Assembly: GCA_965219095.1 (NCBI GenBank)
Contig: OZ244719.1
Coordinates: forward strand, 384,001-448,000
Reading direction: 5' to 3'
Source of the DNA: Bdellovibrionales bacterium
GTDB taxonomy: Bacteria; Bdellovibrionota; Bdellovibrionia; Bdellovibrionales; UBA1609
DNA length: 64,000 nt
The translations under genes were made by a program, and so were the position numbers. Shown here one piece after another: positions 1 through 64,000 of this stretch. Below the pieces are notes generated by a model. It searched no databases. It had not been told where the DNA came from and saw nothing but the letters and a program-made list of their open reading frames with translations. Numbering within the stretch: the first letter of the stretch is position 1; every line of letters starts with the position of its first letter.

Positions 1-233
1 CAAACAATGAAGCAGAAAGAACGATTCGACATTCTGTGATGGGAAGAAAGAACTTTCATGGGTCAAGGACTCAGAGAGGAACTGAAACAGCATCAGTACT
101 TTACAGTATTGTGGAAAGTTGTAAGAAGGTGGAATTAGATCCTAAGGACTATATTTTAATGGTTGTGGGAAACTCCCTCGATAAGATGCCTATTAAAACG
201 CCTTTTGAGTATACAAGTGAGCTTCGTTCTTAA
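1..233 (+). CDS. IS66 family transposase TnpC, C-terminal part (cut by window edge)
   Basis: NNEAERTIRHSVMGRKNFHGSRTQRG...YSIVESCK is the typical IS66 C-terminus. Confidence 0.85.
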   Translation, partial: NNEAERTIRHSVMGRKNFHGSRTQRGTETASVLYSIVESCKKVELDPKDYILMVVGNSLDKMPIKTPFEYTSELRS

Positions 234-341
234 AGAATAAAGCACAAAAAAAATCAAAATTACGAAAAAAAACTAAGAATTATTCTTTTAAGAACTTCTC
301 TAATACTTTTGTAACGGGGAAGGCCTTAGGAAAACGTCTTA

Positions 342-1752
342 TACCATTTCCAAAAATTAATTCGACATTCTTTTAACGCATTGCGTCCTGGCTTTTTGAT
401 AAAACTCTGTTAAATTTTTAGAGTCATGTCGAAAAAAGATTTAGTTACACAGATTCAAGGGTATAATTTTCTAGCTACTTACAAAGTAGAAAGAAGTGCC
501 AACATCAAGACAAAATTATTGGCTTTGCAGCATATGCAAGAAGGAAAATCGATTCAAGAAACAGCAGGTATGGTTTTGTATCACCGTCACAGTATCAAAT
601 CTTGGTTACAGTCTTTTGTAGACTTTGATTACGAGGGATTGATAGATCGAGAAGGCAGAGGACGCAAGCCTCGTTTGCCAGTGACAGAAGAGGAGAACTT
701 CAAAATCAAGTTAGATGAAATTCAAGACAAAAGAGAGGGAGGAAGCATAGGAGCAAAGGAAATACAGAAACTTTTAGCAGATGAATTTGACTGTTGCTAT
801 TCTCTTTCTGGGGTTTATGTTTCTTTAGACCGCCTTAATATTGTATGGATCAGTGGTCGTTCTCTTCATCCTAAAAGTTCATTAAGAAGCTATGGAACAG
901 TTTAAGGAACATTTTCCAGAAGAGGTGGAGAAAATAAAGGAAAAGATTCAGACTAATAAAATAGAGATTTGGTGGCAGGATGAATGCAGAATAAGCTCAG
1001 CAAGGTTCTTTGAGTAGGATTTGGGCAAGAAAAGGCACACGGCCTAGAGTTGTGAGGCAAAGACAATTTTTATCCACTTATATTTTTGGAGCAGTTTGTC
1101 CGGATAGAGATAAAGGCTGTGCTTGGATTTTACCGGAATGTAATTCAGGGATGATGCAAATTCACTTAGATGAGATATCTAAAAATATTCAAGAAAACTA
1201 TCATGGAATTGTTTTAATGGACAGAGCCAGTTGGCATACCACAGAGACTTTGATAGTTCCTAAGAATTTATCCCTGATGCCTTTACCTCCTTATAGTCCA
1301 GAATTAAATCCCATGGAACAAGTCTGGCAACAATTACGAAGGATCAAATTATCGAATGCATGTTTTAAAAACTATGACCATATACTGAATACTTGTTGTG
1401 AGGCCTGGAATACTTTTTGCGATCAGGAGGGCAGGATTAAAAAATTATGCACTCGATCTTGGACAAAACAACAAGATGAATCAAGCTTGTAAATTAATTT
1501 GAACCTATAAATTAAATTGTGTAACTGATTTTTGTCATTTTAAATTTTAACCTCACTTTTTTACACTTATTTTAACCCATCAATCGATTTACACAACAAA
1601 TAGATATACCTGAAATAAACTTATCTTATGAAAACTTAAACTCACCTTAAAAGAAGTTTTTTTAAAACCTCCTAACTGAAACTTTTCCTTAAGTCAATTT
1701 TAAAATTTTAAATTTGAACATGAAAATGTCGAATTAATTTCTGTAATTGGTA
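342..1752 (+). mobile_element. IS630 family element
   Basis: Terminal IRs TACCATTTCCAAAAATTAATTCGACATT / AATGTCGAATTAATTTCTGTAATTGGTA; TTA on both sides (339-341, 1753-1755). Confidence 0.75.
426..1492 (+). pseudogene. IS630 transposase broken by two frameshifts (ORFs 426-905 and 1010-1492)
   Basis: HTH with GRGRKP; WWQDE lies in another frame; MDRASWH and LPPYSPELNPME DDE motifs. Confidence 0.85.
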
Positions 1753-2102
1753 TTACAACACCGTTTTACAACAAGATCAATAAAAACTTCTTCTTTAAAA
1801 TCTAAGAAATATCCTCCTCAGTAGAAGTCAAGGGCTGTTAAAAAACCGACTTACTGTTTTTTGGCTTACACTGTCTTGAAGTATTATTTAAAAAAGATTA
1901 CATAAAAAAACCTTTTCGCATAGAAAACTCTTCCTAAACTTAAAATAACCCATCTAAAACCTAGTATGTCTAAAATCTGGAGGCAATCCAGAAAAATCTA
2001 ATATATTCAAATACTTATGATTTTTTTCATTTGCTAAAGGGCGAACTCAGGAGAAAACCAAGCTCATAATGACATGGTCATAGGTTCGTATAATGTTCGT
2101 AT

Positions 2103-2178
2103 TGGTTAGGATAAGCGGACTTGAACCGCTGACCTCTACCATGTCAAAGTAGCACTCTACCAACTGAGCTATATCCTA
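2103..2178 (-). tRNA. tRNA-Val(GAC)
   Basis: 76-nt cloverleaf: acceptor TAGGATA/TATCCTA, anticodon loop TTGACAT, GGTTCAAGTCC, encoded CCA. Confidence 0.95.
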
Positions 2179-2224
2179 ACAAAGCTTTCTTTTTATAAAC
2201 TTTATGCCCTAGTATAGGGAAAGG

Positions 2225-2878
2225 TCAAGAATTACCTTGTTTTAAACACTCTTTCCAACATTCATACCACTTAAAGGCTAATTTTTTAAGATAGAAACTC
2301 TTTTTTTCTTCAGAAAAAAAGTCCTCCCCCTTAAGGTGATGGGAGAGTGTGTCCATAGAAAGATTCTCTATTCCACAAATCTTAATAGATGAAAAATCAT
2401 CCAAGTTATTGAATACATTAAGTGAAAGACCATGGGAACTTATCCCTTGTTCAAAATGACAGCCTATGAAAGCAATTTTTCCTTCATGGGTATACACACC
2501 AGGTTTTTTTAGAGAAAAATAAGAATTTATTTCATAGGTCTCCAACAAACACATAATACTTCTTAGAAGCATACCTATAAACTCTTTAGGCTTAAGACCC
2601 ATTTTTTCAAAAGCTAAAACAGGATAGATTACAAGCTGACCTTTAGAATGGACCGTGGCTTTTCCACCTCTTTTCACAGAGACAACAGGAAAAGTATTTC
2701 TTTTTAAAACATCTGATGCATTGGCTCTGACTCCTAACGTTACCACTGAAGGATGCTCTAAAGCTAGAATTTCGCCCATATAGTTACTACCTGTTTCAAA
2801 AGATTCTAAAATTTTTTTTCTATATTCTTCTTGATACTTTAAAGATTGTTTATAATTTACTCTTCCCAACCAAATCAT
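2225..2878 (-). CDS. lipB: lipoyl(octanoyl) transferase
   Basis: LEHPSVVTLG, RGGKATVH..GQLVIYP, KIAFIG, HGLSLNV, ICG motifs. Confidence 0.9.
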   Translation of the reverse strand: MIWLGRVNYKQSLKYQEEYRKKILESFETGSNYMGEILALEHPSVVTLGVRANASDVLKRNTFPVVSVKRGGKATVHSKGQLVIYPVLAFEKMGLKPKEFIGMLLRSIMCLLETYEINSYFSLKKPGVYTHEGKIAFIGCHFEQGISSHGLSLNVFNNLDDFSSIKICGIENLSMDTLSHHLKGEDFFSEEKKSFYLKKLAFKWYECWKECLKQGNS

Positions 2879-2885
2879 ATAAACC

Positions 2886-4046
2886 TCACTTATTAAAGCT
2901 TAAAGATACTTCAACTCCTTGAGAGTTATAGTAAAGAAATGTAATGTGAAACGATTTAAATATTTTTTCTTTTATAAGGTGAGACAGTTTCTTAGGAGTT
3001 AACGGAGAATCCACTTTAAAAATAATTTTTTTAGGAGTGAATTTCCTTTCTTTTAAAGACTTAATCTGCCCTAAAATTTCTAATTCTTTTTTGAACTGGT
3101 AAATTTGTTTAAATGTATAACTTCCCTTTAAACTAAGAAACAGTTCGTTAAACTTAAACGATCCTCTCTTATATCCCTGTCTCATTTGTTGAATGATTTT
3201 CTGGAAGAGATGCGTTGAAGAATTTTGGAACCATTGTGATAAAACGTCTTTCATTTGACCATAATTTATTTTTTGTAAGTCCCTTATCTGAGCTAATTTA
3301 AGACCATGAACTTGTTGTGCCACAACAGACGTATCTATTGAGAACTGATTGTGGAGGGCTTGATCAATAGTTAGAGATCCGTAAATTACAATGTCTGCAT
3401 AAAAGTATTTTCCTATCTGTAAAGCTCTAGTTTCTGATATCTCTCCTTTAAAATCTTCATTCAACAAATAATACATACGAGATTGAATGGGGGAAAAAAG
3501 ATAGTATTGCTCCTTTTTAAAGGTTTCTGTTGCCTTATGATGAAAAACAAGCATCTTTTTTTCAAGAAAAGATTTATGAGAACTCGGTTCATCTCTCCAC
3601 CAAGAAAAAGACTCTGAACTCTTTTTTTCTTTAAGACTTATAAGAAGTAAAACTTTCTGATACATTTTGTCATTATAAAAAAGACCTCTCTCAACAAGAA
3701 TTTTTGTTAAATGATCCAATGAAAGAGAAAGGAATACTTTAAATTTATAGCCTGTTTTTATCTTAAAAGGCTTCGAGGTCTTCACAGAATAAATATAAAG
3801 ATGAGAGTCTTTTATAATTTTTCTAATAACTTGTTTGTTTTTATTAGCCTTTTCAACTCCAATGATCTCATGAATGTATTTTAAAGACATTTTTTCTACA
3901 GCTTTTTCTAAAACTTCTTTTCTAGCCAGAGAAAGCTGTGAAAGAGTTGTTTCCTGTTCTTGTATCACCTGTAAAATCTGACTAGCCGAACTCAAAAAGT
4001 TAAGGAAAAAGACAGTAAAAAAAAGAACTTTCATAAAACAACTCAT
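2886..4046 (-). CDS. hypothetical exported protein
   Basis: 386-aa ORF with signal-peptide-like N-terminus, co-oriented between dnaE and lipB. Confidence 0.7.
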   Translation of the reverse strand: MSCFMKVLFFTVFFLNFLSSASQILQVIQEQETTLSQLSLARKEVLEKAVEKMSLKYIHEIIGVEKANKNKQVIRKIIKDSHLYIYSVKTSKPFKIKTGYKFKVFLSLSLDHLTKILVERGLFYNDKMYQKVLLLISLKEKKSSESFSWWRDEPSSHKSFLEKKMLVFHHKATETFKKEQYYLFSPIQSRMYYLLNEDFKGEISETRALQIGKYFYADIVIYGSLTIDQALHNQFSIDTSVVAQQVHGLKLAQIRDLQKINYGQMKDVLSQWFQNSSTHLFQKIIQQMRQGYKRGSFKFNELFLSLKGSYTFKQIYQFKKELEILGQIKSLKERKFTPKKIIFKVDSPLTPKKLSHLIKEKIFKSFHITFLYYNSQGVEVSLSFNK

Positions 4047-4102
4047 TAGTTTTTATTCAGAAGCCTAAATTGCATCTTTACCTTTTTCTTTTAAAAATTT
4101 TT

Positions 4103-7100
4103 TCATAAAATCTCCACATGAGATGACTTTCCCATAATGTTATAAAAAGATTCAAAAAGTTCTATAGAAGGTTTTACTTTTAAAGACCCTTCAAAATTAA
4201 AATCTACCTTTTGAGAAAGTTTTTTCAAATGAACTCTAAGTCCTAAGGGAGTCTGTCCTTTATACTGAATAAAAAGTTTTTGTAACTCTTTCATTTTTTG
4301 AGCTTTATTGATTTTATCGTCTTCTTTAATATTAAAAACCACTTTTCTAGTTTGGTTCATTTTATCTAAAACACTTTCAATCTTATCTACAATTACTTTA
4401 TTTTTCTCTTTTCCTATTTTTCCATAAACCACTAAAGGAATTTGACTTTTTAACAAAAACTCATACTCATTATAACAATCACTGAAAACGACGAGTTCAA
4501 TAAAACCATCTAAATTTTCTAAACGAACAAAAGCCATTCTCTTTCCCTTTTTGGTAAAAAACTCTTTTTTATGACCTACAAGACCCACTAAAATGACATT
4601 ATCTTCATTTTTTAAACTTTTCAAATCTGAAGTGAATAAAGCTCCCCATTTCTGTTGAGTTACAAAACGTTTCCAAACTTGGAGAGGATGACCTGTGAGA
4701 TAAAGTCCTAAAACTTCTTTTTCATAAGCTAATTGGATTTGAGTGGTCCACTTTTCACAGTCCTTTATTTTCACAGTTTGTTCTTCTTTAAAACTCTCAT
4801 GAAGAGAAAAAAGACTGGTTTGACCTATTTCTTTTTCTTCCTTCTGCTTCTCAGCACGTTTTACAAAAATATCAAAGTGTTTCAATAATTGATGACGATG
4901 ATAAGAAAAACCGTCCAAAGCTCCTGCTTTAATCAAACTTTCAATCGTCTTTTTGTTAACCCTTCTTAAGTCTACGTTTTCAAAAAATTGCTCTAAACTC
5001 TCAAAAAAACCTCTAAGAATATTCTTCCGTGCCTCTAAGATAGCCTCCACAGCACTTTGCCCCACGCCTTTAATAGCCCCTAATGAAAAGAAAATCATCT
5101 CTTGTTTGACTGTAAATTTATAATCTGAATGGTTGATATGAGGGGGTTTAATTTCAAGACCTCTTTTATGAGCATCTTTAATATAAAAAGATAACTTTTC
5201 AGTATCATTCATTTCTGTGCTAAATAAAGCTGCATAAAATTCCTCAGGATAATTCTTTTTTAAATAAGCTGTTTGAGCTGAAAGCACACAATAAGCAGCT
5301 GCATGGCTTTTGTTAAATCCGTATTTAGCAAACTCAGCCATAGTATCAAACAACTGGCTTGATTTTTTCTCATCATATTTATTTTTCCTTGCCCCTTTCA
5401 AAAACCTTTCTTTTTGTTTAGCCATTTTTTGAGTTTCTTTTTTTCCCATAGCTTTTCTTAAAATATCAGCTTCTCCTAAACTATAGTTAGCTATTTTAGC
5501 AGCAATGAATTGTACTTGTTCTTGGTACACAATAACTCCAAGTGTTTCTTTCAAAATATCTTCTAACTCCTCAAAGATATAAGAAATTTTTTCAGGATGT
5601 TTTTTTCTTTCAATATAATCGGGAATTTTCTCCATAGGACCAGGTCTATAAAGAGCATTAATAGCCATAATGTCTTTAAAACTTTCAGGCTTAACTTTTT
5701 TTATCACTTCTGTTACCCCTTGACCTTCAAATTGAAAAACCCCTGCTGTATCTCCTTTTGAAAGAAGTTCATAAATTCCTTTATCAAATATGTCTATATT
5801 ATCAATACTTAAGGGTTTTTTATTGTTATTATGGATTAAATTCAAACTCTCATGAATATGAGTTAGAGTTTTTAAACCTAAAAAATCAAACTTCACAAGA
5901 CCTATTTTTTCAGCACTTTTCATATCATACTGAATCACATTGTCTCCCTCTGCTCCCTTATAAAGAGGAGCATGGGAGACAATGTTTCCATCAGCAATAA
6001 TCACACCTGCAGCATGAATGCTCGCATGCCTTACCACTCCTTCTATTTTTTTAGCTAACTCAAAGAGTCTTTCAATAGAGGAATCTTCATCAATCATAGT
6101 TTTCAAACGTGGTTCTTTTTTAATAGATTCAGAAAGTGTAATTTTTAATACATCAGGAATCAGCTTAGCCACGTTATCAACCCTATCGTAAGTCATACCC
6201 AGAACACGACCTACATCTCTTAACGCAGCTCTTGCTTGAAGCCTCCCATAGGTTATAATGTGACTCACATTTTCTTTTGAATACTTTTGTTCTACATAAG
6301 ATAAAACTTTATGACGGTTTTCTTGACAGAAATCAATATCAAAATCAGGAAGAGAAATTCTTTCTGGATTTAAAAATCTTTCAAAAATAAGACCTAAAGG
6401 AAGAGGATCTAAAGCTGTAATGCCCAAACAATAAGCCACTAAAGACCCTGCTCCTGAACCTCGTCCTGGTCCAACAGGAACACCATTATTTTTGGACCAA
6501 TTTACAAAATCTTGAACGATAAGAAAATAGCCTGCAAAACCCATCTCCCCTATAATTTGAATCTCTTTCTCAATCCTTTGATAATATACATTTTGTTTTA
6601 ACTTAGGGATGTTTTTTGCTTTTAATCCTTTTATAGTAAGTTCTCTTAATTCTTTAATAGAATCTTTTTTCTTACTATAAGAAGGGAGGTGATAGATGGG
6701 ATGTCCTTTTTTATCCTTTAATACAAACTCAATATTACACCTATCAGCTATTTCCAAGGTGTTAGATAGTGCTTCCGGGTACTGTCTAAAAAGTTCTTTC
6801 ATCTCCTCAGAACTTTTAAAATAAAATTGATCAGAGCCTAAACGATATCGCGTTTCATCTTGTAAGGTTTTATTACTACCTATACAAACTAAAACTTCCT
6901 GAGCAATTTGTTCATCTTGATTCAGATAATGAACGTTATTAGTTGCAACCAGAGGAATGTCTAGCTTTTTAGAATTATCATAAAGAAACTCATTAAACTG
7001 ATGGCATTCAGGTAAATTCAAAGTCATCTCCAAATAAAAACGATCTTCATAAACTTTCTTGTACCATTTGATTCTTTGCTCACAAGCCTCTTTTCCTTTC

Positions 7101-7540
7101 TCAAAAAAAGTATCCGCCACATCACCCTTTAAGCTTCCGGAAAGAGCTATGATATTTTTATTATATTTTTTTAAAATTTCATCATCAATTCGTGGAACAT
7201 AATAAAATCCCTCCTGATAGCCAAGAGAGCTTATCTGACATAAATTCTGATAACCCTTATAGTTTTGAGCTAAAAGAACTAGATGGTTTGTTTTACGATA
7301 TTCATTTTGTTTTTTATAACGTCCATGAACAGCTCTGTACACTTCCATACCTAAAATAGGCTTGATTTCATACTCTTTAGCTAAAAGATAAAACTCTATA
7401 GCTCCAAACATATTACCATAATCCGTAAGAGCCACACTAGGCATTCCATACTCTTTACATCTTGAAACTAAGTCTTTGATAAAAAGAGGTGATTGAAGTA
7501 AAGAGTACTCTGAATGTGTGTGCAAATGTACAAATGACAT
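4103..7540 (-). CDS. dnaE: DNA polymerase III alpha subunit
   Basis: PHP domain FVHLHTHSEYSLL, GPGRGSGAGS, PDFDIDF, YGFNKSH; start placed at MSFVHLH. Confidence 0.98.
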   Translation of the reverse strand: MSFVHLHTHSEYSLLQSPLFIKDLVSRCKEYGMPSVALTDYGNMFGAIEFYLLAKEYEIKPILGMEVYRAVHGRYKKQNEYRKTNHLVLLAQNYKGYQNLCQISSLGYQEGFYYVPRIDDEILKKYNKNIIALSGSLKGDVADTFFEKGKEACEQRIKWYKKVYEDRFYLEMTLNLPECHQFNEFLYDNSKKLDIPLVATNNVHYLNQDEQIAQEVLVCIGSNKTLQDETRYRLGSDQFYFKSSEEMKELFRQYPEALSNTLEIADRCNIEFVLKDKKGHPIYHLPSYSKKKDSIKELRELTIKGLKAKNIPKLKQNVYYQRIEKEIQIIGEMGFAGYFLIVQDFVNWSKNNGVPVGPGRGSGAGSLVAYCLGITALDPLPLGLIFERFLNPERISLPDFDIDFCQENRHKVLSYVEQKYSKENVSHIITYGRLQARAALRDVGRVLGMTYDRVDNVAKLIPDVLKITLSESIKKEPRLKTMIDEDSSIERLFELAKKIEGVVRHASIHAAGVIIADGNIVSHAPLYKGAEGDNVIQYDMKSAEKIGLVKFDFLGLKTLTHIHESLNLIHNNNKKPLSIDNIDIFDKGIYELLSKGDTAGVFQFEGQGVTEVIKKVKPESFKDIMAINALYRPGPMEKIPDYIERKKHPEKISYIFEELEDILKETLGVIVYQEQVQFIAAKIANYSLGEADILRKAMGKKETQKMAKQKERFLKGARKNKYDEKKSSQLFDTMAEFAKYGFNKSHAAAYCVLSAQTAYLKKNYPEEFYAALFSTEMNDTEKLSFYIKDAHKRGLEIKPPHINHSDYKFTVKQEMIFFSLGAIKGVGQSAVEAILEARKNILRGFFESLEQFFENVDLRRVNKKTIESLIKAGALDGFSYHRHQLLKHFDIFVKRAEKQKEEKEIGQTSLFSLHESFKEEQTVKIKDCEKWTTQIQLAYEKEVLGLYLTGHPLQVWKRFVTQQKWGALFTSDLKSLKNEDNVILVGLVGHKKEFFTKKGKRMAFVRLENLDGFIELVVFSDCYNEYEFLLKSQIPLVVYGKIGKEKNKVIVDKIESVLDKMNQTRKVVFNIKEDDKINKAQKMKELQKLFIQYKGQTPLGLRVHLKKLSQKVDFNFEGSLKVKPSIELFESFYNIMGKSSHVEIL

Positions 7541-7545
7541 GTCTA

Positions 7546-9075
7546 TTACTCCCATTCAATAGTTCCTGGTGGTTTGCTTGTTATATCATAAACCACTCTG
7601 TTAATGCCTTCGACTTCATTAGTAAGGCGGTTAGATAATTTTCTTAAAAAAGAGGAGGGAATGTCAAACCAATCGCATGTCATGCCATCTAAAGATGTGA
7701 CAGCCCTTAGAGCTAAAACATGTTCATAGGTACGAAAATCTCCCTGAACTCCCACGGTTTTTGTAGGTAAAAGCACACAAAAAGCTTGCCATATATAGTC
7801 GTAAAGGCCTTCTTTCTTAAGTTCCTTTAAGAAAATAGAGTCTGCTTTCTTTAAAATCATAAGCTTTGCTTCAGTGACCTCCCCTAAAATGCGTATAGCA
7901 AGACCTGGGCCTGGGAAAGGGTGGCGGTATAAAAATTCTCTTTCAATACCCAGTTCTTCTCCTATTTTACGCACTTCGTCTTTAAATAATTCCCTCAAAG
8001 GTTCCACAATTTTTAAATCAAGCTTTTCAGGAAGCCCTCCCACATTATGGTGAGTTTTGATCACAGCACTTTGTCCGTAAACAGCTACACTCTCTACTCG
8101 ATCAGGATACAAAGTCCCCTGGGCTAACCATTCTATCTGAGAATAAAAGTGTTTTTTTATGTACTTTTCAAACTCTTCAATAAATGTATGACCTATAATC
8201 TTTCTTTTTTTCTCAGGATCTATTACACTTTTTAACTTCTTTAAGAAAAGAGATCTTGCTTCTATAAGATCTAAAGAGAAATTTAGTTTCTTATAATTTT
8301 CCAAAATTGAAAAAACCTCTTCTTGTCTTAAAAGACCTGTGTCCACTAAAACACCTTGAACACGATCTTTACCTAAAGCTTCACACAGTAAAGCCATCGA
8401 TACAGTGGAATCCACTCCTCCGCTTAAAGCACACAGGATTTTACCCTTTCCATGTACCTGAGTTTTTAAATGATCTATGATTAGTTTTTTTTGCATTTTC
8501 ACTTGCCATAAACGGGGGGCCTTACACATATCAAAAACAAAATGTTTTAATAGATCTATCCCATTTTCTGTGTGGCTGACTTCAGGATGAAACTGAACTG
8601 CTAAAAGAGGATTCTTTGACTGAGAACTTCTAACACTGGCTATATGGTGGGATTGAGAATGGGCTAGAATTTCAAAATTTGAAGGGGCTTTTTTGACAAT
8701 ATCACCATGACTCATCCAAACATTTTTAATCTTTTTAAAAAGATGGTTTGAACTTGAGATACAATTCAAACCATACTCTCTTTTATTTGTTTTTTGAACC
8801 TCTCCTCCTAGTTGATGACATATAAGTTGCATTCCGTAACAAATTCCTAAAAGAGGAGCCTTATCCCAATACTCTTGAACATTAATATAAGGAGCCTTTT
8901 TATCATAAACTGAAAAAGGGCCTCCGCTGAGAATAAAACCACAAGCCCCTTCAAGATCCTTTATTTTTGTAGAAAAAGAAACCACCTCTACAAAGATTTT
9001 AAGCTCTCTAAGACGACGTACAATGAGTTGGGTGTATTGGGAGCCAAAATCTAAAACAAAAATGCTAGGACTCAT
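7546..9075 (-). CDS. guaA: GMP synthase (glutamine-hydrolysing)
   Basis: LDFGSQY, GICYGMQ, QFHPEV, SGGVDS, KTHHNVGGLP, KPPGTIEWE. Confidence 0.98.
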   Translation of the reverse strand: MSPSIFVLDFGSQYTQLIVRRLRELKIFVEVVSFSTKIKDLEGACGFILSGGPFSVYDKKAPYINVQEYWDKAPLLGICYGMQLICHQLGGEVQKTNKREYGLNCISSSNHLFKKIKNVWMSHGDIVKKAPSNFEILAHSQSHHIASVRSSQSKNPLLAVQFHPEVSHTENGIDLLKHFVFDMCKAPRLWQVKMQKKLIIDHLKTQVHGKGKILCALSGGVDSTVSMALLCEALGKDRVQGVLVDTGLLRQEEVFSILENYKKLNFSLDLIEARSLFLKKLKSVIDPEKKRKIIGHTFIEEFEKYIKKHFYSQIEWLAQGTLYPDRVESVAVYGQSAVIKTHHNVGGLPEKLDLKIVEPLRELFKDEVRKIGEELGIEREFLYRHPFPGPGLAIRILGEVTEAKLMILKKADSIFLKELKKEGLYDYIWQAFCVLLPTKTVGVQGDFRTYEHVLALRAVTSLDGMTCDWFDIPSSFLRKLSNRLTNEVEGINRVVYDITSKPPGTIEWE

Positions 9076-9236
9076 AAGTCATTGTAGCTTATGTAAATCT
9101 AGGTTTCTTTAGTTAGGGCAGAGTGTTATCTTTTGATAAAATTGGTAGGAGTTGGAGCCTGAAATGAGCCTGTAAATTAAATTGTGTAACTGATTTTTTC
9201 ATTTGTATACGAATATCTCTTTGTAAGATCCACAAT

Positions 9237-10313
9237 TTACAGCACTTTTGAGTTAACTTTTAATTTTTCAGCTTGAAAGTAAGTGTTGAGAGGTTCGGTA
9301 AGATAATTGAGTTCACCTTCCATTACCTCCTTCAACCTATGACTTGTAAAATTGATTCTGTGATCAGTGATTCGAGTTTGAGGGAAATTATACGTTCGAA
9401 TCCTCTCAGAACGATCTCCTGTACCTATTTGAGCTAAGCGTGCTTTAGAGGCTTCTTTTTGATTTTTTTCTTCCTCCAAAACTTTCAGGCGAGCGTAAAG
9501 AACTTTAAAGGCCTGCTGTTTGTTAGAGTGTTGGGACTTGCCATCTTGACAGGTAACAATAAGCCCTGTAGGAAGATGAGTCAGCCTCACAGCAGAATCA
9601 GTGGTATTAACAGATTGTCCTCCATGGCCACTTGATCGATACACATCAACACGTACATCCGAAGGATTCACTTCAATCTCTGCTTCCTCTACTTCTGGCA
9701 AAACAGCTACTGTAATCGTTGAAGTATGAACCCTTCCTTGAGACTCTGTCTTAGGAACTCTTTGAACTCTATGTACTCCACTTTCATACTTCATAAAACT
9801 ATAGACTAAATCTCCTGAAATGTTGGAAATGATCTCTTTCATCCCCCCTGCATTACCTTCAGAAGAATTAAGAATTTTTACAATCCACCTCCTTTTTCCT
9901 GCAAACAAAGAATAAGCTTTGAAAAGCTCCTGAACAAACAAACTCGCCTCATCACCCCCCGCCCCTGCTCTCATCTCTAAAATAATATTCTTTTCATTAT
10001 GAGGATCTTTAGGAAGAAGTAAAAGCTTTAACTCTTCTGAAATTTTATTTAAAACTTTCTGTCCTTCTTGAATCTCTTCTTTGGCCAAATTCCTTAAGCT
10101 TTCATCTTGTTCCAATTCTAAAATCTCTTTTGCCGATTTTATATCCTTTTGTATTTTTTCATAAAATTCATAAACAGAGACGATTTTCTCGATACGTTTT
10201 ATCTCTTTCATAAGATCACGAATCTTGTTGGAATCACTTGCATATTCTGGATTCTCTAATTGTTGCTTTAAAGAATAAAACTTTCTTTTAATTTCATTTA
10301 ATGTTTCAAACAT
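9237..10313 (-). CDS. prfA: peptide chain release factor 1
   Basis: GGQ motif; RF1-type PxT motif (VPKTE); GDRSERIRTYNFPQ. Confidence 0.97.
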   Translation of the reverse strand: MFETLNEIKRKFYSLKQQLENPEYASDSNKIRDLMKEIKRIEKIVSVYEFYEKIQKDIKSAKEILELEQDESLRNLAKEEIQEGQKVLNKISEELKLLLLPKDPHNEKNIILEMRAGAGGDEASLFVQELFKAYSLFAGKRRWIVKILNSSEGNAGGMKEIISNISGDLVYSFMKYESGVHRVQRVPKTESQGRVHTSTITVAVLPEVEEAEIEVNPSDVRVDVYRSSGHGGQSVNTTDSAVRLTHLPTGLIVTCQDGKSQHSNKQQAFKVLYARLKVLEEEKNQKEASKARLAQIGTGDRSERIRTYNFPQTRITDHRINFTSHRLKEVMEGELNYLTEPLNTYFQAEKLKVNSKVL

Positions 10314-10324
10314 AGTAGAAAAAC

Positions 10325-11824
10325 TTAGTTGTTGCCAGACATAGAATTTAAAAATTCCTCATTAGACTTAGTTTTCCCTAATTTATCTAAAAGAAATTCC
10401 ATACTATCTACAGGACTCATAGGAGCAAGAACTTTTCTCAAAATCCATAGTCTGTTAAGCGTGTTAGGTTTCACAAGTAAGTCTTCCTTTCTTGTACCTG
10501 ATTTGTTAATATCCATACAGGGAAAGATTCTTTTTTCCATAAGTTTACGATCAAGAAGAATCTCTGCATTTCCTGTTCCTTTAAACTCCTCAAAGATCAC
10601 CTCATCCATACGAGAACCTGTATCAATAAGGGCTGTAGCAACGATTGTTAGACTTCCTGCATTTTCTATATTTCTTGCAGCTCCAAAGAATCGTTTCGGT
10701 TTATGAAGAGCATTGGAATCCACTCCTCCTGAAAGAATTTTTCCAGAAGGGGGGACTACAGTGTTGTAAGCTCTTGCTAATCTTGTAATGGAATCTAACA
10801 AAATTACCACGTCATGCTTATGCTCTACAAGCCTTTTTGCCTTTTCTATGACCATTTCAGCAACCTGTACGTGTCTTTGTGGAGGTTCATCAAACGTTGA
10901 ACTCACAACCTCTCCTTTAACAGCACGACTCATATCTGTCACCTCTTCAGGACGTTCATCAATTAATAAAATAATTAAAGTCACCTCAGGATGATTCCCT
11001 GAAATAGCATGAGCGATGTTTTGAAGTAAAACTGTTTTTCCTGTTCGAGGAGGAGCTACAATCAAAGCTCTCTGTCCCTTCCCTAAAGGGGCCATAAGAT
11101 CCACAACTCTAGTTGTAAAAATGTTAGGATCTGTTTCTAGAATCAAACGTTTTTCCGGATAAAGGGGTATGAGATTATCAAATAAAATTTTATTTTTACT
11201 TTTTTCTAAAGGTTCATTATTAAGAGTATCAATCTTCAATAAAGCAAAATACTTCTCTCCTTCTTTAGGAGTGGGAGGACGAACAGTTCCAGAAATCGAA
11301 TCTCCTTTTTTCAATCCAAAACGACGAATTTGAGCGGGACTTACATAAATGTCATCCGGCCCAGGGAAGTAGTTATAATCTCCTGACCTTAAAAATCCAT
11401 AACCTTCATTAAGAATCTCTAAAACACCACTTCCAAAGATATCTCCCAGTTGAGCTGCACGTCTAAGTATGTTAAAGACCATATCTTGTCTTCGCATACC
11501 TGTGATATTTTCAATCTTAAGTTTATTGCCAAGCACTGATAACTCTCCAATATCCTTAACCCGTAAAACCTTAGCATAAAGATCTTTTTTTTCTGCTTCT
11601 GTCAAGTTGATATCACTTAAATCAACTTGTTCTTCTTCTGAAACATTAAAAACAGGAGCAGAAGCCTCTTTTCTTTCTGACAAAGAGCCATTGCTATAGC
11701 TTCTTTGATGATTTTTCTTATAATGACCCCCTTGACGTGATGTACCCCCTACTCTTCTGCGATTCTTTGATGTGCCTTGGTTTTCCGAAGGATTTCTACT
11801 TTGCTTAGTGCCTTGATTTGACAT
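10325..11824 (-). CDS. rho: transcription termination factor Rho with polar N-terminal extension
   Basis: [38 protein letters not shown]. Confidence 0.98.
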
Positions 11825-11945
11825 GCCTTTACTCCTTATCGTTTTTTATAACTGATTTTCTAAAGTATATAAAGTTTTTAAAAAAAGAACTCAAATATCT
11901 CTACTTCACCTTTTATAATAACACAAGCTCCAAGTTATTGCAAGA

Positions 11946-12929
11946 TTAAAGATTGCCCTCTAGAGCTTGTGCTAGCTTTTTTGTAGGCTCTAAGTGCTCC
12001 ATAATGATTTTGAAGCTTACCGTCAAAGGTATAGCCAAAAAAACTCCTACAATCCCTAAAACAACTCCCCAGAAAAGAAGACTTAAAAGAGCCACAATAG
12101 GGTGTATCCCCATACTCTTCCCCAACATCTTAGGCTCTAAAAAACTGCCTAGAACCATTTGAATGAGAAAGGAAAATAAGAAAACACCATAAAACACATA
12201 AGAAAAACCACTATGGAGCCATATGAAGGGAAGAGGGAGCATTACAGCAAATAAAGAGCCTATAGTAGGGATAAAATTCAAAAGGAAAGTTAAAAACCCA
12301 AACATTAAAGCCATTTTAACCCCAAAAAGAAATAAAACAAGTCCTATTAAAAAACCTGTAAGAAGAGAAATAAAAATTTTAATAGAGATGTAAAGGGAAA
12401 TATTCTTCTGTATTTTTAAAATAATAGGGTTTCGTGTTTTACGAGAGTTTGCTCCACTTACAAGAAAGATAAGAAAAATGAAAATAAGAGATAGATTTCC
12501 TAAAATACCTAAAAAACCTCCACTAAGTTTTCTCACAAAGGTCAAAACATAATCTTGAGATACCATTGATTGAATTTCACTAAATGCTAAATTGACATTC
12601 CATTGTTTAAGTCTCAACTCTACATCTGATAAAATCACTGAAATCCTCTGTTTGTAAAAATCTTGCTCTTGTAAAAAAACCTCAATTGATTGAGAAATTA
12701 GAAAAAAAAATAAAACTCCTAAGAGAAAGAAAAAAAGAGACATCACCACAACAGCAAGCCATCTTGGTAAACAAAATTTAAATTCCAACCATTGAAGCGG
12801 GGGGAGAGAAACCATATAACAAAAAATAGAAAGTACAAATGGAATAAGGACAGATTTCATGGCCATAAGAGAGATTGTAGCCGCCATAAGCGTAAGAAAA
12901 AGCAAACATCCTGTTTGAAATTGATTCAT
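11946..12929 (-). CDS. AI-2E family transporter
   Basis: Multi-TM; LLNFIPTIGS, LEPKMLGKSMGIHP, LAIPLT. Confidence 0.9.
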   Translation of the reverse strand: MNQFQTGCLLFLTLMAATISLMAMKSVLIPFVLSIFCYMVSLPPLQWLEFKFCLPRWLAVVVMSLFFFLLGVLFFFLISQSIEVFLQEQDFYKQRISVILSDVELRLKQWNVNLAFSEIQSMVSQDYVLTFVRKLSGGFLGILGNLSLIFIFLIFLVSGANSRKTRNPIILKIQKNISLYISIKIFISLLTGFLIGLVLFLFGVKMALMFGFLTFLLNFIPTIGSLFAVMLPLPFIWLHSGFSYVFYGVFLFSFLIQMVLGSFLEPKMLGKSMGIHPIVALLSLLFWGVVLGIVGVFLAIPLTVSFKIIMEHLEPTKKLAQALEGNL

Positions 12930-12948
12930 TCCTTATTAATTATCCAAT

Positions 12949-14124
12949 TTATTTTCTAGAATTACAATCTAAAAGCTCTTTTTTCTTGCAGAGTGTTTGT
13001 AATATTCTTGTATTAGTTATGATTAGGTCTTCCTCAGAAGGAAGAAGATCATCCAAAAAGGGTAAAGATGAAGGTTTACGAAGAGAAGGATCTAATTTCA
13101 TAGGGCCTCTTATTTTCCTATTAACCTTCTTAACCTTTTGGTTAAATTTTCTTTTAAGGTAAGGATGAGAGCCTCGTTTCCTTACTCCCGACATAAACCC
13201 TGCTGACTTGAAACGAGAGTGAGGAGATTCACCATCATTGTAAGTTTCTTGACCTCCCGATCCGCTCTGAGAGCCTTTAAGATCCGATCCCCCTGAAAAA
13301 CTACTTCCTAAACCTTCACCACTATCCGAACCACCTCTAAAGTTTGACAAAGGTTTTTTTGAAGACTTTCTTAACTCATAATCTGATGAAGCTATTGAAC
13401 TGAGAGGAGATAATATATTAGAAAAACTTTCATCATCAGAACTTGTAGATGATTTTACACTGTTGATCTTTGGTTGTGATACTGATATTAAATTTGGTTC
13501 TAGGTTCGGATCAGGTTTTGTTTTTTCAGAATTTTTGACTTTTTGAGAAAAGGCATAAGCACAAAGTAAAGCTGATCCAAGATTCTGAAAGGATTGAACG
13601 TTTTGTCTTTTTAAATTTTCCAGTTGCTTCATAGAAAGTTTTTCTTTTTCTTCACTTCCTTTTTCATCACAACAATGCCTCATTGTATTTTTACTATCTT
13701 CTTCTTCTGAACAATCATACTTCAACCAAAGATCAATCGCCTCTTCACAACGATTCGCATGAGAGTATAACTTAGCAGAGGTCATCAAAGAAAGACCAGA
13801 GCTAGCAAGACAGGCTTTAAAGGCTGTTTTCTGCGAAGAAATGGAATCAGAGATAGTACCAAAAACTGCTATAGCTCCAGTCAGAAACATGCCGTTTTCT
13901 GTTAAGAAATCAAATTTAGGGAGCTTGAGCAAAGTATTTTTCAAACCATTTCCAAGACTTTCTAATTGACCTTCAGAACTTTGAACATGGCATTGATCAA
14001 CATCTGAACAACATGATAAAGGTATAACTTCTCCACAAGTACTTCCTTGACTTGCTTCAGACTCCCTCTGCATAAAAACCATAAAATTTATCAAAAAGAC
14101 AGTTAAAAAAGAAACTAACTTCAT
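12949..14124 (-). CDS. hypothetical secreted protein, Cys-rich with Gly/Ser low-complexity region
   Basis: Signal peptide, many Cys, GS-rich linker. Confidence 0.7.
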   Translation of the reverse strand: MKLVSFLTVFLINFMVFMQRESEASQGSTCGEVIPLSCCSDVDQCHVQSSEGQLESLGNGLKNTLLKLPKFDFLTENGMFLTGAIAVFGTISDSISSQKTAFKACLASSGLSLMTSAKLYSHANRCEEAIDLWLKYDCSEEEDSKNTMRHCCDEKGSEEKEKLSMKQLENLKRQNVQSFQNLGSALLCAYAFSQKVKNSEKTKPDPNLEPNLISVSQPKINSVKSSTSSDDESFSNILSPLSSIASSDYELRKSSKKPLSNFRGGSDSGEGLGSSFSGGSDLKGSQSGSGGQETYNDGESPHSRFKSAGFMSGVRKRGSHPYLKRKFNQKVKKVNRKIRGPMKLDPSLRKPSSLPFLDDLLPSEEDLIITNTRILQTLCKKKELLDCNSRK

Positions 14125-14358
14125 AATTCTTTTTCGGACTTTTTTTATAAAAACTTAAAAATCTACCTCTTTAGAGAGGGCTTTTTCTTAAGTTCCTTGT
14201 ATTAGAGTTTTAAAACCACAGCTTAAATCACAAAAAGGTTTAAAAGTGTCTCATTTTCAGACATTAAGTATAATTTTTTAAAGACTCTAGTGTTCTGACC
14301 AGTAATTTTTTTCACAATTTTCAAGCCTTTAATCCAGGTCATTTTATTTAATTTTTTT

Positions 14359-15880
14359 GCCTCCTCAAAAGAATCTGTGGGTTTCCGGAGGTTCTGGCAG
14401 TTTTCCAAGGTTATGATATAAGGCGATTTTTATAGCTTTAGAGGTTCTAAAGCCGTAAGATTTTCTCATAGTGAGTTTTACTTTGTTGTTTAAACCCTCT
14501 ACAATCCCTGAGGAGAAGGTTTTTTTAGCCTTGAAGTAATTAAGGATAAGTAGCTTATGTCTTCGTATGGTTTTTGCTTCTCTTTTCATAGGTTCAATTT
14601 TTGAAAGCATGACTCGTCTCGTCCAACTGTCTATAAATTTACCAGCCCAAGTTGGTGGAACATAGGTCCATAACTGTCGGAAGTCTTCTTTTAAAAAATA
14701 ACAGCGGATACTTTTTAAATTGTACTGTATTAAATGCCTTAATTTTACTTTTTCATAAGATTTTAAATTTTCTGCATTTTTTAACAAGGGCCATCTAGCT
14801 TTTGTTAAAAGGGGTTCATACCCGTCTTCTTTCATTTTTTTGTGTTCTGAAGCTCTCACTTCGTCTAAAGCCTTATTGAGTCTTGCTACGATATGAAACC
14901 GATCTAATATGTGTAAAGCTCCACTTGCCCTCTCCTTTATGACTTTTAAATAAGGCTTCCACATATCAGAACACACAAACCGTATATCTTTTGACTTCTC
15001 TCCTAGTAAATCAAAGAATTTTCTAAAACTCTTTTCTGTTCTTTTTTCTCCTATCCATAGCAAACGAACACTTTCTTTGCTTATTTCATAGACTAAGGTG
15101 AGATACTGATGGTTCTTTTTCCATTGTATTTCATCTACACCTATAGCTTGTATTCCCTTTAAAACCCTTTGTTTTAAACCATATTCTACGACCCATTCTA
15201 CCGAAGCATAGACCTGATTCCAACTGACATGAAACTTACAAGAAACCTCTTTCCAAGACAGGTGACGACACCAGTCTGCTAAATACTTCATGTAAAAGAT
15301 CGTTAAACTCTTCTTACCATCGGCCCAAGGTAAATACTCAACTTTTACCCCACAGCAAGGACAATTAACTCTTCTTACAAAATAAACAAAAAACACCCTG
15401 TAACTTAAAATAGGAAGGGATTCAAAGTCCCGTGATGATTTACTGCTGTCATACACTGAACAGGGCTTCTTACAAACACTACAAAAAGCTTGGCCATTTT
15501 TACGAGCCTTAATAGGAACATTAATTGACTTTCTATCTTTTGAAAAATAAATGTCTCCGTATACAAAAGACTTCCATCTTAAACAATCATTTAGTATAGT
15601 CTTCAAAAGCATCTCTTCCCTCCTTTTTTTTTTTTTTTGAATAACATTTTAAGGCATCTGGGAAGTAGGTGCTTCTTTTTTAAAATTTTAATGTAACACA
15701 GCAAATAAAAGCAAATAAAATGAATGTTTTTGAGTTCAATCACCGGAGGTGATAGAGGCCAGTAAGAGCCTCAAAGAACTCAAAAATACAAGATAGGATG
15801 TCTTAACTCTTGCTTTGATTAATATGAGCCTTTTTGGGGGATTTCTACTACTTTTCACCCACAGATTCCCGGGAGGAGCC
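14359..15880 (-). mobile_element. ISL3 family element, copy 1
   Basis: IRs GGCTCCTCCCGGGAATCTGTGGG / GCCTCCTCAAAAGAATCTGTGGG; 8-bp TSD ATTTTTTT. Confidence 0.9.
14365..15612 (-). CDS. ISL3 transposase
   Basis: Zn finger, IGVDE, SDMWKPY, DRFH, EGLNNKVK..RKSYGFR. Confidence 0.95.
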   Translation of the reverse strand: MLLKTILNDCLRWKSFVYGDIYFSKDRKSINVPIKARKNGQAFCSVCKKPCSVYDSSKSSRDFESLPILSYRVFFVYFVRRVNCPCCGVKVEYLPWADGKKSLTIFYMKYLADWCRHLSWKEVSCKFHVSWNQVYASVEWVVEYGLKQRVLKGIQAIGVDEIQWKKNHQYLTLVYEISKESVRLLWIGEKRTEKSFRKFFDLLGEKSKDIRFVCSDMWKPYLKVIKERASGALHILDRFHIVARLNKALDEVRASEHKKMKEDGYEPLLTKARWPLLKNAENLKSYEKVKLRHLIQYNLKSIRCYFLKEDFRQLWTYVPPTWAGKFIDSWTRRVMLSKIEPMKREAKTIRRHKLLILNYFKAKKTFSSGIVEGLNNKVKLTMRKSYGFRTSKAIKIALYHNLGKLPEPPETHRFF

Positions 15881-15909
15881 ATTTTTTTTTATTATGTTTT
15901 AATACTCAT

Positions 15910-16995
15910 ATGTTAAATTTATTAAAGCCAAAAGATAAGAGAGAAATTCTTAAAATTATAAAGAAGTCTAAAAATCCAAGAGCCATATATCGAGCCAATG
16001 TTCTAAACTTAAGGAACAAAAATTTAACTGCCATAGAGACAGCAGATTACTTAGAGATAACTCCTAGAACTGTTTTCAACATCCAAAAAAACTATGAGAA
16101 TTCTGGGCTGAAAAAAGCTCTTGAAGATGATCCTCGTCCTGGAAAACCTCCAAAGTTTGATGATCGCATAAAGTCAAAGATTATAGCTATGGTCTGCTCA
16201 GATCCTCCGGAGGGCTTTGATCGATGGACTTTAGAGCTCATTAAAGAGAGGGCAGAAAAAAACAAGATTGTAGACTCTATTAGCAAAGAAAAAGTTAGGA
16301 TTATTCTTTTAGAACATGATCTAAAACCTTGGCAACAGAAGAGTTGGTGTGTACCAGAGCTTAATGATGAATTTATAGAGAGGATGGAGGATGTTTTGAA
16401 AGTGTATGAGAAGCCTCCGATTAAAGGAAAGCCTGTTGTGTGTATTGATGAAAAGCCTCTTCAGTTACTTGATGATGTTCGTCCTCCATCGGGTTGTCGT
16501 CCCTCGGAAGTAAAAAAAGTAGATTATGAGTATAAAAGAGAGGGTACAGCAAATGTTTTCTGTGCTGTGGAGCCTAAGAGAGGTTTTTATATGAATAAGG
16601 TAACAGAGAGAAGGACAGGTCCGGATTTTGCTAAGTTTTTATCTTCTGTTGAGAGACATTATTCTGATTCCAAGAAGATTGTTCTAGTTATGGATAATTT
16701 GAACACTCATAGAAAAAAAAGTCTTACTGATTTTTATGGAAAAGATCGAGGTTTGCATCTATGGTCTCGCTTTGAGGTTCATTATACTCCGAGTCATGGA
16801 AGTTGGTTAAATCAAGCAGAAATTGCAATCAATATGTACTCTCGTCAATGTTTAGGAAAATCAAGAATACCTGACATAGAAACTTTAAGAAAAAGAACCA
16901 AGGCTTGGGTGAATATTATGAACAGACGGAAGATTATAATAAAATGGAATTTTTCAAGAAAATCAGCCAGAGAAAAGTTCCATTATAAAAAATGA
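15910..16995 (+). CDS. IS630 family transposase (intact ORF)
   Basis: RPGKP, RWTL, CIDEKP, DYEYKREGT, MDNLNTH, SWLNQAE. Confidence 0.93.
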   Translation: MLNLLKPKDKREILKIIKKSKNPRAIYRANVLNLRNKNLTAIETADYLEITPRTVFNIQKNYENSGLKKALEDDPRPGKPPKFDDRIKSKIIAMVCSDPPEGFDRWTLELIKERAEKNKIVDSISKEKVRIILLEHDLKPWQQKSWCVPELNDEFIERMEDVLKVYEKPPIKGKPVVCIDEKPLQLLDDVRPPSGCRPSEVKKVDYEYKREGTANVFCAVEPKRGFYMNKVTERRTGPDFAKFLSSVERHYSDSKKIVLVMDNLNTHRKKSLTDFYGKDRGLHLWSRFEVHYTPSHGSWLNQAEIAINMYSRQCLGKSRIPDIETLRKRTKAWVNIMNRRKIIIKWNFSRKSAREKFHYKK

Positions 16996-17116
16996 GACGA
17001 GCCTGTAAGAGCCTGTAAACTAAATTGTATATAAACATTAGAAAATCATATCTTTCCAATGAATTTGATACACTCTTTACCCATACTTAAAAGTTATAAA
17101 AGTCGAAACTCGGGTT

Positions 17117-17356
17117 AATAACAGAGTTGAAAGAGATCTAAGAATGACTAAGGTGAAAAAGAAAGTGTCAGGGTGTTTCAGAACAGAAGAAATGGCGAAA
17201 TATTTTTGTCGCATTACCAGCTATGTTAAAACAATGAGAAATAGAGGGTATTCTTCTTTAGAAGCCATCTCTATGGCTTTAAATAAAAAGGGCTCCTCCC
17301 GGGAACCCACAGATTCTTTTGAGGAGGCATAAAAACTTACGAGAGTGAGCAGTTAC
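17117..17356 (+). pseudogene. 3' remnant of the IS66 element seen intact at 31208 and 61036
   Basis: Near-identical to the 3' end of 31208-32739, including terminus GTGAGCAGTTAC. Confidence 0.9.
17291..17328. mobile_element. 38-bp ISL3 mini-derivative (left and right ends fused)
   Basis: GGCTCCTCCCGGGAACCCACAGATTCTTTTGAGGAGGC inside the IS66 remnant, flanked by ATAAAAAG / ATAAAAAC. Confidence 0.8.
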
Positions 17357-17396
17357 GTTTTAGAATGAATTAAAAATTAAACAAAAGGAGTCCAAA

Positions 17397-18263
17397 ATGA
17401 AGAATACAAAAGAAAAAATATCAATTCAAGAACTATCGGATCACAAGGAGATTCAAGATGCAACTATCACATATTATTATCGCACAAGATCAGGTGCAGA
17501 GATTGATCTGGTTTTAGAGAGGGCTTTTGGCATTCTGCTTATTGAGATTAAGCTAGGAACTACAACAACAGCAAGACAACTCACGTCTTTACAGAAATTT
17601 ATTAAAGATTATGATCTTGCTTATGGAGTTGTTATAAATAATTCAAAGAAAGTTATGTGTAATAGTCGCAACTTAATCTGACACGTCTCGAAATGTCAAA
17701 GAGATGAAAAGAGGTTACCCTTTTAAATAAACAATACCACCCCAAAGGGTGGAGAAAGGATAACAAAAATGACATATCAAGAAAGAATTATAAAATCAAA
17801 AGTAGGTCTTTTGCAATTAGCAGAAGAGTTAGGCAATGTATCTCAAGCTTGTAAGGTGATGGGCTTTTCAAGAGATACATTTTATCGTTACAAGACACTC
17901 AAAGAGGAAGGAGGTTTAGAATCATTAAGAGAGCAAAGTCGTAGAAAGCCTAATTTAAAAAACAGAGTTGATCAAACGACAGAAGAGGCTTGTTTAAGGA
18001 TCGCTATAGAACTTCCTGCCTATGGACAGTTGAGAGCGTCCAATGAGTTAAGGAAAAAAGGAATTTTTATTTCTCCTGCAGGAGTTAGAGGGGTCTGGCT
18101 GAGAAATAATTTAGAGACTTTCAAAAAGCTGATTGAACAGAACGAAAACTGACAGACAGTTTTTTATCAACCCAGAAAGGGTAACTGTCAGATCATATAA
18201 CGTCTATTACAAGTTATGCTATTAACAGAAAAAATCATTCAAATCCCTGTGTCTTGTATTTGA
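17397..18263 (+). pseudogene. DUF4143-type (AAA_14-associated nuclease-like) C-terminal fragment interrupted by IS481
   Basis: YYRTRSGAEIDLV..IEIK motif; frame resumes as LLTEKIIQIPVSCI* after the insertion. Confidence 0.75.
17658..18211 (+). mobile_element. internally deleted IS481 family element (ORF 17769-18152, HTH part only)
   Basis: TGT...ACA ends with IRs; AGTTATG duplicated on both sides; LAEELGNVSQACKVMGFSRDTFYR. Confidence 0.85.
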
Positions 18264-18280
18264 AGAAGTGATCTTTCCTC

Positions 18281-18532
18281 GAGCCTGTAAATTAAATTGT
18301 GTAACTGATTTTTTCATTTTAAATTTTACCCTTCAATTTTTCACACTTATTTTAACCCATCAATCGATTCACACAACAAATAGATATACCTGAAATGAAC
18401 ATATCTTGTGAAAACTCAAACATCTTTTTCAAGGAAGGTTTTAAAAACCTTCCTTGAAAAACATTTCCTTAGGTCATTCCACAAAGTTTCAATGATTTAG
18501 AACAAAATATCGAATTATTTTTTGTAATGGTA
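18281..18532 (+). repeat. diverged copy of 1501-1752 (non-coding 3' part and right IR of the IS630)
   Basis: Colinear similarity over about 250 bp; a further solo IR at about 19286-19310. Confidence 0.8.
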
Positions 18533-18576
18533 TTACTGGGCGCCGTCTCTCCTCTGAGGATTACTATTAACCCGAC

Positions 18577-19024
18577 TTACGCTCGAAACAGAGCTGATCT
18601 TTGGTTTTTAACACGAACTCCTCTTTTAACCACATCTTCATACCCACTGACAATCTTACGAAGGTAAATGAATTCATCACCTGAGTGAAAAACTGGTTTC
18701 AAAAGGCCAGAGCGTAACAATAAAACAAGTTTTTCAGCATCAATTTTATCAGTTTTAGCCCCTTCACTTAAAAGTCTATTCCGAAGAGGATCACAGACTA
18801 TGAGCTCATCAACACTATCCTTTAATTCTGAATACAACCACTATCGAAGTTGTAGTCTCTTCGATAGTCAATATCTTCTTACCTTTCAGAGTTTTTAAAT
18901 AGGCACGAAGATTTCCAAGATCTGAAATCGTGTCCATAGTCTTAATATCTTTTGATTTGCCTGTCATCCTTGAAATGGCCATGTTACTTTGTGCCCAATC
19001 TACGGCTATATAGTGATCATACAT
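18577..19024 (-). pseudogene. IS110 family recombinase, N-terminal DEDD domain (frameshifted and truncated)
   Basis: YIAVDWA, IEETT, VCDP..N, KTDKIDA..L motifs over two frames. Confidence 0.8.
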
Positions 19025-19466
19025 TTTATTTTCCTCCTTTGTTGGTTTATTTATAAATAAAGTCTTGAAATCCTATTTTACATCTTTTTTTTGCTTTTTC
19101 CTTTTTTTCGAGTAAGTCTTCACAAAAATACAGGCTTAATCGAAAAAAAGGGAAAACACCCTTTGAGGCCTTAAAAACCAGGCCAGCTAAAGGGTTTAGA
19201 ATTTGTCTCAAAAATCACCTCCTTCTGCAAGTACTTTAGGGTCACTATCATGGCTTAAACCAGTGACCTGTCTTTTTGATTTACCGTCGAATTAATTTCT
19301 GTAATTGGTATTAAAACCAGCTTTTGAAGCACCGGAAACTAGACTAAAGTCTTTAAAAAAATCAGACAAGAAGATCTTAAAATTTAATCAATAGATTGTA
19401 AAACACTACTAATACATATGAAGTTTCGTTTATAGCGTTTTTACTGCCTATAGAGTACAATGAGTT

Positions 19467-19859
19467 ATGAACTTTATGAAGAATCAAAAAATGAAGTTTT
19501 TATATTTTATAGGGGGACTTCTCCTCTTTCCTCTTTTCTCAAAAGCTCAATCAGAAAAGCTTTTAAAGACCTTTGTTGTTTACAAACATAGCGGAGGAAA
19601 ACAATGTCAAAAACAGACAAAAAATTACGAAGCTTTTTTTACCAAGCAATTAAAAGCTCAAAGTATTACAATCTTATCTCAATGCAAGGGAAGTTTTAAG
19701 GGGCAAATGGTGATTACTTTATGCGGAGCAGATAATCTAGAGTATATTTTTTATAAAATCTCTACTTCTGAAATAAAGAAAGATGAGATAAAGGACTTAG
19801 GATTTAAGGTTGCAGACGATATACAAAAAATAACTTGTTTTCTAAAAAAGGGTTTTTAA
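19467..19859 (+). CDS. small exported hypothetical protein
   Basis: Signal peptide, GGKQC and LCGA Cys motifs. Confidence 0.65.
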   Translation: MNFMKNQKMKFLYFIGGLLLFPLFSKAQSEKLLKTFVVYKHSGGKQCQKQTKNYEAFFTKQLKAQSITILSQCKGSFKGQMVITLCGADNLEYIFYKISTSEIKKDEIKDLGFKVADDIQKITCFLKKGF

Positions 19860-19863
19860 AATA

Positions 19864-22029
19864 ATGCCTCTTGAAAGAAGACTTAATCTTTTTTCAGTCA
19901 TTGCTATTAGTATCATGTCCATGGTAGGAAGCGGTTTGTTTGCACTTCCTGGAATTATAGTTCACCATACAGGCCCTTCTTCTTGGTTAGCTTATTTATT
20001 TGCAGGTTTATGTGTTTTACCTGCTGCTATGTCAAAGGCTGAACTGGCTACAGCTATGCCTTCAACAGGAGGTACTTATATTTATATGGAAAGAAGTTTA
20101 GGGCCTTTGTCGGGGACTATTATGGGCTTAGGACTTTGGCTTTCTATTGTTTTAAAAAGCTCTTTTGCACTTGTTGGTTTAGGAGCTTATATGAGTATCC
20201 TTACATCTTTTGACATAAAAAATACAGCTCTTATAATTTTAGCTATTATTTTTATTGCTAATCTCTTAGGAATTAGTTTTTTAAGTAAAATGTTCACTTT
20301 CATTGTAGCTGTGACTTTATTTTCTTTATTTTTTTTACTTATGGGATCTCAATTGCAACTGCCTTCTGTAGTTTATAAAGACTATTTCGCTCAAGGAATT
20401 TCTGGATTTGTCATGGCTACAGCACTTGTGTTTATTTCTTACGCTGGTGTTACAAAAATTGTTACTTTAGCTGAGGAGATCAAAGAACCAGAAAAAAATT
20501 TACCTCGTGGAATTTTAATTTCTCTATTGTTAGTAACAGGACTTTATTGTTTTACATCCTATGTTCTAGTTGACAAAATCCCTTTAAAATCTTTAGATCA
20601 AAATCTACGCCCTGTTTACGATCTTTCCATGAGTTTTGGATATGAAATTGTAGGTATTTTTACCGCTGTTATTGCGTGCTTGACTATGGCCTCTATGGCT
20701 AATGCTGGTGTGCTTGTATCTTCTCGATTTCCCTTTGCTATGTCAAGAGACAAGCTACTTCCTACTTTTTTAGGACGTCTTACGAAAAAATTCCTTACTC
20801 CTTTATGGAGTATTATGATGTCCTGTTTTCTTATTGCCTTGTTTATCGTTTTCCTTAATCCATCACAAATTGTGAAATTTGCAAGCTCCTTTATTATTTT
20901 CATTTACGTTATGGAGAATTTTATTGTGATCTTATTTAGAGAAATGAGAGTCCAGTGGTACAATCCTTCTTATAAAACTCCTTTTTATCCTTTCTTGCAA
21001 ATTTTTGGACTCACAAGCGGTATTGTGTTTTTAATAGCTATTGGATTGAAATACCTCGTTTTTAGTATAGGAACCATATCTGTTCTAGGTACACTGGTTT
21101 ATATTTTTTATAGTTATAAAAAAGTCAAAAGAAGAGGGCTTCTTGCCTTAAGGGAGGGGAAAATATCTGTAAATCGAGAAGAAAGTGAAAAAGAATTACA
21201 AAATTTATATGAAGAAAAAGAGCTTTATCCTCAAAAAACTTCTTCTATGGTAGCTTTATTTGGAGAAGAAACCTCTCCAGAAAACTTAGTGGAGCTAGCA
21301 CTAGCTCTTGGTGATGAAAAGTCTGGGACTGCAGTTTCTTATATGGTGGAAGTTCCTGAACAAACCAACATCAATGATGTCACATGGCAGACACATGCTA
21401 TGCGTTCTATACGAAGACGAATGAATGCTATGAGTGAATACAAAAATCAACCTATTCATTTTGATATTGTCTTCTCTCATGATGTTTATCAAAGAATTAC
21501 AAACATTAGTGAACAAATACAATGCCGTTGGCTTATTACCCAATGGGTTAGTCCTTCTGTAGGAAAAACTCTTACACCCTATGATCCTATAAAACGTTTG
21601 AGAGACGAGCTTTCTTGTCATATGATAACTTTCAAAGATGATGGTATACGTTTTTATAAAAGAATCCTCGTTATCTTAAGTCAAACAAAAAGTGATCTTC
21701 TCAATATTTATACAGCTGATCATTTAGCTCAGCTTTATAGCGGAACTATTGATCTTGTGCTTTACCAACTAGAAAAGCAAAATAAAGACGATCTAACAGA
21801 GTATGGACTTATGCTATCAGCTAAATGTCAATCTAAAGTAAGTCTTATTCTTCTTTCGGGAGATGATCAAGATGAACAAATTATAGATCTCACAAGCTCC
21901 TATGATCTTCTTATTTTAACAGACTTTTCTAAAAACTCTATTCTGGAGAGAATCTTTGGCTCAAAAAATAACCGTCTTATCGAAAAAGCAACCTGTTCTG
22001 TTGTGGCGATTCAAAAAAAGAGTTTATGA
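19864..22029 (+). CDS. APC family amino acid permease with C-terminal USP-like domains
   Basis: GSGLFALPG, AELATAMP..GG.Y, AEEIKEPEKNLPRGI; IFGS..LIEKATCSV tail. Confidence 0.88.
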   Translation: MPLERRLNLFSVIAISIMSMVGSGLFALPGIIVHHTGPSSWLAYLFAGLCVLPAAMSKAELATAMPSTGGTYIYMERSLGPLSGTIMGLGLWLSIVLKSSFALVGLGAYMSILTSFDIKNTALIILAIIFIANLLGISFLSKMFTFIVAVTLFSLFFLLMGSQLQLPSVVYKDYFAQGISGFVMATALVFISYAGVTKIVTLAEEIKEPEKNLPRGILISLLLVTGLYCFTSYVLVDKIPLKSLDQNLRPVYDLSMSFGYEIVGIFTAVIACLTMASMANAGVLVSSRFPFAMSRDKLLPTFLGRLTKKFLTPLWSIMMSCFLIALFIVFLNPSQIVKFASSFIIFIYVMENFIVILFREMRVQWYNPSYKTPFYPFLQIFGLTSGIVFLIAIGLKYLVFSIGTISVLGTLVYIFYSYKKVKRRGLLALREGKISVNREESEKELQNLYEEKELYPQKTSSMVALFGEETSPENLVELALALGDEKSGTAVSYMVEVPEQTNINDVTWQTHAMRSIRRRMNAMSEYKNQPIHFDIVFSHDVYQRITNISEQIQCRWLITQWVSPSVGKTLTPYDPIKRLRDELSCHMITFKDDGIRFYKRILVILSQTKSDLLNIYTADHLAQLYSGTIDLVLYQLEKQNKDDLTEYGLMLSAKCQSKVSLILLSGDDQDEQIIDLTSSYDLLILTDFSKNSILERIFGSKNNRLIEKATCSVVAIQKKSL

Positions 22030-22040
22030 TCATTATTAAA

Positions 22041-22508
22041 TCATTGAAAACCACCCCACAACTTTACTTCTAATAAAGAGGGCTTTTCTTTGGGGGATTT
22101 TAGATCAAATTTAAATTCTTGATTTGGAAAAACTGTTATAAAATTTTGAAAATTTTGTTCATAGAGAATCTCTGAGACTGAATTGGAATAATGAGACAAA
22201 ATGGAGATCTTTTCTATATGAAAAGGAAGGCTATAATCTACACTTTCATCCCAAGATACTACGGCTGTCATCCATTCGCTATTAGGAGTGGGAGTTTTAA
22301 GTAAAAAGAAAACCTCTAAGTCAAGAAACTCACCATCTTGTAAAAGAGATAAAAATTCTTTTTTATAAAAGCCTTTCTGACAACTTTCCTTATCATAGAT
22401 CCACTCTGTACTGAGAGCTGTCCTATAATGATAAGAAGATCCATAAACCGGTAAGAAAAAAACAAAACAAAAACTTATAAGGAAAACTCTTACAATAGAA
22501 ATCTTCAT
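22041..22508 (-). CDS. hypothetical exported protein
   Basis: Signal peptide and GAGG RBS. Confidence 0.6.
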   Translation of the reverse strand: MKISIVRVFLISFCFVFFLPVYGSSYHYRTALSTEWIYDKESCQKGFYKKEFLSLLQDGEFLDLEVFFLLKTPTPNSEWMTAVVSWDESVDYSLPFHIEKISILSHYSNSVSEILYEQNFQNFITVFPNQEFKFDLKSPKEKPSLLEVKLWGGFQ

Positions 22509-22776
22509 ACAAACCTCTATCGGGAAAAAAACTCTTTGTTCAATCTTTTGAAAGGAAATCTAGTCTTTCTTTAGCCTTTAAGCTTGAAAAACAGATCTAT
22601 GTCTTAAGACCTAAAGCCTTTGAAGTCCTTCAGCCTAAAGACCTAAAAAAACTTTTAAAAAAGATTGTGTTTCGCTACTTCTTAATTCTCCCATTAAAAA
22701 AAGAACCAAAATAAGACAAAAAAAGAGAAAAAATATTTGAATAAAGATATTTTTTTTCACGCTGATAAATTTTTTC

Positions 22777-24711
22777 CTAAAGTTTTTTCGTTTTTATAGA
22801 AACTTTAGATTTTCGAAAAGAAGGCTTAGTTTTTTGTTTAACAGAGTGTCTAGAGGTCAAAAGAGGTGAGGATTCGTAAACCATCACATTGATCCCTTCT
22901 TGTTCGATAAACAAAACCTCATTGTAGAAACTCTCTCTACCCTCATGGGAGGGAAAAAATAGAGATAGGTTATGAAAACCTAAGCTGAGATCTGTCAATA
23001 AAAACCCTTTTGCATTAGGAGAATCTTTCGAAACCACCTCTCCCTGAGAGTTAAACAAGATCATCTCACCCTTATGAGGTGTTCCATCTAAAAAGAGTTC
23101 AAAAAACTGCTCCCGTTCAAACAAACCCATAAACAAACCCTCATGACTTTTGAGGGATATGTTTTTCTGTAATAAAATGTTTTTTAGCCAATGTTTTGAA
23201 ATAAGCGGTATTTTTATAGAAAACCTTTTTTTAAGAACATTCATATGAGTGATCTCATAGCCCTGTTTTTGAGTCGTTATAAGTCTATCTCCCGATCCTA
23301 TAGGAAGGGAAACAAAAATATCCTTCTTCTCTGATGTTTTAAGCTCAAGTTCTTCACCTAAAAAATCCACCTTAGCTTTTTTTAAGCTCTTATCAAAAGG
23401 ATCGTAAGCTGCTATTCCTATAGGTATTTTTTGTCTTTGTTCTAAATTAACTAAAGAAACAGTGTCCACCTGACAAAATACCGTTTTAACAGAAAAAACC
23501 TTACTCCCTCTAAAACCTCTTATAGGGCAAAGTCCTTGTCTGTCTGTTATAAAAACAAAAAACCCGTTCTGAGACGTAGTATTTCTTTCAAAGTCAGGAG
23601 AAAAACCCGTAAAATAAATAGGCTTATCGTAAGAACCTCCCATCTCTACAGTTACTCCTTCTTGAGGTACTCCCTCCGCCACAACACGCCCCCAAACAAT
23701 AGAGACTTGCGATGTTTTAGGATTTTGCAGAACTTGATTCAACAAGGCCTCTACAAATTGATCAGAAAGCATTTCAGCATAATGAAACTCACCAGATCTT
23801 CCAAAGCTCAAGTGTCCCCACTTTTGAGATCTTCCTCTTAGTGACAAAAAGTAAGATGATCCTAACTGAAGGCTATCAAAGAGGAAAGGAGCTGAAGTTT
23901 TAAGGTAAATGAAGTTATCAGAAAAAGGCCAAACAGAGGCTTTTGTTATTTTTTGCTCCTTATCCTTAATTTTCACAAATCCCTTTACCCCTAAAGACGG
24001 CTTTATTTCTAAAGGTTTAGTGTTTTGCAAGTCTTTCTGGCCACGAGCTAAAACATAACCCTTAGAATTAAAAATCTCTACAACTAAATCACCAAAAGGT
24101 TGTTTTAATTTTATGTCATAGTGAGGGTAATGAGACGACACGATGGCTTCTTCATAAATCCGTCCCTCAAACTCTCTTCTTATGGAGATCAAACTGTCTT
24201 TTTTTGAAAGCCAAGAGGGCCATAGCACAGTTCCTGAAGCTATAAATTGTCTGGTTTTCTTTTTTAATTGATTTTTATGGAAAAATCTGAAGCCTTGAGG
24301 AAGTTTCTTTTTTTGGTTTTTTTCATAAGATAACATGCTAGTTTTTATCTTAGGAAGGGAAACTGGCAAGGAAACTAGTTTTTTTCCTTTTCTTGAAAGA
24401 AAAGGGGTTTTATTAGAAGACCATATTTTTGATGCCTTCTTGTTAAGATAAGGATGAGACTTTTTCAAGGAAACAACTACCACAGGCTCATAAGCAGAAC
24501 TTAAAATCTCTTTTTGAAAAGTTTTAACGTCTTCTATCCATTGAGGCTTTATCAATAAAGATTGAGATTCCTTGTGAGCTAACCCCACTAAGGAGTTTTC
24601 AAGATTATAAACTCTCATAAGAGAAGCTAAACCTCTTGTTTCAGTAAAAAAAGTTTTGAATTGTAGAGAAGGTGCTACCAACACTGAAATTAAAACGATA
24701 AAAAAGATCAT
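22777..24711 (-). CDS. hypothetical exported protein (beta-sandwich-like repeats possible)
   Basis: 644-aa ORF with hydrophobic N-terminus; VWGRVVAEGVPQEGVTVE. Confidence 0.65.
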   Translation of the reverse strand: MIFFIVLISVLVAPSLQFKTFFTETRGLASLMRVYNLENSLVGLAHKESQSLLIKPQWIEDVKTFQKEILSSAYEPVVVVSLKKSHPYLNKKASKIWSSNKTPFLSRKGKKLVSLPVSLPKIKTSMLSYEKNQKKKLPQGFRFFHKNQLKKKTRQFIASGTVLWPSWLSKKDSLISIRREFEGRIYEEAIVSSHYPHYDIKLKQPFGDLVVEIFNSKGYVLARGQKDLQNTKPLEIKPSLGVKGFVKIKDKEQKITKASVWPFSDNFIYLKTSAPFLFDSLQLGSSYFLSLRGRSQKWGHLSFGRSGEFHYAEMLSDQFVEALLNQVLQNPKTSQVSIVWGRVVAEGVPQEGVTVEMGGSYDKPIYFTGFSPDFERNTTSQNGFFVFITDRQGLCPIRGFRGSKVFSVKTVFCQVDTVSLVNLEQRQKIPIGIAAYDPFDKSLKKAKVDFLGEELELKTSEKKDIFVSLPIGSGDRLITTQKQGYEITHMNVLKKRFSIKIPLISKHWLKNILLQKNISLKSHEGLFMGLFEREQFFELFLDGTPHKGEMILFNSQGEVVSKDSPNAKGFLLTDLSLGFHNLSLFFPSHEGRESFYNEVLFIEQEGINVMVYESSPLLTSRHSVKQKTKPSFRKSKVSIKTKKL

Positions 24712-24748
24712 ACTACCCCCCTTTCCATAAAACTTAAAGCCTTATCAT

Positions 24749-25399
24749 CTACACACCAGCATCTTTTAAAAATTGCTCCAAACCTTTTTGTGTTAAAGGA
24801 TGTTGAATCAGTTGTGTTAAAACTTTTAAAGGCAGAGTAACCATATCAGCTCCTATTAAGGCGACTTTTAAGATATGAAGAGGATGGCGGACACTGGCTG
24901 CTAAAACTTTTGTGGAGAAGTCATAGTTTTTTATAAGAGTGGCAATATCTTGCACAAGCTGAACTCCCTCATAAGTGATGTCATCTAAACGACCCACAAA
25001 GGGGGAGACAAAACAAGCCCCTGCCTTAGCTGCAAGTAAAGCTTGAAGGGGGGAGAAGATCAAAGTCATGTTAGTTCGAATGTTATCCCTAGAAAGACGA
25101 GCTACCGCTTTGAGTCCTTCCTCGCCCATAGGAATTTTTACTACTACCTTCTGAGGGTCACACTTATAAAGCTCTACACCTTCTTTGAACATACCTTCAG
25201 CCTTTGTGGAGATCACCTCTGCTGAAATGTTATCCTTCACAATTTTACAGATTTCTTTAATATGTGCATGCTGATCTTTTATAGATTGAATTCCTATTTT
25301 CTTCATAAGAGAAGGATTAGTGGTCACTCCATCGATTAAACCCATACTTTGGGCCTGTTTTATTTCTGAAATATCAGCTGAATCCAAAAAAATTTGCAT
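24749..25399 (-). CDS. fsa: transaldolase / fructose-6-phosphate aldolase
   Basis: IFLDSA, GVTTNPSL, VVKIP, SPFVGRLDD, LAASVRHP. Confidence 0.92.
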   Translation of the reverse strand: MQIFLDSADISEIKQAQSMGLIDGVTTNPSLMKKIGIQSIKDQHAHIKEICKIVKDNISAEVISTKAEGMFKEGVELYKCDPQKVVVKIPMGEEGLKAVARLSRDNIRTNMTLIFSPLQALLAAKAGACFVSPFVGRLDDITYEGVQLVQDIATLIKNYDFSTKVLAASVRHPLHILKVALIGADMVTLPLKVLTQLIQHPLTQKGLEQFLKDAGV

Positions 25400-25638
25400 T
25401 ATGACTAAAATCTAGCATAACTTTTTTAGGAATGCAAACTTTCTTTAAGAGTTCCTACTGTAATTTTTTAGTACTCTTTTTTATCATAATTTTGCTATAA
25501 GGAATTCTTTAGTCAAGACATTTCATAGGTCTGTTTTTTAACTTCAAACTCAGTTTTCTTTGAATTTTTACGGGTCAACATCCTTAAATCAGATTCTTTG
25601 GAAAATGCACTTTAACTCTGCCAAATTAAACCCTCGTA

Positions 25639-25691
25639 ACCTTGGAAAACTGCCAGAACCTCCGGGAACCCACAGATTCTTTTGAGGAGGC
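25639..25691 (+). mobile_element. solo right-end fragment of ISL3
   Basis: AACCTTGGAAAACTGCCAGAACCTCCGGGAACCCACAGATTCTTTTGAGGAGGC. Confidence 0.8.
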
Positions 25692-25716
25692 AAAAATATT
25701 GTAGGTATGCTCAAAA

Positions 25717-25773
25717 AAAGCAAATTGACTTCATTTTATTGTCTTCCTTTATAAAATGTAGTCAATTTGCTTT
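25717..25773. terminator. long AT-rich hairpin downstream of 25916-26209, possible terminator
   Basis: AAAGCAAATTGACT.CATTTTAT / ATAAAATG.AGTCAATTTGCTTT. Confidence 0.4.
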
Positions 25774-25915
25774 CAGTTTGAGAAATCCTCCCCCTTTTCC
25801 AATCTCCCATTTAAGACCTCATAATCCATTTTTTAGAAAAAAACAGGGGTTTTAAATATTTAGGAAGAAACAGTTGCTATAAAACATTGGAAGATTCTTT
25901 GTCATCATGCTTTTC

Positions 25916-26209
25916 CTATCTTTGAACAAAAAAATCTTCTACCTTAATCGACATTTTATCATTTGATTTCTTCCTATGGTTTTCATATGATAAAACAGAT
26001 CCTGTTTTATTATCTACATACAGGCCTGTTTCTGCTATAACATTGATTCTCTTGGGAAGTCTCTTGAGTTCAGGCCTTATATCAGAAGCCAGTACGTTGT
26101 CTCCTTCTTTGTAATGTCTGCCAAGAAACCAAAACTCTGGATCTACCCCAGAATGACCCTTGTATGTATGTTTTCGTTTTTTTCTTTCTCTTGTTGCTGA
26201 AATATTCAT
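25916..26209 (-). CDS. small basic hypothetical protein (paralog of 26558-26920)
   Basis: AGGAGG RBS; shares DPE.W, GLY.D and K..DF motifs with neighbour. Confidence 0.7.
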   Translation of the reverse strand: MNISATRERKKRKHTYKGHSGVDPEFWFLGRHYKEGDNVLASDIRPELKRLPKRINVIAETGLYVDNKTGSVLSYENHRKKSNDKMSIKVEDFFVQR

Positions 26210-26557
26210 GTCAACCTCCTTTAGTTTTTATATTACTTTTCTTTGGTACCCTTCTGTAAACCTCCTTTCGAAGCACCTGTATAACTAAATTTAGTTTATT
26301 ATTTATAAAAAAGCAATGAAAAACTTTACATTTAAGACTAAATCTTTTACAAAATCGTTCAAACTCCTTTTGTTTTTGATTTTTTATATTTTCTGTAAGA
26401 ACTTTAAGAAAGATTCTTAGCTAATAATTTAAAAAAATGAAATTTTTTTAAGATTTTTCCATCCTCTTTCTTCGGCCATAAGTTGCCAATAGCCCAAAAA
26501 AGAGGAGGAAAAATAGAGTTTATAGAGAAACGACAATTCTTAGAAAAGGTCCTTTCT

Positions 26558-26920
26558 TTAGCTCAGAAAATCATTGATTTTAAACTTTATATCATCTTTG
26601 AGATGAGCTGAGTACCTATTGTAGTACAAGCTTGATTCTTCCTCGTCTAAATAAAGACCAGCATCTGAGAGTTCTCGGATTCTACCATTGTCTTCTGTGT
26701 CATGATTTTTGTTGCTTAAAGCATTTATATCCCATGACTCAGGATCCATTCTCGAAAAACTCTTAAAAGTATTTTTTCTTTTTATTTTTCTTTCTTTGGT
26801 TTTATTTGATTTTTTCATGTGACCTCCTTTTTGTTTTTGATTATTTGCACTCTTTTTGCCTTCTTCCTTCATTTTTTTGTCTCCTTTCTTGTTTTGTTCG
26901 AAAAGCTTCTTTGCTATCAA
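26558..26920 (-). CDS. small basic hypothetical protein (true start may be internal, MKKSNK)
   Basis: AGGAGG before an internal ATG; paralogous motifs. Confidence 0.65.
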   Translation of the reverse strand: MIAKKLFEQNKKGDKKMKEEGKKSANNQKQKGGHMKKSNKTKERKIKRKNTFKSFSRMDPESWDINALSNKNHDTEDNGRIRELSDAGLYLDEEESSLYYNRYSAHLKDDIKFKINDFLS

Positions 26921-27210
26921 ACTTAAATAAAGATAGTTTATTAAATGAAAAATGTCAAGGAAAAATTTATTTTTAAGGGTTTTGTATAATTTTTATACAC
27001 GGAAAGTGATTTCTTTTGAGGCAGAGCATTTTGATTTTATAAAAAAGAAAGTCAGTCCTTTGTCTAGGTTTTCAAGGTCTTTATCTCAATATGATAAGCT
27101 TTTGTCTATTCTTAAAACATAGTCTTGTGTTTTTTTTTGACTCATTTCATAATAAAAACAGGTATAAAGGATAATCCACCGAGCTTTAGACAATAAATAA
27201 TGAAGGCTAT

Positions 27211-27238
27211 TAAAGCCTAAAAGTCCTTTGGCCGATAG
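27211..27238 (+). promoter_or_regulatory. sigma28/FliA-like promoter candidate for the pilin gene
   Basis: TAAA-N16-GCCGATAG (consensus TAAA-N15-GCCGATAA). Confidence 0.35.
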
Positions 27239-27276
27239 GAATAAAGTAATAAAAAAATAAAAGGAGGAATAATAGT

Positions 27277-27777
27277 ATGAAAAAAATACAAAAAATAAAA
27301 AAACAAAAGGGGTTCTCGCTCATCGAGTTGATGGTTGTTGTAGCCATTATAGGAATTCTTGCAGCAGTTGCCATTCCTGCATTCGATGGGTTTAGAAAAA
27401 AAGCACGAAGCGGTGAAGCTAAAACTAACTTAGGGGCTCTTTATACAGCAGAAAAAGCTTTTCAGTATGAAAGCACAGGGTATTGCCATAATCTTAACAT
27501 CATAGGTTTTGATAAACCTGATGGAGCAACCCATTACACAATTGGCTTTAATACTGCACTTACAACACTACCGTCAGGGTGTGTGACAGGTGGAGCAAGT
27601 GATCTGGCACATGAAAATACTGTAGGCACGAAAACTTCAGCTATTGCAAGAGCAGCATGTAAAATAGATAATAGTGTGAATCCCCAGAAATTTACAGCTT
27701 GTGCAGAGGGGAACTCAGGCCAAACCAGTGTTCAGAAATGGGAAATCAAGCAAGACAAAATATTAACAGCATATTAA
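27277..27777 (+). CDS. pilA: type IVa major pilin (complete copy, variant A)
   Basis: Basic leader, G|FSLIELMVVVAIIGILAAVAIP with E5; AGGAGG RBS; C-terminal Cys pairs. Confidence 0.93.
   Translation: MKKIQKIKKQKGFSLIELMVVVAIIGILAAVAIPAFDGFRKKARSGEAKTNLGALYTAEKAFQYESTGYCHNLNIIGFDKPDGATHYTIGFNTALTTLPSGCVTGGASDLAHENTVGTKTSAIARAACKIDNSVNPQKFTACAEGNSGQTSVQKWEIKQDKILTAY
27347..27454 (+). repeat. 108-bp perfect direct repeat copy 1 (putative attL core region, inside pilA)
   Basis: Identical to 39989-40096 by base-by-base reading. Confidence 0.95.
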
Positions 27778-27803
27778 CTTTCTAAGTTTAAAAAACTTTT
27801 CTT

Positions 27804-27831
27804 AAAACCCTCTTTTTTTAGAGAGGGTTTT
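27804..27831 (+). terminator. intrinsic terminator after pilin variant A (probably bidirectional)
   Basis: AAAACCCTCT / AGAGGGTTTT stem. Confidence 0.75.
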
Positions 27832-28037
27832 AATTTTTACTTTCAAAAAATCCCTTAAACTTTCCACTGCTAGAACTTCTTTCACGCTCTACTTTATGAG
27901 TGATATCTTAGCTATTTTAGTGAGAAGTCGTGATTTCCGTCGTGAGTTTTTCATTCCAAGTGTTCCTGCTAGAATTCTTTTTTTAAATTTTAAAAAATTT
28001 TAAAATTCAACTACCAGTATCCTTTTGATCCTAAAGT

Positions 28038-29237
28038 TCATTTTGTCTGTAAAGACGTCGTGATCTGTCGTGATGGAGATGAACCTAAAGAGTTCATTTC
28101 ATACATCTGAGCTGTTTTTTCTGCCATATCCGAGTTAATGAGAGCCACCACTTTTGCATACCTTTGAGTCATAGCTTGATCCTTATGCCCAAGACTTGCT
28201 TGGACAGCTGAGAGGCTTTTTGTCGCCATTAAAGCCATTGTGGCATAAGTATGACGGCAAATATGAGTTCCTCTCCAAGGAAGATTGCAGGTCTTAAAAG
28301 ACTTATCAAAGGCCCAACGAATGGTAGTGTAAGGAACGACCTTTCCTTCTGAAGAGTAAAACACAAGAGGATTATTAGATTCCTCTTTCATTTCATACAA
28401 AAGCTCTATGAGCTTTTCAGGAAGAGTTAAAACTCTTACAGAAGTCTTAGTCTTTGTGGTTTCTAGAATTTGAGGTTTTTCAGAAGACCAGTCAGCTGTT
28501 CTAACAACTCTTGCAAAACGATTCTTAAAATCAATTTCACTCCACATAAGTCCACAAGCTTCACTTACTCTCGCTCCTGTTAAAATCATAAACTGAGCTA
28601 AACGGTAATAAACAGGGTTTTGAATCTTCTTAAGTTCGTTAAGCCAAGCCCTCACCTCTTCAGGTTTAGCAAAGTAATCTGGCCTTTTCACCTTAGATTC
28701 TCGCTTCTTCACATAACACCGATTTCTATGACCACGAACAATAGGAAAGCTAAAGCTTGGATCAAGGTAGTTTCTCCACCAGTGAAGAACAGAGCCAAGA
28801 CGCCTTAACTCTATTCTAAAAGAATGGCGGTTGACAGTGTTTTTAAAGCTTCTAAAAAGCCAGTCAATCCAAGTGTCAATACTGACATGGTCTATATCTG
28901 ACATTTTTGTTTTTGCTAAAGGACTTTGTAGAAAAAACCTCTCGCAAAGAAGTTGAATCTTCTTTTGACTGGAATCTCTTAAAGTAGGAACATACTCTTT
29001 AAGATACCTTCTCACACAGTCTTCAAAGAAAAGTTCTCTTAACTCTTCTTGAAGAGAAACTCTTCCTTCTTGAAGACGTTTTTTTTCCTTATCGTGCCAT
29101 ATACAGGCTTCTGTTTTTGTTTGAAAGCTTTTTGCTTTCAGACGAATTCCTCTTACATAAATTTCTGCTTGATATGTTATTTTATTTTTCCTTTTACGTT
29201 TGGTTATTGACATGATTTCTCCTTTTGTTGAAGCCAT
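28038..29237 (-). CDS. tyrosine recombinase/integrase 1
   Basis: TGARVSE, HICRHTY, LGH, TQRY catalytic motifs; arm-binding-like N-terminus. Confidence 0.95.
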   Translation of the reverse strand: MASTKGEIMSITKRKRKNKITYQAEIYVRGIRLKAKSFQTKTEACIWHDKEKKRLQEGRVSLQEELRELFFEDCVRRYLKEYVPTLRDSSQKKIQLLCERFFLQSPLAKTKMSDIDHVSIDTWIDWLFRSFKNTVNRHSFRIELRRLGSVLHWWRNYLDPSFSFPIVRGHRNRCYVKKRESKVKRPDYFAKPEEVRAWLNELKKIQNPVYYRLAQFMILTGARVSEACGLMWSEIDFKNRFARVVRTADWSSEKPQILETTKTKTSVRVLTLPEKLIELLYEMKEESNNPLVFYSSEGKVVPYTTIRWAFDKSFKTCNLPWRGTHICRHTYATMALMATKSLSAVQASLGHKDQAMTQRYAKVVALINSDMAEKTAQMYEMNSLGSSPSRQITTSLQTK

Positions 29238-29461
29238 CTATGGATACTGTCTTTAAGAAAGTAAGTCCTTCTTCTGAACTGAATAAAGGGGATTTGTCTT
29301 AAACTCACCCAATTTTTAATCGTTCTAGGAGACAGCCCAAACGCTAAGGCTAATTCCTCTACGGTTATTAAATTGTCAAAGAACAGGCCCTTTTTTTGAG
29401 GGCGAATAGTGTTCTCTAAACTACTACCTTTTTTAATTGGTTTCAATTCTTTTTTATCCAT
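29204..29461 (-). CDS. excisionase-like HTH_17 protein
   Basis: LITVEELA..GLSPRTIKNWV...IPF; overlaps integrase start. Confidence 0.85.
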   Translation of the reverse strand: MDKKELKPIKKGSSLENTIRPQKKGLFFDNLITVEELALAFGLSPRTIKNWVSLRQIPFIQFRRRTYFLKDSIHRWLQQKEKSCQ

Positions 29462-29780
29462 TTTTTTCTCCTTTCAAAATATGGCGAAGAAGCTTAAAAA
29501 ACTTCCTCATTTGGTTTCTTCTAAGAACTCTGACTTTTCCTCACTGAATATGATGAATTTACGCACTCAAAAAAGTGTCGTAAATTTTACTTTTCTTGCT
29601 TTGCATTATGCTACTCCTTTCATGATTGATTTGTTATTTGTTTTTTGACCTTTTTTTTTACTCCTTTCTCGGCCATTAAAAAAACTCAAGTTAAACTTAA
29701 AAAAACAAAAATTTTTTAACCTGATAGAGAAAATTTTTAATTTAAAAGTTCTAAAAATTTTCTCTATTTTTTCCTCCTCT

Positions 29781-29947
29781 CACACCCCCCTTTCCTCTTC
29801 CCACATCTATACACCCAACTCTGTGGTACCGTGACCACCCTCTCCCATACTAAAAAAAGTATGAGCGGGAGAGGGTGGTCACGGTGAAAACCGAAGGTTT
29901 TAGCAGAGTTGGGTGTATAAAGACAAAGGGAAAAGGAAAGGGGGTGC
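29781..29947. other. nested inverted repeats / large hairpin (element 1)
   Basis: 19-bp perfect IR ACCGTGACCACCCTCTCCC within IR TATACACCCAACTCTG within an imperfect outer IR. Confidence 0.8.
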
Positions 29948-29999
29948 ATGCAAGACATGTTTTTAGCACTATAAGAAAATTCCAGAATTTTTTTAAAAC

Positions 30000-30748
30000 T
30001 ACTCATAAAGCTCACTCCTTTAAGCTAAAAATTTGAAACAAATCTTGTGAGGTTTTGATCTTATCAATGAGTACAGCCTGACCTACTTTTAAGCTCTTAA
30101 AAACATCATGTTCGATCTTCATTTTTTTGGTCTCCAAAAGATTCCCTAAGCCTGTTTTTTTAAGTTCCCCAGAATGCGTTCACTGACCTGAAAACTCCTA
30201 CCTACAGTGCCCCTAGTGACAGCTGTAAAAGCCCATTTTTCGAGAGTCCTCTTCACATCTTGTCGAAGTATGATTTTAGTGGCCGCACTTCCCAACACTT
30301 GATTGCTAAAACTCTGACTTACAACATTTAAATCAGCTAAGCCTTGGCAAAATAAGTGAACTCCTGTACCAGCAGATCTTACTTGCTTTAAAAAATCTGA
30401 AAAATCAGGTGTAGCAAAAGATCCAAATTCATCAATCAAGACCCCTAAAAGTAAAGGCTTAAAATCCACTTGTCCTGATTGAATCTGAGAGCTTATAACC
30501 TTTAGATCTTGAACTAGAATTTTACCGATTTTCTTACCTAAAAAACCATAGCTGTTTAAATTCAACTGGAAATAGGCTATTTGATTTTTTTTCATAACAT
30601 CCAGGAGATCGATTTCTTTTTCTTCATGTATAGAGGAGTTTCTAAATTCTGGAGAAGTAAGGGTCTGGATTTGAGCTTTTAAGCTTACAAGGTTTTGAGG
30701 TGCTTCTATCTTCATAAGAACTCTTTTTTTGTTTTTTGCTTCATACAT
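30000..30748 (-). pseudogene. truncated, frameshifted VirD4/TraD-like coupling protein (paralog of 42747-44342)
   Basis: IAYFQLN, QDLKVISSQI, IDEFGSFA, VHLFCQGLADL; no N-terminus or Walker A. Confidence 0.85.
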
Positions 30749-30852
30749 ACTCCTTTCTTTTTGGTTTTATAAAAAGGACTCTTTTATAAAACCTTTTGCT
30801 ACAATAAAGTTTTAAATGAAAAAAAAGGTTTTTCTTGTTTTTTTTTGAAAAG

Positions 30853-31001
30853 TTGCATATTTGTTACAAATTTGCTGAATCCGATACATTTGTAACAGAT
30901 CTGTTACAAATGTAACAAATATGCAATTTTGTAACAGATATGTTACATTTGTAACAAATATGCAAATTTATAACAAATATGCAACATTCAAACAACATTC
31001 A
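30853..31001. repeat. array of TGTAACA/TGTTACA heptamers with a 30-bp perfect palindrome
   Basis: 7 exact heptamers plus a variant; palindrome at 30885-30914. Confidence 0.85.
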
Positions 31002-31207
31002 AGTCTGTATTTCTTTCAAACAGATTCTTAAAAACGTGCATATATGAAAACAATAGCTTGGTTTTTAGAGAAATTTAAAGAAAACAGATCAATATCTTTA
31101 CTTTATATTACCTAACTGCTCTTTTAATTTAAAAAAGGTCTTTCTAGGAACCCTCAGGATTCTTGTTTTTTCATTCCGCACCTTTTCTTCTCTTTCTTTA
31201 AGATTTT

Positions 31208-32739
31208 GTAACTGCTCACCTACATTGTTCAGTTATCCCTAACTTTAGACCTGTTTTAAGATAAAAGTCTTGCTCTTACAGATTTTCTTTTAAATACTCT
31301 TTTCAAATGACAATAAATAAGACCTCCATCAGAAATGAGATTGAAAATATAAGAAGTGACTTTGATAAGCTTGCAAAGAAAGGTTCTGTGCCTACTGAGA
31401 TTTCTGTGATTGTTGAATCTCTCTTTAAGGTTGTGAACATTCTGATTGTTGTGTTTTTAGAAAAACAGGTTCGAAAAAATTCCAGCAACAGCGGTCTTCC
31501 TCCTTCGCAAGATTTTAGTCGTCAAGGGAATCGTAATAAGAAAGCTAGTGGGAGTCAGAAAAAGGGCTCTAGACTTGATAACAGTAAAGATACAAACAGT
31601 GAGGAGACTGTCTCTCCCTCAGAGTGTTCTCAGTGTGGGATGTGTTTAAAGACAGCAGAGGTAAAAAGCCTTGAGAAGCGTAAAAAGATTGATATTTTTT
31701 ATGAAATTCAGACCCATACTGTAACTTCTGAAGTTAAGGATTGTCCCTCATGTGGAGCTAGAAATAAAGGTCAATTCCCTAAAGGTATGAGTGGTCCTCT
31801 TCAGTATGGTATAGGCATTAGAGCTTCCATCATCAATTTCATTATAGTTCAGATGCTGTCTTTTCAACGTGTTGGGGAACATTACATGGGGCTTATAGGT
31901 CGAATGATTTCTCCTGCAGTTATGTTGAGATACATTGCTGAATTAGGAGAGTTTCTTAAAAGTTGGGAAGAGCAGATGAAAGAAAAGATACTTGAATCAG
32001 AGGTCATTCATGTTGATGAGACCTCTATGAGGGTTAAGGGTAAAAACTACTGGATTCATACTTATAGTTCAGGAGAATTAGTCTTGCAGTTTCTCCACCT
32101 TTCACGTGGAAAGGAAGCCATAAAAGATATTGGTCTCTTGGATAGATATGGAGGAGTGCTTGTGCATGATTGTTGGAGTCCTTACTTTTGTTATGATAAG
32201 ATAACTCATGCTTTGTGTGTGGCTCACCTTTTGAGAGAGCTTAAATTTATAGAAGAAAGCAATGGATTCAAATGGGCTACAAATCTCAAAAAACTTCTTA
32301 AAGAGACTGTGGAGTTAGTTCATAAAAAAGAGTCAAGAGTTCTGACTCAAAAAGAGTACGAAACTCTTCAGAGAAGGTATAGGAGTATTCTTACAAAAGG
32401 CTTAAAAGAGCTTCCAGAATTTCCTAAGAAAAATGGCAAGAAAGGACGAATAAAGCATACACAAGCTCAAAACCTTTGGCTGCGATTTAAAAAGTATGAA
32501 GCAGAAATACTGTACTTTGCTAAAAGAAAGAACGTAGATCCTACTAATAACAGAGCTGAAAGAGATCTAAGAATGACTAAAGTGAAAAAGAAAGTGTCAG
32601 GGTGTTTCAGAACAGAAGAAATGGCGAAATATTTTTGTCGTATTACCAGCTATGTTAAAACAATGAGAAATAAAGGGTATTCTTCTTTAGAAGCCATCTC
32701 TATGGCTTTAAATAAAAACTTACGAGAGTGAGCAGTTAC
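31208..32739 (+). mobile_element. single-ORF IS66 family element (ISBst12-like), copy 1
   Basis: GTAACTGCTCAC IRs; 8-bp TSD AAGATTTT. Confidence 0.93.
31307..32731 (+). CDS. IS66 transposase
   Basis: KNSSNSGLPPS, Zn finger, HVDET, LCVAHLLREL, TNNRAERDLR. Confidence 0.95.
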   Translation: MTINKTSIRNEIENIRSDFDKLAKKGSVPTEISVIVESLFKVVNILIVVFLEKQVRKNSSNSGLPPSQDFSRQGNRNKKASGSQKKGSRLDNSKDTNSEETVSPSECSQCGMCLKTAEVKSLEKRKKIDIFYEIQTHTVTSEVKDCPSCGARNKGQFPKGMSGPLQYGIGIRASIINFIIVQMLSFQRVGEHYMGLIGRMISPAVMLRYIAELGEFLKSWEEQMKEKILESEVIHVDETSMRVKGKNYWIHTYSSGELVLQFLHLSRGKEAIKDIGLLDRYGGVLVHDCWSPYFCYDKITHALCVAHLLRELKFIEESNGFKWATNLKKLLKETVELVHKKESRVLTQKEYETLQRRYRSILTKGLKELPEFPKKNGKKGRIKHTQAQNLWLRFKKYEAEILYFAKRKNVDPTNNRAERDLRMTKVKKKVSGCFRTEEMAKYFCRITSYVKTMRNKGYSSLEAISMALNKNLRE

Positions 32740-32747
32740 AAGATTTT

Positions 32748-32926
32748 AATGTAATACAGCAAATAAAATGAATGTTTTTGAGTTCAATCACCGGAGGTGA
32801 TAGAGGTCAGTAAGGCCTCAAAGAACTCAAAAATACAAGACAGGATGTCTTACTCTTGCTTTGATTAATATGAGCTCTTTTGGGGGATTTCTACTACTTT
32901 TTACCCACAGATTCCCTGGAGGAGCC
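32748..32926 (-). mobile_element. solo left-end remnant of ISL3
   Basis: Matches about 15690-15880, ending CCCACAGATTCCCTGGAGGAGCC. Confidence 0.8.
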
Positions 32927-32931
32927 TATTA

Positions 32932-34450
32932 GCCTCCTCAAAAGAATCTGTGGGTTTCCGGAGGTTCTGGCAGTTTTCCAAGGTTATGATATAAGGCGAT
33001 TTTTATAGCTTTAGAGGTTCTAAAGCCGTAAGATTTTCTCATAGTGAGTTTTACTTTGTTGTTTAAACCCTCTACAATCCCTGAGGAGAAGGTTTTTTTA
33101 GCCTTGAAGTAATTAAGAATAAGTAGCTTATGTCTTCGTATGGTTTTTGCTTCTCTTTTCATAGGTTCAATTTTTGAAAGCATGACTCGTTTCGTCCAAC
33201 TGTCTATAAATTTACCAGCCCAAGTTGGTGAAACATAGGTCCATAACTGTCGGAAGTCTTCTTTTAAAAAATAACAGCGGATACTTTTTAAATTGTACTG
33301 TATTAAATGCCTTAATTTTACTTTCTCATAAGATTTTAAATTTTCTGCATTTTTTAACAAGGGCCATCTAGCTTTTGTTAAAAGGGGTTCATACCCGTCT
33401 TCTTTCATTTTTTTGTGTTCTGAAGCTCTCACTTCGTCTAAAGCCTTATTGAGTCTTGCTACGATATGAAACCGATCTAATATATTCAAAGCTTGACTTG
33501 CCCTTTCCTTTATTACTTTTAAATAGGGCTTCCACATATCAGAACACACAAACTGTATATCTTTTGACTTCTCTCCTAGTAAATCAAAGAATTTTCTAAA
33601 ACTCTTTTCTGTTCTTTTTTCTCCTATCCATAGCAAACGAACACTTTCTTTGCTTATTTCATAGACTAAGGTGAGATACTGATGGTTCTTTTTCCATTGT
33701 ATTTCATCTACACCTATAGCTTGTATTCCCTTTAAAACCCTTTGTTTTAAACCATATTCTACGACCCATTCTACCGAAGCATAGACCTGATTCCAACTGA
33801 CCTGAAACTTACAAGAAACCTCTTTCCAAGACAGGTGACGACACCAGTCAGCTAAGTACTTCATGTAAAAAATTGTTAGGTTTTTCTTCCCATCTGCCCA
33901 AGGTAAATACTCAACTTTTACTCCACAGCAAGAACAATTAACTCTTCTTACAAAATAAACAAAAAACACCCTGTAACTTAAAATAGGAAGGGATTCAAAG
34001 TCCCGTGATGATTTACTGCTGTCATACACTGAACAGGGCTTCTTACAAACACTACAAAAAGCTTGGCCATTTTTACGAGCCTTAATAGGAACATTAATTG
34101 ACTTTCTATCTTTTGAAAAATAAATGTCTTCGTACACAAAAGACTTCCATCTTAAACAATCATTTAGTATAGTCTTCAAAAGCATCTCTTCCCTCCTTTT
34201 TTTTTTTTTGAATAACATTTTAAGGCATCTGGGAAGTAGGTGCTTCTTTTTTAAAATTTTAATGTAACACAGCAAATAAAAGCAAATAAAATGAATGTTT
34301 TTGAGTTCAATCACCGGAGGTGATAGAGGCCAGTAAGGGCCTCAAAGAACTCAAAAATACAAGATAGGATGTCTTACTCTTACTTTGATTAATATGAGCC
34401 TTTTTGGGGGATTTCTACTACTTTTCACCCACAGATTCTTTTGAGGAGGC
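32932..34450 (-). mobile_element. ISL3 element copy 2 (transposase 32938-34185), no TSD
   Basis: Nearly identical to copy 1; both ends read GCCTCCTCAAAAGAATCTGTGGG. Confidence 0.92.
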
Positions 34451-34582
34451 AAAAAAAGAAGTAAGCCCTAAGAACTACTTCTTTTGAATCTAGATAAATT
34501 AATGCTCATCTGCTCTCATAATTGCAAGAAGTCTTGAAACCTCATTTTCATTGGATGGAAGATGCATGTAGAAAAAGTAATT

Positions 34583-35161
34583 TTATTTCTTTTCCGTTCC
34601 TCTGAACTTTTCATAAAAACACTCAACATTATAGATATCAAGAGAAGTGAAAAAAAATTTATCATTCATTGTTGCATTTAAAAACTCACATAACTTGAAT
34701 ATTTGATTATTTTTTATCTCGTAAAGGTGATTTTTGTCTTCTGCTTGCCTTATTTTAGAAACAGGCAAGTTTAAAAAGTCTGCTAATTGCTTTCTCGTTT
34801 TATTTTCTCTCAGCCTCATTTCTTTTATTTTATAAGATATGCAAAATCTAAACATTTTATCTAATTTTTTATTCTTATAGCTTCTGGTCTTGTTTTTTTT
34901 GACTGTAACCACCTTGATGTCATTCAATTTCTCTTGCATTACGAGAAACTTCGTAGCTTTTTTTATATCAATTTTATATAATTTTATTAGACTCATAAGA
35001 GTTTTTTGCGAAAAAGAAGAAAGCCCTCTTTCTAACTTTGAAAGCATATTTACGTTAATATTACTCAAAGCCCTAACTACATCTTCTTGGCTTAAACCAT
35101 TTTTTATCCTTTTGTGTCTAAAATATCTTCCTATGTTTTTATTTTTCGGATTTATTTTCAT
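34583..35161 (-). CDS. tandem XRE-family HTH protein
   Basis: RIKNGLSQEDV...LSKLERG plus a second HTH similar to 63039-63353. Confidence 0.75.
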   Translation of the reverse strand: MKINPKNKNIGRYFRHKRIKNGLSQEDVVRALSNINVNMLSKLERGLSSFSQKTLMSLIKLYKIDIKKATKFLVMQEKLNDIKVVTVKKNKTRSYKNKKLDKMFRFCISYKIKEMRLRENKTRKQLADFLNLPVSKIRQAEDKNHLYEIKNNQIFKLCEFLNATMNDKFFFTSLDIYNVECFYEKFRGTEKK

Positions 35162-35182
35162 ATTTTTTTCTATTCATTAATT

Positions 35183-35599
35183 TTACTTTACTTTGCTTAT
35201 TTGATCTCTGCCTTTTTTCGATAGGCTCAAATAAATTTCAGTTATACCTCTTACAATCATTTCTTCAAAAGAACAAACAATGAACTTATGATAATACATA
35301 GTACGATCTCTTTTCTCATCTTCTGTTTCTTTAGAAATTTTCGGAGCAAGAATAATAATTTGATTGTTTAGAGGATCAAGAAAAACCTCTTCTCTTTCTA
35401 TCTTAGTAGAGAACTCAATTACTATATGTTTATGAAGATCAGATAAAAGATAAATACTTTTATTTTTTTTTGTAAAGCCTTTTTTAAGAGCATTTATAAT
35501 ATTTGTTCTTACAGTTTTATAATGTTGAATATCATTAAATACTTCGTGAGGTAAATAAAACGGATAAAAGCTATAGGCTGCTTTTTTCTTCTTTCCCAT
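35183..35599 (-). CDS. hypothetical protein
   Basis: 138-aa ORF with GGAGG RBS. Confidence 0.55.
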   Translation of the reverse strand: MGKKKKAAYSFYPFYLPHEVFNDIQHYKTVRTNIINALKKGFTKKNKSIYLLSDLHKHIVIEFSTKIEREEVFLDPLNNQIIILAPKISKETEDEKRDRTMYYHKFIVCSFEEMIVRGITEIYLSLSKKGRDQISKVK

Positions 35600-35738
35600 A
35601 ATCCCTCCAAAATTTTAAAATTTAAAACTAAATATATATTAAAGTATATAGTTTGAAAATTTCAAACTAATATGCGTCGCATCATATGTTTGTCGAAAAT
35701 GAAGAGTGTACTCTAATTAAAATATAAAAGGAAATTTT

Positions 35739-36188
35739 ATGAGAAAAAACTCCTTATCAGATAAAGAATGGAATAAGCTTGTCTCTAATTTTTTGAAAGA
35801 GATTTTAACTTTTCACGCTAACAATCATGGGGAATTAGTAAAATTAGCTAAAACTGTAAGTAAGAGCAAAAGTACGCTGACCTACATGAAGAAAAACGGT
35901 AAAGGGCAAATAGTTACATGGGTGAGAATTTTATTCTACACTATAGGTATTAACGATCTTAAAGCACAAAAGATTTTAGAAAGCCCAAAAGCTCTATTTA
36001 AAGGAATAAAAGAACCACCAGTTATTGATATACTTGTTGAAAAGCTAAAAGAAATTTATGATGAAAAACATTTAGCCACTTTATTTCGTATGATGATAAA
36101 AAAAGGTGTTGTAGAGGAATATCATAGTTTAAACAAAAAGAAGAGAAAAAAAGGAAAAAATAAAAAAAGAAATAAGCTGAAAGCCTAG
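35739..36188 (+). CDS. hypothetical, possible HTH regulator (divergent from 35183-35599)
   Basis: LAKTVSKSKSTLTYM HTH-like segment. Confidence 0.5.
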   Translation: MRKNSLSDKEWNKLVSNFLKEILTFHANNHGELVKLAKTVSKSKSTLTYMKKNGKGQIVTWVRILFYTIGINDLKAQKILESPKALFKGIKEPPVIDILVEKLKEIYDEKHLATLFRMMIKKGVVEEYHSLNKKKRKKGKNKKRNKLKA

Positions 36189-36473
36189 TTCTTTTGATGT
36201 TATCTAAGATACACTGTGTCGCTTTTTGAGCTTGTGCAAAAGTTTTAAAGATAACTTTTTTTGATGGAGAGATATTTTTCTTGCTTGACTGACTGGTCAT
36301 CCATATGAGTATGTCAAGAAAAAATCAGTTACACAATTTAATTTACAGTGCCTAAGATATTTAATTCTAATTTTAGATCATACTCAATTTATGTTCTTGT
36401 CAATGAATTAAGCATTTGAAGCAGCATATAATTTTAGGCTACTGCTGAACTCAGGCTACAAATTACAAAAACT

Positions 36474-39400
36474 TTATTGTTCACGGACGACTATTTTATA
36501 GCCTTTAAAGTCTTTTGATCTTTGATACTCAAGCCTCTCAAAAATCTTAATCCATACTTTTTCTCTTAAATGGTCTTCTTTTTTGGCAATTTTATTGAGC
36601 CAATTCGGAGGGTTTTTTGTTAAATTTGTGATCAACTCATTATTTTCAGAAAATGATTGTATATCCATGTGAAAAATATCTTCTACAGAGTCTTTGTCTG
36701 TGTTTTTTGGTGAAAATTGAATAAGTTTCCCCACTTTTGATTTATTTAAGATTAAAGCTTCAGAACGTAGGTTTTTAAGAAAGATTCTAAAAACTGGAAT
36801 CTTGATATCACTAAAACCGTACCATCCAGCAAAGCTCCTTACCTTTTCGATTTTAGAAACAGTTTTTATATTTTTTGGTTTAAATCTTTCTGACCTGTCT
36901 AAATAGGTATAGAAAAATTCATTTGATGTAAGAATAAATATCTCATCCTCTTTAAAGGATTCTTTAGCTTTAAATAATGCAGGATCTAAATCTTTCCCAG
37001 GAATTTTTTCACAACCCTCTGAAATAGCATCAAACAGGCATTGATTTTCTGCAACACAGAGTCCTCTTCCATAGCTCTCTCCCTCTAGTATGTGATGCTG
37101 ATAATCATCTTGAAGAAAGACATCCTTATCAACAACTTGGCTAATACCCATACGTTCTATATCATTTTTAATTACACTTAGTTTACCTATGTATTCCTTT
37201 AAATAACTTTTAAATACGTTACGAACACTTGTATGTTTATGAAAGGGCTTCACTAATTCTTTCTTGAACTCCAAGACCTTGTCTTGGGAAATTATAGCCT
37301 TCCTTTTTTATCTTACTTTATTTTCCATGTACCTTTGAAAGATGCCGTCAAGCAATTTCTCGAATTTCTTGGCATTATTACTAATGTCCTCTGTGGTTAA
37401 AATAGAGTCCCAATTAGCAGGATTTTTCTGTATATCATCTAAGATTTCTTTTAAAGAGTGATGAATATCTACCAAGAGGGACAAGTCCTTTTTTGATAAG
37501 TCTAATTGAGCGTTATTTTGATTCGAATCCGATAGTAGTTGAAGCATTGTAGAAATATAAAACTTTTTCAAATTTGTAGGTGTTTCTGACAACTTGATCT
37601 GTTCTCTTTTTGTTGGATCAAATTCCCACCGACCCCATTGCCAAAAATCTGTGAAGTCGTAGCTTTTTATAGCCGCTAAAAATATAAGTGTAAAATCTTT
37701 GATGTTTCTTGGGGGAAAAATTGATTGTAGAGAATTATAACACTCCAACATTATTGTATTTGGCCTTCTTTTTAAAATTTCACTCATTATCCAGCTAGAT
37801 AAACCAAAAAACATCTCTTTTTGCCTCAAGAAAATCTCATTTTCCATACGAATTTTATCTCTCTGTCCTTCTAGTTTAGATCTTTCTTCTTTATTTAAAG
37901 AACTTTTTTTCAATGTTAATTCTATGCCTTCTTCCTGAAAAGAAAGGGAATCAAAAATATCTAGAGATGTTTCTTTGAATTTTCTAAAGCTTTCGAAATC
38001 ATTATTATCGAAAGATTTTTTAAGTAAGCTTTGAAAAATAAAAAAGAAGAAAACAACAAAGTCTTTCAAACTTTTAAAGTCTGGCTCTTTGTGCGTATCA
38101 TTCCTCCACTTAAATTCAATGTAAATTTCACAAGATTTTCTAAGAGAATCTGCTAATTTATTAACACAGGATTTTCTTAGATTTTCATCGTCTTCTTTCT
38201 TTACCGATTCATAGATAAGAGGTGTGAGAGAGATAAACTCTTGAAACAGTAGATGATCATTTTTTTTAATGGAGTTCCGCAAAATGGCTATGGGTAAATA
38301 CATAACTTTATCTATAATCTTCTGATTGTGACTTTCCGCTGCTGTTTCAATTAAAATTCTTACATCACTAGATAGCCATTGCAACTCATCCCAAGGCCCA
38401 TAAAATGAGAGTCTCTCACTTCGAGAATCTTGAGAGGAGTAATTACCACAGCTTTTTTCAATAGTTTCTAAAAAACTTTCAGCAAGCTCAATATAAAGGC
38501 TTCGAAGCTCTTGTATTTCTCTTAAGTTCTTATTGTAAATCGCATGAGTGAACTGATCTCTAACGCTAGAAATTTCATCGTACACTTCCTTAGTAAAGGT
38601 TTTAAATTCATTCTCTGGAGTAATAGTAAAAGTCTTTGTAACAAGTGATTTGATTTTATTACAGATTGTCTGCTCTTTCACAAGGTTTTTGTCAACACAG
38701 ATTAAACTTTTATCGTCTTCACTAACAATGTCATTAATTTTTTTCATTAGATAGCACTTCTCTTCTCTGAATACTACGTTTCTATGATCACTATCATTAT
38801 CAATGTCTGGCTGGGCTTCTTTTTTAAAGGGAAGCTCTTTTCTTTTTCCTTCTTTTTTTATGACGTCTGAAATTTTTATAAGAGAACTTGTATCAATTCT
38901 GGAGACTATCCCAAGTTTTTCAGAGGAGAAACAATAATAACCTTCTTTATTAATAGGGGAGAATGTTAAGCAAGTTTTTTTAAGTTCTGAAAAGAGATTT
39001 AAGGTATCTTCTCTTTCTTTGATTTCTAAATATATGTTTTTTCTTAAAAGATTTTTAAATAGTTGAGTTCTTTTCTGGAGAAACTTATGTCTAAACAAAA
39101 GCACTGAAATTGTTCTTGTTAAAGAATATATAGTTAAAAGGCCGATTATAAATATAGAAAGTATGCTAAAAACATTCACACTGCCAAAAATAAAAATGAA
39201 GAAAACAAGTATTTCAGCTGTTACAAGAGGGTACAAAAAGCTTTCTTTCAAAAGAACTCGTGCCATATCTTTAGTTCTATTGTCGCGTAAGCTTTCTGCT
39301 ATAAAAATTATTAGTGCAAAAATAATCACTCCAATTCCAGAATGAATTGCAATTAAATTTTGATAATGATTGCTTTCCTGAGATATACATAAAAAATTAA

Positions 39401-39590
39401 AGGAACATGCTAAATGATGTGCATAGTGAGAAAGAACAAAAAAGATGAGAACCATTATAAACACAAAGAAAAATGATTCCCAGGTTGGCATATAAGACTC
39501 AGAAAAAACCCTTTTAAGATATCTTATTATCTTTAAATATATGATTTTGATACGTTGTACTAATTTATGTTCAGTCATATGATGTGTCAC
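36474..39590 (-). pseudogene. large membrane-anchored hypothetical protein split by one in-frame TAA (ORFs 37308-39590 and 36474-37274)
   Basis: About 4 N-terminal TM helices; both ORFs in the same frame, reading KVR*KRKAIISQDKVLEFKK. Confidence 0.65.
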
Positions 39591-39988
39591 TTTTCGATAG
39601 CCATGCTTAGTAAGGATAAGCTCACAAGAACTGATCTTTCAAGAGTAACGCTCTTTTTAACGCAAAGGTTAGGCTAATAGCATACTTTTTTAAGGGATGT
39701 CGTCAATTGATTTGATGTGACAACCTTGCCCCTAAGAAAAGGGTGCGCAAGGGTATCAAGAAAATATGAATTAACAACCAAAACTTCCCTACAAAAGAAA
39801 TTAGAGTTTATTTTTAATCAGAACTATCGTGATTTTCATATGCGTTCGTGTACGGAGTTTTGTCGTGATCAACTAGGTTCAATGTAGGGGAAAAGTCTTA
39901 ACATTCGGGAATAGATGGGTAGGTTAATTTATTATTTTCTTTTTGTTTTTTAGTGATTCTGCAAACTTACAAAAGTTTACAAATCAAG

Positions 39989-40096
39989 TTATAGGAATTC
40001 TTGCAGCAGTTGCCATTCCTGCATTCGATGGGTTTAGAAAAAAAGCACGAAGCGGTGAAGCTAAAACTAACTTAGGGGCTCTTTATACAGCAGAAA
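39989..40096 (+). repeat. 108-bp direct repeat copy 2 (attR of element 1 / attL of element 2)
   Basis: Identical to 27347-27454. Confidence 0.95.
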
Positions 40097-40416
40097 GAGC
40101 CTACTTTTATGAAGATGATAAATATTCAGACGTCCTAGCTACTATAGGATTTGAGAAACCTTCTGGAACACGCCACTACGCTATTGGTTTCACGGGTAAA
40201 GTGGGAGATAATTATTTCGGTGCTGGAACTACTGCCAAGGGTACAGTCACAGCCACACCTGCAACTTCAACAGTAGGAACAACTATGGCTGCTGCTAATT
40301 GCAAAGCAGGTACTTCTACTTTTAAAGCTTGTGCAACTGGAACTACAAATACTTCTGGCGATTGGAGTATAGAGCAGAACAAGGTCCTTGCTGAATGTTC
40401 TAGTAGAGGCTGTTAA
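39991..40416 (+). pseudogene. 5'-truncated, presumably silent type IV pilin cassette, variant B
   Basis: Starts at IGILAAVAIP with no leader, cleavage site or clear RBS; open, divergent C-terminal domain ending AECSSRGC. Confidence 0.92.
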
Positions 40417-40454
40417 TAAATAATCATCCAATAGAACTGTTTAGTTTTGTCTTG

Positions 40455-40490
40455 AAAGAACTCCTCTTTAAAAGAGGGGTTCTTTTTTTT
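40455..40490 (+). terminator. intrinsic terminator after pilin variant B
   Basis: AAAGAACTCCTCTTT / AAAGAGGGGTTCTTT followed by T-run. Confidence 0.8.
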
Positions 40491-40600
40491 GTTTTTCATC
40501 CTCAAAAACCCTTACAAATTTTAAGCCTATCGTGATTTCTTTCATAAGTTTTTCATCCCAAGTTTTCCTGCTAGAACCTTTTTGTCAAAATCTTTACAAT

Positions 40601-41803
40601 TCAACTGCTAGGATCACTTTCCCTTATCCTTAATGAGGACTCATTTAGGGTCTTTTGAGGGTGCGTAAGTGATTTTGTAAGTGATTTCGATTCGTACATG
40701 CTAGCCGTTCTTTCTGCCATATCAGAATTTATTAAAGCTACCGCTTTAGCATACCTTTGAGTCATAGCTTGATCTGTATGCCCAAGACTTGCTTGCACAG
40801 CGGAAAGACTTTTTGTCGCCATAAGTGCCATTGTGGCATAAGTATGACGGCAAATATGAGTCCCTCTCCAAGGAAGATTGCAGGCCTTAAAGGACTTATC
40901 AAAAGCCCAGCGAATGCTTGTATAAGACACCATTTCACCTTCTCTTGAATGAAAGACTAAGGGATTTTCGGGAGACTCACTTTTCATAACCCTTAACAAC
41001 TCCACAAGTCTCTCTGGAAGAACCAAAAGCCTGTTAGATGCTTTCGTTTTAGTGTCTTCACAGAGAGTTATTTTGTTACCTCCCCAATCAGCTGTCCTTA
41101 CCACACGTACAAATTTTTCTTCAAAGACAACTTCTTTCCACAAAAGCCCACAAGCTTCACTCACTCTAGCTCCTGTTAAAATCATAAACTTTGCCAGTCT
41201 ATAATAAACAGGGTTAGATATTTTCTGAAGCTTTTGAAGCCAAAGCTGTATTTCTTCTGGTCTAGCAAAGTAGTCAGGTCGTCTTAGTTTTTGAGTTGTC
41301 TCGTAGCAAATGTCTCTATGCATTTTCACTACAGGAACAACAAAGCTTGGATCAACGTAATTTCTCCACCAGTTTAGAACAGCTACAAGTCGCCTAAACT
41401 CTGTTTTAAAACTCTGTCTTTGTCTACACTTCTTAGTTTTCTTTTGAAACCAAGAAATCCAAAGGCTTATCTCCTTTGCCTTTAAGTCTAACATCTTGAC
41501 TTTATTTAAGGGGCTGTTAACTGAAAGATTTTTCAGATTCAATAAGATTTTTCTCTGGCTGGAAGCTCTCAGTTTAGGCAGATACTCTTTGATGTACTTT
41601 TCTACACAATCGCAAAAAAGCAATTCTTTAAGTTCTTTTTCTTCTATAGTTTCACCTTTTTCAAGGCGATCTTTTTCTCTATCATGCCAAATGTAAGCTT
41701 GAGTTTTGTTTTCAAAAACTTTACTCGAAAGCCTCACTCCTCTGACATACACTTGAGCTTGATAGACGTTCTTTTTTTTTCTTTTAATTTTAGTTACAGA
41801 CAT
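40601..41803 (-). CDS. tyrosine recombinase/integrase 2
   Basis: Same catalytic motifs as integrase 1; near-identical C-terminus. Confidence 0.95.
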   Translation of the reverse strand: MSVTKIKRKKKNVYQAQVYVRGVRLSSKVFENKTQAYIWHDREKDRLEKGETIEEKELKELLFCDCVEKYIKEYLPKLRASSQRKILLNLKNLSVNSPLNKVKMLDLKAKEISLWISWFQKKTKKCRQRQSFKTEFRRLVAVLNWWRNYVDPSFVVPVVKMHRDICYETTQKLRRPDYFARPEEIQLWLQKLQKISNPVYYRLAKFMILTGARVSEACGLLWKEVVFEEKFVRVVRTADWGGNKITLCEDTKTKASNRLLVLPERLVELLRVMKSESPENPLVFHSREGEMVSYTSIRWAFDKSFKACNLPWRGTHICRHTYATMALMATKSLSAVQASLGHTDQAMTQRYAKAVALINSDMAERTASMYESKSLTKSLTHPQKTLNESSLRIRESDPSS

Positions 41804-42072
41804 GATTTGAACTCCTTTCGTTCAATCCATTGCTGTAAGCGAGAAGACCTAAAATAAACCTTTCGGCCTATTTTTACATAAGGGATTTTCCTTAAAGAAA
41901 CCCAATTTTGTAAAGTCTTCTTAGATAAACCTAAATTTTCTGAAAGCTCCTCAATAGTTATTAAATTGTCAAAGAACAAGCCCTTTTTTTGAGGGCGAAT
42001 AGTGTTCTCTAAACTACTACTTTTCTTGATTGGTTTCAATTCTTTTTTATTCATTTTTATTTCTCCTTTCAA
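41794..42072 (-). CDS. excisionase-like HTH_17 protein
   Basis: LITIEELSENLGLSKKTLQNWV..KIPYVKIGRKVYF. Confidence 0.88.
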   Translation of the reverse strand: MKGEIKMNKKELKPIKKSSSLENTIRPQKKGLFFDNLITIEELSENLGLSKKTLQNWVSLRKIPYVKIGRKVYFRSSRLQQWIERKEFKSCL

Positions 42073-42119
42073 AATATAACGAGGGAGCTTAAAGCTCCCT
42101 CATTTGGTATTCTAAGCCT

Positions 42120-42347
42120 TTAAAAGGGCATTTCTTCTGTATCATTTTTCTGCTCTTTTTTTGGTATTCTTTCTATAACCACAAGCTCCCCTGAGACAGG
42201 CAAGCTTGTGAGCTTCAAAGAAAAACCGTTTTTGTTCTTTAAACCAAAGGCTACACCTATTCTTTGGTAGTCCACTTTTTCGTTTCCCTGAGAGTCTTTA
42301 TAAGCTCTGACTGAGAGTGCGTCATAAATTGTAGTTTTTAGTTTCAT
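42120..42347 (-). CDS. small putative ssDNA-binding protein
   Basis: RIGVAF..KNGFSLKL.SLP core; acidic tail DTEEMPF resembling the SSB C-terminal motif; AGGAG RBS before MKLKTT. Confidence 0.55.
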   Translation of the reverse strand: MKLKTTIYDALSVRAYKDSQGNEKVDYQRIGVAFGLKNKNGFSLKLTSLPVSGELVVIERIPKKEQKNDTEEMPF

Positions 42348-42507
42348 TTCTACTCCTTTCCTTATTGATTTACATCCTTTCTTGAGCTTCAAGAGAGGAC
42401 AGTGCGGAGAGCTTATAAAAGTTCGTCCGCAGATTTAACAAACAGAAAATTTTTTTAAGACTAGCTTTAAAAAAATTTTCTTTCCTTTCCTTTTCCACCA
42501 ACCTACT

Positions 42508-42740
42508 ACCCAACCCAACCACTCACACCACACATCACACACCACATCTACCAGAGAGATTAGAAAGTGAGTTAGGGTGGTCAAATCTTAAATCCAATGA
42601 AAACAAGACCTTATCAAAGGGCCTTATTACGCCCATTCTTACGACTTGTTGAAAGGATTTAAGATTTGACCACCCTAACTCACTTTCGTCACCACAGGCA
42701 CACAGTAGTGATGGGTTATAAAAGAGTGGTTGGGTTGGGT
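42508..42740. other. nested inverted repeats / large hairpin (element 2)
   Basis: 33-bp perfect IR 42563-42595 / 42655-42687 inside 17-bp IR 42508-42524 / 42724-42740. Confidence 0.85.
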
Positions 42741-42746
42741 GTCTTC

Positions 42747-44342
42747 TCATTTCTCCAAGCCTTTCTTCTTTTTTTCTTTAGCATTGTAAACTTGAAGCAA
42801 AATTTGCTTGTTTTGAAGTTTATCAATAAGAAGAGCTTGACCTCTTTTTAAAGACTTAAAAACATCAAAATCCACTTTCATCTTTTTGGTGTTAAAAAGT
42901 GAACCTAAGCCTGTTTTTTCAAACTCGCTTAACATCTCTTGTGATGACACTTGAAAGGTCATAGCTTTATCTTCTATAGTTCCACAAACAGAAGACCATG
43001 TTTCACAGTCTTGAGGGACATCTTGACGGAAGATCAGCTTATAAGCAGTGTTACCTAAAATCTGATCCGAAAACTCAGAAGATACAGCTTTTAAATCAGC
43101 CAAGCCTTGACAAAAAAGATGAACCCCTATGTTAGAGCTTCTGATCATTTTAAGAAGGTCGCTAAAATCTTTTGTTGCAAAAGAACCAAATTCGTCAATA
43201 AATATCCCTGCAAAGTTAAACTTAGGAGCTATTTGTCCTGCATGAATTTGACTGCTTATAACTTTCAAGTCTTGCACAATCATTTTGCCTAAACGTCTTG
43301 CAAAATCACCATATCCGTTTGTGTTCAGTTGAAAATAAGCCACCTGACCTTTTTCCAAAATCTCAACTAAATCAATTTGACACTTTGAAGAAGAAAGAAG
43401 ATGAGAAAACTCTCTAGAGTTTAAAATCTCAACCTGAGCTTTTAATCCTGCAAGGTCTTCTTTTTTAATTTGAGATAAAGAAGCTACATCATCTTCCATC
43501 CCTTCCAGCTCTTTTTTCTCCATAAATTCTTTGTGAGAGTTGTTGAGGGCTTGTTTTAATTCTTTAAGATTCATTTTCTTTTTTAGAGCTTCAAAACAAG
43601 AAAGCAAGATAGAAAGATACTGACTGGCTTGTGAAGCATAATAATCATGAGTAAAACTAAGGCCAAGCATCAGTTTCGACCTCACTTGTTCACTTGTTCC
43701 ATACTTCAAAGGATCGTAGGACAAGCTCTTTTCAGGCTGTGCAAGAGAAAAAAGCTTAAAGTCTTCCTCTTTTCTTCCTAACTCACAAAAAAGGAATTTT
43801 ATCATCTCTATGTCCTTTATTTCCCCCTTAGGATCAAGGATCACAAGAGGGTGTTTATGCAAAAAACTGTGCCTCAGTAAATTCATCATCAAGGTTGTTT
43901 TTCCTGTGCCTGTTGCTCCTGTAACAAGTAAATGCTCTGTTCTAGAACTGACAGGTAAACTTACAAGCTCTTTTTTGACAAAATTGGCTCCTATAGGAGC
44001 TGAGTCTTTAGACTCAAGAGCCTTCTCAAAAGTTTTGAAATCAACTTCTTCTCCCTCCAAATGATCCACTGTAATGCGTTTTTTGGATTTTATGTTCTCA
44101 TCCTTAAGCCAAAAATTACAAGTTATAAAAAGTAAAAAAGCCTGAAAGATCCAAAATACAAAAAGCTGTGCTAACCAGAAAAACAAAAGGTCTAAAACAA
44201 ATAAATGAAAAAGAGTCTCTAAAATGACAAGGCCAATAAAAATACAAATTATAAATTTATAGTTTTTCGCAAGCCTTTTAGAAGCATAAGGAGCTTTTTT
44301 AATCTCTTTATGTGCAATCACTCCCCCTAAAAAGAAAATCAT
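42747..44342 (-). CDS. VirD4/TraD/TrwB-like type IV coupling protein
   Basis: N-terminal TMs, HLLVTGATGTGKT, LDPKG, IFIDEFG, QGLADL, ILGNT. Confidence 0.8.
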   Translation of the reverse strand: MIFFLGGVIAHKEIKKAPYASKRLAKNYKFIICIFIGLVILETLFHLFVLDLLFFWLAQLFVFWIFQAFLLFITCNFWLKDENIKSKKRITVDHLEGEEVDFKTFEKALESKDSAPIGANFVKKELVSLPVSSRTEHLLVTGATGTGKTTLMMNLLRHSFLHKHPLVILDPKGEIKDIEMIKFLFCELGRKEEDFKLFSLAQPEKSLSYDPLKYGTSEQVRSKLMLGLSFTHDYYASQASQYLSILLSCFEALKKKMNLKELKQALNNSHKEFMEKKELEGMEDDVASLSQIKKEDLAGLKAQVEILNSREFSHLLSSSKCQIDLVEILEKGQVAYFQLNTNGYGDFARRLGKMIVQDLKVISSQIHAGQIAPKFNFAGIFIDEFGSFATKDFSDLLKMIRSSNIGVHLFCQGLADLKAVSSEFSDQILGNTAYKLIFRQDVPQDCETWSSVCGTIEDKAMTFQVSSQEMLSEFEKTGLGSLFNTKKMKVDFDVFKSLKRGQALLIDKLQNKQILLQVYNAKEKKKKGLEK

Positions 44343-44368
44343 AAAAAGTATATTGAAACTTTTTTCTT

Positions 44369-44800
44369 ATGAAGATCAACAGAGATTTTGCTTTTTTAAA
44401 TAACTTAGATTCATTATTGACTTATAATAGCATTGGAGTTCTTGAAGCCGCTCGTCTTTTAGAACTCAATAAGAATACTATAAGCACTTTCCTAAACGGT
44501 AAAAGTCATATAAACTCTCATGATTTTATGAGAGTCCTTAAACTAGCAGGCATTAACTTAAGGGCTATTGTGAGAGATGAGTTAGAAAGAAGAGAGCAAA
44601 GTGATACCCCTATAGGAGAAGACATGGAGCTTATTTTAAAGGGGCTTTCAAAACATGACAAAAGATCGATTCTTAAAGATGTTATAGCTTCTAGTGAACG
44701 TTGTGCTGATAAAAATAAAACCATAGAAAACTCACGCACAAGATTAAAAGAACACCTGCAAGAGATGAGGTATAAAAGAAAGCAGGCTAAATTATGTTAA
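44369..44800 (+). CDS. XRE-like HTH regulator
   Basis: AARLLELNKNTISTFLNGK. Confidence 0.7.
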   Translation: MKINRDFAFLNNLDSLLTYNSIGVLEAARLLELNKNTISTFLNGKSHINSHDFMRVLKLAGINLRAIVRDELERREQSDTPIGEDMELILKGLSKHDKRSILKDVIASSERCADKNKTIENSRTRLKEHLQEMRYKRKQAKLC

Positions 44801-45342
44801 AAGTAAAACAAAGCATTCAAGAAAGAGATAACATGCTTTTAGAAAATTGGCTTTGTGATCCCTTTTGGCCAGAACTTCATGCTCACCTCACAATAGAAAG
44901 CCTTCCCGCTTCACCACAAGTCGTAGCAGAAACCTTCTCTGTAACCTTAGAAGAAGCTACAGATGCTATTGACGGATTAGAGGAGTTAGGCTTTCTTGTC
45001 AAAGAAGGGAGTTTTTATAAAGCTGGGAAGAGAAACTTTGTCATCACAAAAAAAGAAATCACAAAAAATCAGGCCATACATCAACATATTTTAAAAACAA
45101 GATACCTCTTAGCTCAAATAAAACCTGAAACTATAGAAAAAATCTCAAATTATACAGTGGCCTGTAGTAAAGAAGCTATGAATAAATTTAAACAGGATTT
45201 TGATAGGATTATCTTTGAACTTCTTGAAAGTTCAGAAAACTCTTTAAAAAATGAAGAAAAATCTGAAAAATCTATTTATAACATAAATTTAGGCATAATA
45301 AAAACGTCTAACATAAAACCAAAAGGAGAAAATCATGGCTAA
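44794..45342 (+). CDS. DUF4423/TIGR02147-like winged-helix protein
   Basis: wHTH (EEATDAIDGLEELGFL) and C-terminal IYNINLGI strand. Confidence 0.55.
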   Translation: MLKVKQSIQERDNMLLENWLCDPFWPELHAHLTIESLPASPQVVAETFSVTLEEATDAIDGLEELGFLVKEGSFYKAGKRNFVITKKEITKNQAIHQHILKTRYLLAQIKPETIEKISNYTVACSKEAMNKFKQDFDRIIFELLESSENSLKNEEKSEKSIYNINLGIIKTSNIKPKGENHG

Positions 45343-45727
45343 AAACCTATTCATAATAACAGTTTTATTCTTTACTTTTTCTTTTAAAAGTTTTATATGG
45401 GCAGGAGGCTCAGGTGTGGATTTTAGCTTTGCTGATAAAAAAGAAATTGATTCAAAGATTATTGAACTGCAACTTTTAGAGTTTTTTGAGTCTTATTCTA
45501 TAGTGTTTCAAGAAAATGAAACGCCAAATGTTTTAGAAAATGAATTTTATGAACTTAAAAAGCTTTTTGATGAAGGTTATTATAAAAGTGAGCTCGAAAA
45601 ACAAGAATCTCATAGACATATTTATTATCAAGTAAGAGATAGAGTGCCTGAGTTTTTTCCTGATCCTGAAAAAAAAGGAAATGATATAGAAATAGCTGAT
45701 CAGTTTTTTCTTTTTAACTTGTCGTAA
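45335..45727 (+). CDS. exported hypothetical protein
   Basis: Signal peptide followed by AGGSGV. Confidence 0.6.
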   Translation: MAKNLFIITVLFFTFSFKSFIWAGGSGVDFSFADKKEIDSKIIELQLLEFFESYSIVFQENETPNVLENEFYELKKLFDEGYYKSELEKQESHRHIYYQVRDRVPEFFPDPEKKGNDIEIADQFFLFNLS

Positions 45728-45914
45728 AGAGTTTCTCGTGTAGGTTCTGGTTTAAGCATGGTTTTTGCCAATAAGAACTCTTTGGAGTTTCGGGAATTAT
45801 ACGCTTGACTTTTTATATTTAAAGCCTTGAAATAGAGTTTGATGTTCATGAAAAAAATAAAAATGAGTAAGATGCTATTTAGCCTAAAACAAGTCTATAA
45901 AAGAAGATGGGAAA

Positions 45915-46454
45915 ATGTCTAAAAAAATATTTACAAAGAATTTTTTTATAAGTCTTGGAATCATAGCCTTTGTAATAATGTTATTATTATATTTTTATTA
46001 TCCTGATTTTCTTGCAGGTTTTGTTTTTCCATTTTTTGGTCTTTGTTCCTCAATAGCTTTAATAGTTATTGCTTGGTATGTATATGATGATCGGGAAAGA
46101 GAAAAAGTTGTGTTAACAATAGTGCAACATGGAGCAAAGGATTGCTTGCTTGGCATACGTAATATAGGAAAAGTCAGCGTGAGTATATCTTTTTGCTGTT
46201 GGGAAGATCAAAGTGGTAAGATTTTAGAACATATACCTATCACTGGACTTCGTCTTGCAGGAGATAAGAGCGGACCCTTTAAAGAAGTATTTATTACAAT
46301 ACACCCTCCAATGAATCAGGTAAGCTTTATCTTACCTTTTGACAAAGAACGTCTAAGGAGTGCACGTAAGTTTTATGTTAAAGCTCCAGACGGAAAAAAA
46401 TTTTTTATGAAAGATGAGGAATTTAACCATTTTAGAGGACATCATCTTTCATGA
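45915..46454 (+). CDS. membrane hypothetical protein
   Basis: Two N-terminal TM segments. Confidence 0.6.
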   Translation: MSKKIFTKNFFISLGIIAFVIMLLLYFYYPDFLAGFVFPFFGLCSSIALIVIAWYVYDDREREKVVLTIVQHGAKDCLLGIRNIGKVSVSISFCCWEDQSGKILEHIPITGLRLAGDKSGPFKEVFITIHPPMNQVSFILPFDKERLRSARKFYVKAPDGKKFFMKDEEFNHFRGHHLS

Positions 46455-46740
46455 TGACAAACTCCTGTAGAGGCTTTGACATATATGAAGAAGTCTCTAA
46501 AAGAAATAAAAAAATCACCGCATTTTTAAGCACTTATTTCCTCTGCCAATTCAATGGATTGCCTTTTAAATTCTTCCGAATACTGTTTTACTTTTTCATA
46601 GACATTCTTTCTTTTACTCCCCCATTTCACGGAGACTTTAAGAGAAAATTGACTGTCCGCAGAAACAGGGGAAGTTCAGGGTTTTTAAGTCCCAGCCTTT
46701 CAAAAAAAGGCTGGTCATCCATATTTTCGGTAAATAATAA

Positions 46741-46788
46741 GCCTCCTCAAAAGAATCTGTGGGTTCCCGGAAGTTCTTTTGAAGAGGC
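46741..46788. mobile_element. 48-bp ISL3 mini-derivative
   Basis: GCCTCCTCAAAAGAATCTGTGGGTTCCCGGAAGTTCTTTTGAAGAGGC with AAATAATAA on both sides. Confidence 0.7.
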
Positions 46789-47017
46789 AAAATAATAAAG
46801 TTTTGAATCCTGATAAATTGTCTTGTTTTGAGTATTTTCGCGAAAACTTGCTGAACCCTCAAATAATTACGTATGATCAGCCATATTGTCGTGCAGAAAA
46901 TATTATAGAGGACAGCCAATGAAAAGGAAGCCCAACACTAATCGTCACGGAAAAGATTTTCAGAAGCAGAAATATCCTTCTCATAGGAGTCAAAGGCTGT
47001 TAAGAAGCCGACTTACG

Positions 47018-50000
47018 TTATAACAACCCCTTAATTTCTTCGATGACCTTCGGAAGATTGTTTTTAATTGACAGTTCATTAACTTTATGTAGTTTTATAT
47101 TACCTTCTCTGACCTTAGATAAATTGTCATCCGGAACATAACTAGGTGCTAATGGATGAGTTATAGTAATAATAATATTTTTTCCATTCTTTTGTGTAAC
47201 TAAAATTGAACCAGCTATATCTTTAATTCCTAAAGATTCTAGTGAAAAATTTTTCTTTACTTCAATTTCATCTATACTATTTTTTAAATACTCATATAAA
47301 CGATTAGTCGCTTGTTCTAATCTTTCTGAGGAAATCATTGGTAATTCATTTTCCATTAAATAGAGCAATAGAGCTGTTCCTAATTCTCTGTCTAAATAAC
47401 TGTGATCAAACTTATTTTTATAGCTTCTTATACATCTATAACACGAACTAACACATTCATCACTTGGACATTCTTTTAATATTTTTAAAGCCTGTTCAAA
47501 GAGTTTCTTTGGATCGTCTCCTGCTTTAGATGAGAATCCGGCTCCTCCAGGCAAAGTGTCATATAAATAAATCTCTACTCTTTTTCCAGAAGGCTCACAT
47601 TCTTTTAAAGATGACCTATATTCACCTTGAACTTCTCTTGTTTCTAAATCTAATATTTGAGTCGTAGCAAAACTTAAAGCTTCACATACAGTTCTTAAAG
47701 CGATTTTGGTATATACTGACTTTGGCTTTAAAATAACTGGATCATCTACATTTAAGGAAATTAATAGGATATCAGAAGGAAAATCTGTTCCTAAAACAAT
47801 TCCTTTAGAAATCATTGCTTTCTCGCAAATTTTTCCGCTAGGAGCATCTGGAAATGGTTTATGATGTTCTTTTTTCGGCATTAATTTACCTTTAGGAGTT
47901 TCAACAGGCTCAATGGAGCCACACTTTGCACAATAGCTATATCCTTTATTTTTAGGACCTCTATTAGTGACAAATAAATGTTGACGAGTAGAAAAAATTT
48001 TAATCCTTTTATTAAATTCATTCCAACTTTCTTGTTCTACAGGGGTTTGCAGTTTAGCTCTAGTAGCATAGCTTAGTTCGGGCTGATCTTCTGGCGAAGT
48101 TTTTGGTTCAATAGAAAAGGGGTGTGCAAATCCAGGAGGACGTAACCAAGGTTTTCCTGGCCCAAAAGAGTTCTCAGTTCTACAAGCAGGGCAATCTCTA
48201 AGACGACCTTTATTACTAGGTTCTGATTCAACTTTAGCATATTCGCAAATAGCATATTCACAAACTGAACACTCAAAGTAAACTTTTCTATTTTTCCATG
48301 CTTTAAAGAGCTCATTTGGTATAGGTGAGTATATTGCAGACGATTGCCACAATTTACCATCAATCCAAATATCTTTTCCTGGTGCATATTGCGAAAGAGC
48401 TGTAGATAAATTTTGAGATGGGGAGTATTGAAACTTTTTATTATAATAAGAATATTGCTTATCAAAAACATAAAAACAGACGACATCTGTGGGAAATGCA
48501 TAACGAGGCAATACCCCTTTATACAATAGGCGTTCAAGTAGATTTTCTGCTTCTGCTCGGCCGGCATTATTATTCGCACCCCCTTCTAAAGGTATTTCTA
48601 ATATATTTTTGTCTTCTATGTTTTCTTTTGACATATGCTTTGATTTCCTATTCTCATCAACCCTGATAGCGTCTTTAATGGGAGCTATTATTTTCTCTAA
48701 GTCCAATTTTATATCTTTTTGAATCTCTTTTGGAATCCAATTTGAGATTTCTTTTTTTAAAATAATACGGTTATCTTTAATCCATCTTTCAAAGTCTTTA
48801 AAATTTAACAAGGTTTCATCAGCCCTAAAATCATCAACAGTTCCTAAAACAGAAAATAAATCTTGATTAAGTTTATTAGGAGAAATATTTTGGCATTTTT
48901 TTCTATGATACATCTGCAAAAGATAAGCTCTTATGTGTCGTTCTGTTATACTGATATTATTAAGATTTAAAAATGGGTCCTTTACCTCACCTTTAATCAT
49001 TTGTTCAGGGGTCTTAAAATAATGTTCATCATGACTGTCAGTACTAGCATATCCAATTACAGTGGCAACAGCATTTGCTCTGCGACCGGCTCGACCAGAT
49101 CGTTGTTGATAGCTTGCTCTGCTGGGGGACATATTCCTAAGAGCTACGCCAGACAAGCTACCGATATCAATTCCAACCTCCATTGTGGTCGTACAAGAAA
49201 GCACGTCAATTGCAGGTCTGCCTAAACTCTCTTTACTTTCATCCAAATTTATATCTTGAAAAAGAAGTTCATATTCTTCAGCCTTTGAAAAGTTTTGCTC
49301 TAATTGAGTGGAATTAAGTTGGGCTGTATGTTCTGCAGTTATCAACGAAATAGGAGGTTTGTTATTTTCCAATAAATCTGTGGTTGGTTTTCGATAATAT
49401 TTTTTTCTTGCTGAGAACACACTATCTTCATCAGGGTTAATTTTTTCAGACGTATTTTTCCCACAATTAAAGCATACCTTCTTATCTGGAAAGGGTCTTT
49501 GAGTTGTTTTACATATATTGCAATAAGCCCATTCTCCTGTACAACTCAGAGTTACTTCACTTCCTCTTAATCTATATTTTCCATCGTCATATTTCTCACA
49601 AAAATGCTCGAGTAACTTTGGAAGCCAATATTTATTAAAAAAGTTCTTTGATTCTCTAAGAACAACTTTTTCAAAACCTCTAAATTTTCCTTTGTGTGAC
49701 TTAATATATTTATTATATTTTTCATTTGAATCTTGCTTCCAGTCATCTGGGCATATATCCATCCAAATCATGTTTTTTGTCCACTCTTTAATCCAAGTCC
49801 GGACTAATGCAATTTTTTGTTCCTCAGTTTCAGCAACACCAGATATGTCTGGAAGTTTTTTTAAGTCTTCTTTAGGATCAGGAAGTTCCACAATAGATGC
49901 TAAGGCTAAATCTTCAATTCCATAATAGTTTGCAAATAATACATCATAAATCCCGTGCAAGAGAGAGACGGGGGGTTTATAATTAATTGGGAAGTTTCTT

Positions 50001-52537
50001 ATTATCCTTTTATTTTTGTATCCATCATCAATCCATTCTTTTATCCTTTCTTCGTTCTTAAAATAGTTGGATTCATTTCCACCTGTTTCAGGATATAATC
50101 TTACCTTTTCCTTAACAGAAGCAAGTAAAACCGCTAGGTAGCAATGATTTAGACTTACCTCTTCACCAACCTCTTCACCAATTTTACTTAACTCATTGAA
50201 ACCTTTAATCAATAATGGCCTTAAAGCGTCTTTTGTAGAAAGAGATTTTAAATTTGGAGCTAATCTTGCTGCTACTTGTCTAGAATCAGAAAATATAAGA
50301 GTTTTTCGTCCTCTTAGGGGTGCAAAGCGAGTTGACTTCTGTGGGCCTGGAGGTTGGACAGATATTTGTTTTGTAACAAGAGCTTGGAAAGGTTGATCTC
50401 CACTTGTTTGATGATCTTGAATGGTAGATCGACCAAAGATTCCTCTCTTGTCACAAACAGCACAAGGGTAAAATTGACCTCGACTTCTATTTTTTAAAGG
50501 TTCATCTTGGATACTCTGTGATTGAATGTAGATTGATCTTACTCTATTTCCTCTACTATTATTAGGATTACACTGTCCAGATAATATGTCTAACTTAATT
50601 TCTAATGGTTTATCATCAGATGGCTTTTCTAGTAAAAGGTCAATAGGTTCTAGTCTTGAATTTTCTTTTTGTTCTTCTATTAAACTCTCTTTTTGATTCC
50701 ATAAAAAGCGAAGACTTTCTAATTCCTCCTCATTTTCTATCCATCCTCGCGCATATGCAGCACCACAATTCCTACATGTGTACAGTTCAAAAATTTTTGC
50801 CCCACACTTACAGGTATCTTTTGGTTGGCTATAAAGTTTGCCAGTTGGTCTTTTATCTTTATAGTCAGTAATCTGAGAACAGGCTTTATCTAAGCAAACC
50901 CAAAGGCCAGAAAGTCCTCTAAAAAAAGCATGAACCCTACATGGAAGCAAGCTAGATGATGAAGGGCTTTCTTTTGCCATGCTCGCTAAGGCAATTAAAT
51001 TACTAGTCGCTCTATCTCCTAAATCTTTTGAGATATCTGGAAATACTTTTTCTGATAAAGACTTAATAGATATGGCTTCTTGCATAGATATATTTATTAG
51101 TTTTTGAAGAGGTTCATATTCTTTTAGGGCATTATATAAAGACAAATAAATTGGTTTTTTAGATTCTATTTTTCGATATTCTAAAAATCTTTTAATTAAC
51201 CTTAGTTTTTCTTCTTCGTTAGAGTCATAAAATTGTTTTAAATTAATTTCTCTAAGTAGCCTAGCATCTTTTTCAACTCCATATCTTGCACTTTCTTTTA
51301 AATCTAACTCTCCAGTTATTACATTAAAATTTAAAGGGTCTTTTCCGGTAAGGTCAGCTACAAAATTCTTTGCAAGCTCGCTATCACTAAAGCTCGCACT
51401 AGTGCATATAATTTGCAGTCTTTCTGTTTCTATTCCTAACCGGGCTCTCAGTCGTCTCAGTAACAGAGCAACCTCTGCTCCAGCGGCTCCTCTATAAAGG
51501 TGGGCTTCATCTACTACTAATAGCAATTTCTCATTTGGATTTTTCCTAAGCCAAGAACAGGTCTTATCGAAAATACATTGTTCAATGGGTCTCATCAGCA
51601 TATATTCAAGCATAGAATAGTTTGTTACAAGTATGTCAGGAGGATTTTCAAAAACCTCATGTCTTGTAAGAAGTTCTGAATCTTTTAGCATGGTGTTACA
51701 TCGATTAAATTGATCATTTTTTTTCCAGTGTTGATTTTTTTCTCCATACCAAGCTCTTAAGTTTTCCTTAGCAGGCCATTTCCCTTTTTTCTTTAATTCA
51801 CTTATAAGTCTCTTTGCAGGTTCAGATTGGTTTTTATCCTTAGAGTTAGAGGCTTCAATATTCTTAATAAAGTAATCCTCTATAGGTTTTAATTTTTTTT
51901 TATCTTTATTTGAGTCACGAACACCAGGATATAAAGTTCTACTAGTATATCTTGAAAATCTAACTGGCCTTCCACTCCATCCAATAAATAAATCTTTTAG
52001 TCGAGAATCTCCAAATAATAACCTTAATCTGGCAAGCTGATCATTAACCAAAGCATTCATAGGGTAAAGGATTAAAGCTCTTACAGCAGATTCTTCTCCA
52101 AACCCTTTTTTCTTCAAAAAAGATTCTCGTGCTAACTTCCCTAAAATTGGAAGCAAAAAACACTCTGTCTTACCTGAACCTGTTCCAGTTGTTATTACAA
52201 CATCTCTCCCTTCGATAAGGGTTTTCTCAATTGCATCTGCTTGATGAGAATATGGTGGATTATAAATGAGTTTTTTATGGTCAGAGGTTTCTTTCAACAC
52301 AGTATTAAATGCTTGCAATATAGAATCATCTAGCTTTAAGTCTTCAAATTTATGTCCTAACTTATATCTTGGAGTGCTTTCTAAGTAAGGGGTTTGAAAT
52401 ATCACACCAGGTTTCTGAAGGAGTTTTTTCCTTTCCTTGATTAAAAATGGGTGGCTTATATGGTATGTAGCTTCAATGTAATTACAAAGTTCTTCTTGAA
52501 GCTCTGATATTGTCTGCCCTATGGTTTTACTTTCCAT
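47018..52537 (-). CDS. druE: Druantia DruE-like DEAD/DEAH helicase with DUF1998
   Basis: TGTGSGKTE, YPMNALVNDQ, DEAH, TTTMEVGIDIG, QRSGRAGRR, YDTLPGGAG, C-terminal Cys cluster; 1839 aa. Confidence 0.85.
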   Translation of the reverse strand: MESKTIGQTISELQEELCNYIEATYHISHPFLIKERKKLLQKPGVIFQTPYLESTPRYKLGHKFEDLKLDDSILQAFNTVLKETSDHKKLIYNPPYSHQADAIEKTLIEGRDVVITTGTGSGKTECFLLPILGKLARESFLKKKGFGEESAVRALILYPMNALVNDQLARLRLLFGDSRLKDLFIGWSGRPVRFSRYTSRTLYPGVRDSNKDKKKLKPIEDYFIKNIEASNSKDKNQSEPAKRLISELKKKGKWPAKENLRAWYGEKNQHWKKNDQFNRCNTMLKDSELLTRHEVFENPPDILVTNYSMLEYMLMRPIEQCIFDKTCSWLRKNPNEKLLLVVDEAHLYRGAAGAEVALLLRRLRARLGIETERLQIICTSASFSDSELAKNFVADLTGKDPLNFNVITGELDLKESARYGVEKDARLLREINLKQFYDSNEEEKLRLIKRFLEYRKIESKKPIYLSLYNALKEYEPLQKLINISMQEAISIKSLSEKVFPDISKDLGDRATSNLIALASMAKESPSSSSLLPCRVHAFFRGLSGLWVCLDKACSQITDYKDKRPTGKLYSQPKDTCKCGAKIFELYTCRNCGAAYARGWIENEEELESLRFLWNQKESLIEEQKENSRLEPIDLLLEKPSDDKPLEIKLDILSGQCNPNNSRGNRVRSIYIQSQSIQDEPLKNRSRGQFYPCAVCDKRGIFGRSTIQDHQTSGDQPFQALVTKQISVQPPGPQKSTRFAPLRGRKTLIFSDSRQVAARLAPNLKSLSTKDALRPLLIKGFNELSKIGEEVGEEVSLNHCYLAVLLASVKEKVRLYPETGGNESNYFKNEERIKEWIDDGYKNKRIIRNFPINYKPPVSLLHGIYDVLFANYYGIEDLALASIVELPDPKEDLKKLPDISGVAETEEQKIALVRTWIKEWTKNMIWMDICPDDWKQDSNEKYNKYIKSHKGKFRGFEKVVLRESKNFFNKYWLPKLLEHFCEKYDDGKYRLRGSEVTLSCTGEWAYCNICKTTQRPFPDKKVCFNCGKNTSEKINPDEDSVFSARKKYYRKPTTDLLENNKPPISLITAEHTAQLNSTQLEQNFSKAEEYELLFQDINLDESKESLGRPAIDVLSCTTTMEVGIDIGSLSGVALRNMSPSRASYQQRSGRAGRRANAVATVIGYASTDSHDEHYFKTPEQMIKGEVKDPFLNLNNISITERHIRAYLLQMYHRKKCQNISPNKLNQDLFSVLGTVDDFRADETLLNFKDFERWIKDNRIILKKEISNWIPKEIQKDIKLDLEKIIAPIKDAIRVDENRKSKHMSKENIEDKNILEIPLEGGANNNAGRAEAENLLERLLYKGVLPRYAFPTDVVCFYVFDKQYSYYNKKFQYSPSQNLSTALSQYAPGKDIWIDGKLWQSSAIYSPIPNELFKAWKNRKVYFECSVCEYAICEYAKVESEPSNKGRLRDCPACRTENSFGPGKPWLRPPGFAHPFSIEPKTSPEDQPELSYATRAKLQTPVEQESWNEFNKRIKIFSTRQHLFVTNRGPKNKGYSYCAKCGSIEPVETPKGKLMPKKEHHKPFPDAPSGKICEKAMISKGIVLGTDFPSDILLISLNVDDPVILKPKSVYTKIALRTVCEALSFATTQILDLETREVQGEYRSSLKECEPSGKRVEIYLYDTLPGGAGFSSKAGDDPKKLFEQALKILKECPSDECVSSCYRCIRSYKNKFDHSYLDRELGTALLLYLMENELPMISSERLEQATNRLYEYLKNSIDEIEVKKNFSLESLGIKDIAGSILVTQKNGKNIIITITHPLAPSYVPDDNLSKVREGNIKLHKVNELSIKNNLPKVIEEIKGLL

Positions 52538-52541
52538 ATTT

Positions 52542-53639
52542 TTATCTGCTCCTTTCTGTCATCCATAACATTTTTTTGCAATATTCAACTTCTTGTATAG
52601 CATTATTTCCAGCAAAACAATACGAAAAAAGGGCTTTTCTTCCGGGGACTGGATTTCCTAATACATCCCATTTTCGACTTGCCCATCTTGGAATAGGCGA
52701 AAAAAAGTCTATTATTATCTTATCTTGAGAAATATTCTCGATACTAAATACTTGTGGATGCTCATTTAAATAGTCTAAAGCCATTTGGATTCTCCATGCT
52801 TCATCACATCCCCTCTGATATTGAAATGAAAAGGGCAGATCTTTTCTTTTCATTCCCCCATCTTTAACCTTTATATAACTCCATATGAAGTTTCCATACT
52901 TTCTTTTTCTTCGAGCAATAAATTTTCCACTAATAGAGGGTTTTAACTTTTTCCAACGACTTTTATAAAAATCAACTTTTGATTCTATATCGATAATTTC
53001 AACATCTTCTGTAATAGGGTCTTTAGGCATTTTTTCTATTTCTCTATCTATCTTTTTTAAGAAATCTTTTGGATGTTCTTTTTGGGGAGATTTTAGCCAA
53101 TATGTACAGGGGAACTCTTGTAAACCACTTTCTTTTATCGAGCCTATTTCCTTTTCTGATAAGTTTGTCAGTTTGCGAACATGATTTATAAATTCGATTT
53201 TAGAAATCAATGAATGTGGCAAGGGAGGAAATCCTTCAGGAACAATTCCTAATAGAAGAACAACAGTGTTATTAATCCTTACAAAAGCTGGTGAACTTCC
53301 GTATAGAACTTTTCGTGAAGCATCTTCTCTACTACTTTGCTCTAATAGATCTCCATAAGAAATCATAGAATCTACAATATCAGAAATTTTGTTCAACTCA
53401 CTCTCTGGTATAAGTTCTTTCAATAAGGATTCGGAAAAATCATTTAACTCCTTAGTAGAGCAAGGACACTTAAAACCTGAGACTTTTCTTATCACTCCCG
53501 CAATTCCTTCTACAGAGGAAAGGTTTAAAGATTCAGAATCTAGTCGTAGATTTTCAATAGTAATCTTATTTGCTTTTTCAATAGTTATCTCTCTAAACAT
53601 CCTAATCTCTCCTAAAATGTTCCATAAAATCTGATTCAT
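52542..53639 (-). CDS. Druantia DruD-like protein
   Basis: Size and position directly upstream of druE in the operon. Confidence 0.55.
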   Translation of the reverse strand: MNQILWNILGEIRMFREITIEKANKITIENLRLDSESLNLSSVEGIAGVIRKVSGFKCPCSTKELNDFSESLLKELIPESELNKISDIVDSMISYGDLLEQSSREDASRKVLYGSSPAFVRINNTVVLLLGIVPEGFPPLPHSLISKIEFINHVRKLTNLSEKEIGSIKESGLQEFPCTYWLKSPQKEHPKDFLKKIDREIEKMPKDPITEDVEIIDIESKVDFYKSRWKKLKPSISGKFIARRKRKYGNFIWSYIKVKDGGMKRKDLPFSFQYQRGCDEAWRIQMALDYLNEHPQVFSIENISQDKIIIDFFSPIPRWASRKWDVLGNPVPGRKALFSYCFAGNNAIQEVEYCKKMLWMTERSR

Positions 53640-56448
53640 GTTCCTTTAGTTTTCTCACAGAAAGAAACAAGTATCTAGCGAGCAATGGTATTGCTGGCCG
53701 TTGAATAAAAATATCCAAAAATTCCTTTATCCTCTTATTATTACATGCCTCTTTCGAAGAGGATGCTAGTTGCAAGCATATCTTTGAAAGTGAAAGTAAA
53801 TCTTCAAAGGTCATTTTTGGGATAAGTTTGAAAGACTTAAACTTACCAGCAAGCCAAAAATCTATACAGGAAGGGTGTTTGTTTAAGAGATCTTCTTTAA
53901 AGGTTTTTTTAATAGACACAGCTATTCCTCTGCATCTCCATTCTGGCTTTATTAATTCTTCAAACATTTTCTTAAGATTTATTTTTTTCTTTACTTCAAT
54001 TGAACGCCAAGTATCTCCGCCAATTGTTGAAAAAAAAGCCTTTGTAAGTTCAGATATCACATGCAACTTACCTTGTTCATCTAATATTCCTCCCTGAGTA
54101 GAAGAATGCCATAATTTCAGCAAATCTATAATTTCATTCAACTGACCTATATCATAGATTTTTAATTTTATAGGTTGCTTGGACGAGAGCTGTTTAAAGG
54201 AATTGAGTAGTTTTCTTTGAGATTTTTTGATAAATTCAACGCACCTACTAGACTCTATTTCAGCCAAAAACAAACCAGATTCCTTTATTTCAAAACCATC
54301 TATAACTTGCTTATAATCTAGCTCTCTTAAAGAATCAGGTGTCTTCAAGGGATAATATAGCACATTAGGTTCTTCCATTGAATCTGTATCGTCTATCAAT
54401 TTTAAATAAGTTTTTTTCTTGCTTTTCTCAAAACTCCATCTCAACGCTGATTCTTCTCGTTCAAAAACTATTGACTTATCTCCAGATTCTTCACAATCAA
54501 AAATAAGCTTACAAGAATAGGACTCTGTGAGTTTTTTATAATTTGCTTCTTTGATAATATGATTTTTAAACAAACAGTTCCACTTATATGAATCTATTGG
54601 GAGTTCAAAAGAAAATTCTTCACTAAAAAATGATTTTGCTTTGCGATTCTTCTCATAAAAGATAGCCTTTGTGGTAACTTTTAGTCCATAAGGGCCACTT
54701 ATAAATAATTTAATTTTTGAATCCATTAAATCCTCATAACTTGGATGAATAGGAGAAAAATCTATGATTAAAGGATTGCATAAACTAACTCTGCTATCTG
54801 AAATCTGAGGTTCTCTAATCAACATATTAATTTTAGATTCAACATTGTTCAAATTTGAAATTTTTGACTGAGAAGAAAAGATCATAGAGTAAACTCCAGA
54901 CGGCAGACTAGGAAGTTGAACAAACTTTATTTTATTTTCTTTAAGTGATATGAACAATTTTTTTCTTTGTAGTTTAACATCGACACCTTCTACTTTGTCA
55001 CTTGCTCTTATAGCTAAAATAGGAATGTCTGTTGTTAGCCACTCAATTGAGTCGTCTTCATCCCATTGAGAAGGTGAAATACCGGATGGCCATACATCAA
55101 AGAAACTAACATTACATAACCCTAAACTAGCTAACTCTGAATCATTAAATGGAATTCTTCCTTGAGAATCAACTTCAAACTTTATGCCTTGTATTCCTGC
55201 AAAATCAAGGAGCACCTCTGTTCCTTTGTCTTTCATGCTCTCAATGCTCTTGGAAATTAATATGTACTGAGAATTTGCCCTTAAATGGCCATGTATGATG
55301 TGCTGTCCGATTCCATTTTTTTGTAATTTAAATAAGTGAAAATCTTTATTAACGTTAACTGCTATTTTCTTATACAAATCCTCTACTTTTGTATTATCAC
55401 AATCAATAGGATTAAAAAGAAGAATATCTTTATTTGGCCACTCATTTAATTTAAAGCCTCTGGGACTCAGAAGGTTTTTAGAGCGTTGAGGATAGTCAGG
55501 CTTACCTCGAATATAAAAATCATATTTCAAAAATTCACTTTTTAGTTCTTGAAAGCAAGAGAAGTATCGACTAAGATTTAGAGTTCGAACATATAGTTTA
55601 TACATTAACTTGTTTTCTATTGATGGCTTTAAATATAGTTGTAATTTTAAGTTAGGCGTACAAATCACATTTTTTGTCTTTTCCGTTGTTTCTGTTTGAC
55701 GTTTTCTGGAAAACCGGTGAATTTTATCGCTAATGTCTTTAAGCTGAATTCTTGAAGATTCTCTTTTTTCTAAGTCTTTAACGATTCTTTCAAAGGCTGT
55801 TTCAGATAGTTTTGTTTCACCGCTATTTTGAGCTTTAGCTTTAAGTGCAGACACAAATTGCCATACAAGAGAACTGTTGCTCAAGAAATTCTTAAATCTA
55901 GAGGTTAAATTAATAGATTGGGATTTTATTTCAGAAGCCAGAAGTTCTTTATTTTCAAAATGTTCATCTTTTAAAGAAAATCTTAGTTTATATAAAGACT
56001 CTATGAAGTGTCTTTGTATATCTAGAGGAAGAACTGAATTTGTAACTGGCCATGATATGACAGTAAAATTTTTTGCCCATTTTCCAGATGGAGTAATTCC
56101 GTGATATTGGTCTCTAAATTTTTCAAAACACTTGCGAAGTTCAACTCTTTGTTTCTTTCCAGATTTTTCCCAGTTTGGTATTTTCTTTTCAAACGTTTGC
56201 CAATATTCGTCTCCTTTGAAAGAATACCCTATTTCTGTAGCTACTACTACCAATAAAAGCCAATATCTTTCTATATCTATTTTTCCTAAACATTGATTTA
56301 CAAGGTGAAAAAGACTTTTTATCTCATCCTCTGTAAGTTCATGCTCAATTGCAAAAACTCTATCGCCATTACTAATTTTTCTATTTTCTTTGAGGATAGA
56401 AAACTTATGTTCTAGCTTCTCTTGAAATGCTTTTACACTTTGTTCCAA
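53602..56448 (-). CDS. Druantia accessory protein (possible DruB-DruC fusion)
   Basis: 948 aa between druA and the druD-like gene. Confidence 0.5.
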   Translation of the reverse strand: MEQSVKAFQEKLEHKFSILKENRKISNGDRVFAIEHELTEDEIKSLFHLVNQCLGKIDIERYWLLLVVVATEIGYSFKGDEYWQTFEKKIPNWEKSGKKQRVELRKCFEKFRDQYHGITPSGKWAKNFTVISWPVTNSVLPLDIQRHFIESLYKLRFSLKDEHFENKELLASEIKSQSINLTSRFKNFLSNSSLVWQFVSALKAKAQNSGETKLSETAFERIVKDLEKRESSRIQLKDISDKIHRFSRKRQTETTEKTKNVICTPNLKLQLYLKPSIENKLMYKLYVRTLNLSRYFSCFQELKSEFLKYDFYIRGKPDYPQRSKNLLSPRGFKLNEWPNKDILLFNPIDCDNTKVEDLYKKIAVNVNKDFHLFKLQKNGIGQHIIHGHLRANSQYILISKSIESMKDKGTEVLLDFAGIQGIKFEVDSQGRIPFNDSELASLGLCNVSFFDVWPSGISPSQWDEDDSIEWLTTDIPILAIRASDKVEGVDVKLQRKKLFISLKENKIKFVQLPSLPSGVYSMIFSSQSKISNLNNVESKINMLIREPQISDSRVSLCNPLIIDFSPIHPSYEDLMDSKIKLFISGPYGLKVTTKAIFYEKNRKAKSFFSEEFSFELPIDSYKWNCLFKNHIIKEANYKKLTESYSCKLIFDCEESGDKSIVFEREESALRWSFEKSKKKTYLKLIDDTDSMEEPNVLYYPLKTPDSLRELDYKQVIDGFEIKESGLFLAEIESSRCVEFIKKSQRKLLNSFKQLSSKQPIKLKIYDIGQLNEIIDLLKLWHSSTQGGILDEQGKLHVISELTKAFFSTIGGDTWRSIEVKKKINLKKMFEELIKPEWRCRGIAVSIKKTFKEDLLNKHPSCIDFWLAGKFKSFKLIPKMTFEDLLSLSKICLQLASSSKEACNNKRIKEFLDIFIQRPAIPLLARYLFLSVRKLKEHESDFMEHFRRD

Positions 56449-56468
56449 ATTTAAATTCCTTTCTGTTG

Positions 56469-57710
56469 CTACTTTGTAAAGGTTTGATTTTTTTTAACAG
56501 TGGTTTTTTCAGGGAATCCTGCCTTCATGTAATTTAACGAGATATTTATTTTGTGCGAATAAGGATTTAAGATCTTAGAAATATCTTCCTTTTTCCAATC
56601 AACAAAGCCTGGATTTCTTTTAGAGCGAGGAAGCATCCAGCGCTCTAATGCTAATTCTCCAATTTCTTTTACAGATCTCAGTTTTATGTTGTTGGGAGTT
56701 TTCGATTTTCCTGATAGCAGATTAGTATAGTTCTTTACAAACTTACAAATATAAACTTCTCTAAAAACACCGTGTTTGAGCAAGTCTGAATCTAAGTTCA
56801 TATTTTGAAAAGCCACTTTGGTTGCCCTCATCCTCCAGTTTGGACCACTTCCAAATTGATGTCCATTAGCATAAGGATGTTTTACAACAGAAAGATATTC
56901 TCGAATATCTGCAAACAATGAATTTGGAATATGAAAGTGACCCCATCCTTTTGTATATCCAATAGGTTCAAAATAAGTATGCCCCATAAGTTTTAATCTA
57001 TTATATACTGATGATTTGCCCAGAGCTGATGAAGTTGTAACGAGAGCTAGCATTGGATTCTTCTTTTTCCTTGAAATAACTCCCTTTGTGTTTTCATATT
57101 TTTTTCCAAATGCTTTTTTAATCTCTTTTGATTTGATTAAGCAAGCTATTGTTTTTCCACCAAGTAAAAAATTATAAGGAGGAACAGCTCCCAAAATATA
57201 AGCATCCATGCAATTTACTAGTCTTTGTTCTCTATCTTTCACATTCCAGCCAATATATTCATCCCTTATGTTAGAGTTAAATACAGGATCTCCAAGAGCT
57301 ATAATGCCCATTATTTTGTTATTAAAATCATCCCATACAATAAATCGCATTCTCCTTCCATAGCCTCTAGATACGGGGACACTCCAAGTAAGTCCTGCGA
57401 TGCGAAACAAATCCGATTGCCATGAGTTTCCTTTGATTAATTCTAATCGAGGCAATATCTTTTCAGGATTTATATCTTTTCCGGATGCAAAAAAACCAGA
57501 TAAAGCATCATACTTTTTTTCTAAAAAAACCCTTTCGTTATTTAGTAAGTCTATTCTTTGAACTCTATGAAGGTTTCTTATTATTATTTTCTCATTGTTT
57601 ATGGAACGTGAAGTTCTGTTAAGATTTTTTCTAAATCCTATTTTTTTTAGATGTCTAGTTAATCTGCACTTTATACTCCTCTCTAGGGAGAGGATTTTTT
57701 TCTTCCTCAT
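56469..57710 (-). CDS. druA: Druantia DruA (DUF4338)
   Basis: WSVPVSRGYGRR, GAVPPYNFLLGGK, TTSSALGKSSVYNR, GYTKGWGHFH. Confidence 0.85.
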   Translation of the reverse strand: MRKKKILSLERSIKCRLTRHLKKIGFRKNLNRTSRSINNEKIIIRNLHRVQRIDLLNNERVFLEKKYDALSGFFASGKDINPEKILPRLELIKGNSWQSDLFRIAGLTWSVPVSRGYGRRMRFIVWDDFNNKIMGIIALGDPVFNSNIRDEYIGWNVKDREQRLVNCMDAYILGAVPPYNFLLGGKTIACLIKSKEIKKAFGKKYENTKGVISRKKKNPMLALVTTSSALGKSSVYNRLKLMGHTYFEPIGYTKGWGHFHIPNSLFADIREYLSVVKHPYANGHQFGSGPNWRMRATKVAFQNMNLDSDLLKHGVFREVYICKFVKNYTNLLSGKSKTPNNIKLRSVKEIGELALERWMLPRSKRNPGFVDWKKEDISKILNPYSHKINISLNYMKAGFPEKTTVKKNQTFTK

Positions 57711-58333
57711 TTTTTTCTTCCTTTTAGTGAGTATTTCCCTTTCTTTTTAAATTTTTTTCTATTTTCAAGAATCTTTCTTGTTTTCTCAACTTCTTGAGTG
57801 AAAAGCTTTACACTTGGAAGCTCTTTCGTGTACTTAGCTGTTAAAATTTTACCTGACATTCCTTCAAGAGCATATTGAACAAGAACATCATTTTTTCCCG
57901 CACATAATATCAATCCTACCGGAGGATTTTCGCCTTTTCTCATCCAGTGTCTTTTAGCATAATTTAAATACACGTTCATTTGTCCCGCATCTGCATGAGT
58001 AAAATTTCCTACTTTTAAGTCAATGATTACAAGACATTTTAAAAATCGATGGTAAAACACTAAATCTACACGAAACCAATGTCCGCCAATTCTTTCATGA
58101 ACATGAAGGGATACACTTGGAACCTCAAAGGAAGTCCACTCAGCTTTACCAGCCCACTGTAGTTGCGGATCTAAATAAGGGTCATACTGATATTTTTTAG
58201 CTTTAACTTTTGGACTTTCTCTTTTAGAAGTCACTCCTCCAACATGGGGATTGTTTTTTCTTTTATTTTTATGTTTATAAATTTCAATAGGCTTTGAAAC
58301 AGCAAGTTTCTTTTTTTTCTTCTTTTTCGCCAT
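57707..58333 (-). pseudogene. chimera: type III-like Mod methyltransferase N-terminus fused to YhcG/DUF1016 PD-(D/E)XK C-terminus
   Basis: YDPYLDPQLQWAGKAE..SFEVPSVSLHVHERI joined to FRVDLVFYHRFLKCLVIIDLK..HADAGQMNVY. Confidence 0.7.
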
Positions 58334-58810
58334 TTTTTAAAGTTCAGCAGACCTTGATGTACTGTGTTCTCCTAAGTAGCTTTCAATAAGATCAATAACA
58401 TCTCTTTTTTGTTTTGCGGTGGCAGATGCTTTTGCTTGCAAAGCTTGTGCCTCAGAGGATTTAAGTCGTTTTAAAATGCCATTGACGGTTGGATTTTCAG
58501 ATTTCCTTGGTTGCATCATAGGCCCTGAAGCATCTATTCTTCTCTTTAAACTCCAAGGCAAGTCTCTATACTTTAATTGAGGCACAGTTTTATTCTAGGT
58601 TGATCTATGTAAAAATTTCAATGCTTATTTCAAAAGTAAAAATTTTGGTTCATAAAAGTCTATTCTCATGTGCATTATTTTAGATGACATCCAAGCTATG
58701 AAAATTAAGAAGGCGATACTAAAATTAAGCATTTATTTACCAGAAAGTTGTTTTGCGTTGCATACAAGCTATCTTATTACTTACCTCAAGTACAACAAGA
58801 TTAGAATGAC

Positions 58811-59054
58811 CCTAAGTATCATAAGACTTCTTCCAGTTACTGATTGTAGAGGAACTGACTTTTGTTTCTTTACAAAATTTAGAACCTCTCTTAAGAGCTT
58901 CTGGGTAGCGGATAAGCTTTTTGTTGGAATTCTTCTCTCGATAAAGCTGTATCTTCTTTTTTAAATTAATCCCCTCTTCCATAAAACCCTCCTTCTAAGA
59001 AAAATTTATAAGAGAAATTTAAGCTTAGATAGGGCGGTCAGATAACCGAGTTAC
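58811..59054 (-). mobile_element. possible IS66 left end with degenerate tnpA
   Basis: GTAACTCGGTTATC terminus, then RBS and ORF containing RYPEALK...STISNWKK. Confidence 0.4.
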
Positions 59055-60483
59055 GTTTTTTGTATTTTTCGGTAACTTTGTACTTTCCTGTTTTAGAAGC
59101 ACCTTCAAAAGCAATTAACCCTTTTTCCCTAAGAATTTTCAAATCTCTAAGAACAGTTCTTCGTGTAATAGTCTGGTTTTTAGCGAATACATCTATCAAA
59201 AATTTATCATTTGCTATTAAATAGAGTATTTTCAATAGGTTATCCAATTTTTTACCTTTAACTCCAAGCTCTGCGATGACATTTGCGGTGACATTTGCGG
59301 TGACATTTGCGGTGACACTATAGTTGCTCTCAGAATACAGAGGCTTTCGGTAGAAGACTATGGTAAAAAACTCATCAAATTTAAACTTAGGTTCTTTCAG
59401 CACAGCCCTTCTTACAAGATTCTTCATATTTCTAATTCCTGTGCCAAACTTTTCGATATATCCAAGTCTTTGCATAAGATCAGCAGTCAGCTTGTTTCTC
59501 AAGACACTTTTTGTTCCAAAATCTTTTTTACTTAAACCTTTAGGAAGCCCTCCAAAATTATAAATCTCTACCCTATCGCTAAAGATTTCAACACTCACAT
59601 TCACTCCTGTATGAAAATAGTCCCTATGAGTTACAGCATTAATAAGAGCTTCTCTTAGTGCTTCCTCTGGAATTTCTAGAATTTCTTCTCTGTCAGGCTT
59701 TCCTCGAACAATTTTATATTCCAAACGAAGATTCTTTTCTAAAAATCTTAGAGCTTCATCTATGTTAGTTCTTAAATCTTTATTGAATCTCCCGCTATCA
59801 ATGATTTTTCCTCTTTCTTTCCCTCTGAATAAAACACAAGCAATTTCAGCATGAGAATGAATTCGTTGTAAGTCCTTAGAGAAAAACAAAGCTCCAGCAT
59901 TATTAAAAATAATTTTTGATCTTTTTTTCTGAATAACTTCTAAATTTTCTAGTAACTGCAATACATTTCTTTTACTGTAGGTTACCTCTGCTTTATCTAA
60001 AAAAGAAAAGAGCTTTTCCTTACTAAAGTGTTTTTTGTAATTAAATTTTTGACAGGGAAGCTTGTCAAAGGCTTCTGCTCCTTCTTTAAGCATATGACTT
60101 CTAATTTCAGAGGTGGTTAGTTTTTGGGAGCTTGAGTCTTTTCGAGTATAGAATCCAGAAGAACACCTGTGCAACCCTCGATTTCCTTTTTTAACTTTCA
60201 CCACTAAAACTTTTTCTCTCTCCAGTTCTTTAATGAAAATAGAAACCTTAGGATCACAGTTTTTTGCAATACTCTCTATTTGGCTCTTTAATCGATTGGT
60301 GATATTAACTCCCTTAACTTTTCCCTTATCTGTTATTCCGATATAAATTTCACCACCCTCTGAGTTGGCGAAAGATACCATTGCTTTGTCTAGACTTGAA
60401 CTCACATTTTCTTTGAACTCGACTTTCTGGTTTTCACCATTTTTTAAAATGGCCTTGAGTTTTTTTGATAGAGAATTTTTCAT
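59038..60483 (-). CDS. AlbA_2 (Schlafen-like) + HATPase_c_4 + HTH ATP-binding protein
   Basis: GENQKVEFKE, FANSEGG.IYIG, ALREALINAVTHRDY, IEKFGTGI. Confidence 0.88.
   Translation of the reverse strand: MKNSLSKKLKAILKNGENQKVEFKENVSSSLDKAMVSFANSEGGEIYIGITDKGKVKGVNITNRLKSQIESIAKNCDPKVSIFIKELEREKVLVVKVKKGNRGLHRCSSGFYTRKDSSSQKLTTSEIRSHMLKEGAEAFDKLPCQKFNYKKHFSKEKLFSFLDKAEVTYSKRNVLQLLENLEVIQKKRSKIIFNNAGALFFSKDLQRIHSHAEIACVLFRGKERGKIIDSGRFNKDLRTNIDEALRFLEKNLRLEYKIVRGKPDREEILEIPEEALREALINAVTHRDYFHTGVNVSVEIFSDRVEIYNFGGLPKGLSKKDFGTKSVLRNKLTADLMQRLGYIEKFGTGIRNMKNLVRRAVLKEPKFKFDEFFTIVFYRKPLYSESNYSVTANVTANVTANVIAELGVKGKKLDNLLKILYLIANDKFLIDVFAKNQTITRRTVLRDLKILREKGLIAFEGASKTGKYKVTEKYKKRNSVI
59277..59317. 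repeat. 12-bp coding tandem repeat, about 3.4 copies (VTAN)
   Basis: TGACATTTGCGG x3 plus TGACA. Confidence 0.9.
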
Positions 60484-60517
60484 TTCACTTCCTTTTAGTT
60501 CTAATTTATTTATAATT

Positions 60518-60810
60518 TTATAATTTTATAAGTTTGTTTGGATCTTTTAGCTCAATTTCAATTAAGCCTTCTTTCTCACCGGATCTTCTAAGTATGCCAA
60601 TTGTGAAGTTCTGCAAGAAACCCCGAAAGCTTCGCCTGCTGGACACAAACTCATAGCAACACTCCTCAAAAAAGTGGTTTTTCCCTGGCCATTGTTTCCA
60701 ATAAAGAGCGTCCAATTTTTCGAGTTCTTTTTGTCATCTTCAAAAGACAATTCAGCCTCTTTAAAGTGCTAATATTCTGAAGTTTTACTTTGCATATTTT
60801 TACCGACATT
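60518..60810 (-). pseudogene. AAA/ABC-type ATPase N-terminal remnant
   Basis: WTLFIGNNGQGKTTFLRSVA Walker A; frameshifted and truncated. Confidence 0.7.
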
Positions 60811-61035
60811 TTTCTACTCTATATAATAGTGCTTCCGTTTAGTTTTCAGTCTCTTCTCCTAAGGGGGAATAGATGGAACATCTATCATCTATCTAAGCGT
60901 TGTCACTATTCATAAATCCTATAAATTTTAAGTCATTTTAAATCTTTAAGTCAACTTAAGTTATCTTGAACCTTTTTTAAATTCATGACGCCCTAAGTTA
61001 GCTCCTCTAAAAATCAATTCAAATTATCTTGAATC

Positions 61036-62567
61036 GTAACTGCTCACTCTCGTAAGTTTTTATTTAAAGCCATAGAGATGGCTTCTAAAGAAGAATACCC
61101 TCTATTTCTCATTGTTTTAACATAGCTGGTAATACGACAAAAATATTTCGCCATTTCTTCTGTTCTGAAACACCCTGACACTTTCTTTTTCACTTTAGTC
61201 ATTCTTAGATCTCTTTCAGCTCTGTTATTAGTAGGATCTACGTTCTTTCTTTTAGCAAAACACAGTATTTCTGCTTCATACTTTTTAAATCGCAGCCAAA
61301 GGTTTTGAGCTTGTGTATGCTTTATTCGTCCTTTCTTGCCATTTTTCTTAGGAAATTCTGGAAGCTCTTTTAAGCCTTTTGTAAGAATACTCCTATACCT
61401 TCTCTGAAGAGTTTCGCACTCTTTTTGAGTCAGAACTCTTGACTCTTTTTTATGAACTAACTCCACAGTCTCTTTAAGAAGTTTTTTGAGATTTGTAGCC
61501 CATTTGAATCCATTGCTTTCTTCTATAAATTTAAGCTCTCTCAAAAGGTGAGCCACACACAAAGCATGAGTTATCTTATCATAACAAAAGTAAGGACTCC
61601 AACAATCATGCACAAGCACTCCTCCATATCTATCCAAGAGACCAATATCTTTTATGGCTTCCCTTCCACCTGAAAGGTGGAGAAACTGCAAGACTAATTC
61701 TCCTGAACTATAAGTATGAATCCAGTAGTTTTTACCCTTAACCCTCATAGAGGTCTCATCAACATGAATGACCTCTGATTCAAGTATCTTTTCTTTCATC
61801 TGCTCTTCCCAACTTTTAAGAAACTCTCCTAATTCAGCAATGTATCTCAACATAACTGCAGGAGAAATCATTCGACCTATAAGCCCCATGTAATGTTCCC
61901 CAACACGTTGAAAAGACAGCATCTGAACTATAATGAAATTGATGATGGAAGCTCTAATGCCTATACCATACTGAAGAGGACCACTCATACCTTTAGGGAA
62001 TTGACCTTTATTTCTAGCTCCACATGAGGGACAATCCTTAACTTCAGAAGTTACAGTATGGGTCTGAATTTCATAAAAAATATCAATCTTTTTACGCTTC
62101 TCAAGGCTTTTTACCTCTGCTGTCTTTAAACACATCCCACACTGAGAACACTCTGAGGGAGAGACAGTCTCCTCACTGTTTGTATCTTTACTGTTATCAA
62201 GTCTAGAGCCCTTTTTCTGACTCCCACTAGCTTTCTTATTACGATTCCCTTGACGACTAAAATCTTGCGAAGGAGGAAGACCGCTGTTGCTGGAATTTTT
62301 TCGAACCTGTTTTTCTAAAAACACAACAATCAGAATGTTCACAACCTTAAAGAGAGATTCAAAAACCACAGAAATCTCAGTAGGCACAGAACCTTTCTTT
62401 GCAAGCTTATCAAAGTCACTTCTTATATTTTCAATCTCATTTCTGATGGAGGTCTTATTTATTGTCATTTGAAAAGAGTATTTAAAAGAAAATCTGTAAG
62501 AACAAGACTTTTATCTTAAAACAGATCTAAAGTTAGGGATAACTGAACAATGTAGGTGAGCAGTTAC
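61036..62567 (-). mobile_element. IS66 element copy 2 (transposase 61044-62468), no TSD
   Basis: Near-identical to 31208-32739, inverted orientation. Confidence 0.93.
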
Positions 62568-62649
62568 GGTTTTTTAGAGAAATTAAAGAAAACAGATCAA
62601 TGTCTTTACTTTATATTATGAATTTGAAAACTGTCTTCTTATTAAAGAA

Positions 62650-62907
62650 TTAAAGTTTTGAAAAAAGTTGTTCAGGCTTTACTTTCAAAACTTTTGCGAT
62701 TCTAAGAATGGTTGTCACATTGACGTTTCTTTTCCCAGCCTCAATAGCTTGCCAGTGCTTCCATGAACGATAGCCACGATCTTCTACTGATTCTAAAGTC
62801 CAGTTTCTTTTTTCTCTAAGCTTTTTTATATTAGAGCCAATTTTTTGAATGCTCTGCCATTCAGATCGCTTGACAGTGTTTTGAATGCCTTTAGGGTTAT
62901 AAGCCAA
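62650..62907 (-). CDS. XRE-family HTH regulator
   Basis: IGSNIKKLREKRNWT..IEAGKRNVNVTTILRIAKVL. Confidence 0.8.
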   Translation of the reverse strand: MAYNPKGIQNTVKRSEWQSIQKIGSNIKKLREKRNWTLESVEDRGYRSWKHWQAIEAGKRNVNVTTILRIAKVLKVKPEQLFSKL

Positions 62908-63038
62908 AGTTTACATCTCCCTGCATTAAATCGTTATATACATATGTAATTACTCTAGACTTTCTATTTTCTTTTAGTTACCATACGGTCGTATGTATTT
63001 GAAAGAAAACCCTAAAAGACTCAAAGACAGTACATCTT

Positions 63039-63353
63039 ATGAAAAAAGAACTTTTAAAGACAATGATAACCTACTGCTTAGGGCGTAAAATTCGAGAGAT
63101 GCGTATTAGGTCAGGGAGATCACAGGAAGAAATTGCTGTTATTCTGAACGTTCCTCTTTCTGATTTAAAAAAATGTGAAAAAGGAATCCTAGGCCTTAAG
63201 CTAGGAGGAAAAGACGTAGTTCAGCTATTAAAGCATCTCAAGCCTAGCTTTGAAGATAGGCTGTTTTTCCAGTCGCTTAGTAGTTTAACTGCAAAAGACT
63301 ATTATAAAAAGTTCAAAAAAAAAGAGAAAACAGAGGACTACAAAGATGAATGA
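63039..63353 (+). CDS. XRE-family HTH protein
   Basis: LGRKIREMRIRSGRSQEEIA..CEKG. Confidence 0.75.
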   Translation: MKKELLKTMITYCLGRKIREMRIRSGRSQEEIAVILNVPLSDLKKCEKGILGLKLGGKDVVQLLKHLKPSFEDRLFFQSLSSLTAKDYYKKFKKKEKTEDYKDE

Positions 63354-64000
63354 TAAGACTGTAATAAAAGTTGTTATTTCAAAAAGAGCTAATCAATCCT
63401 TTATATCTATACTTGAATCTCTTAGTTCAAACAAATGATCCTCTGTTATAAGACAAAGGGCTTTTTCAAAAATATCTTTGGCTTTGATTTTTCTACCATA
63501 AGGGATTTTATGAGGTTATGATGAAAGAAAAGGTTGCACTAGTGAATTGCAGTTGGGATAAAAAAAAGGTCTTTCTAGGAACCCTCAAATGGAATTCTTG
63601 TTTTTTCATTTTGCACCTTTTCTTCTCGTCTTTTTGAGACAAATTTTCTTTTGTCATCAAACTTCCTTTGATGTTTCATCTGCTTTCTTAGAATGAAAGA
63701 AACTATAGACTTTGTTTTTTATAAGTAATGAAAAGCAGAAAATACTCCCCAATAAGAAAATCTTAAGATAGAGTGAAAAATAAGCTTTTAAGGGGTCAGA
63801 CACTTTCTTAACATTTTTTCTGAATAAAAAAAATGAAATGATCTTAAGTGATTTTAAGCTTTGGCATCTCTTTTGTTTTGTCCAATTCTAGACACACTTT
63901 TTCCTTTATTGTGGACAGAGCTCACATCTTTTAAAAAAGCTCCATTTAACTTCTCAAATTGGAGCCCCCCTCTTTACGATCGGTCAAAGTGATATGAGAG

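Follow-up and report, generated by a model that had tools for sequence, protein, structure and literature searches.

The major pilin gene pilA of a Bdellovibrionales bacterium (UBA1609) is probably the target of integrative elements of the tRNA-island type, whose integrase appears to have been retargeted to this type IV major pilin gene and each of which would bring a new pilin body. We analyzed a window of 64,000 nt (assembly GCA_965219095.1, contig OZ244719.1, 384,001-448,000), with the region from 27,277 to 41,803 of the window being the one under study; the contig is called C1 in genome-wide comparisons. The evidence comes from the anatomy of the junctions, the structure of the copies, the phylogeny of the integrases and the geometry of the genes, all of which were observed directly.

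One pilin head and many pilin bodies

The features of the pilin genes and of the element junctions, in window coordinates, are as follows.

27277-27777 (+): pilA, with the N-terminal methylation motif (PF07963 N_methyl, E 1.2e-10)
27277..27346 (+): chromosomal head of pilA, with start codon, leader and the 12 first mature residues (MKKIQKIKKQKG↓FSLIELMVVVAI; PF07963 and genome comparison)
27347..27454 (+): copy 1 of a 108-bp repeat, left junction of element E1 (exact repeat, aligned copies)
27349..27777 (+): body A of the pilin (142 codons and a stop), continuing the chromosomal head in frame (sequence)
27802..27833 (+): terminator-like hairpin 3' of body A
39909..39988 (+): far end of E1, a conserved sequence ("type 1") directly before repeat copy 2 (sequence comparison)
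39989..40096 (+): repeat copy 2, right junction of E1 and left junction of element E2 (exact repeat)
39991..40416 (+): pilin body B, headless, 141 codons, frame intact, 4 Cys (sequence; Pilin_PilA and Pilin_GH below cut-offs)
40454..40486 (+): terminator-like hairpin 3' of body B

The pilA product has the hallmarks of a type IVa major pilin, namely a class III signal peptide with G↓F-x-x-x-E and a hydrophobic N-terminal helix; besides the PF07963 match, TIGR02532 scored above its cut-off. The modelled helix covers residues 15-76; its mean pLDDT is 73-92 as far as about residue 60 and falls beyond. The head domain (residues 81-166) has a pLDDT under 50, where the AlphaFold model is unreliable and does not confirm the fold. 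Homology of the globular head was found with a 19-sequence profile, which matched the solved type IV major pilin PilA 8tj2 at full length (positions 7-160, E 1.7e-36). Assembly machinery was detected in the genome over the respective cut-offs (Peptidase_A24, 2 matches; T2SSE ATPases, 7; secretin, 3). A comparison of this locus with the pilA regions of three relatives revealed no flanking genes in common.

The initial annotation had described a second, leaderless pilin that shares with pilA a perfect 108-bp direct repeat and diverges strongly after it. We found that the repeat is exact (27347-27454 = 39989-40096), that the DNA upstream of copy 2 is unrelated to pilA, and that bodies A and B have 41% amino-acid identity. 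The repeat encodes I-GILAAVAIPAFDGFRKKARSGEAKTNLGALYTAE and sets in at base 2 of codon 24 in pilA. For a 29-nt piece taken from it, the window has 2 occurrences against 0 expected (100 shuffles). A search of the JGI metagenome and viral contigs for an exact match to the core found none.

Genome-wide, the repeat has 10 copies, and a leader precedes just one of the ten (C1:411277, window 27277), the window pilA being the only leader-bearing copy of this pilin in the genome. Nucleotides 1-61 of pilA have no other genomic match; this head is the sole one of its kind. Body A, joined to this head, is the version that can be expressed, and body B, having no leader, is predicted to be silent.

Beside pilA, eight more headless, intact pilin bodies are situated within 97 kb on C1, and all begin at the identical nucleotide. 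The nine bodies on C1 have open frames of 129-148 codons with exactly 4 Cys each, in a genome of 33% G+C, and make up 8 distinct versions whose variable parts are 31-75% identical. In the alignment, the first 63 nt of the repeat are constant across 9 copies, one base excepted, and body-specific differences appear from position 64 onward. At two far-end junctions in non-pilin sites just the first 6-11 nt of the repeat are retained. The crossover is likely to lie near the left edge of copy 1, as the aligned repeats suggest. Insertion of an element into pilA with its own pilin 3' part, as proposed in the initial annotation, is thus supported as a structural and historical inference by one head, many bodies and a shared junction nucleotide; the proposal that the restoring segment is a different allele of the exposed domain gains support from the 8 distinct bodies behind the common repeat.

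Integrases, element ends and cargo

The remaining features belong to the integrase modules and the cargo of the two elements.

28038..29237 (-): tyrosine integrase int1, 399 aa, convergent on pilA (PF00589, E 2.7e-21)
29204..29461 (-): excisionase-type HTH protein of E1, 85 aa, overlapping the int1 gene (PF12728 HTH_17, E 1.2e-11)
30146..30748 (-): truncated TraD-like coupling protein in E1, 200 aa (PF12696)
31307..34314 (.): IS66-family and ISL3-family transposase genes, inserted in E1 (PF03050, PF01610)
34583..39590 (-): cargo of E1, with one HTH protein plus four products that match no family (138, 149 [on the + strand], 266 and 760 aa)
39989..64000, on past the window end to C1:449478 (+): element E2, 25,490 bp in all, followed by the next repeat and pilin body
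40601..41803 (-): tyrosine integrase int2, 400 aa, 63-64% identical to int1 (PF00589, E 2.1e-20)
41794..42072 (-): excisionase-type HTH protein of E2, 92 aa, overlapping the int2 gene (PF12728, E 1.1e-13)
42747..44342 (-): full-length TraD/VirD4-like coupling ATPase of E2, 531 aa (PF12696, PF10412, PF01935)
47018..57710 (-): probable Druantia type I defence genes carried by E2 (PADLOC; PF14236)
47018-52537 (-): druE (PADLOC DruE1, E 0)
52542-53639 (-): druD (PADLOC DruD1, E 3.3e-89)
53602-56448 (-): 948-aa gene between druA and druD, matching no model
56469-57710 (-): druA (PADLOC DruA1, E 1.7e-169)

Each of the two pilins is indeed followed by a terminator and then by a convergent integrase and excisionase, as had been claimed, and on C1 as a whole such a gene pair lies beside 7 of the 9 pilin bodies. 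The length of E1, 12,642 bp, agrees with the "12.6-kb circle" named earlier. The integrases belong to PF00589, and residues R223, H325, R328, H351 and Y360, which we take to be the catalytic motif of tyrosine recombinases (R...H-x-x-R...H...Y), are invariant in an alignment of the three integrase types of the array. These types are 100%, 75% and 63-64% identical to int1, which itself is present in the genome in three 100% identical copies. The E1 excisionase-type protein matched TIGR01764 excise slightly short of the cut-off (E 3.7e-6). Terminal direct repeats, an integrase beside the rebuilt target and a gene of the directionality-factor type are all present, as in gene-restoring integrative elements.

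As for the question raised earlier, whether homologs of the integrase always sit beside pilin fragments, the 7 pilin-linked integrases form one clade with support of 100/100 in a tree of 41 rows, inside a family whose other members adjoin tRNA genes: 17 of the 25 distinct loci of these other members have the integrase tail to tail with a tRNA gene. The tRNA gene is positioned within about 100-330 nt of the integrase stop, so that its location and direction match those of the pilin body (coordinates compared by eye). Since the other members are arranged in this way, the pilin body would hold the place of the rebuilt tRNA.

At the opposite end of the elements, the type 1 sequence of ~80 nt stands before four copies of the repeat and, in a related form, before one more. 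Overall, 7 of the 8 headless copies are preceded by the conserved far end of the previous element (of two or three types), while the eighth, outermost one adjoins an IS fragment instead.

The TraD-like protein of E1 is 49% identical to residues 295-487 of the 531-aa E2 copy, which in turn matched TIGR03743 SXT_TraD below the cut-off (E 3e-28). A Pfam search for relaxase and mating-pore genes among the scanned element ORFs (in the window and in the rest of the array) recognised none. With just a TraD/VirD4-like coupling protein recognised, the elements do not classify as integrative conjugative elements and are mobilisable at most, or decayed. Given also the truncated TraD and the two IS in E1, they may no longer move. 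Both the IS66-family and the ISL3-family genes are multi-copy in the genome, the IS66 copies being very many and near-identical. Druantia type I is defined by DruA, DruB, DruC, DruD and DruE together; the models matched in E2, all strongly, are DruA1, DruD1 and DruE1. Other cargo of the anti-phage type in the elements includes a restriction-type methylase with an SNF2/PLD helicase and a ubiquitin-like E1/E2/JAB operon.

Proposed mechanism and alternative explanations

We propose that each element carries, beside its integrase, a promoterless and leaderless pilin copy that spans codon 24 to the stop and has a terminator behind it. The initial few bases of this copy would recombine with the identical sequence in the chromosomal gene, and the chromosomal promoter, ribosome-binding site, leader and 12 first mature residues would become joined in frame to the element's body. 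The earlier body would be displaced to the far end of the element, where without a start it would be silent, and the newest island would set which pilin can be made. Successive insertions would stack the elements, with E1 (12.6 kb, body A in the expressed position) ahead of E2 (25.5 kb, body B, Druantia), and excision of the first element by integrase and excisionase would bring back the previous pilin. We infer three things: that the elements integrate and excise in this way, that the cell expresses pilA, and that a changed pilin is of importance to it. In three public runs with the locus, the short contigs break inside the repeat and no repeat-repeat joint is listed; neither the circle nor the empty site is detectable or excludable there.

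The two elements of the window sit in a larger, two-armed and IS-scrambled array. Over the first 3,720 nt (repeat, body A, int1, xis) E1 and E5 are 99.73% identical, with body A 100% identical in amino acids beside an identical integrase. This identity across body and integrase indicates that the body belongs to the integrase end and travels with the element. Conversely, E7 and E1 have a 98.2% identical backbone and different bodies, and E2 agrees with E3/E6 at 99% identity once about 100 nt beyond the stop, again with a different body; these two comparisons, in which body and backbone are unlinked, suggest that other recombination also moves bodies. E5 consists of the left part of E1, an IS66 and the right part of E2, so that some copies may stem from IS-mediated rearrangement and not from fresh integration. 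Five of the nine repeats on C1 are direct and four inverted. The outermost inverted copy adjoins the interior of an IS transposase gene instead of a pilin head, and inverted repeats enclose bodies E and F, which are oriented tail to tail. The inverted arm is not accounted for by simple stacking.

It is improbable, in our view, that the host maintains the headless bodies as a store of silent pilin cassettes of the Neisseria pilS type, copied into the expressed gene by homologous recombination with the integrases as bystanders. Such a store would agree with silent, leaderless and intact bodies that have a conserved 5' block in common with the expressed gene; in the unlinked cases (E7/E1 and E2/E3/E6) the exchange borders fall at the repeat and just past the stop codon, as in gene conversion. 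However, headless bodies begin exactly at element far ends in all cases except the IS-abutting eighth, most bodies have their own integrase and excisionase in tRNA-island geometry, and among the matches listed other genomes of the family have no headless copy, except one starting at residue 25 at its contig's first base. The cassettes of a pilS-type store are not associated with mobile-element genes, unlike the bodies found here. Gene conversion may act secondarily on the stack, the origin of which a cassette store leaves unaccounted for. The mixture of direct and inverted repeats, with E and F placed like shufflon segments, brings to mind a dedicated recombinase switch like that of shufflons or of Moraxella, with resident integrases inverting or deleting DNA between the nine repeats and the "elements" being fixed parts of a host switch. 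As reasoned from coordinates, inversion of the head's repeat with any inverted one would give an in-frame fusion of head and body. Still, such a switch seems unlikely to us, given that every unit is equipped with an integrase, an excisionase and a coupling-protein gene of its own, next to cargo that varies and includes defence systems, that the relatives of the integrases are island integrases adjoining tRNA genes, and that units of 6-25 kb are not short invertible segments. An R64-type shufflon has short segments, inverted sites and one dedicated recombinase, an arrangement that the array does not have despite the inverted repeats around E and F.

The very many near-identical IS66 copies, the E5 chimera joined at IS66 and the short-read contigs that cannot bridge the repeat would all be compatible with an assembly error, or with IS66/ISL3 recombination alone, having made the tandem and mirrored structure from one real integration. 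This is very unlikely, since eight distinct bodies, three integrase types and different cargo per unit are not producible by duplication of one unit; besides, the junctions fall at one repeat nucleotide and not at IS ends.

Retargeted integrative elements are the reading that we consider probable. More tentatively, and with considerable doubt, we suggest that the stack could be a working reversible pilin switch, in which any pair among the nine repeats would be open to recombination by integrase and excisionase; element blocks would be deleted, re-inserted or inverted, and any of the eight bodies could come to lie behind the single head. Since the elements carry anti-phage systems, such a switch would combine a change of the pilus, a likely phage receptor, with added immunity in one step.

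Relation to known systems and significance

A literature search for pilin-replacing integrative elements found no description. Among the closest known systems are genomic islands and integrative elements with an insertion site in the 3' part of tRNA or tmRNA genes; a substitute for that part lies beside their integrase. The elements described here resemble them in the integrase family, in the excisionase and TraD-like gene that follow the integrase, in the target placed tail to tail with the integrase, in the direct repeat running from the crossover toward the 3' end of the target, and in the tandem arrays at one site. On the other hand, the target here is a protein-coding gene cut near its 5' end, and the replacement, which makes up 86% of the coding sequence, varies from one element to another. 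With such an element-specific replacement, integration would change the product instead of restoring it.

Protein-coding targets have precedents. Lambdoid phage 21 and e14 integrate in icd and restore the gene. Elements with dusA-specific integrases likewise target and restore a protein-coding gene (PMC4482086), and SGI1 inserts at the 3' end of trmE (PMC8409611). In all these cases the specific integration site lies within a coding sequence, and a piece supplied by the element preserves an intact gene. Their piece is short and the protein stays the same, compared to eight versions of the complete exposed body of a surface protein in the present array.

In R64-type shufflons, located on a plasmid, the Rci tyrosine recombinase swaps C-terminal segments of the PilV pilin at 19-bp sites. 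A tyrosine recombinase, a constant pilin N-terminus, interchangeable C-terminal segments and tail-to-tail bodies (E and F) are seen in both systems; the shufflon has one recombinase and short invertible segments, whereas here whole elements with integrase and cargo are joined by mostly direct repeats. Pilin inversion in Moraxella is carried out by Piv, which is not a tyrosine recombinase. Neisseria has gene conversion between pilE and pilS (PMC2188579). One expression site and silent partial pilin genes without a 5' end are common to these two systems and the present one, but the former are host-encoded and do not travel on integrase-bearing elements, and in Neisseria the conversion is RecA-dependent.

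Integrative elements are generally seen as restoring their target genes. In the present array, the piece that does so varies from element to element and comprises the complete exposed body of the main pilus subunit. A major surface structure would therefore be altered whenever an element is gained or lost. Pili frequently serve as receptors for phages. The Bdellovibrio group uses its pili in prey entry (PMC3818213). If the proposed reading holds, a lineage of island integrases has moved from tRNA genes to a protein-coding target, and surface variation would arise here by a new route, with horizontal transfer as its driver and a tie to the cargo of defence islands.

The pilin array in the window and across the genome

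The feature described in the initial annotation is real. The type IV prepilin gene pilA was located at 27277-27777; a profile scan found its N_methyl motif with an E-value of 1.2e-10, and the product begins with MKKIQKIKKQKG followed by FSLIELMVVVAI... A second pilin frame, situated at 39991-40416, has no leader. The two genes share an exact 108-bp repeat (27347-27454 and 39989-40096), and even a 29-nt piece of this repeat has an expected number of chance occurrences of 0. To the left of the repeat the two copies are unrelated, while to the right they are homologous, with 41% amino acid identity between the pilin bodies (the parts that follow the "head", i.e. the pilA start, the leader, and the first 12 mature residues). 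Both bodies are followed by a terminator-like hairpin and then by a convergent tyrosine integrase gene with an overlapping excisionase-type gene (xis). The earlier description of the repeat, the diverged bodies, the leaderless copy, the terminators, and the convergent integrase and xis was right in each element. A profile made from the bodies and their relatives matched the solved PilA structure 8tj2 over its whole length (E-value 1.7e-36), and prepilin peptidase, pilus ATPases, and secretins are encoded in the genome. The AlphaFold model of PilA had a mean pLDDT of 57 and is trustworthy for the N-terminal helix only.

The genome (3.1 Mb, contigs C1 and C2, with the window at C1:384001-448000) carries ten copies of the repeat; nine of them are located inside C1:411347-506772, and one, in a broken remnant, on C2.

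Copies of the repeat on contig C1
C1:411347, 423989, 449479, 468284, 473893; + strand; repeat, five copies
C1:474871, 483036, 500776, 506772; - strand; repeat, four copies

Only the first copy, the one in pilA, is joined to a start codon, a leader, and the first 12 mature residues; nucleotides 1-61 of pilA have no other match in the genome. The eight other C1 copies begin at an identical nucleotide. In front of seven of these eight headless copies stands a conserved sequence of ~80 nt, of which there are two or three kinds; we interpret these sequences as the far ends (the ends opposite the integrase) of the elements that come before.

A convergent integrase with an excisionase follows seven of the nine bodies. 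Three of the seven integrases are int1, the integrase of the element that starts in pilA (100% identical), three are int2, that of the next element (99-100% identical to each other), and one is 75% identical to int1. The region splits into seven elements, E1 to E7, with lengths from 5.6 to 25.5 kb. Two of the bodies (bodies E and F) have no integrase; they are arranged tail to tail at the boundary between the two orientations. Each of the nine bodies is an open frame (129-148 codons) that encodes exactly four cysteines; together they make up eight distinct versions whose variable parts are 31-75% identical. The claim that the elements insert in pilA and bring their own pilin body was upheld as a matter of structure and history.

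The remnant on C2 (C2:2315434-2317659) retains the repeat from its fifth base, then a pilin body with stops and a convergent fragment 92.6% identical to int1 residues 304-384.

Association of pilin bodies with elements and the point of exchange

We compared E1, in which body A is fused to the head, with E5, which is silent and belongs to the inverted arm of the array. The two are 99.73% identical over the first 3,720 nt, comprising the repeat, body A, int1, and xis. In E2 and E5, 99.7% identity holds through the far ends up to their final base, and yet different bodies follow them. These two comparisons link the body to the integrase end of the element and not to the far end, as had been proposed initially. 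The alternative, a crossover downstream of the pilin stop with a headless body carried at the far end, is contradicted by the 99.7% identity of both body and integrase in E1 and E5; against it stand also the same E2 and E5 far ends with their different bodies, as well as tRNA-linked relatives of the integrase, which put the target beside the integrase.

The linkage of body and integrase is not absolute. The backbone of E7 is 98.2% identical to E1 starting from ~35 nt past the stop codon, and, beginning ~100 nt past the stop, E2 shows 99% identity with both E3 and E6, with different bodies in both cases. Therefore, bodies were also swapped between elements, which would most simply have occurred by homologous recombination within the conserved repeat and the conserved downstream region. 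Element E5 is itself chimeric, with an IS66 copy at the point where the left part of E1 meets the right part of E2. The load of IS66-family sequences is very high, with scores of full and partial copies, 98-99% identical, on both contigs; given this abundance and the junction in E5, a part of the present order came from IS-mediated rearrangement. ISL3 and DDE_3 transposases are present in the window as well. The ISL3-family transposase gene is flanked by a ~190-nt direct repeat (32740-32931 and 34253-34455, 93-98% identical; repeat families D6, D9, D10, and D20) with a spacing of 1,524 nt, an arrangement not typical of a simple IS insertion.

At the end of the inverted arm, the last repeat borders internal sequence of an IS transposase gene and not a pilin head. 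The outer border of this arm (C1:506773-508100) consists of assorted IS fragments; its first 184 nt match the inside of the transposase gene at C1:230383-230566 with 97.8% identity. We examined the intact IS copy that matches this outermost junction for a pseudo-site; its continuation agreed with the core at 16 of 60 positions, no better than chance. Second-site integration, integrase-mediated inversion, or IS66 recombination could each account for this end of the arm and for bodies E and F, which lie tail to tail between inverted repeats. Since the repeats are inverted, integrase-mediated inversion could in principle put the bodies of the inverted arm behind the head.

With respect to the point of exchange, nucleotides 1-63 of the repeat are invariant in the nine copies except for one base, and body-specific differences appear from position 64 on. 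At two junctions, a far end is joined to non-pilin DNA, where the first 6 nt (C1:713278) or the first 11 nt (C2:1757452) of the repeat are kept. These short remnants tentatively place the strand exchange close to the left edge of the repeat, in pilA codons 24-27; the remainder of the repeat would then be identical only because a conserved helix is encoded there. The element DNA behind the two junctions extends for 2.8 kb (96.9% identical to E4) and 0.57 kb (93.7% identical to E2/E5), respectively, and the junctions may represent secondary-site insertions or relatives with another target.

Integrase relatives and distribution

Homologs of the integrases with E-values up to 1e-60 were found in 19 genomes of four genera among 109 genomes of the same family; outside this genome, the identity did not exceed 49%. 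A tree was built from 41 of 48 sequences, after removal of five with internal stops and two duplicate loci. The seven pilin-linked integrases formed one clade with 100/100 support and a long stem; its neighbor in the tree was a further integrase from this genome, one without an adjacent pilin.

A tRNA gene was present at 20 of the 27 homolog loci without a pilin match (18 of 25 if two duplicates are removed). At 17 of these 18 loci the tRNA gene lay tail to tail with the integrase, ~100-330 nt from the stop, as judged from coordinates compared by eye. Many of these loci also had excisionase and TraD-like genes after the integrase. By this comparison of loci, the pilin body sits exactly where classical islands have the rebuilt tRNA gene, which is the strongest argument for a switch of target within a family of island integrases. 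The proposed linkage of the integrases to pilin genes held for the seven integrases of the array and failed for the distant homologs, which occupy other sites with no pilin; such sites are expected for a family that changes targets. Searches with the integrase alignment produced 0 confirmed relatives in metagenome contigs and only three loci in species genomes (46-47% identity), none adjoining a pilin.

In a 1.5-Mb relative from another genus (G016; loci L035-L042, at 868-909 kb and 1261-1316 kb of its contig C1), all five full-length major-pilin paralogs (one broken) have an integrase of this family no more than 3 kb away, and four of the five are directly upstream of a short integrase (300-331 aa) in the same orientation. 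In the tree, the integrases of this relative group with the tRNA-linked ones, apart from the clade of the genome under study.

The PilA survey produced matches in 104 of the 109 genomes of the family. The matches listed outside this genome start at residues 2-11 and thus have the head, with one exception at residue 25 that starts at the first base of a contig. For the headless copies of this genome, eight in all, the match begins at residues 22-24. Most of the larger genomes of the family had one PilA match, and one 1.8-Mb genome (G024) had 16 at E-values up to 1e-8, with the head on all those listed.

In a large protein collection, other assemblies contained two proteins 75% (P0004) and 74% (P0005) identical to int1, one 78% identical to int2 (P0007), and three pilin frames whose start lies within the conserved helix (P0126, P0127, and P0129). 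The contig recorded for P0126 and the one recorded for P0005 are both 611,316 bases long, suggesting a single shared contig; the element family probably occurs in at least one further organism. Neither JGI metagenome contigs nor viral contigs contained a match to an exact 38-nt core pattern, and none of the 10 proteins tested from the flanks of this locus occurred in the 20-kb pilA regions of three relatives belonging to other genera. The Logan contigs of three public runs from one study, compared with 26500-42500 of the window, break inside the repeat (e.g. at 27375), with no listed joint between the two repeats; contigs ending there can display neither circles, empty sites, nor tandem order.

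Cargo, mobility, and relation to described elements

Element E2 carries DruA, DruD, and DruE (type I Druantia) along with a nuclease-domain protein and a Schlafen/AlbA_2 protein; the cargo of E3 includes an Eco57I-type methylase and a PLD/SNF2 helicase. The cargo of E6 is a multiubiquitin/E2/ThiF-JAB operon, by gene content a ubiquitin-like conjugation system. This operon (L003:2997-6907, i.e. C1:490997-494907) consists of genes for a pentapeptide-repeat protein, a multiubiquitin protein, a prokaryotic E2, a ThiF/JAB fusion, and a DUF6527 protein. The own cargo of E1 had no family match.

The sole transfer gene recognized codes for a TraD/VirD4-like coupling protein; E2 has the full-length version, and those of E1, E5, and E7 are truncated. 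Among the scanned element genes, none was recognized as a relaxase or mating-pore gene. Judging by these genes, the elements would be mobilizable at best and may be decaying. Upstream of the truncated TraD gene of E1, at 30889-30994, there are two to three tandem 39-nt units with a short palindrome (repeat families D13 and D16), which may be an origin of transfer or a regulatory site.

A full-text literature search, judged chiefly on abstracts, found no description of integrases or islands targeting a pilin gene; the nearest cases described there were islands targeting dusA (PMC4482086) and trmE (PMC8409611). As far as its sequence organization indicates, the array is a variant among gene-targeting integrative elements.
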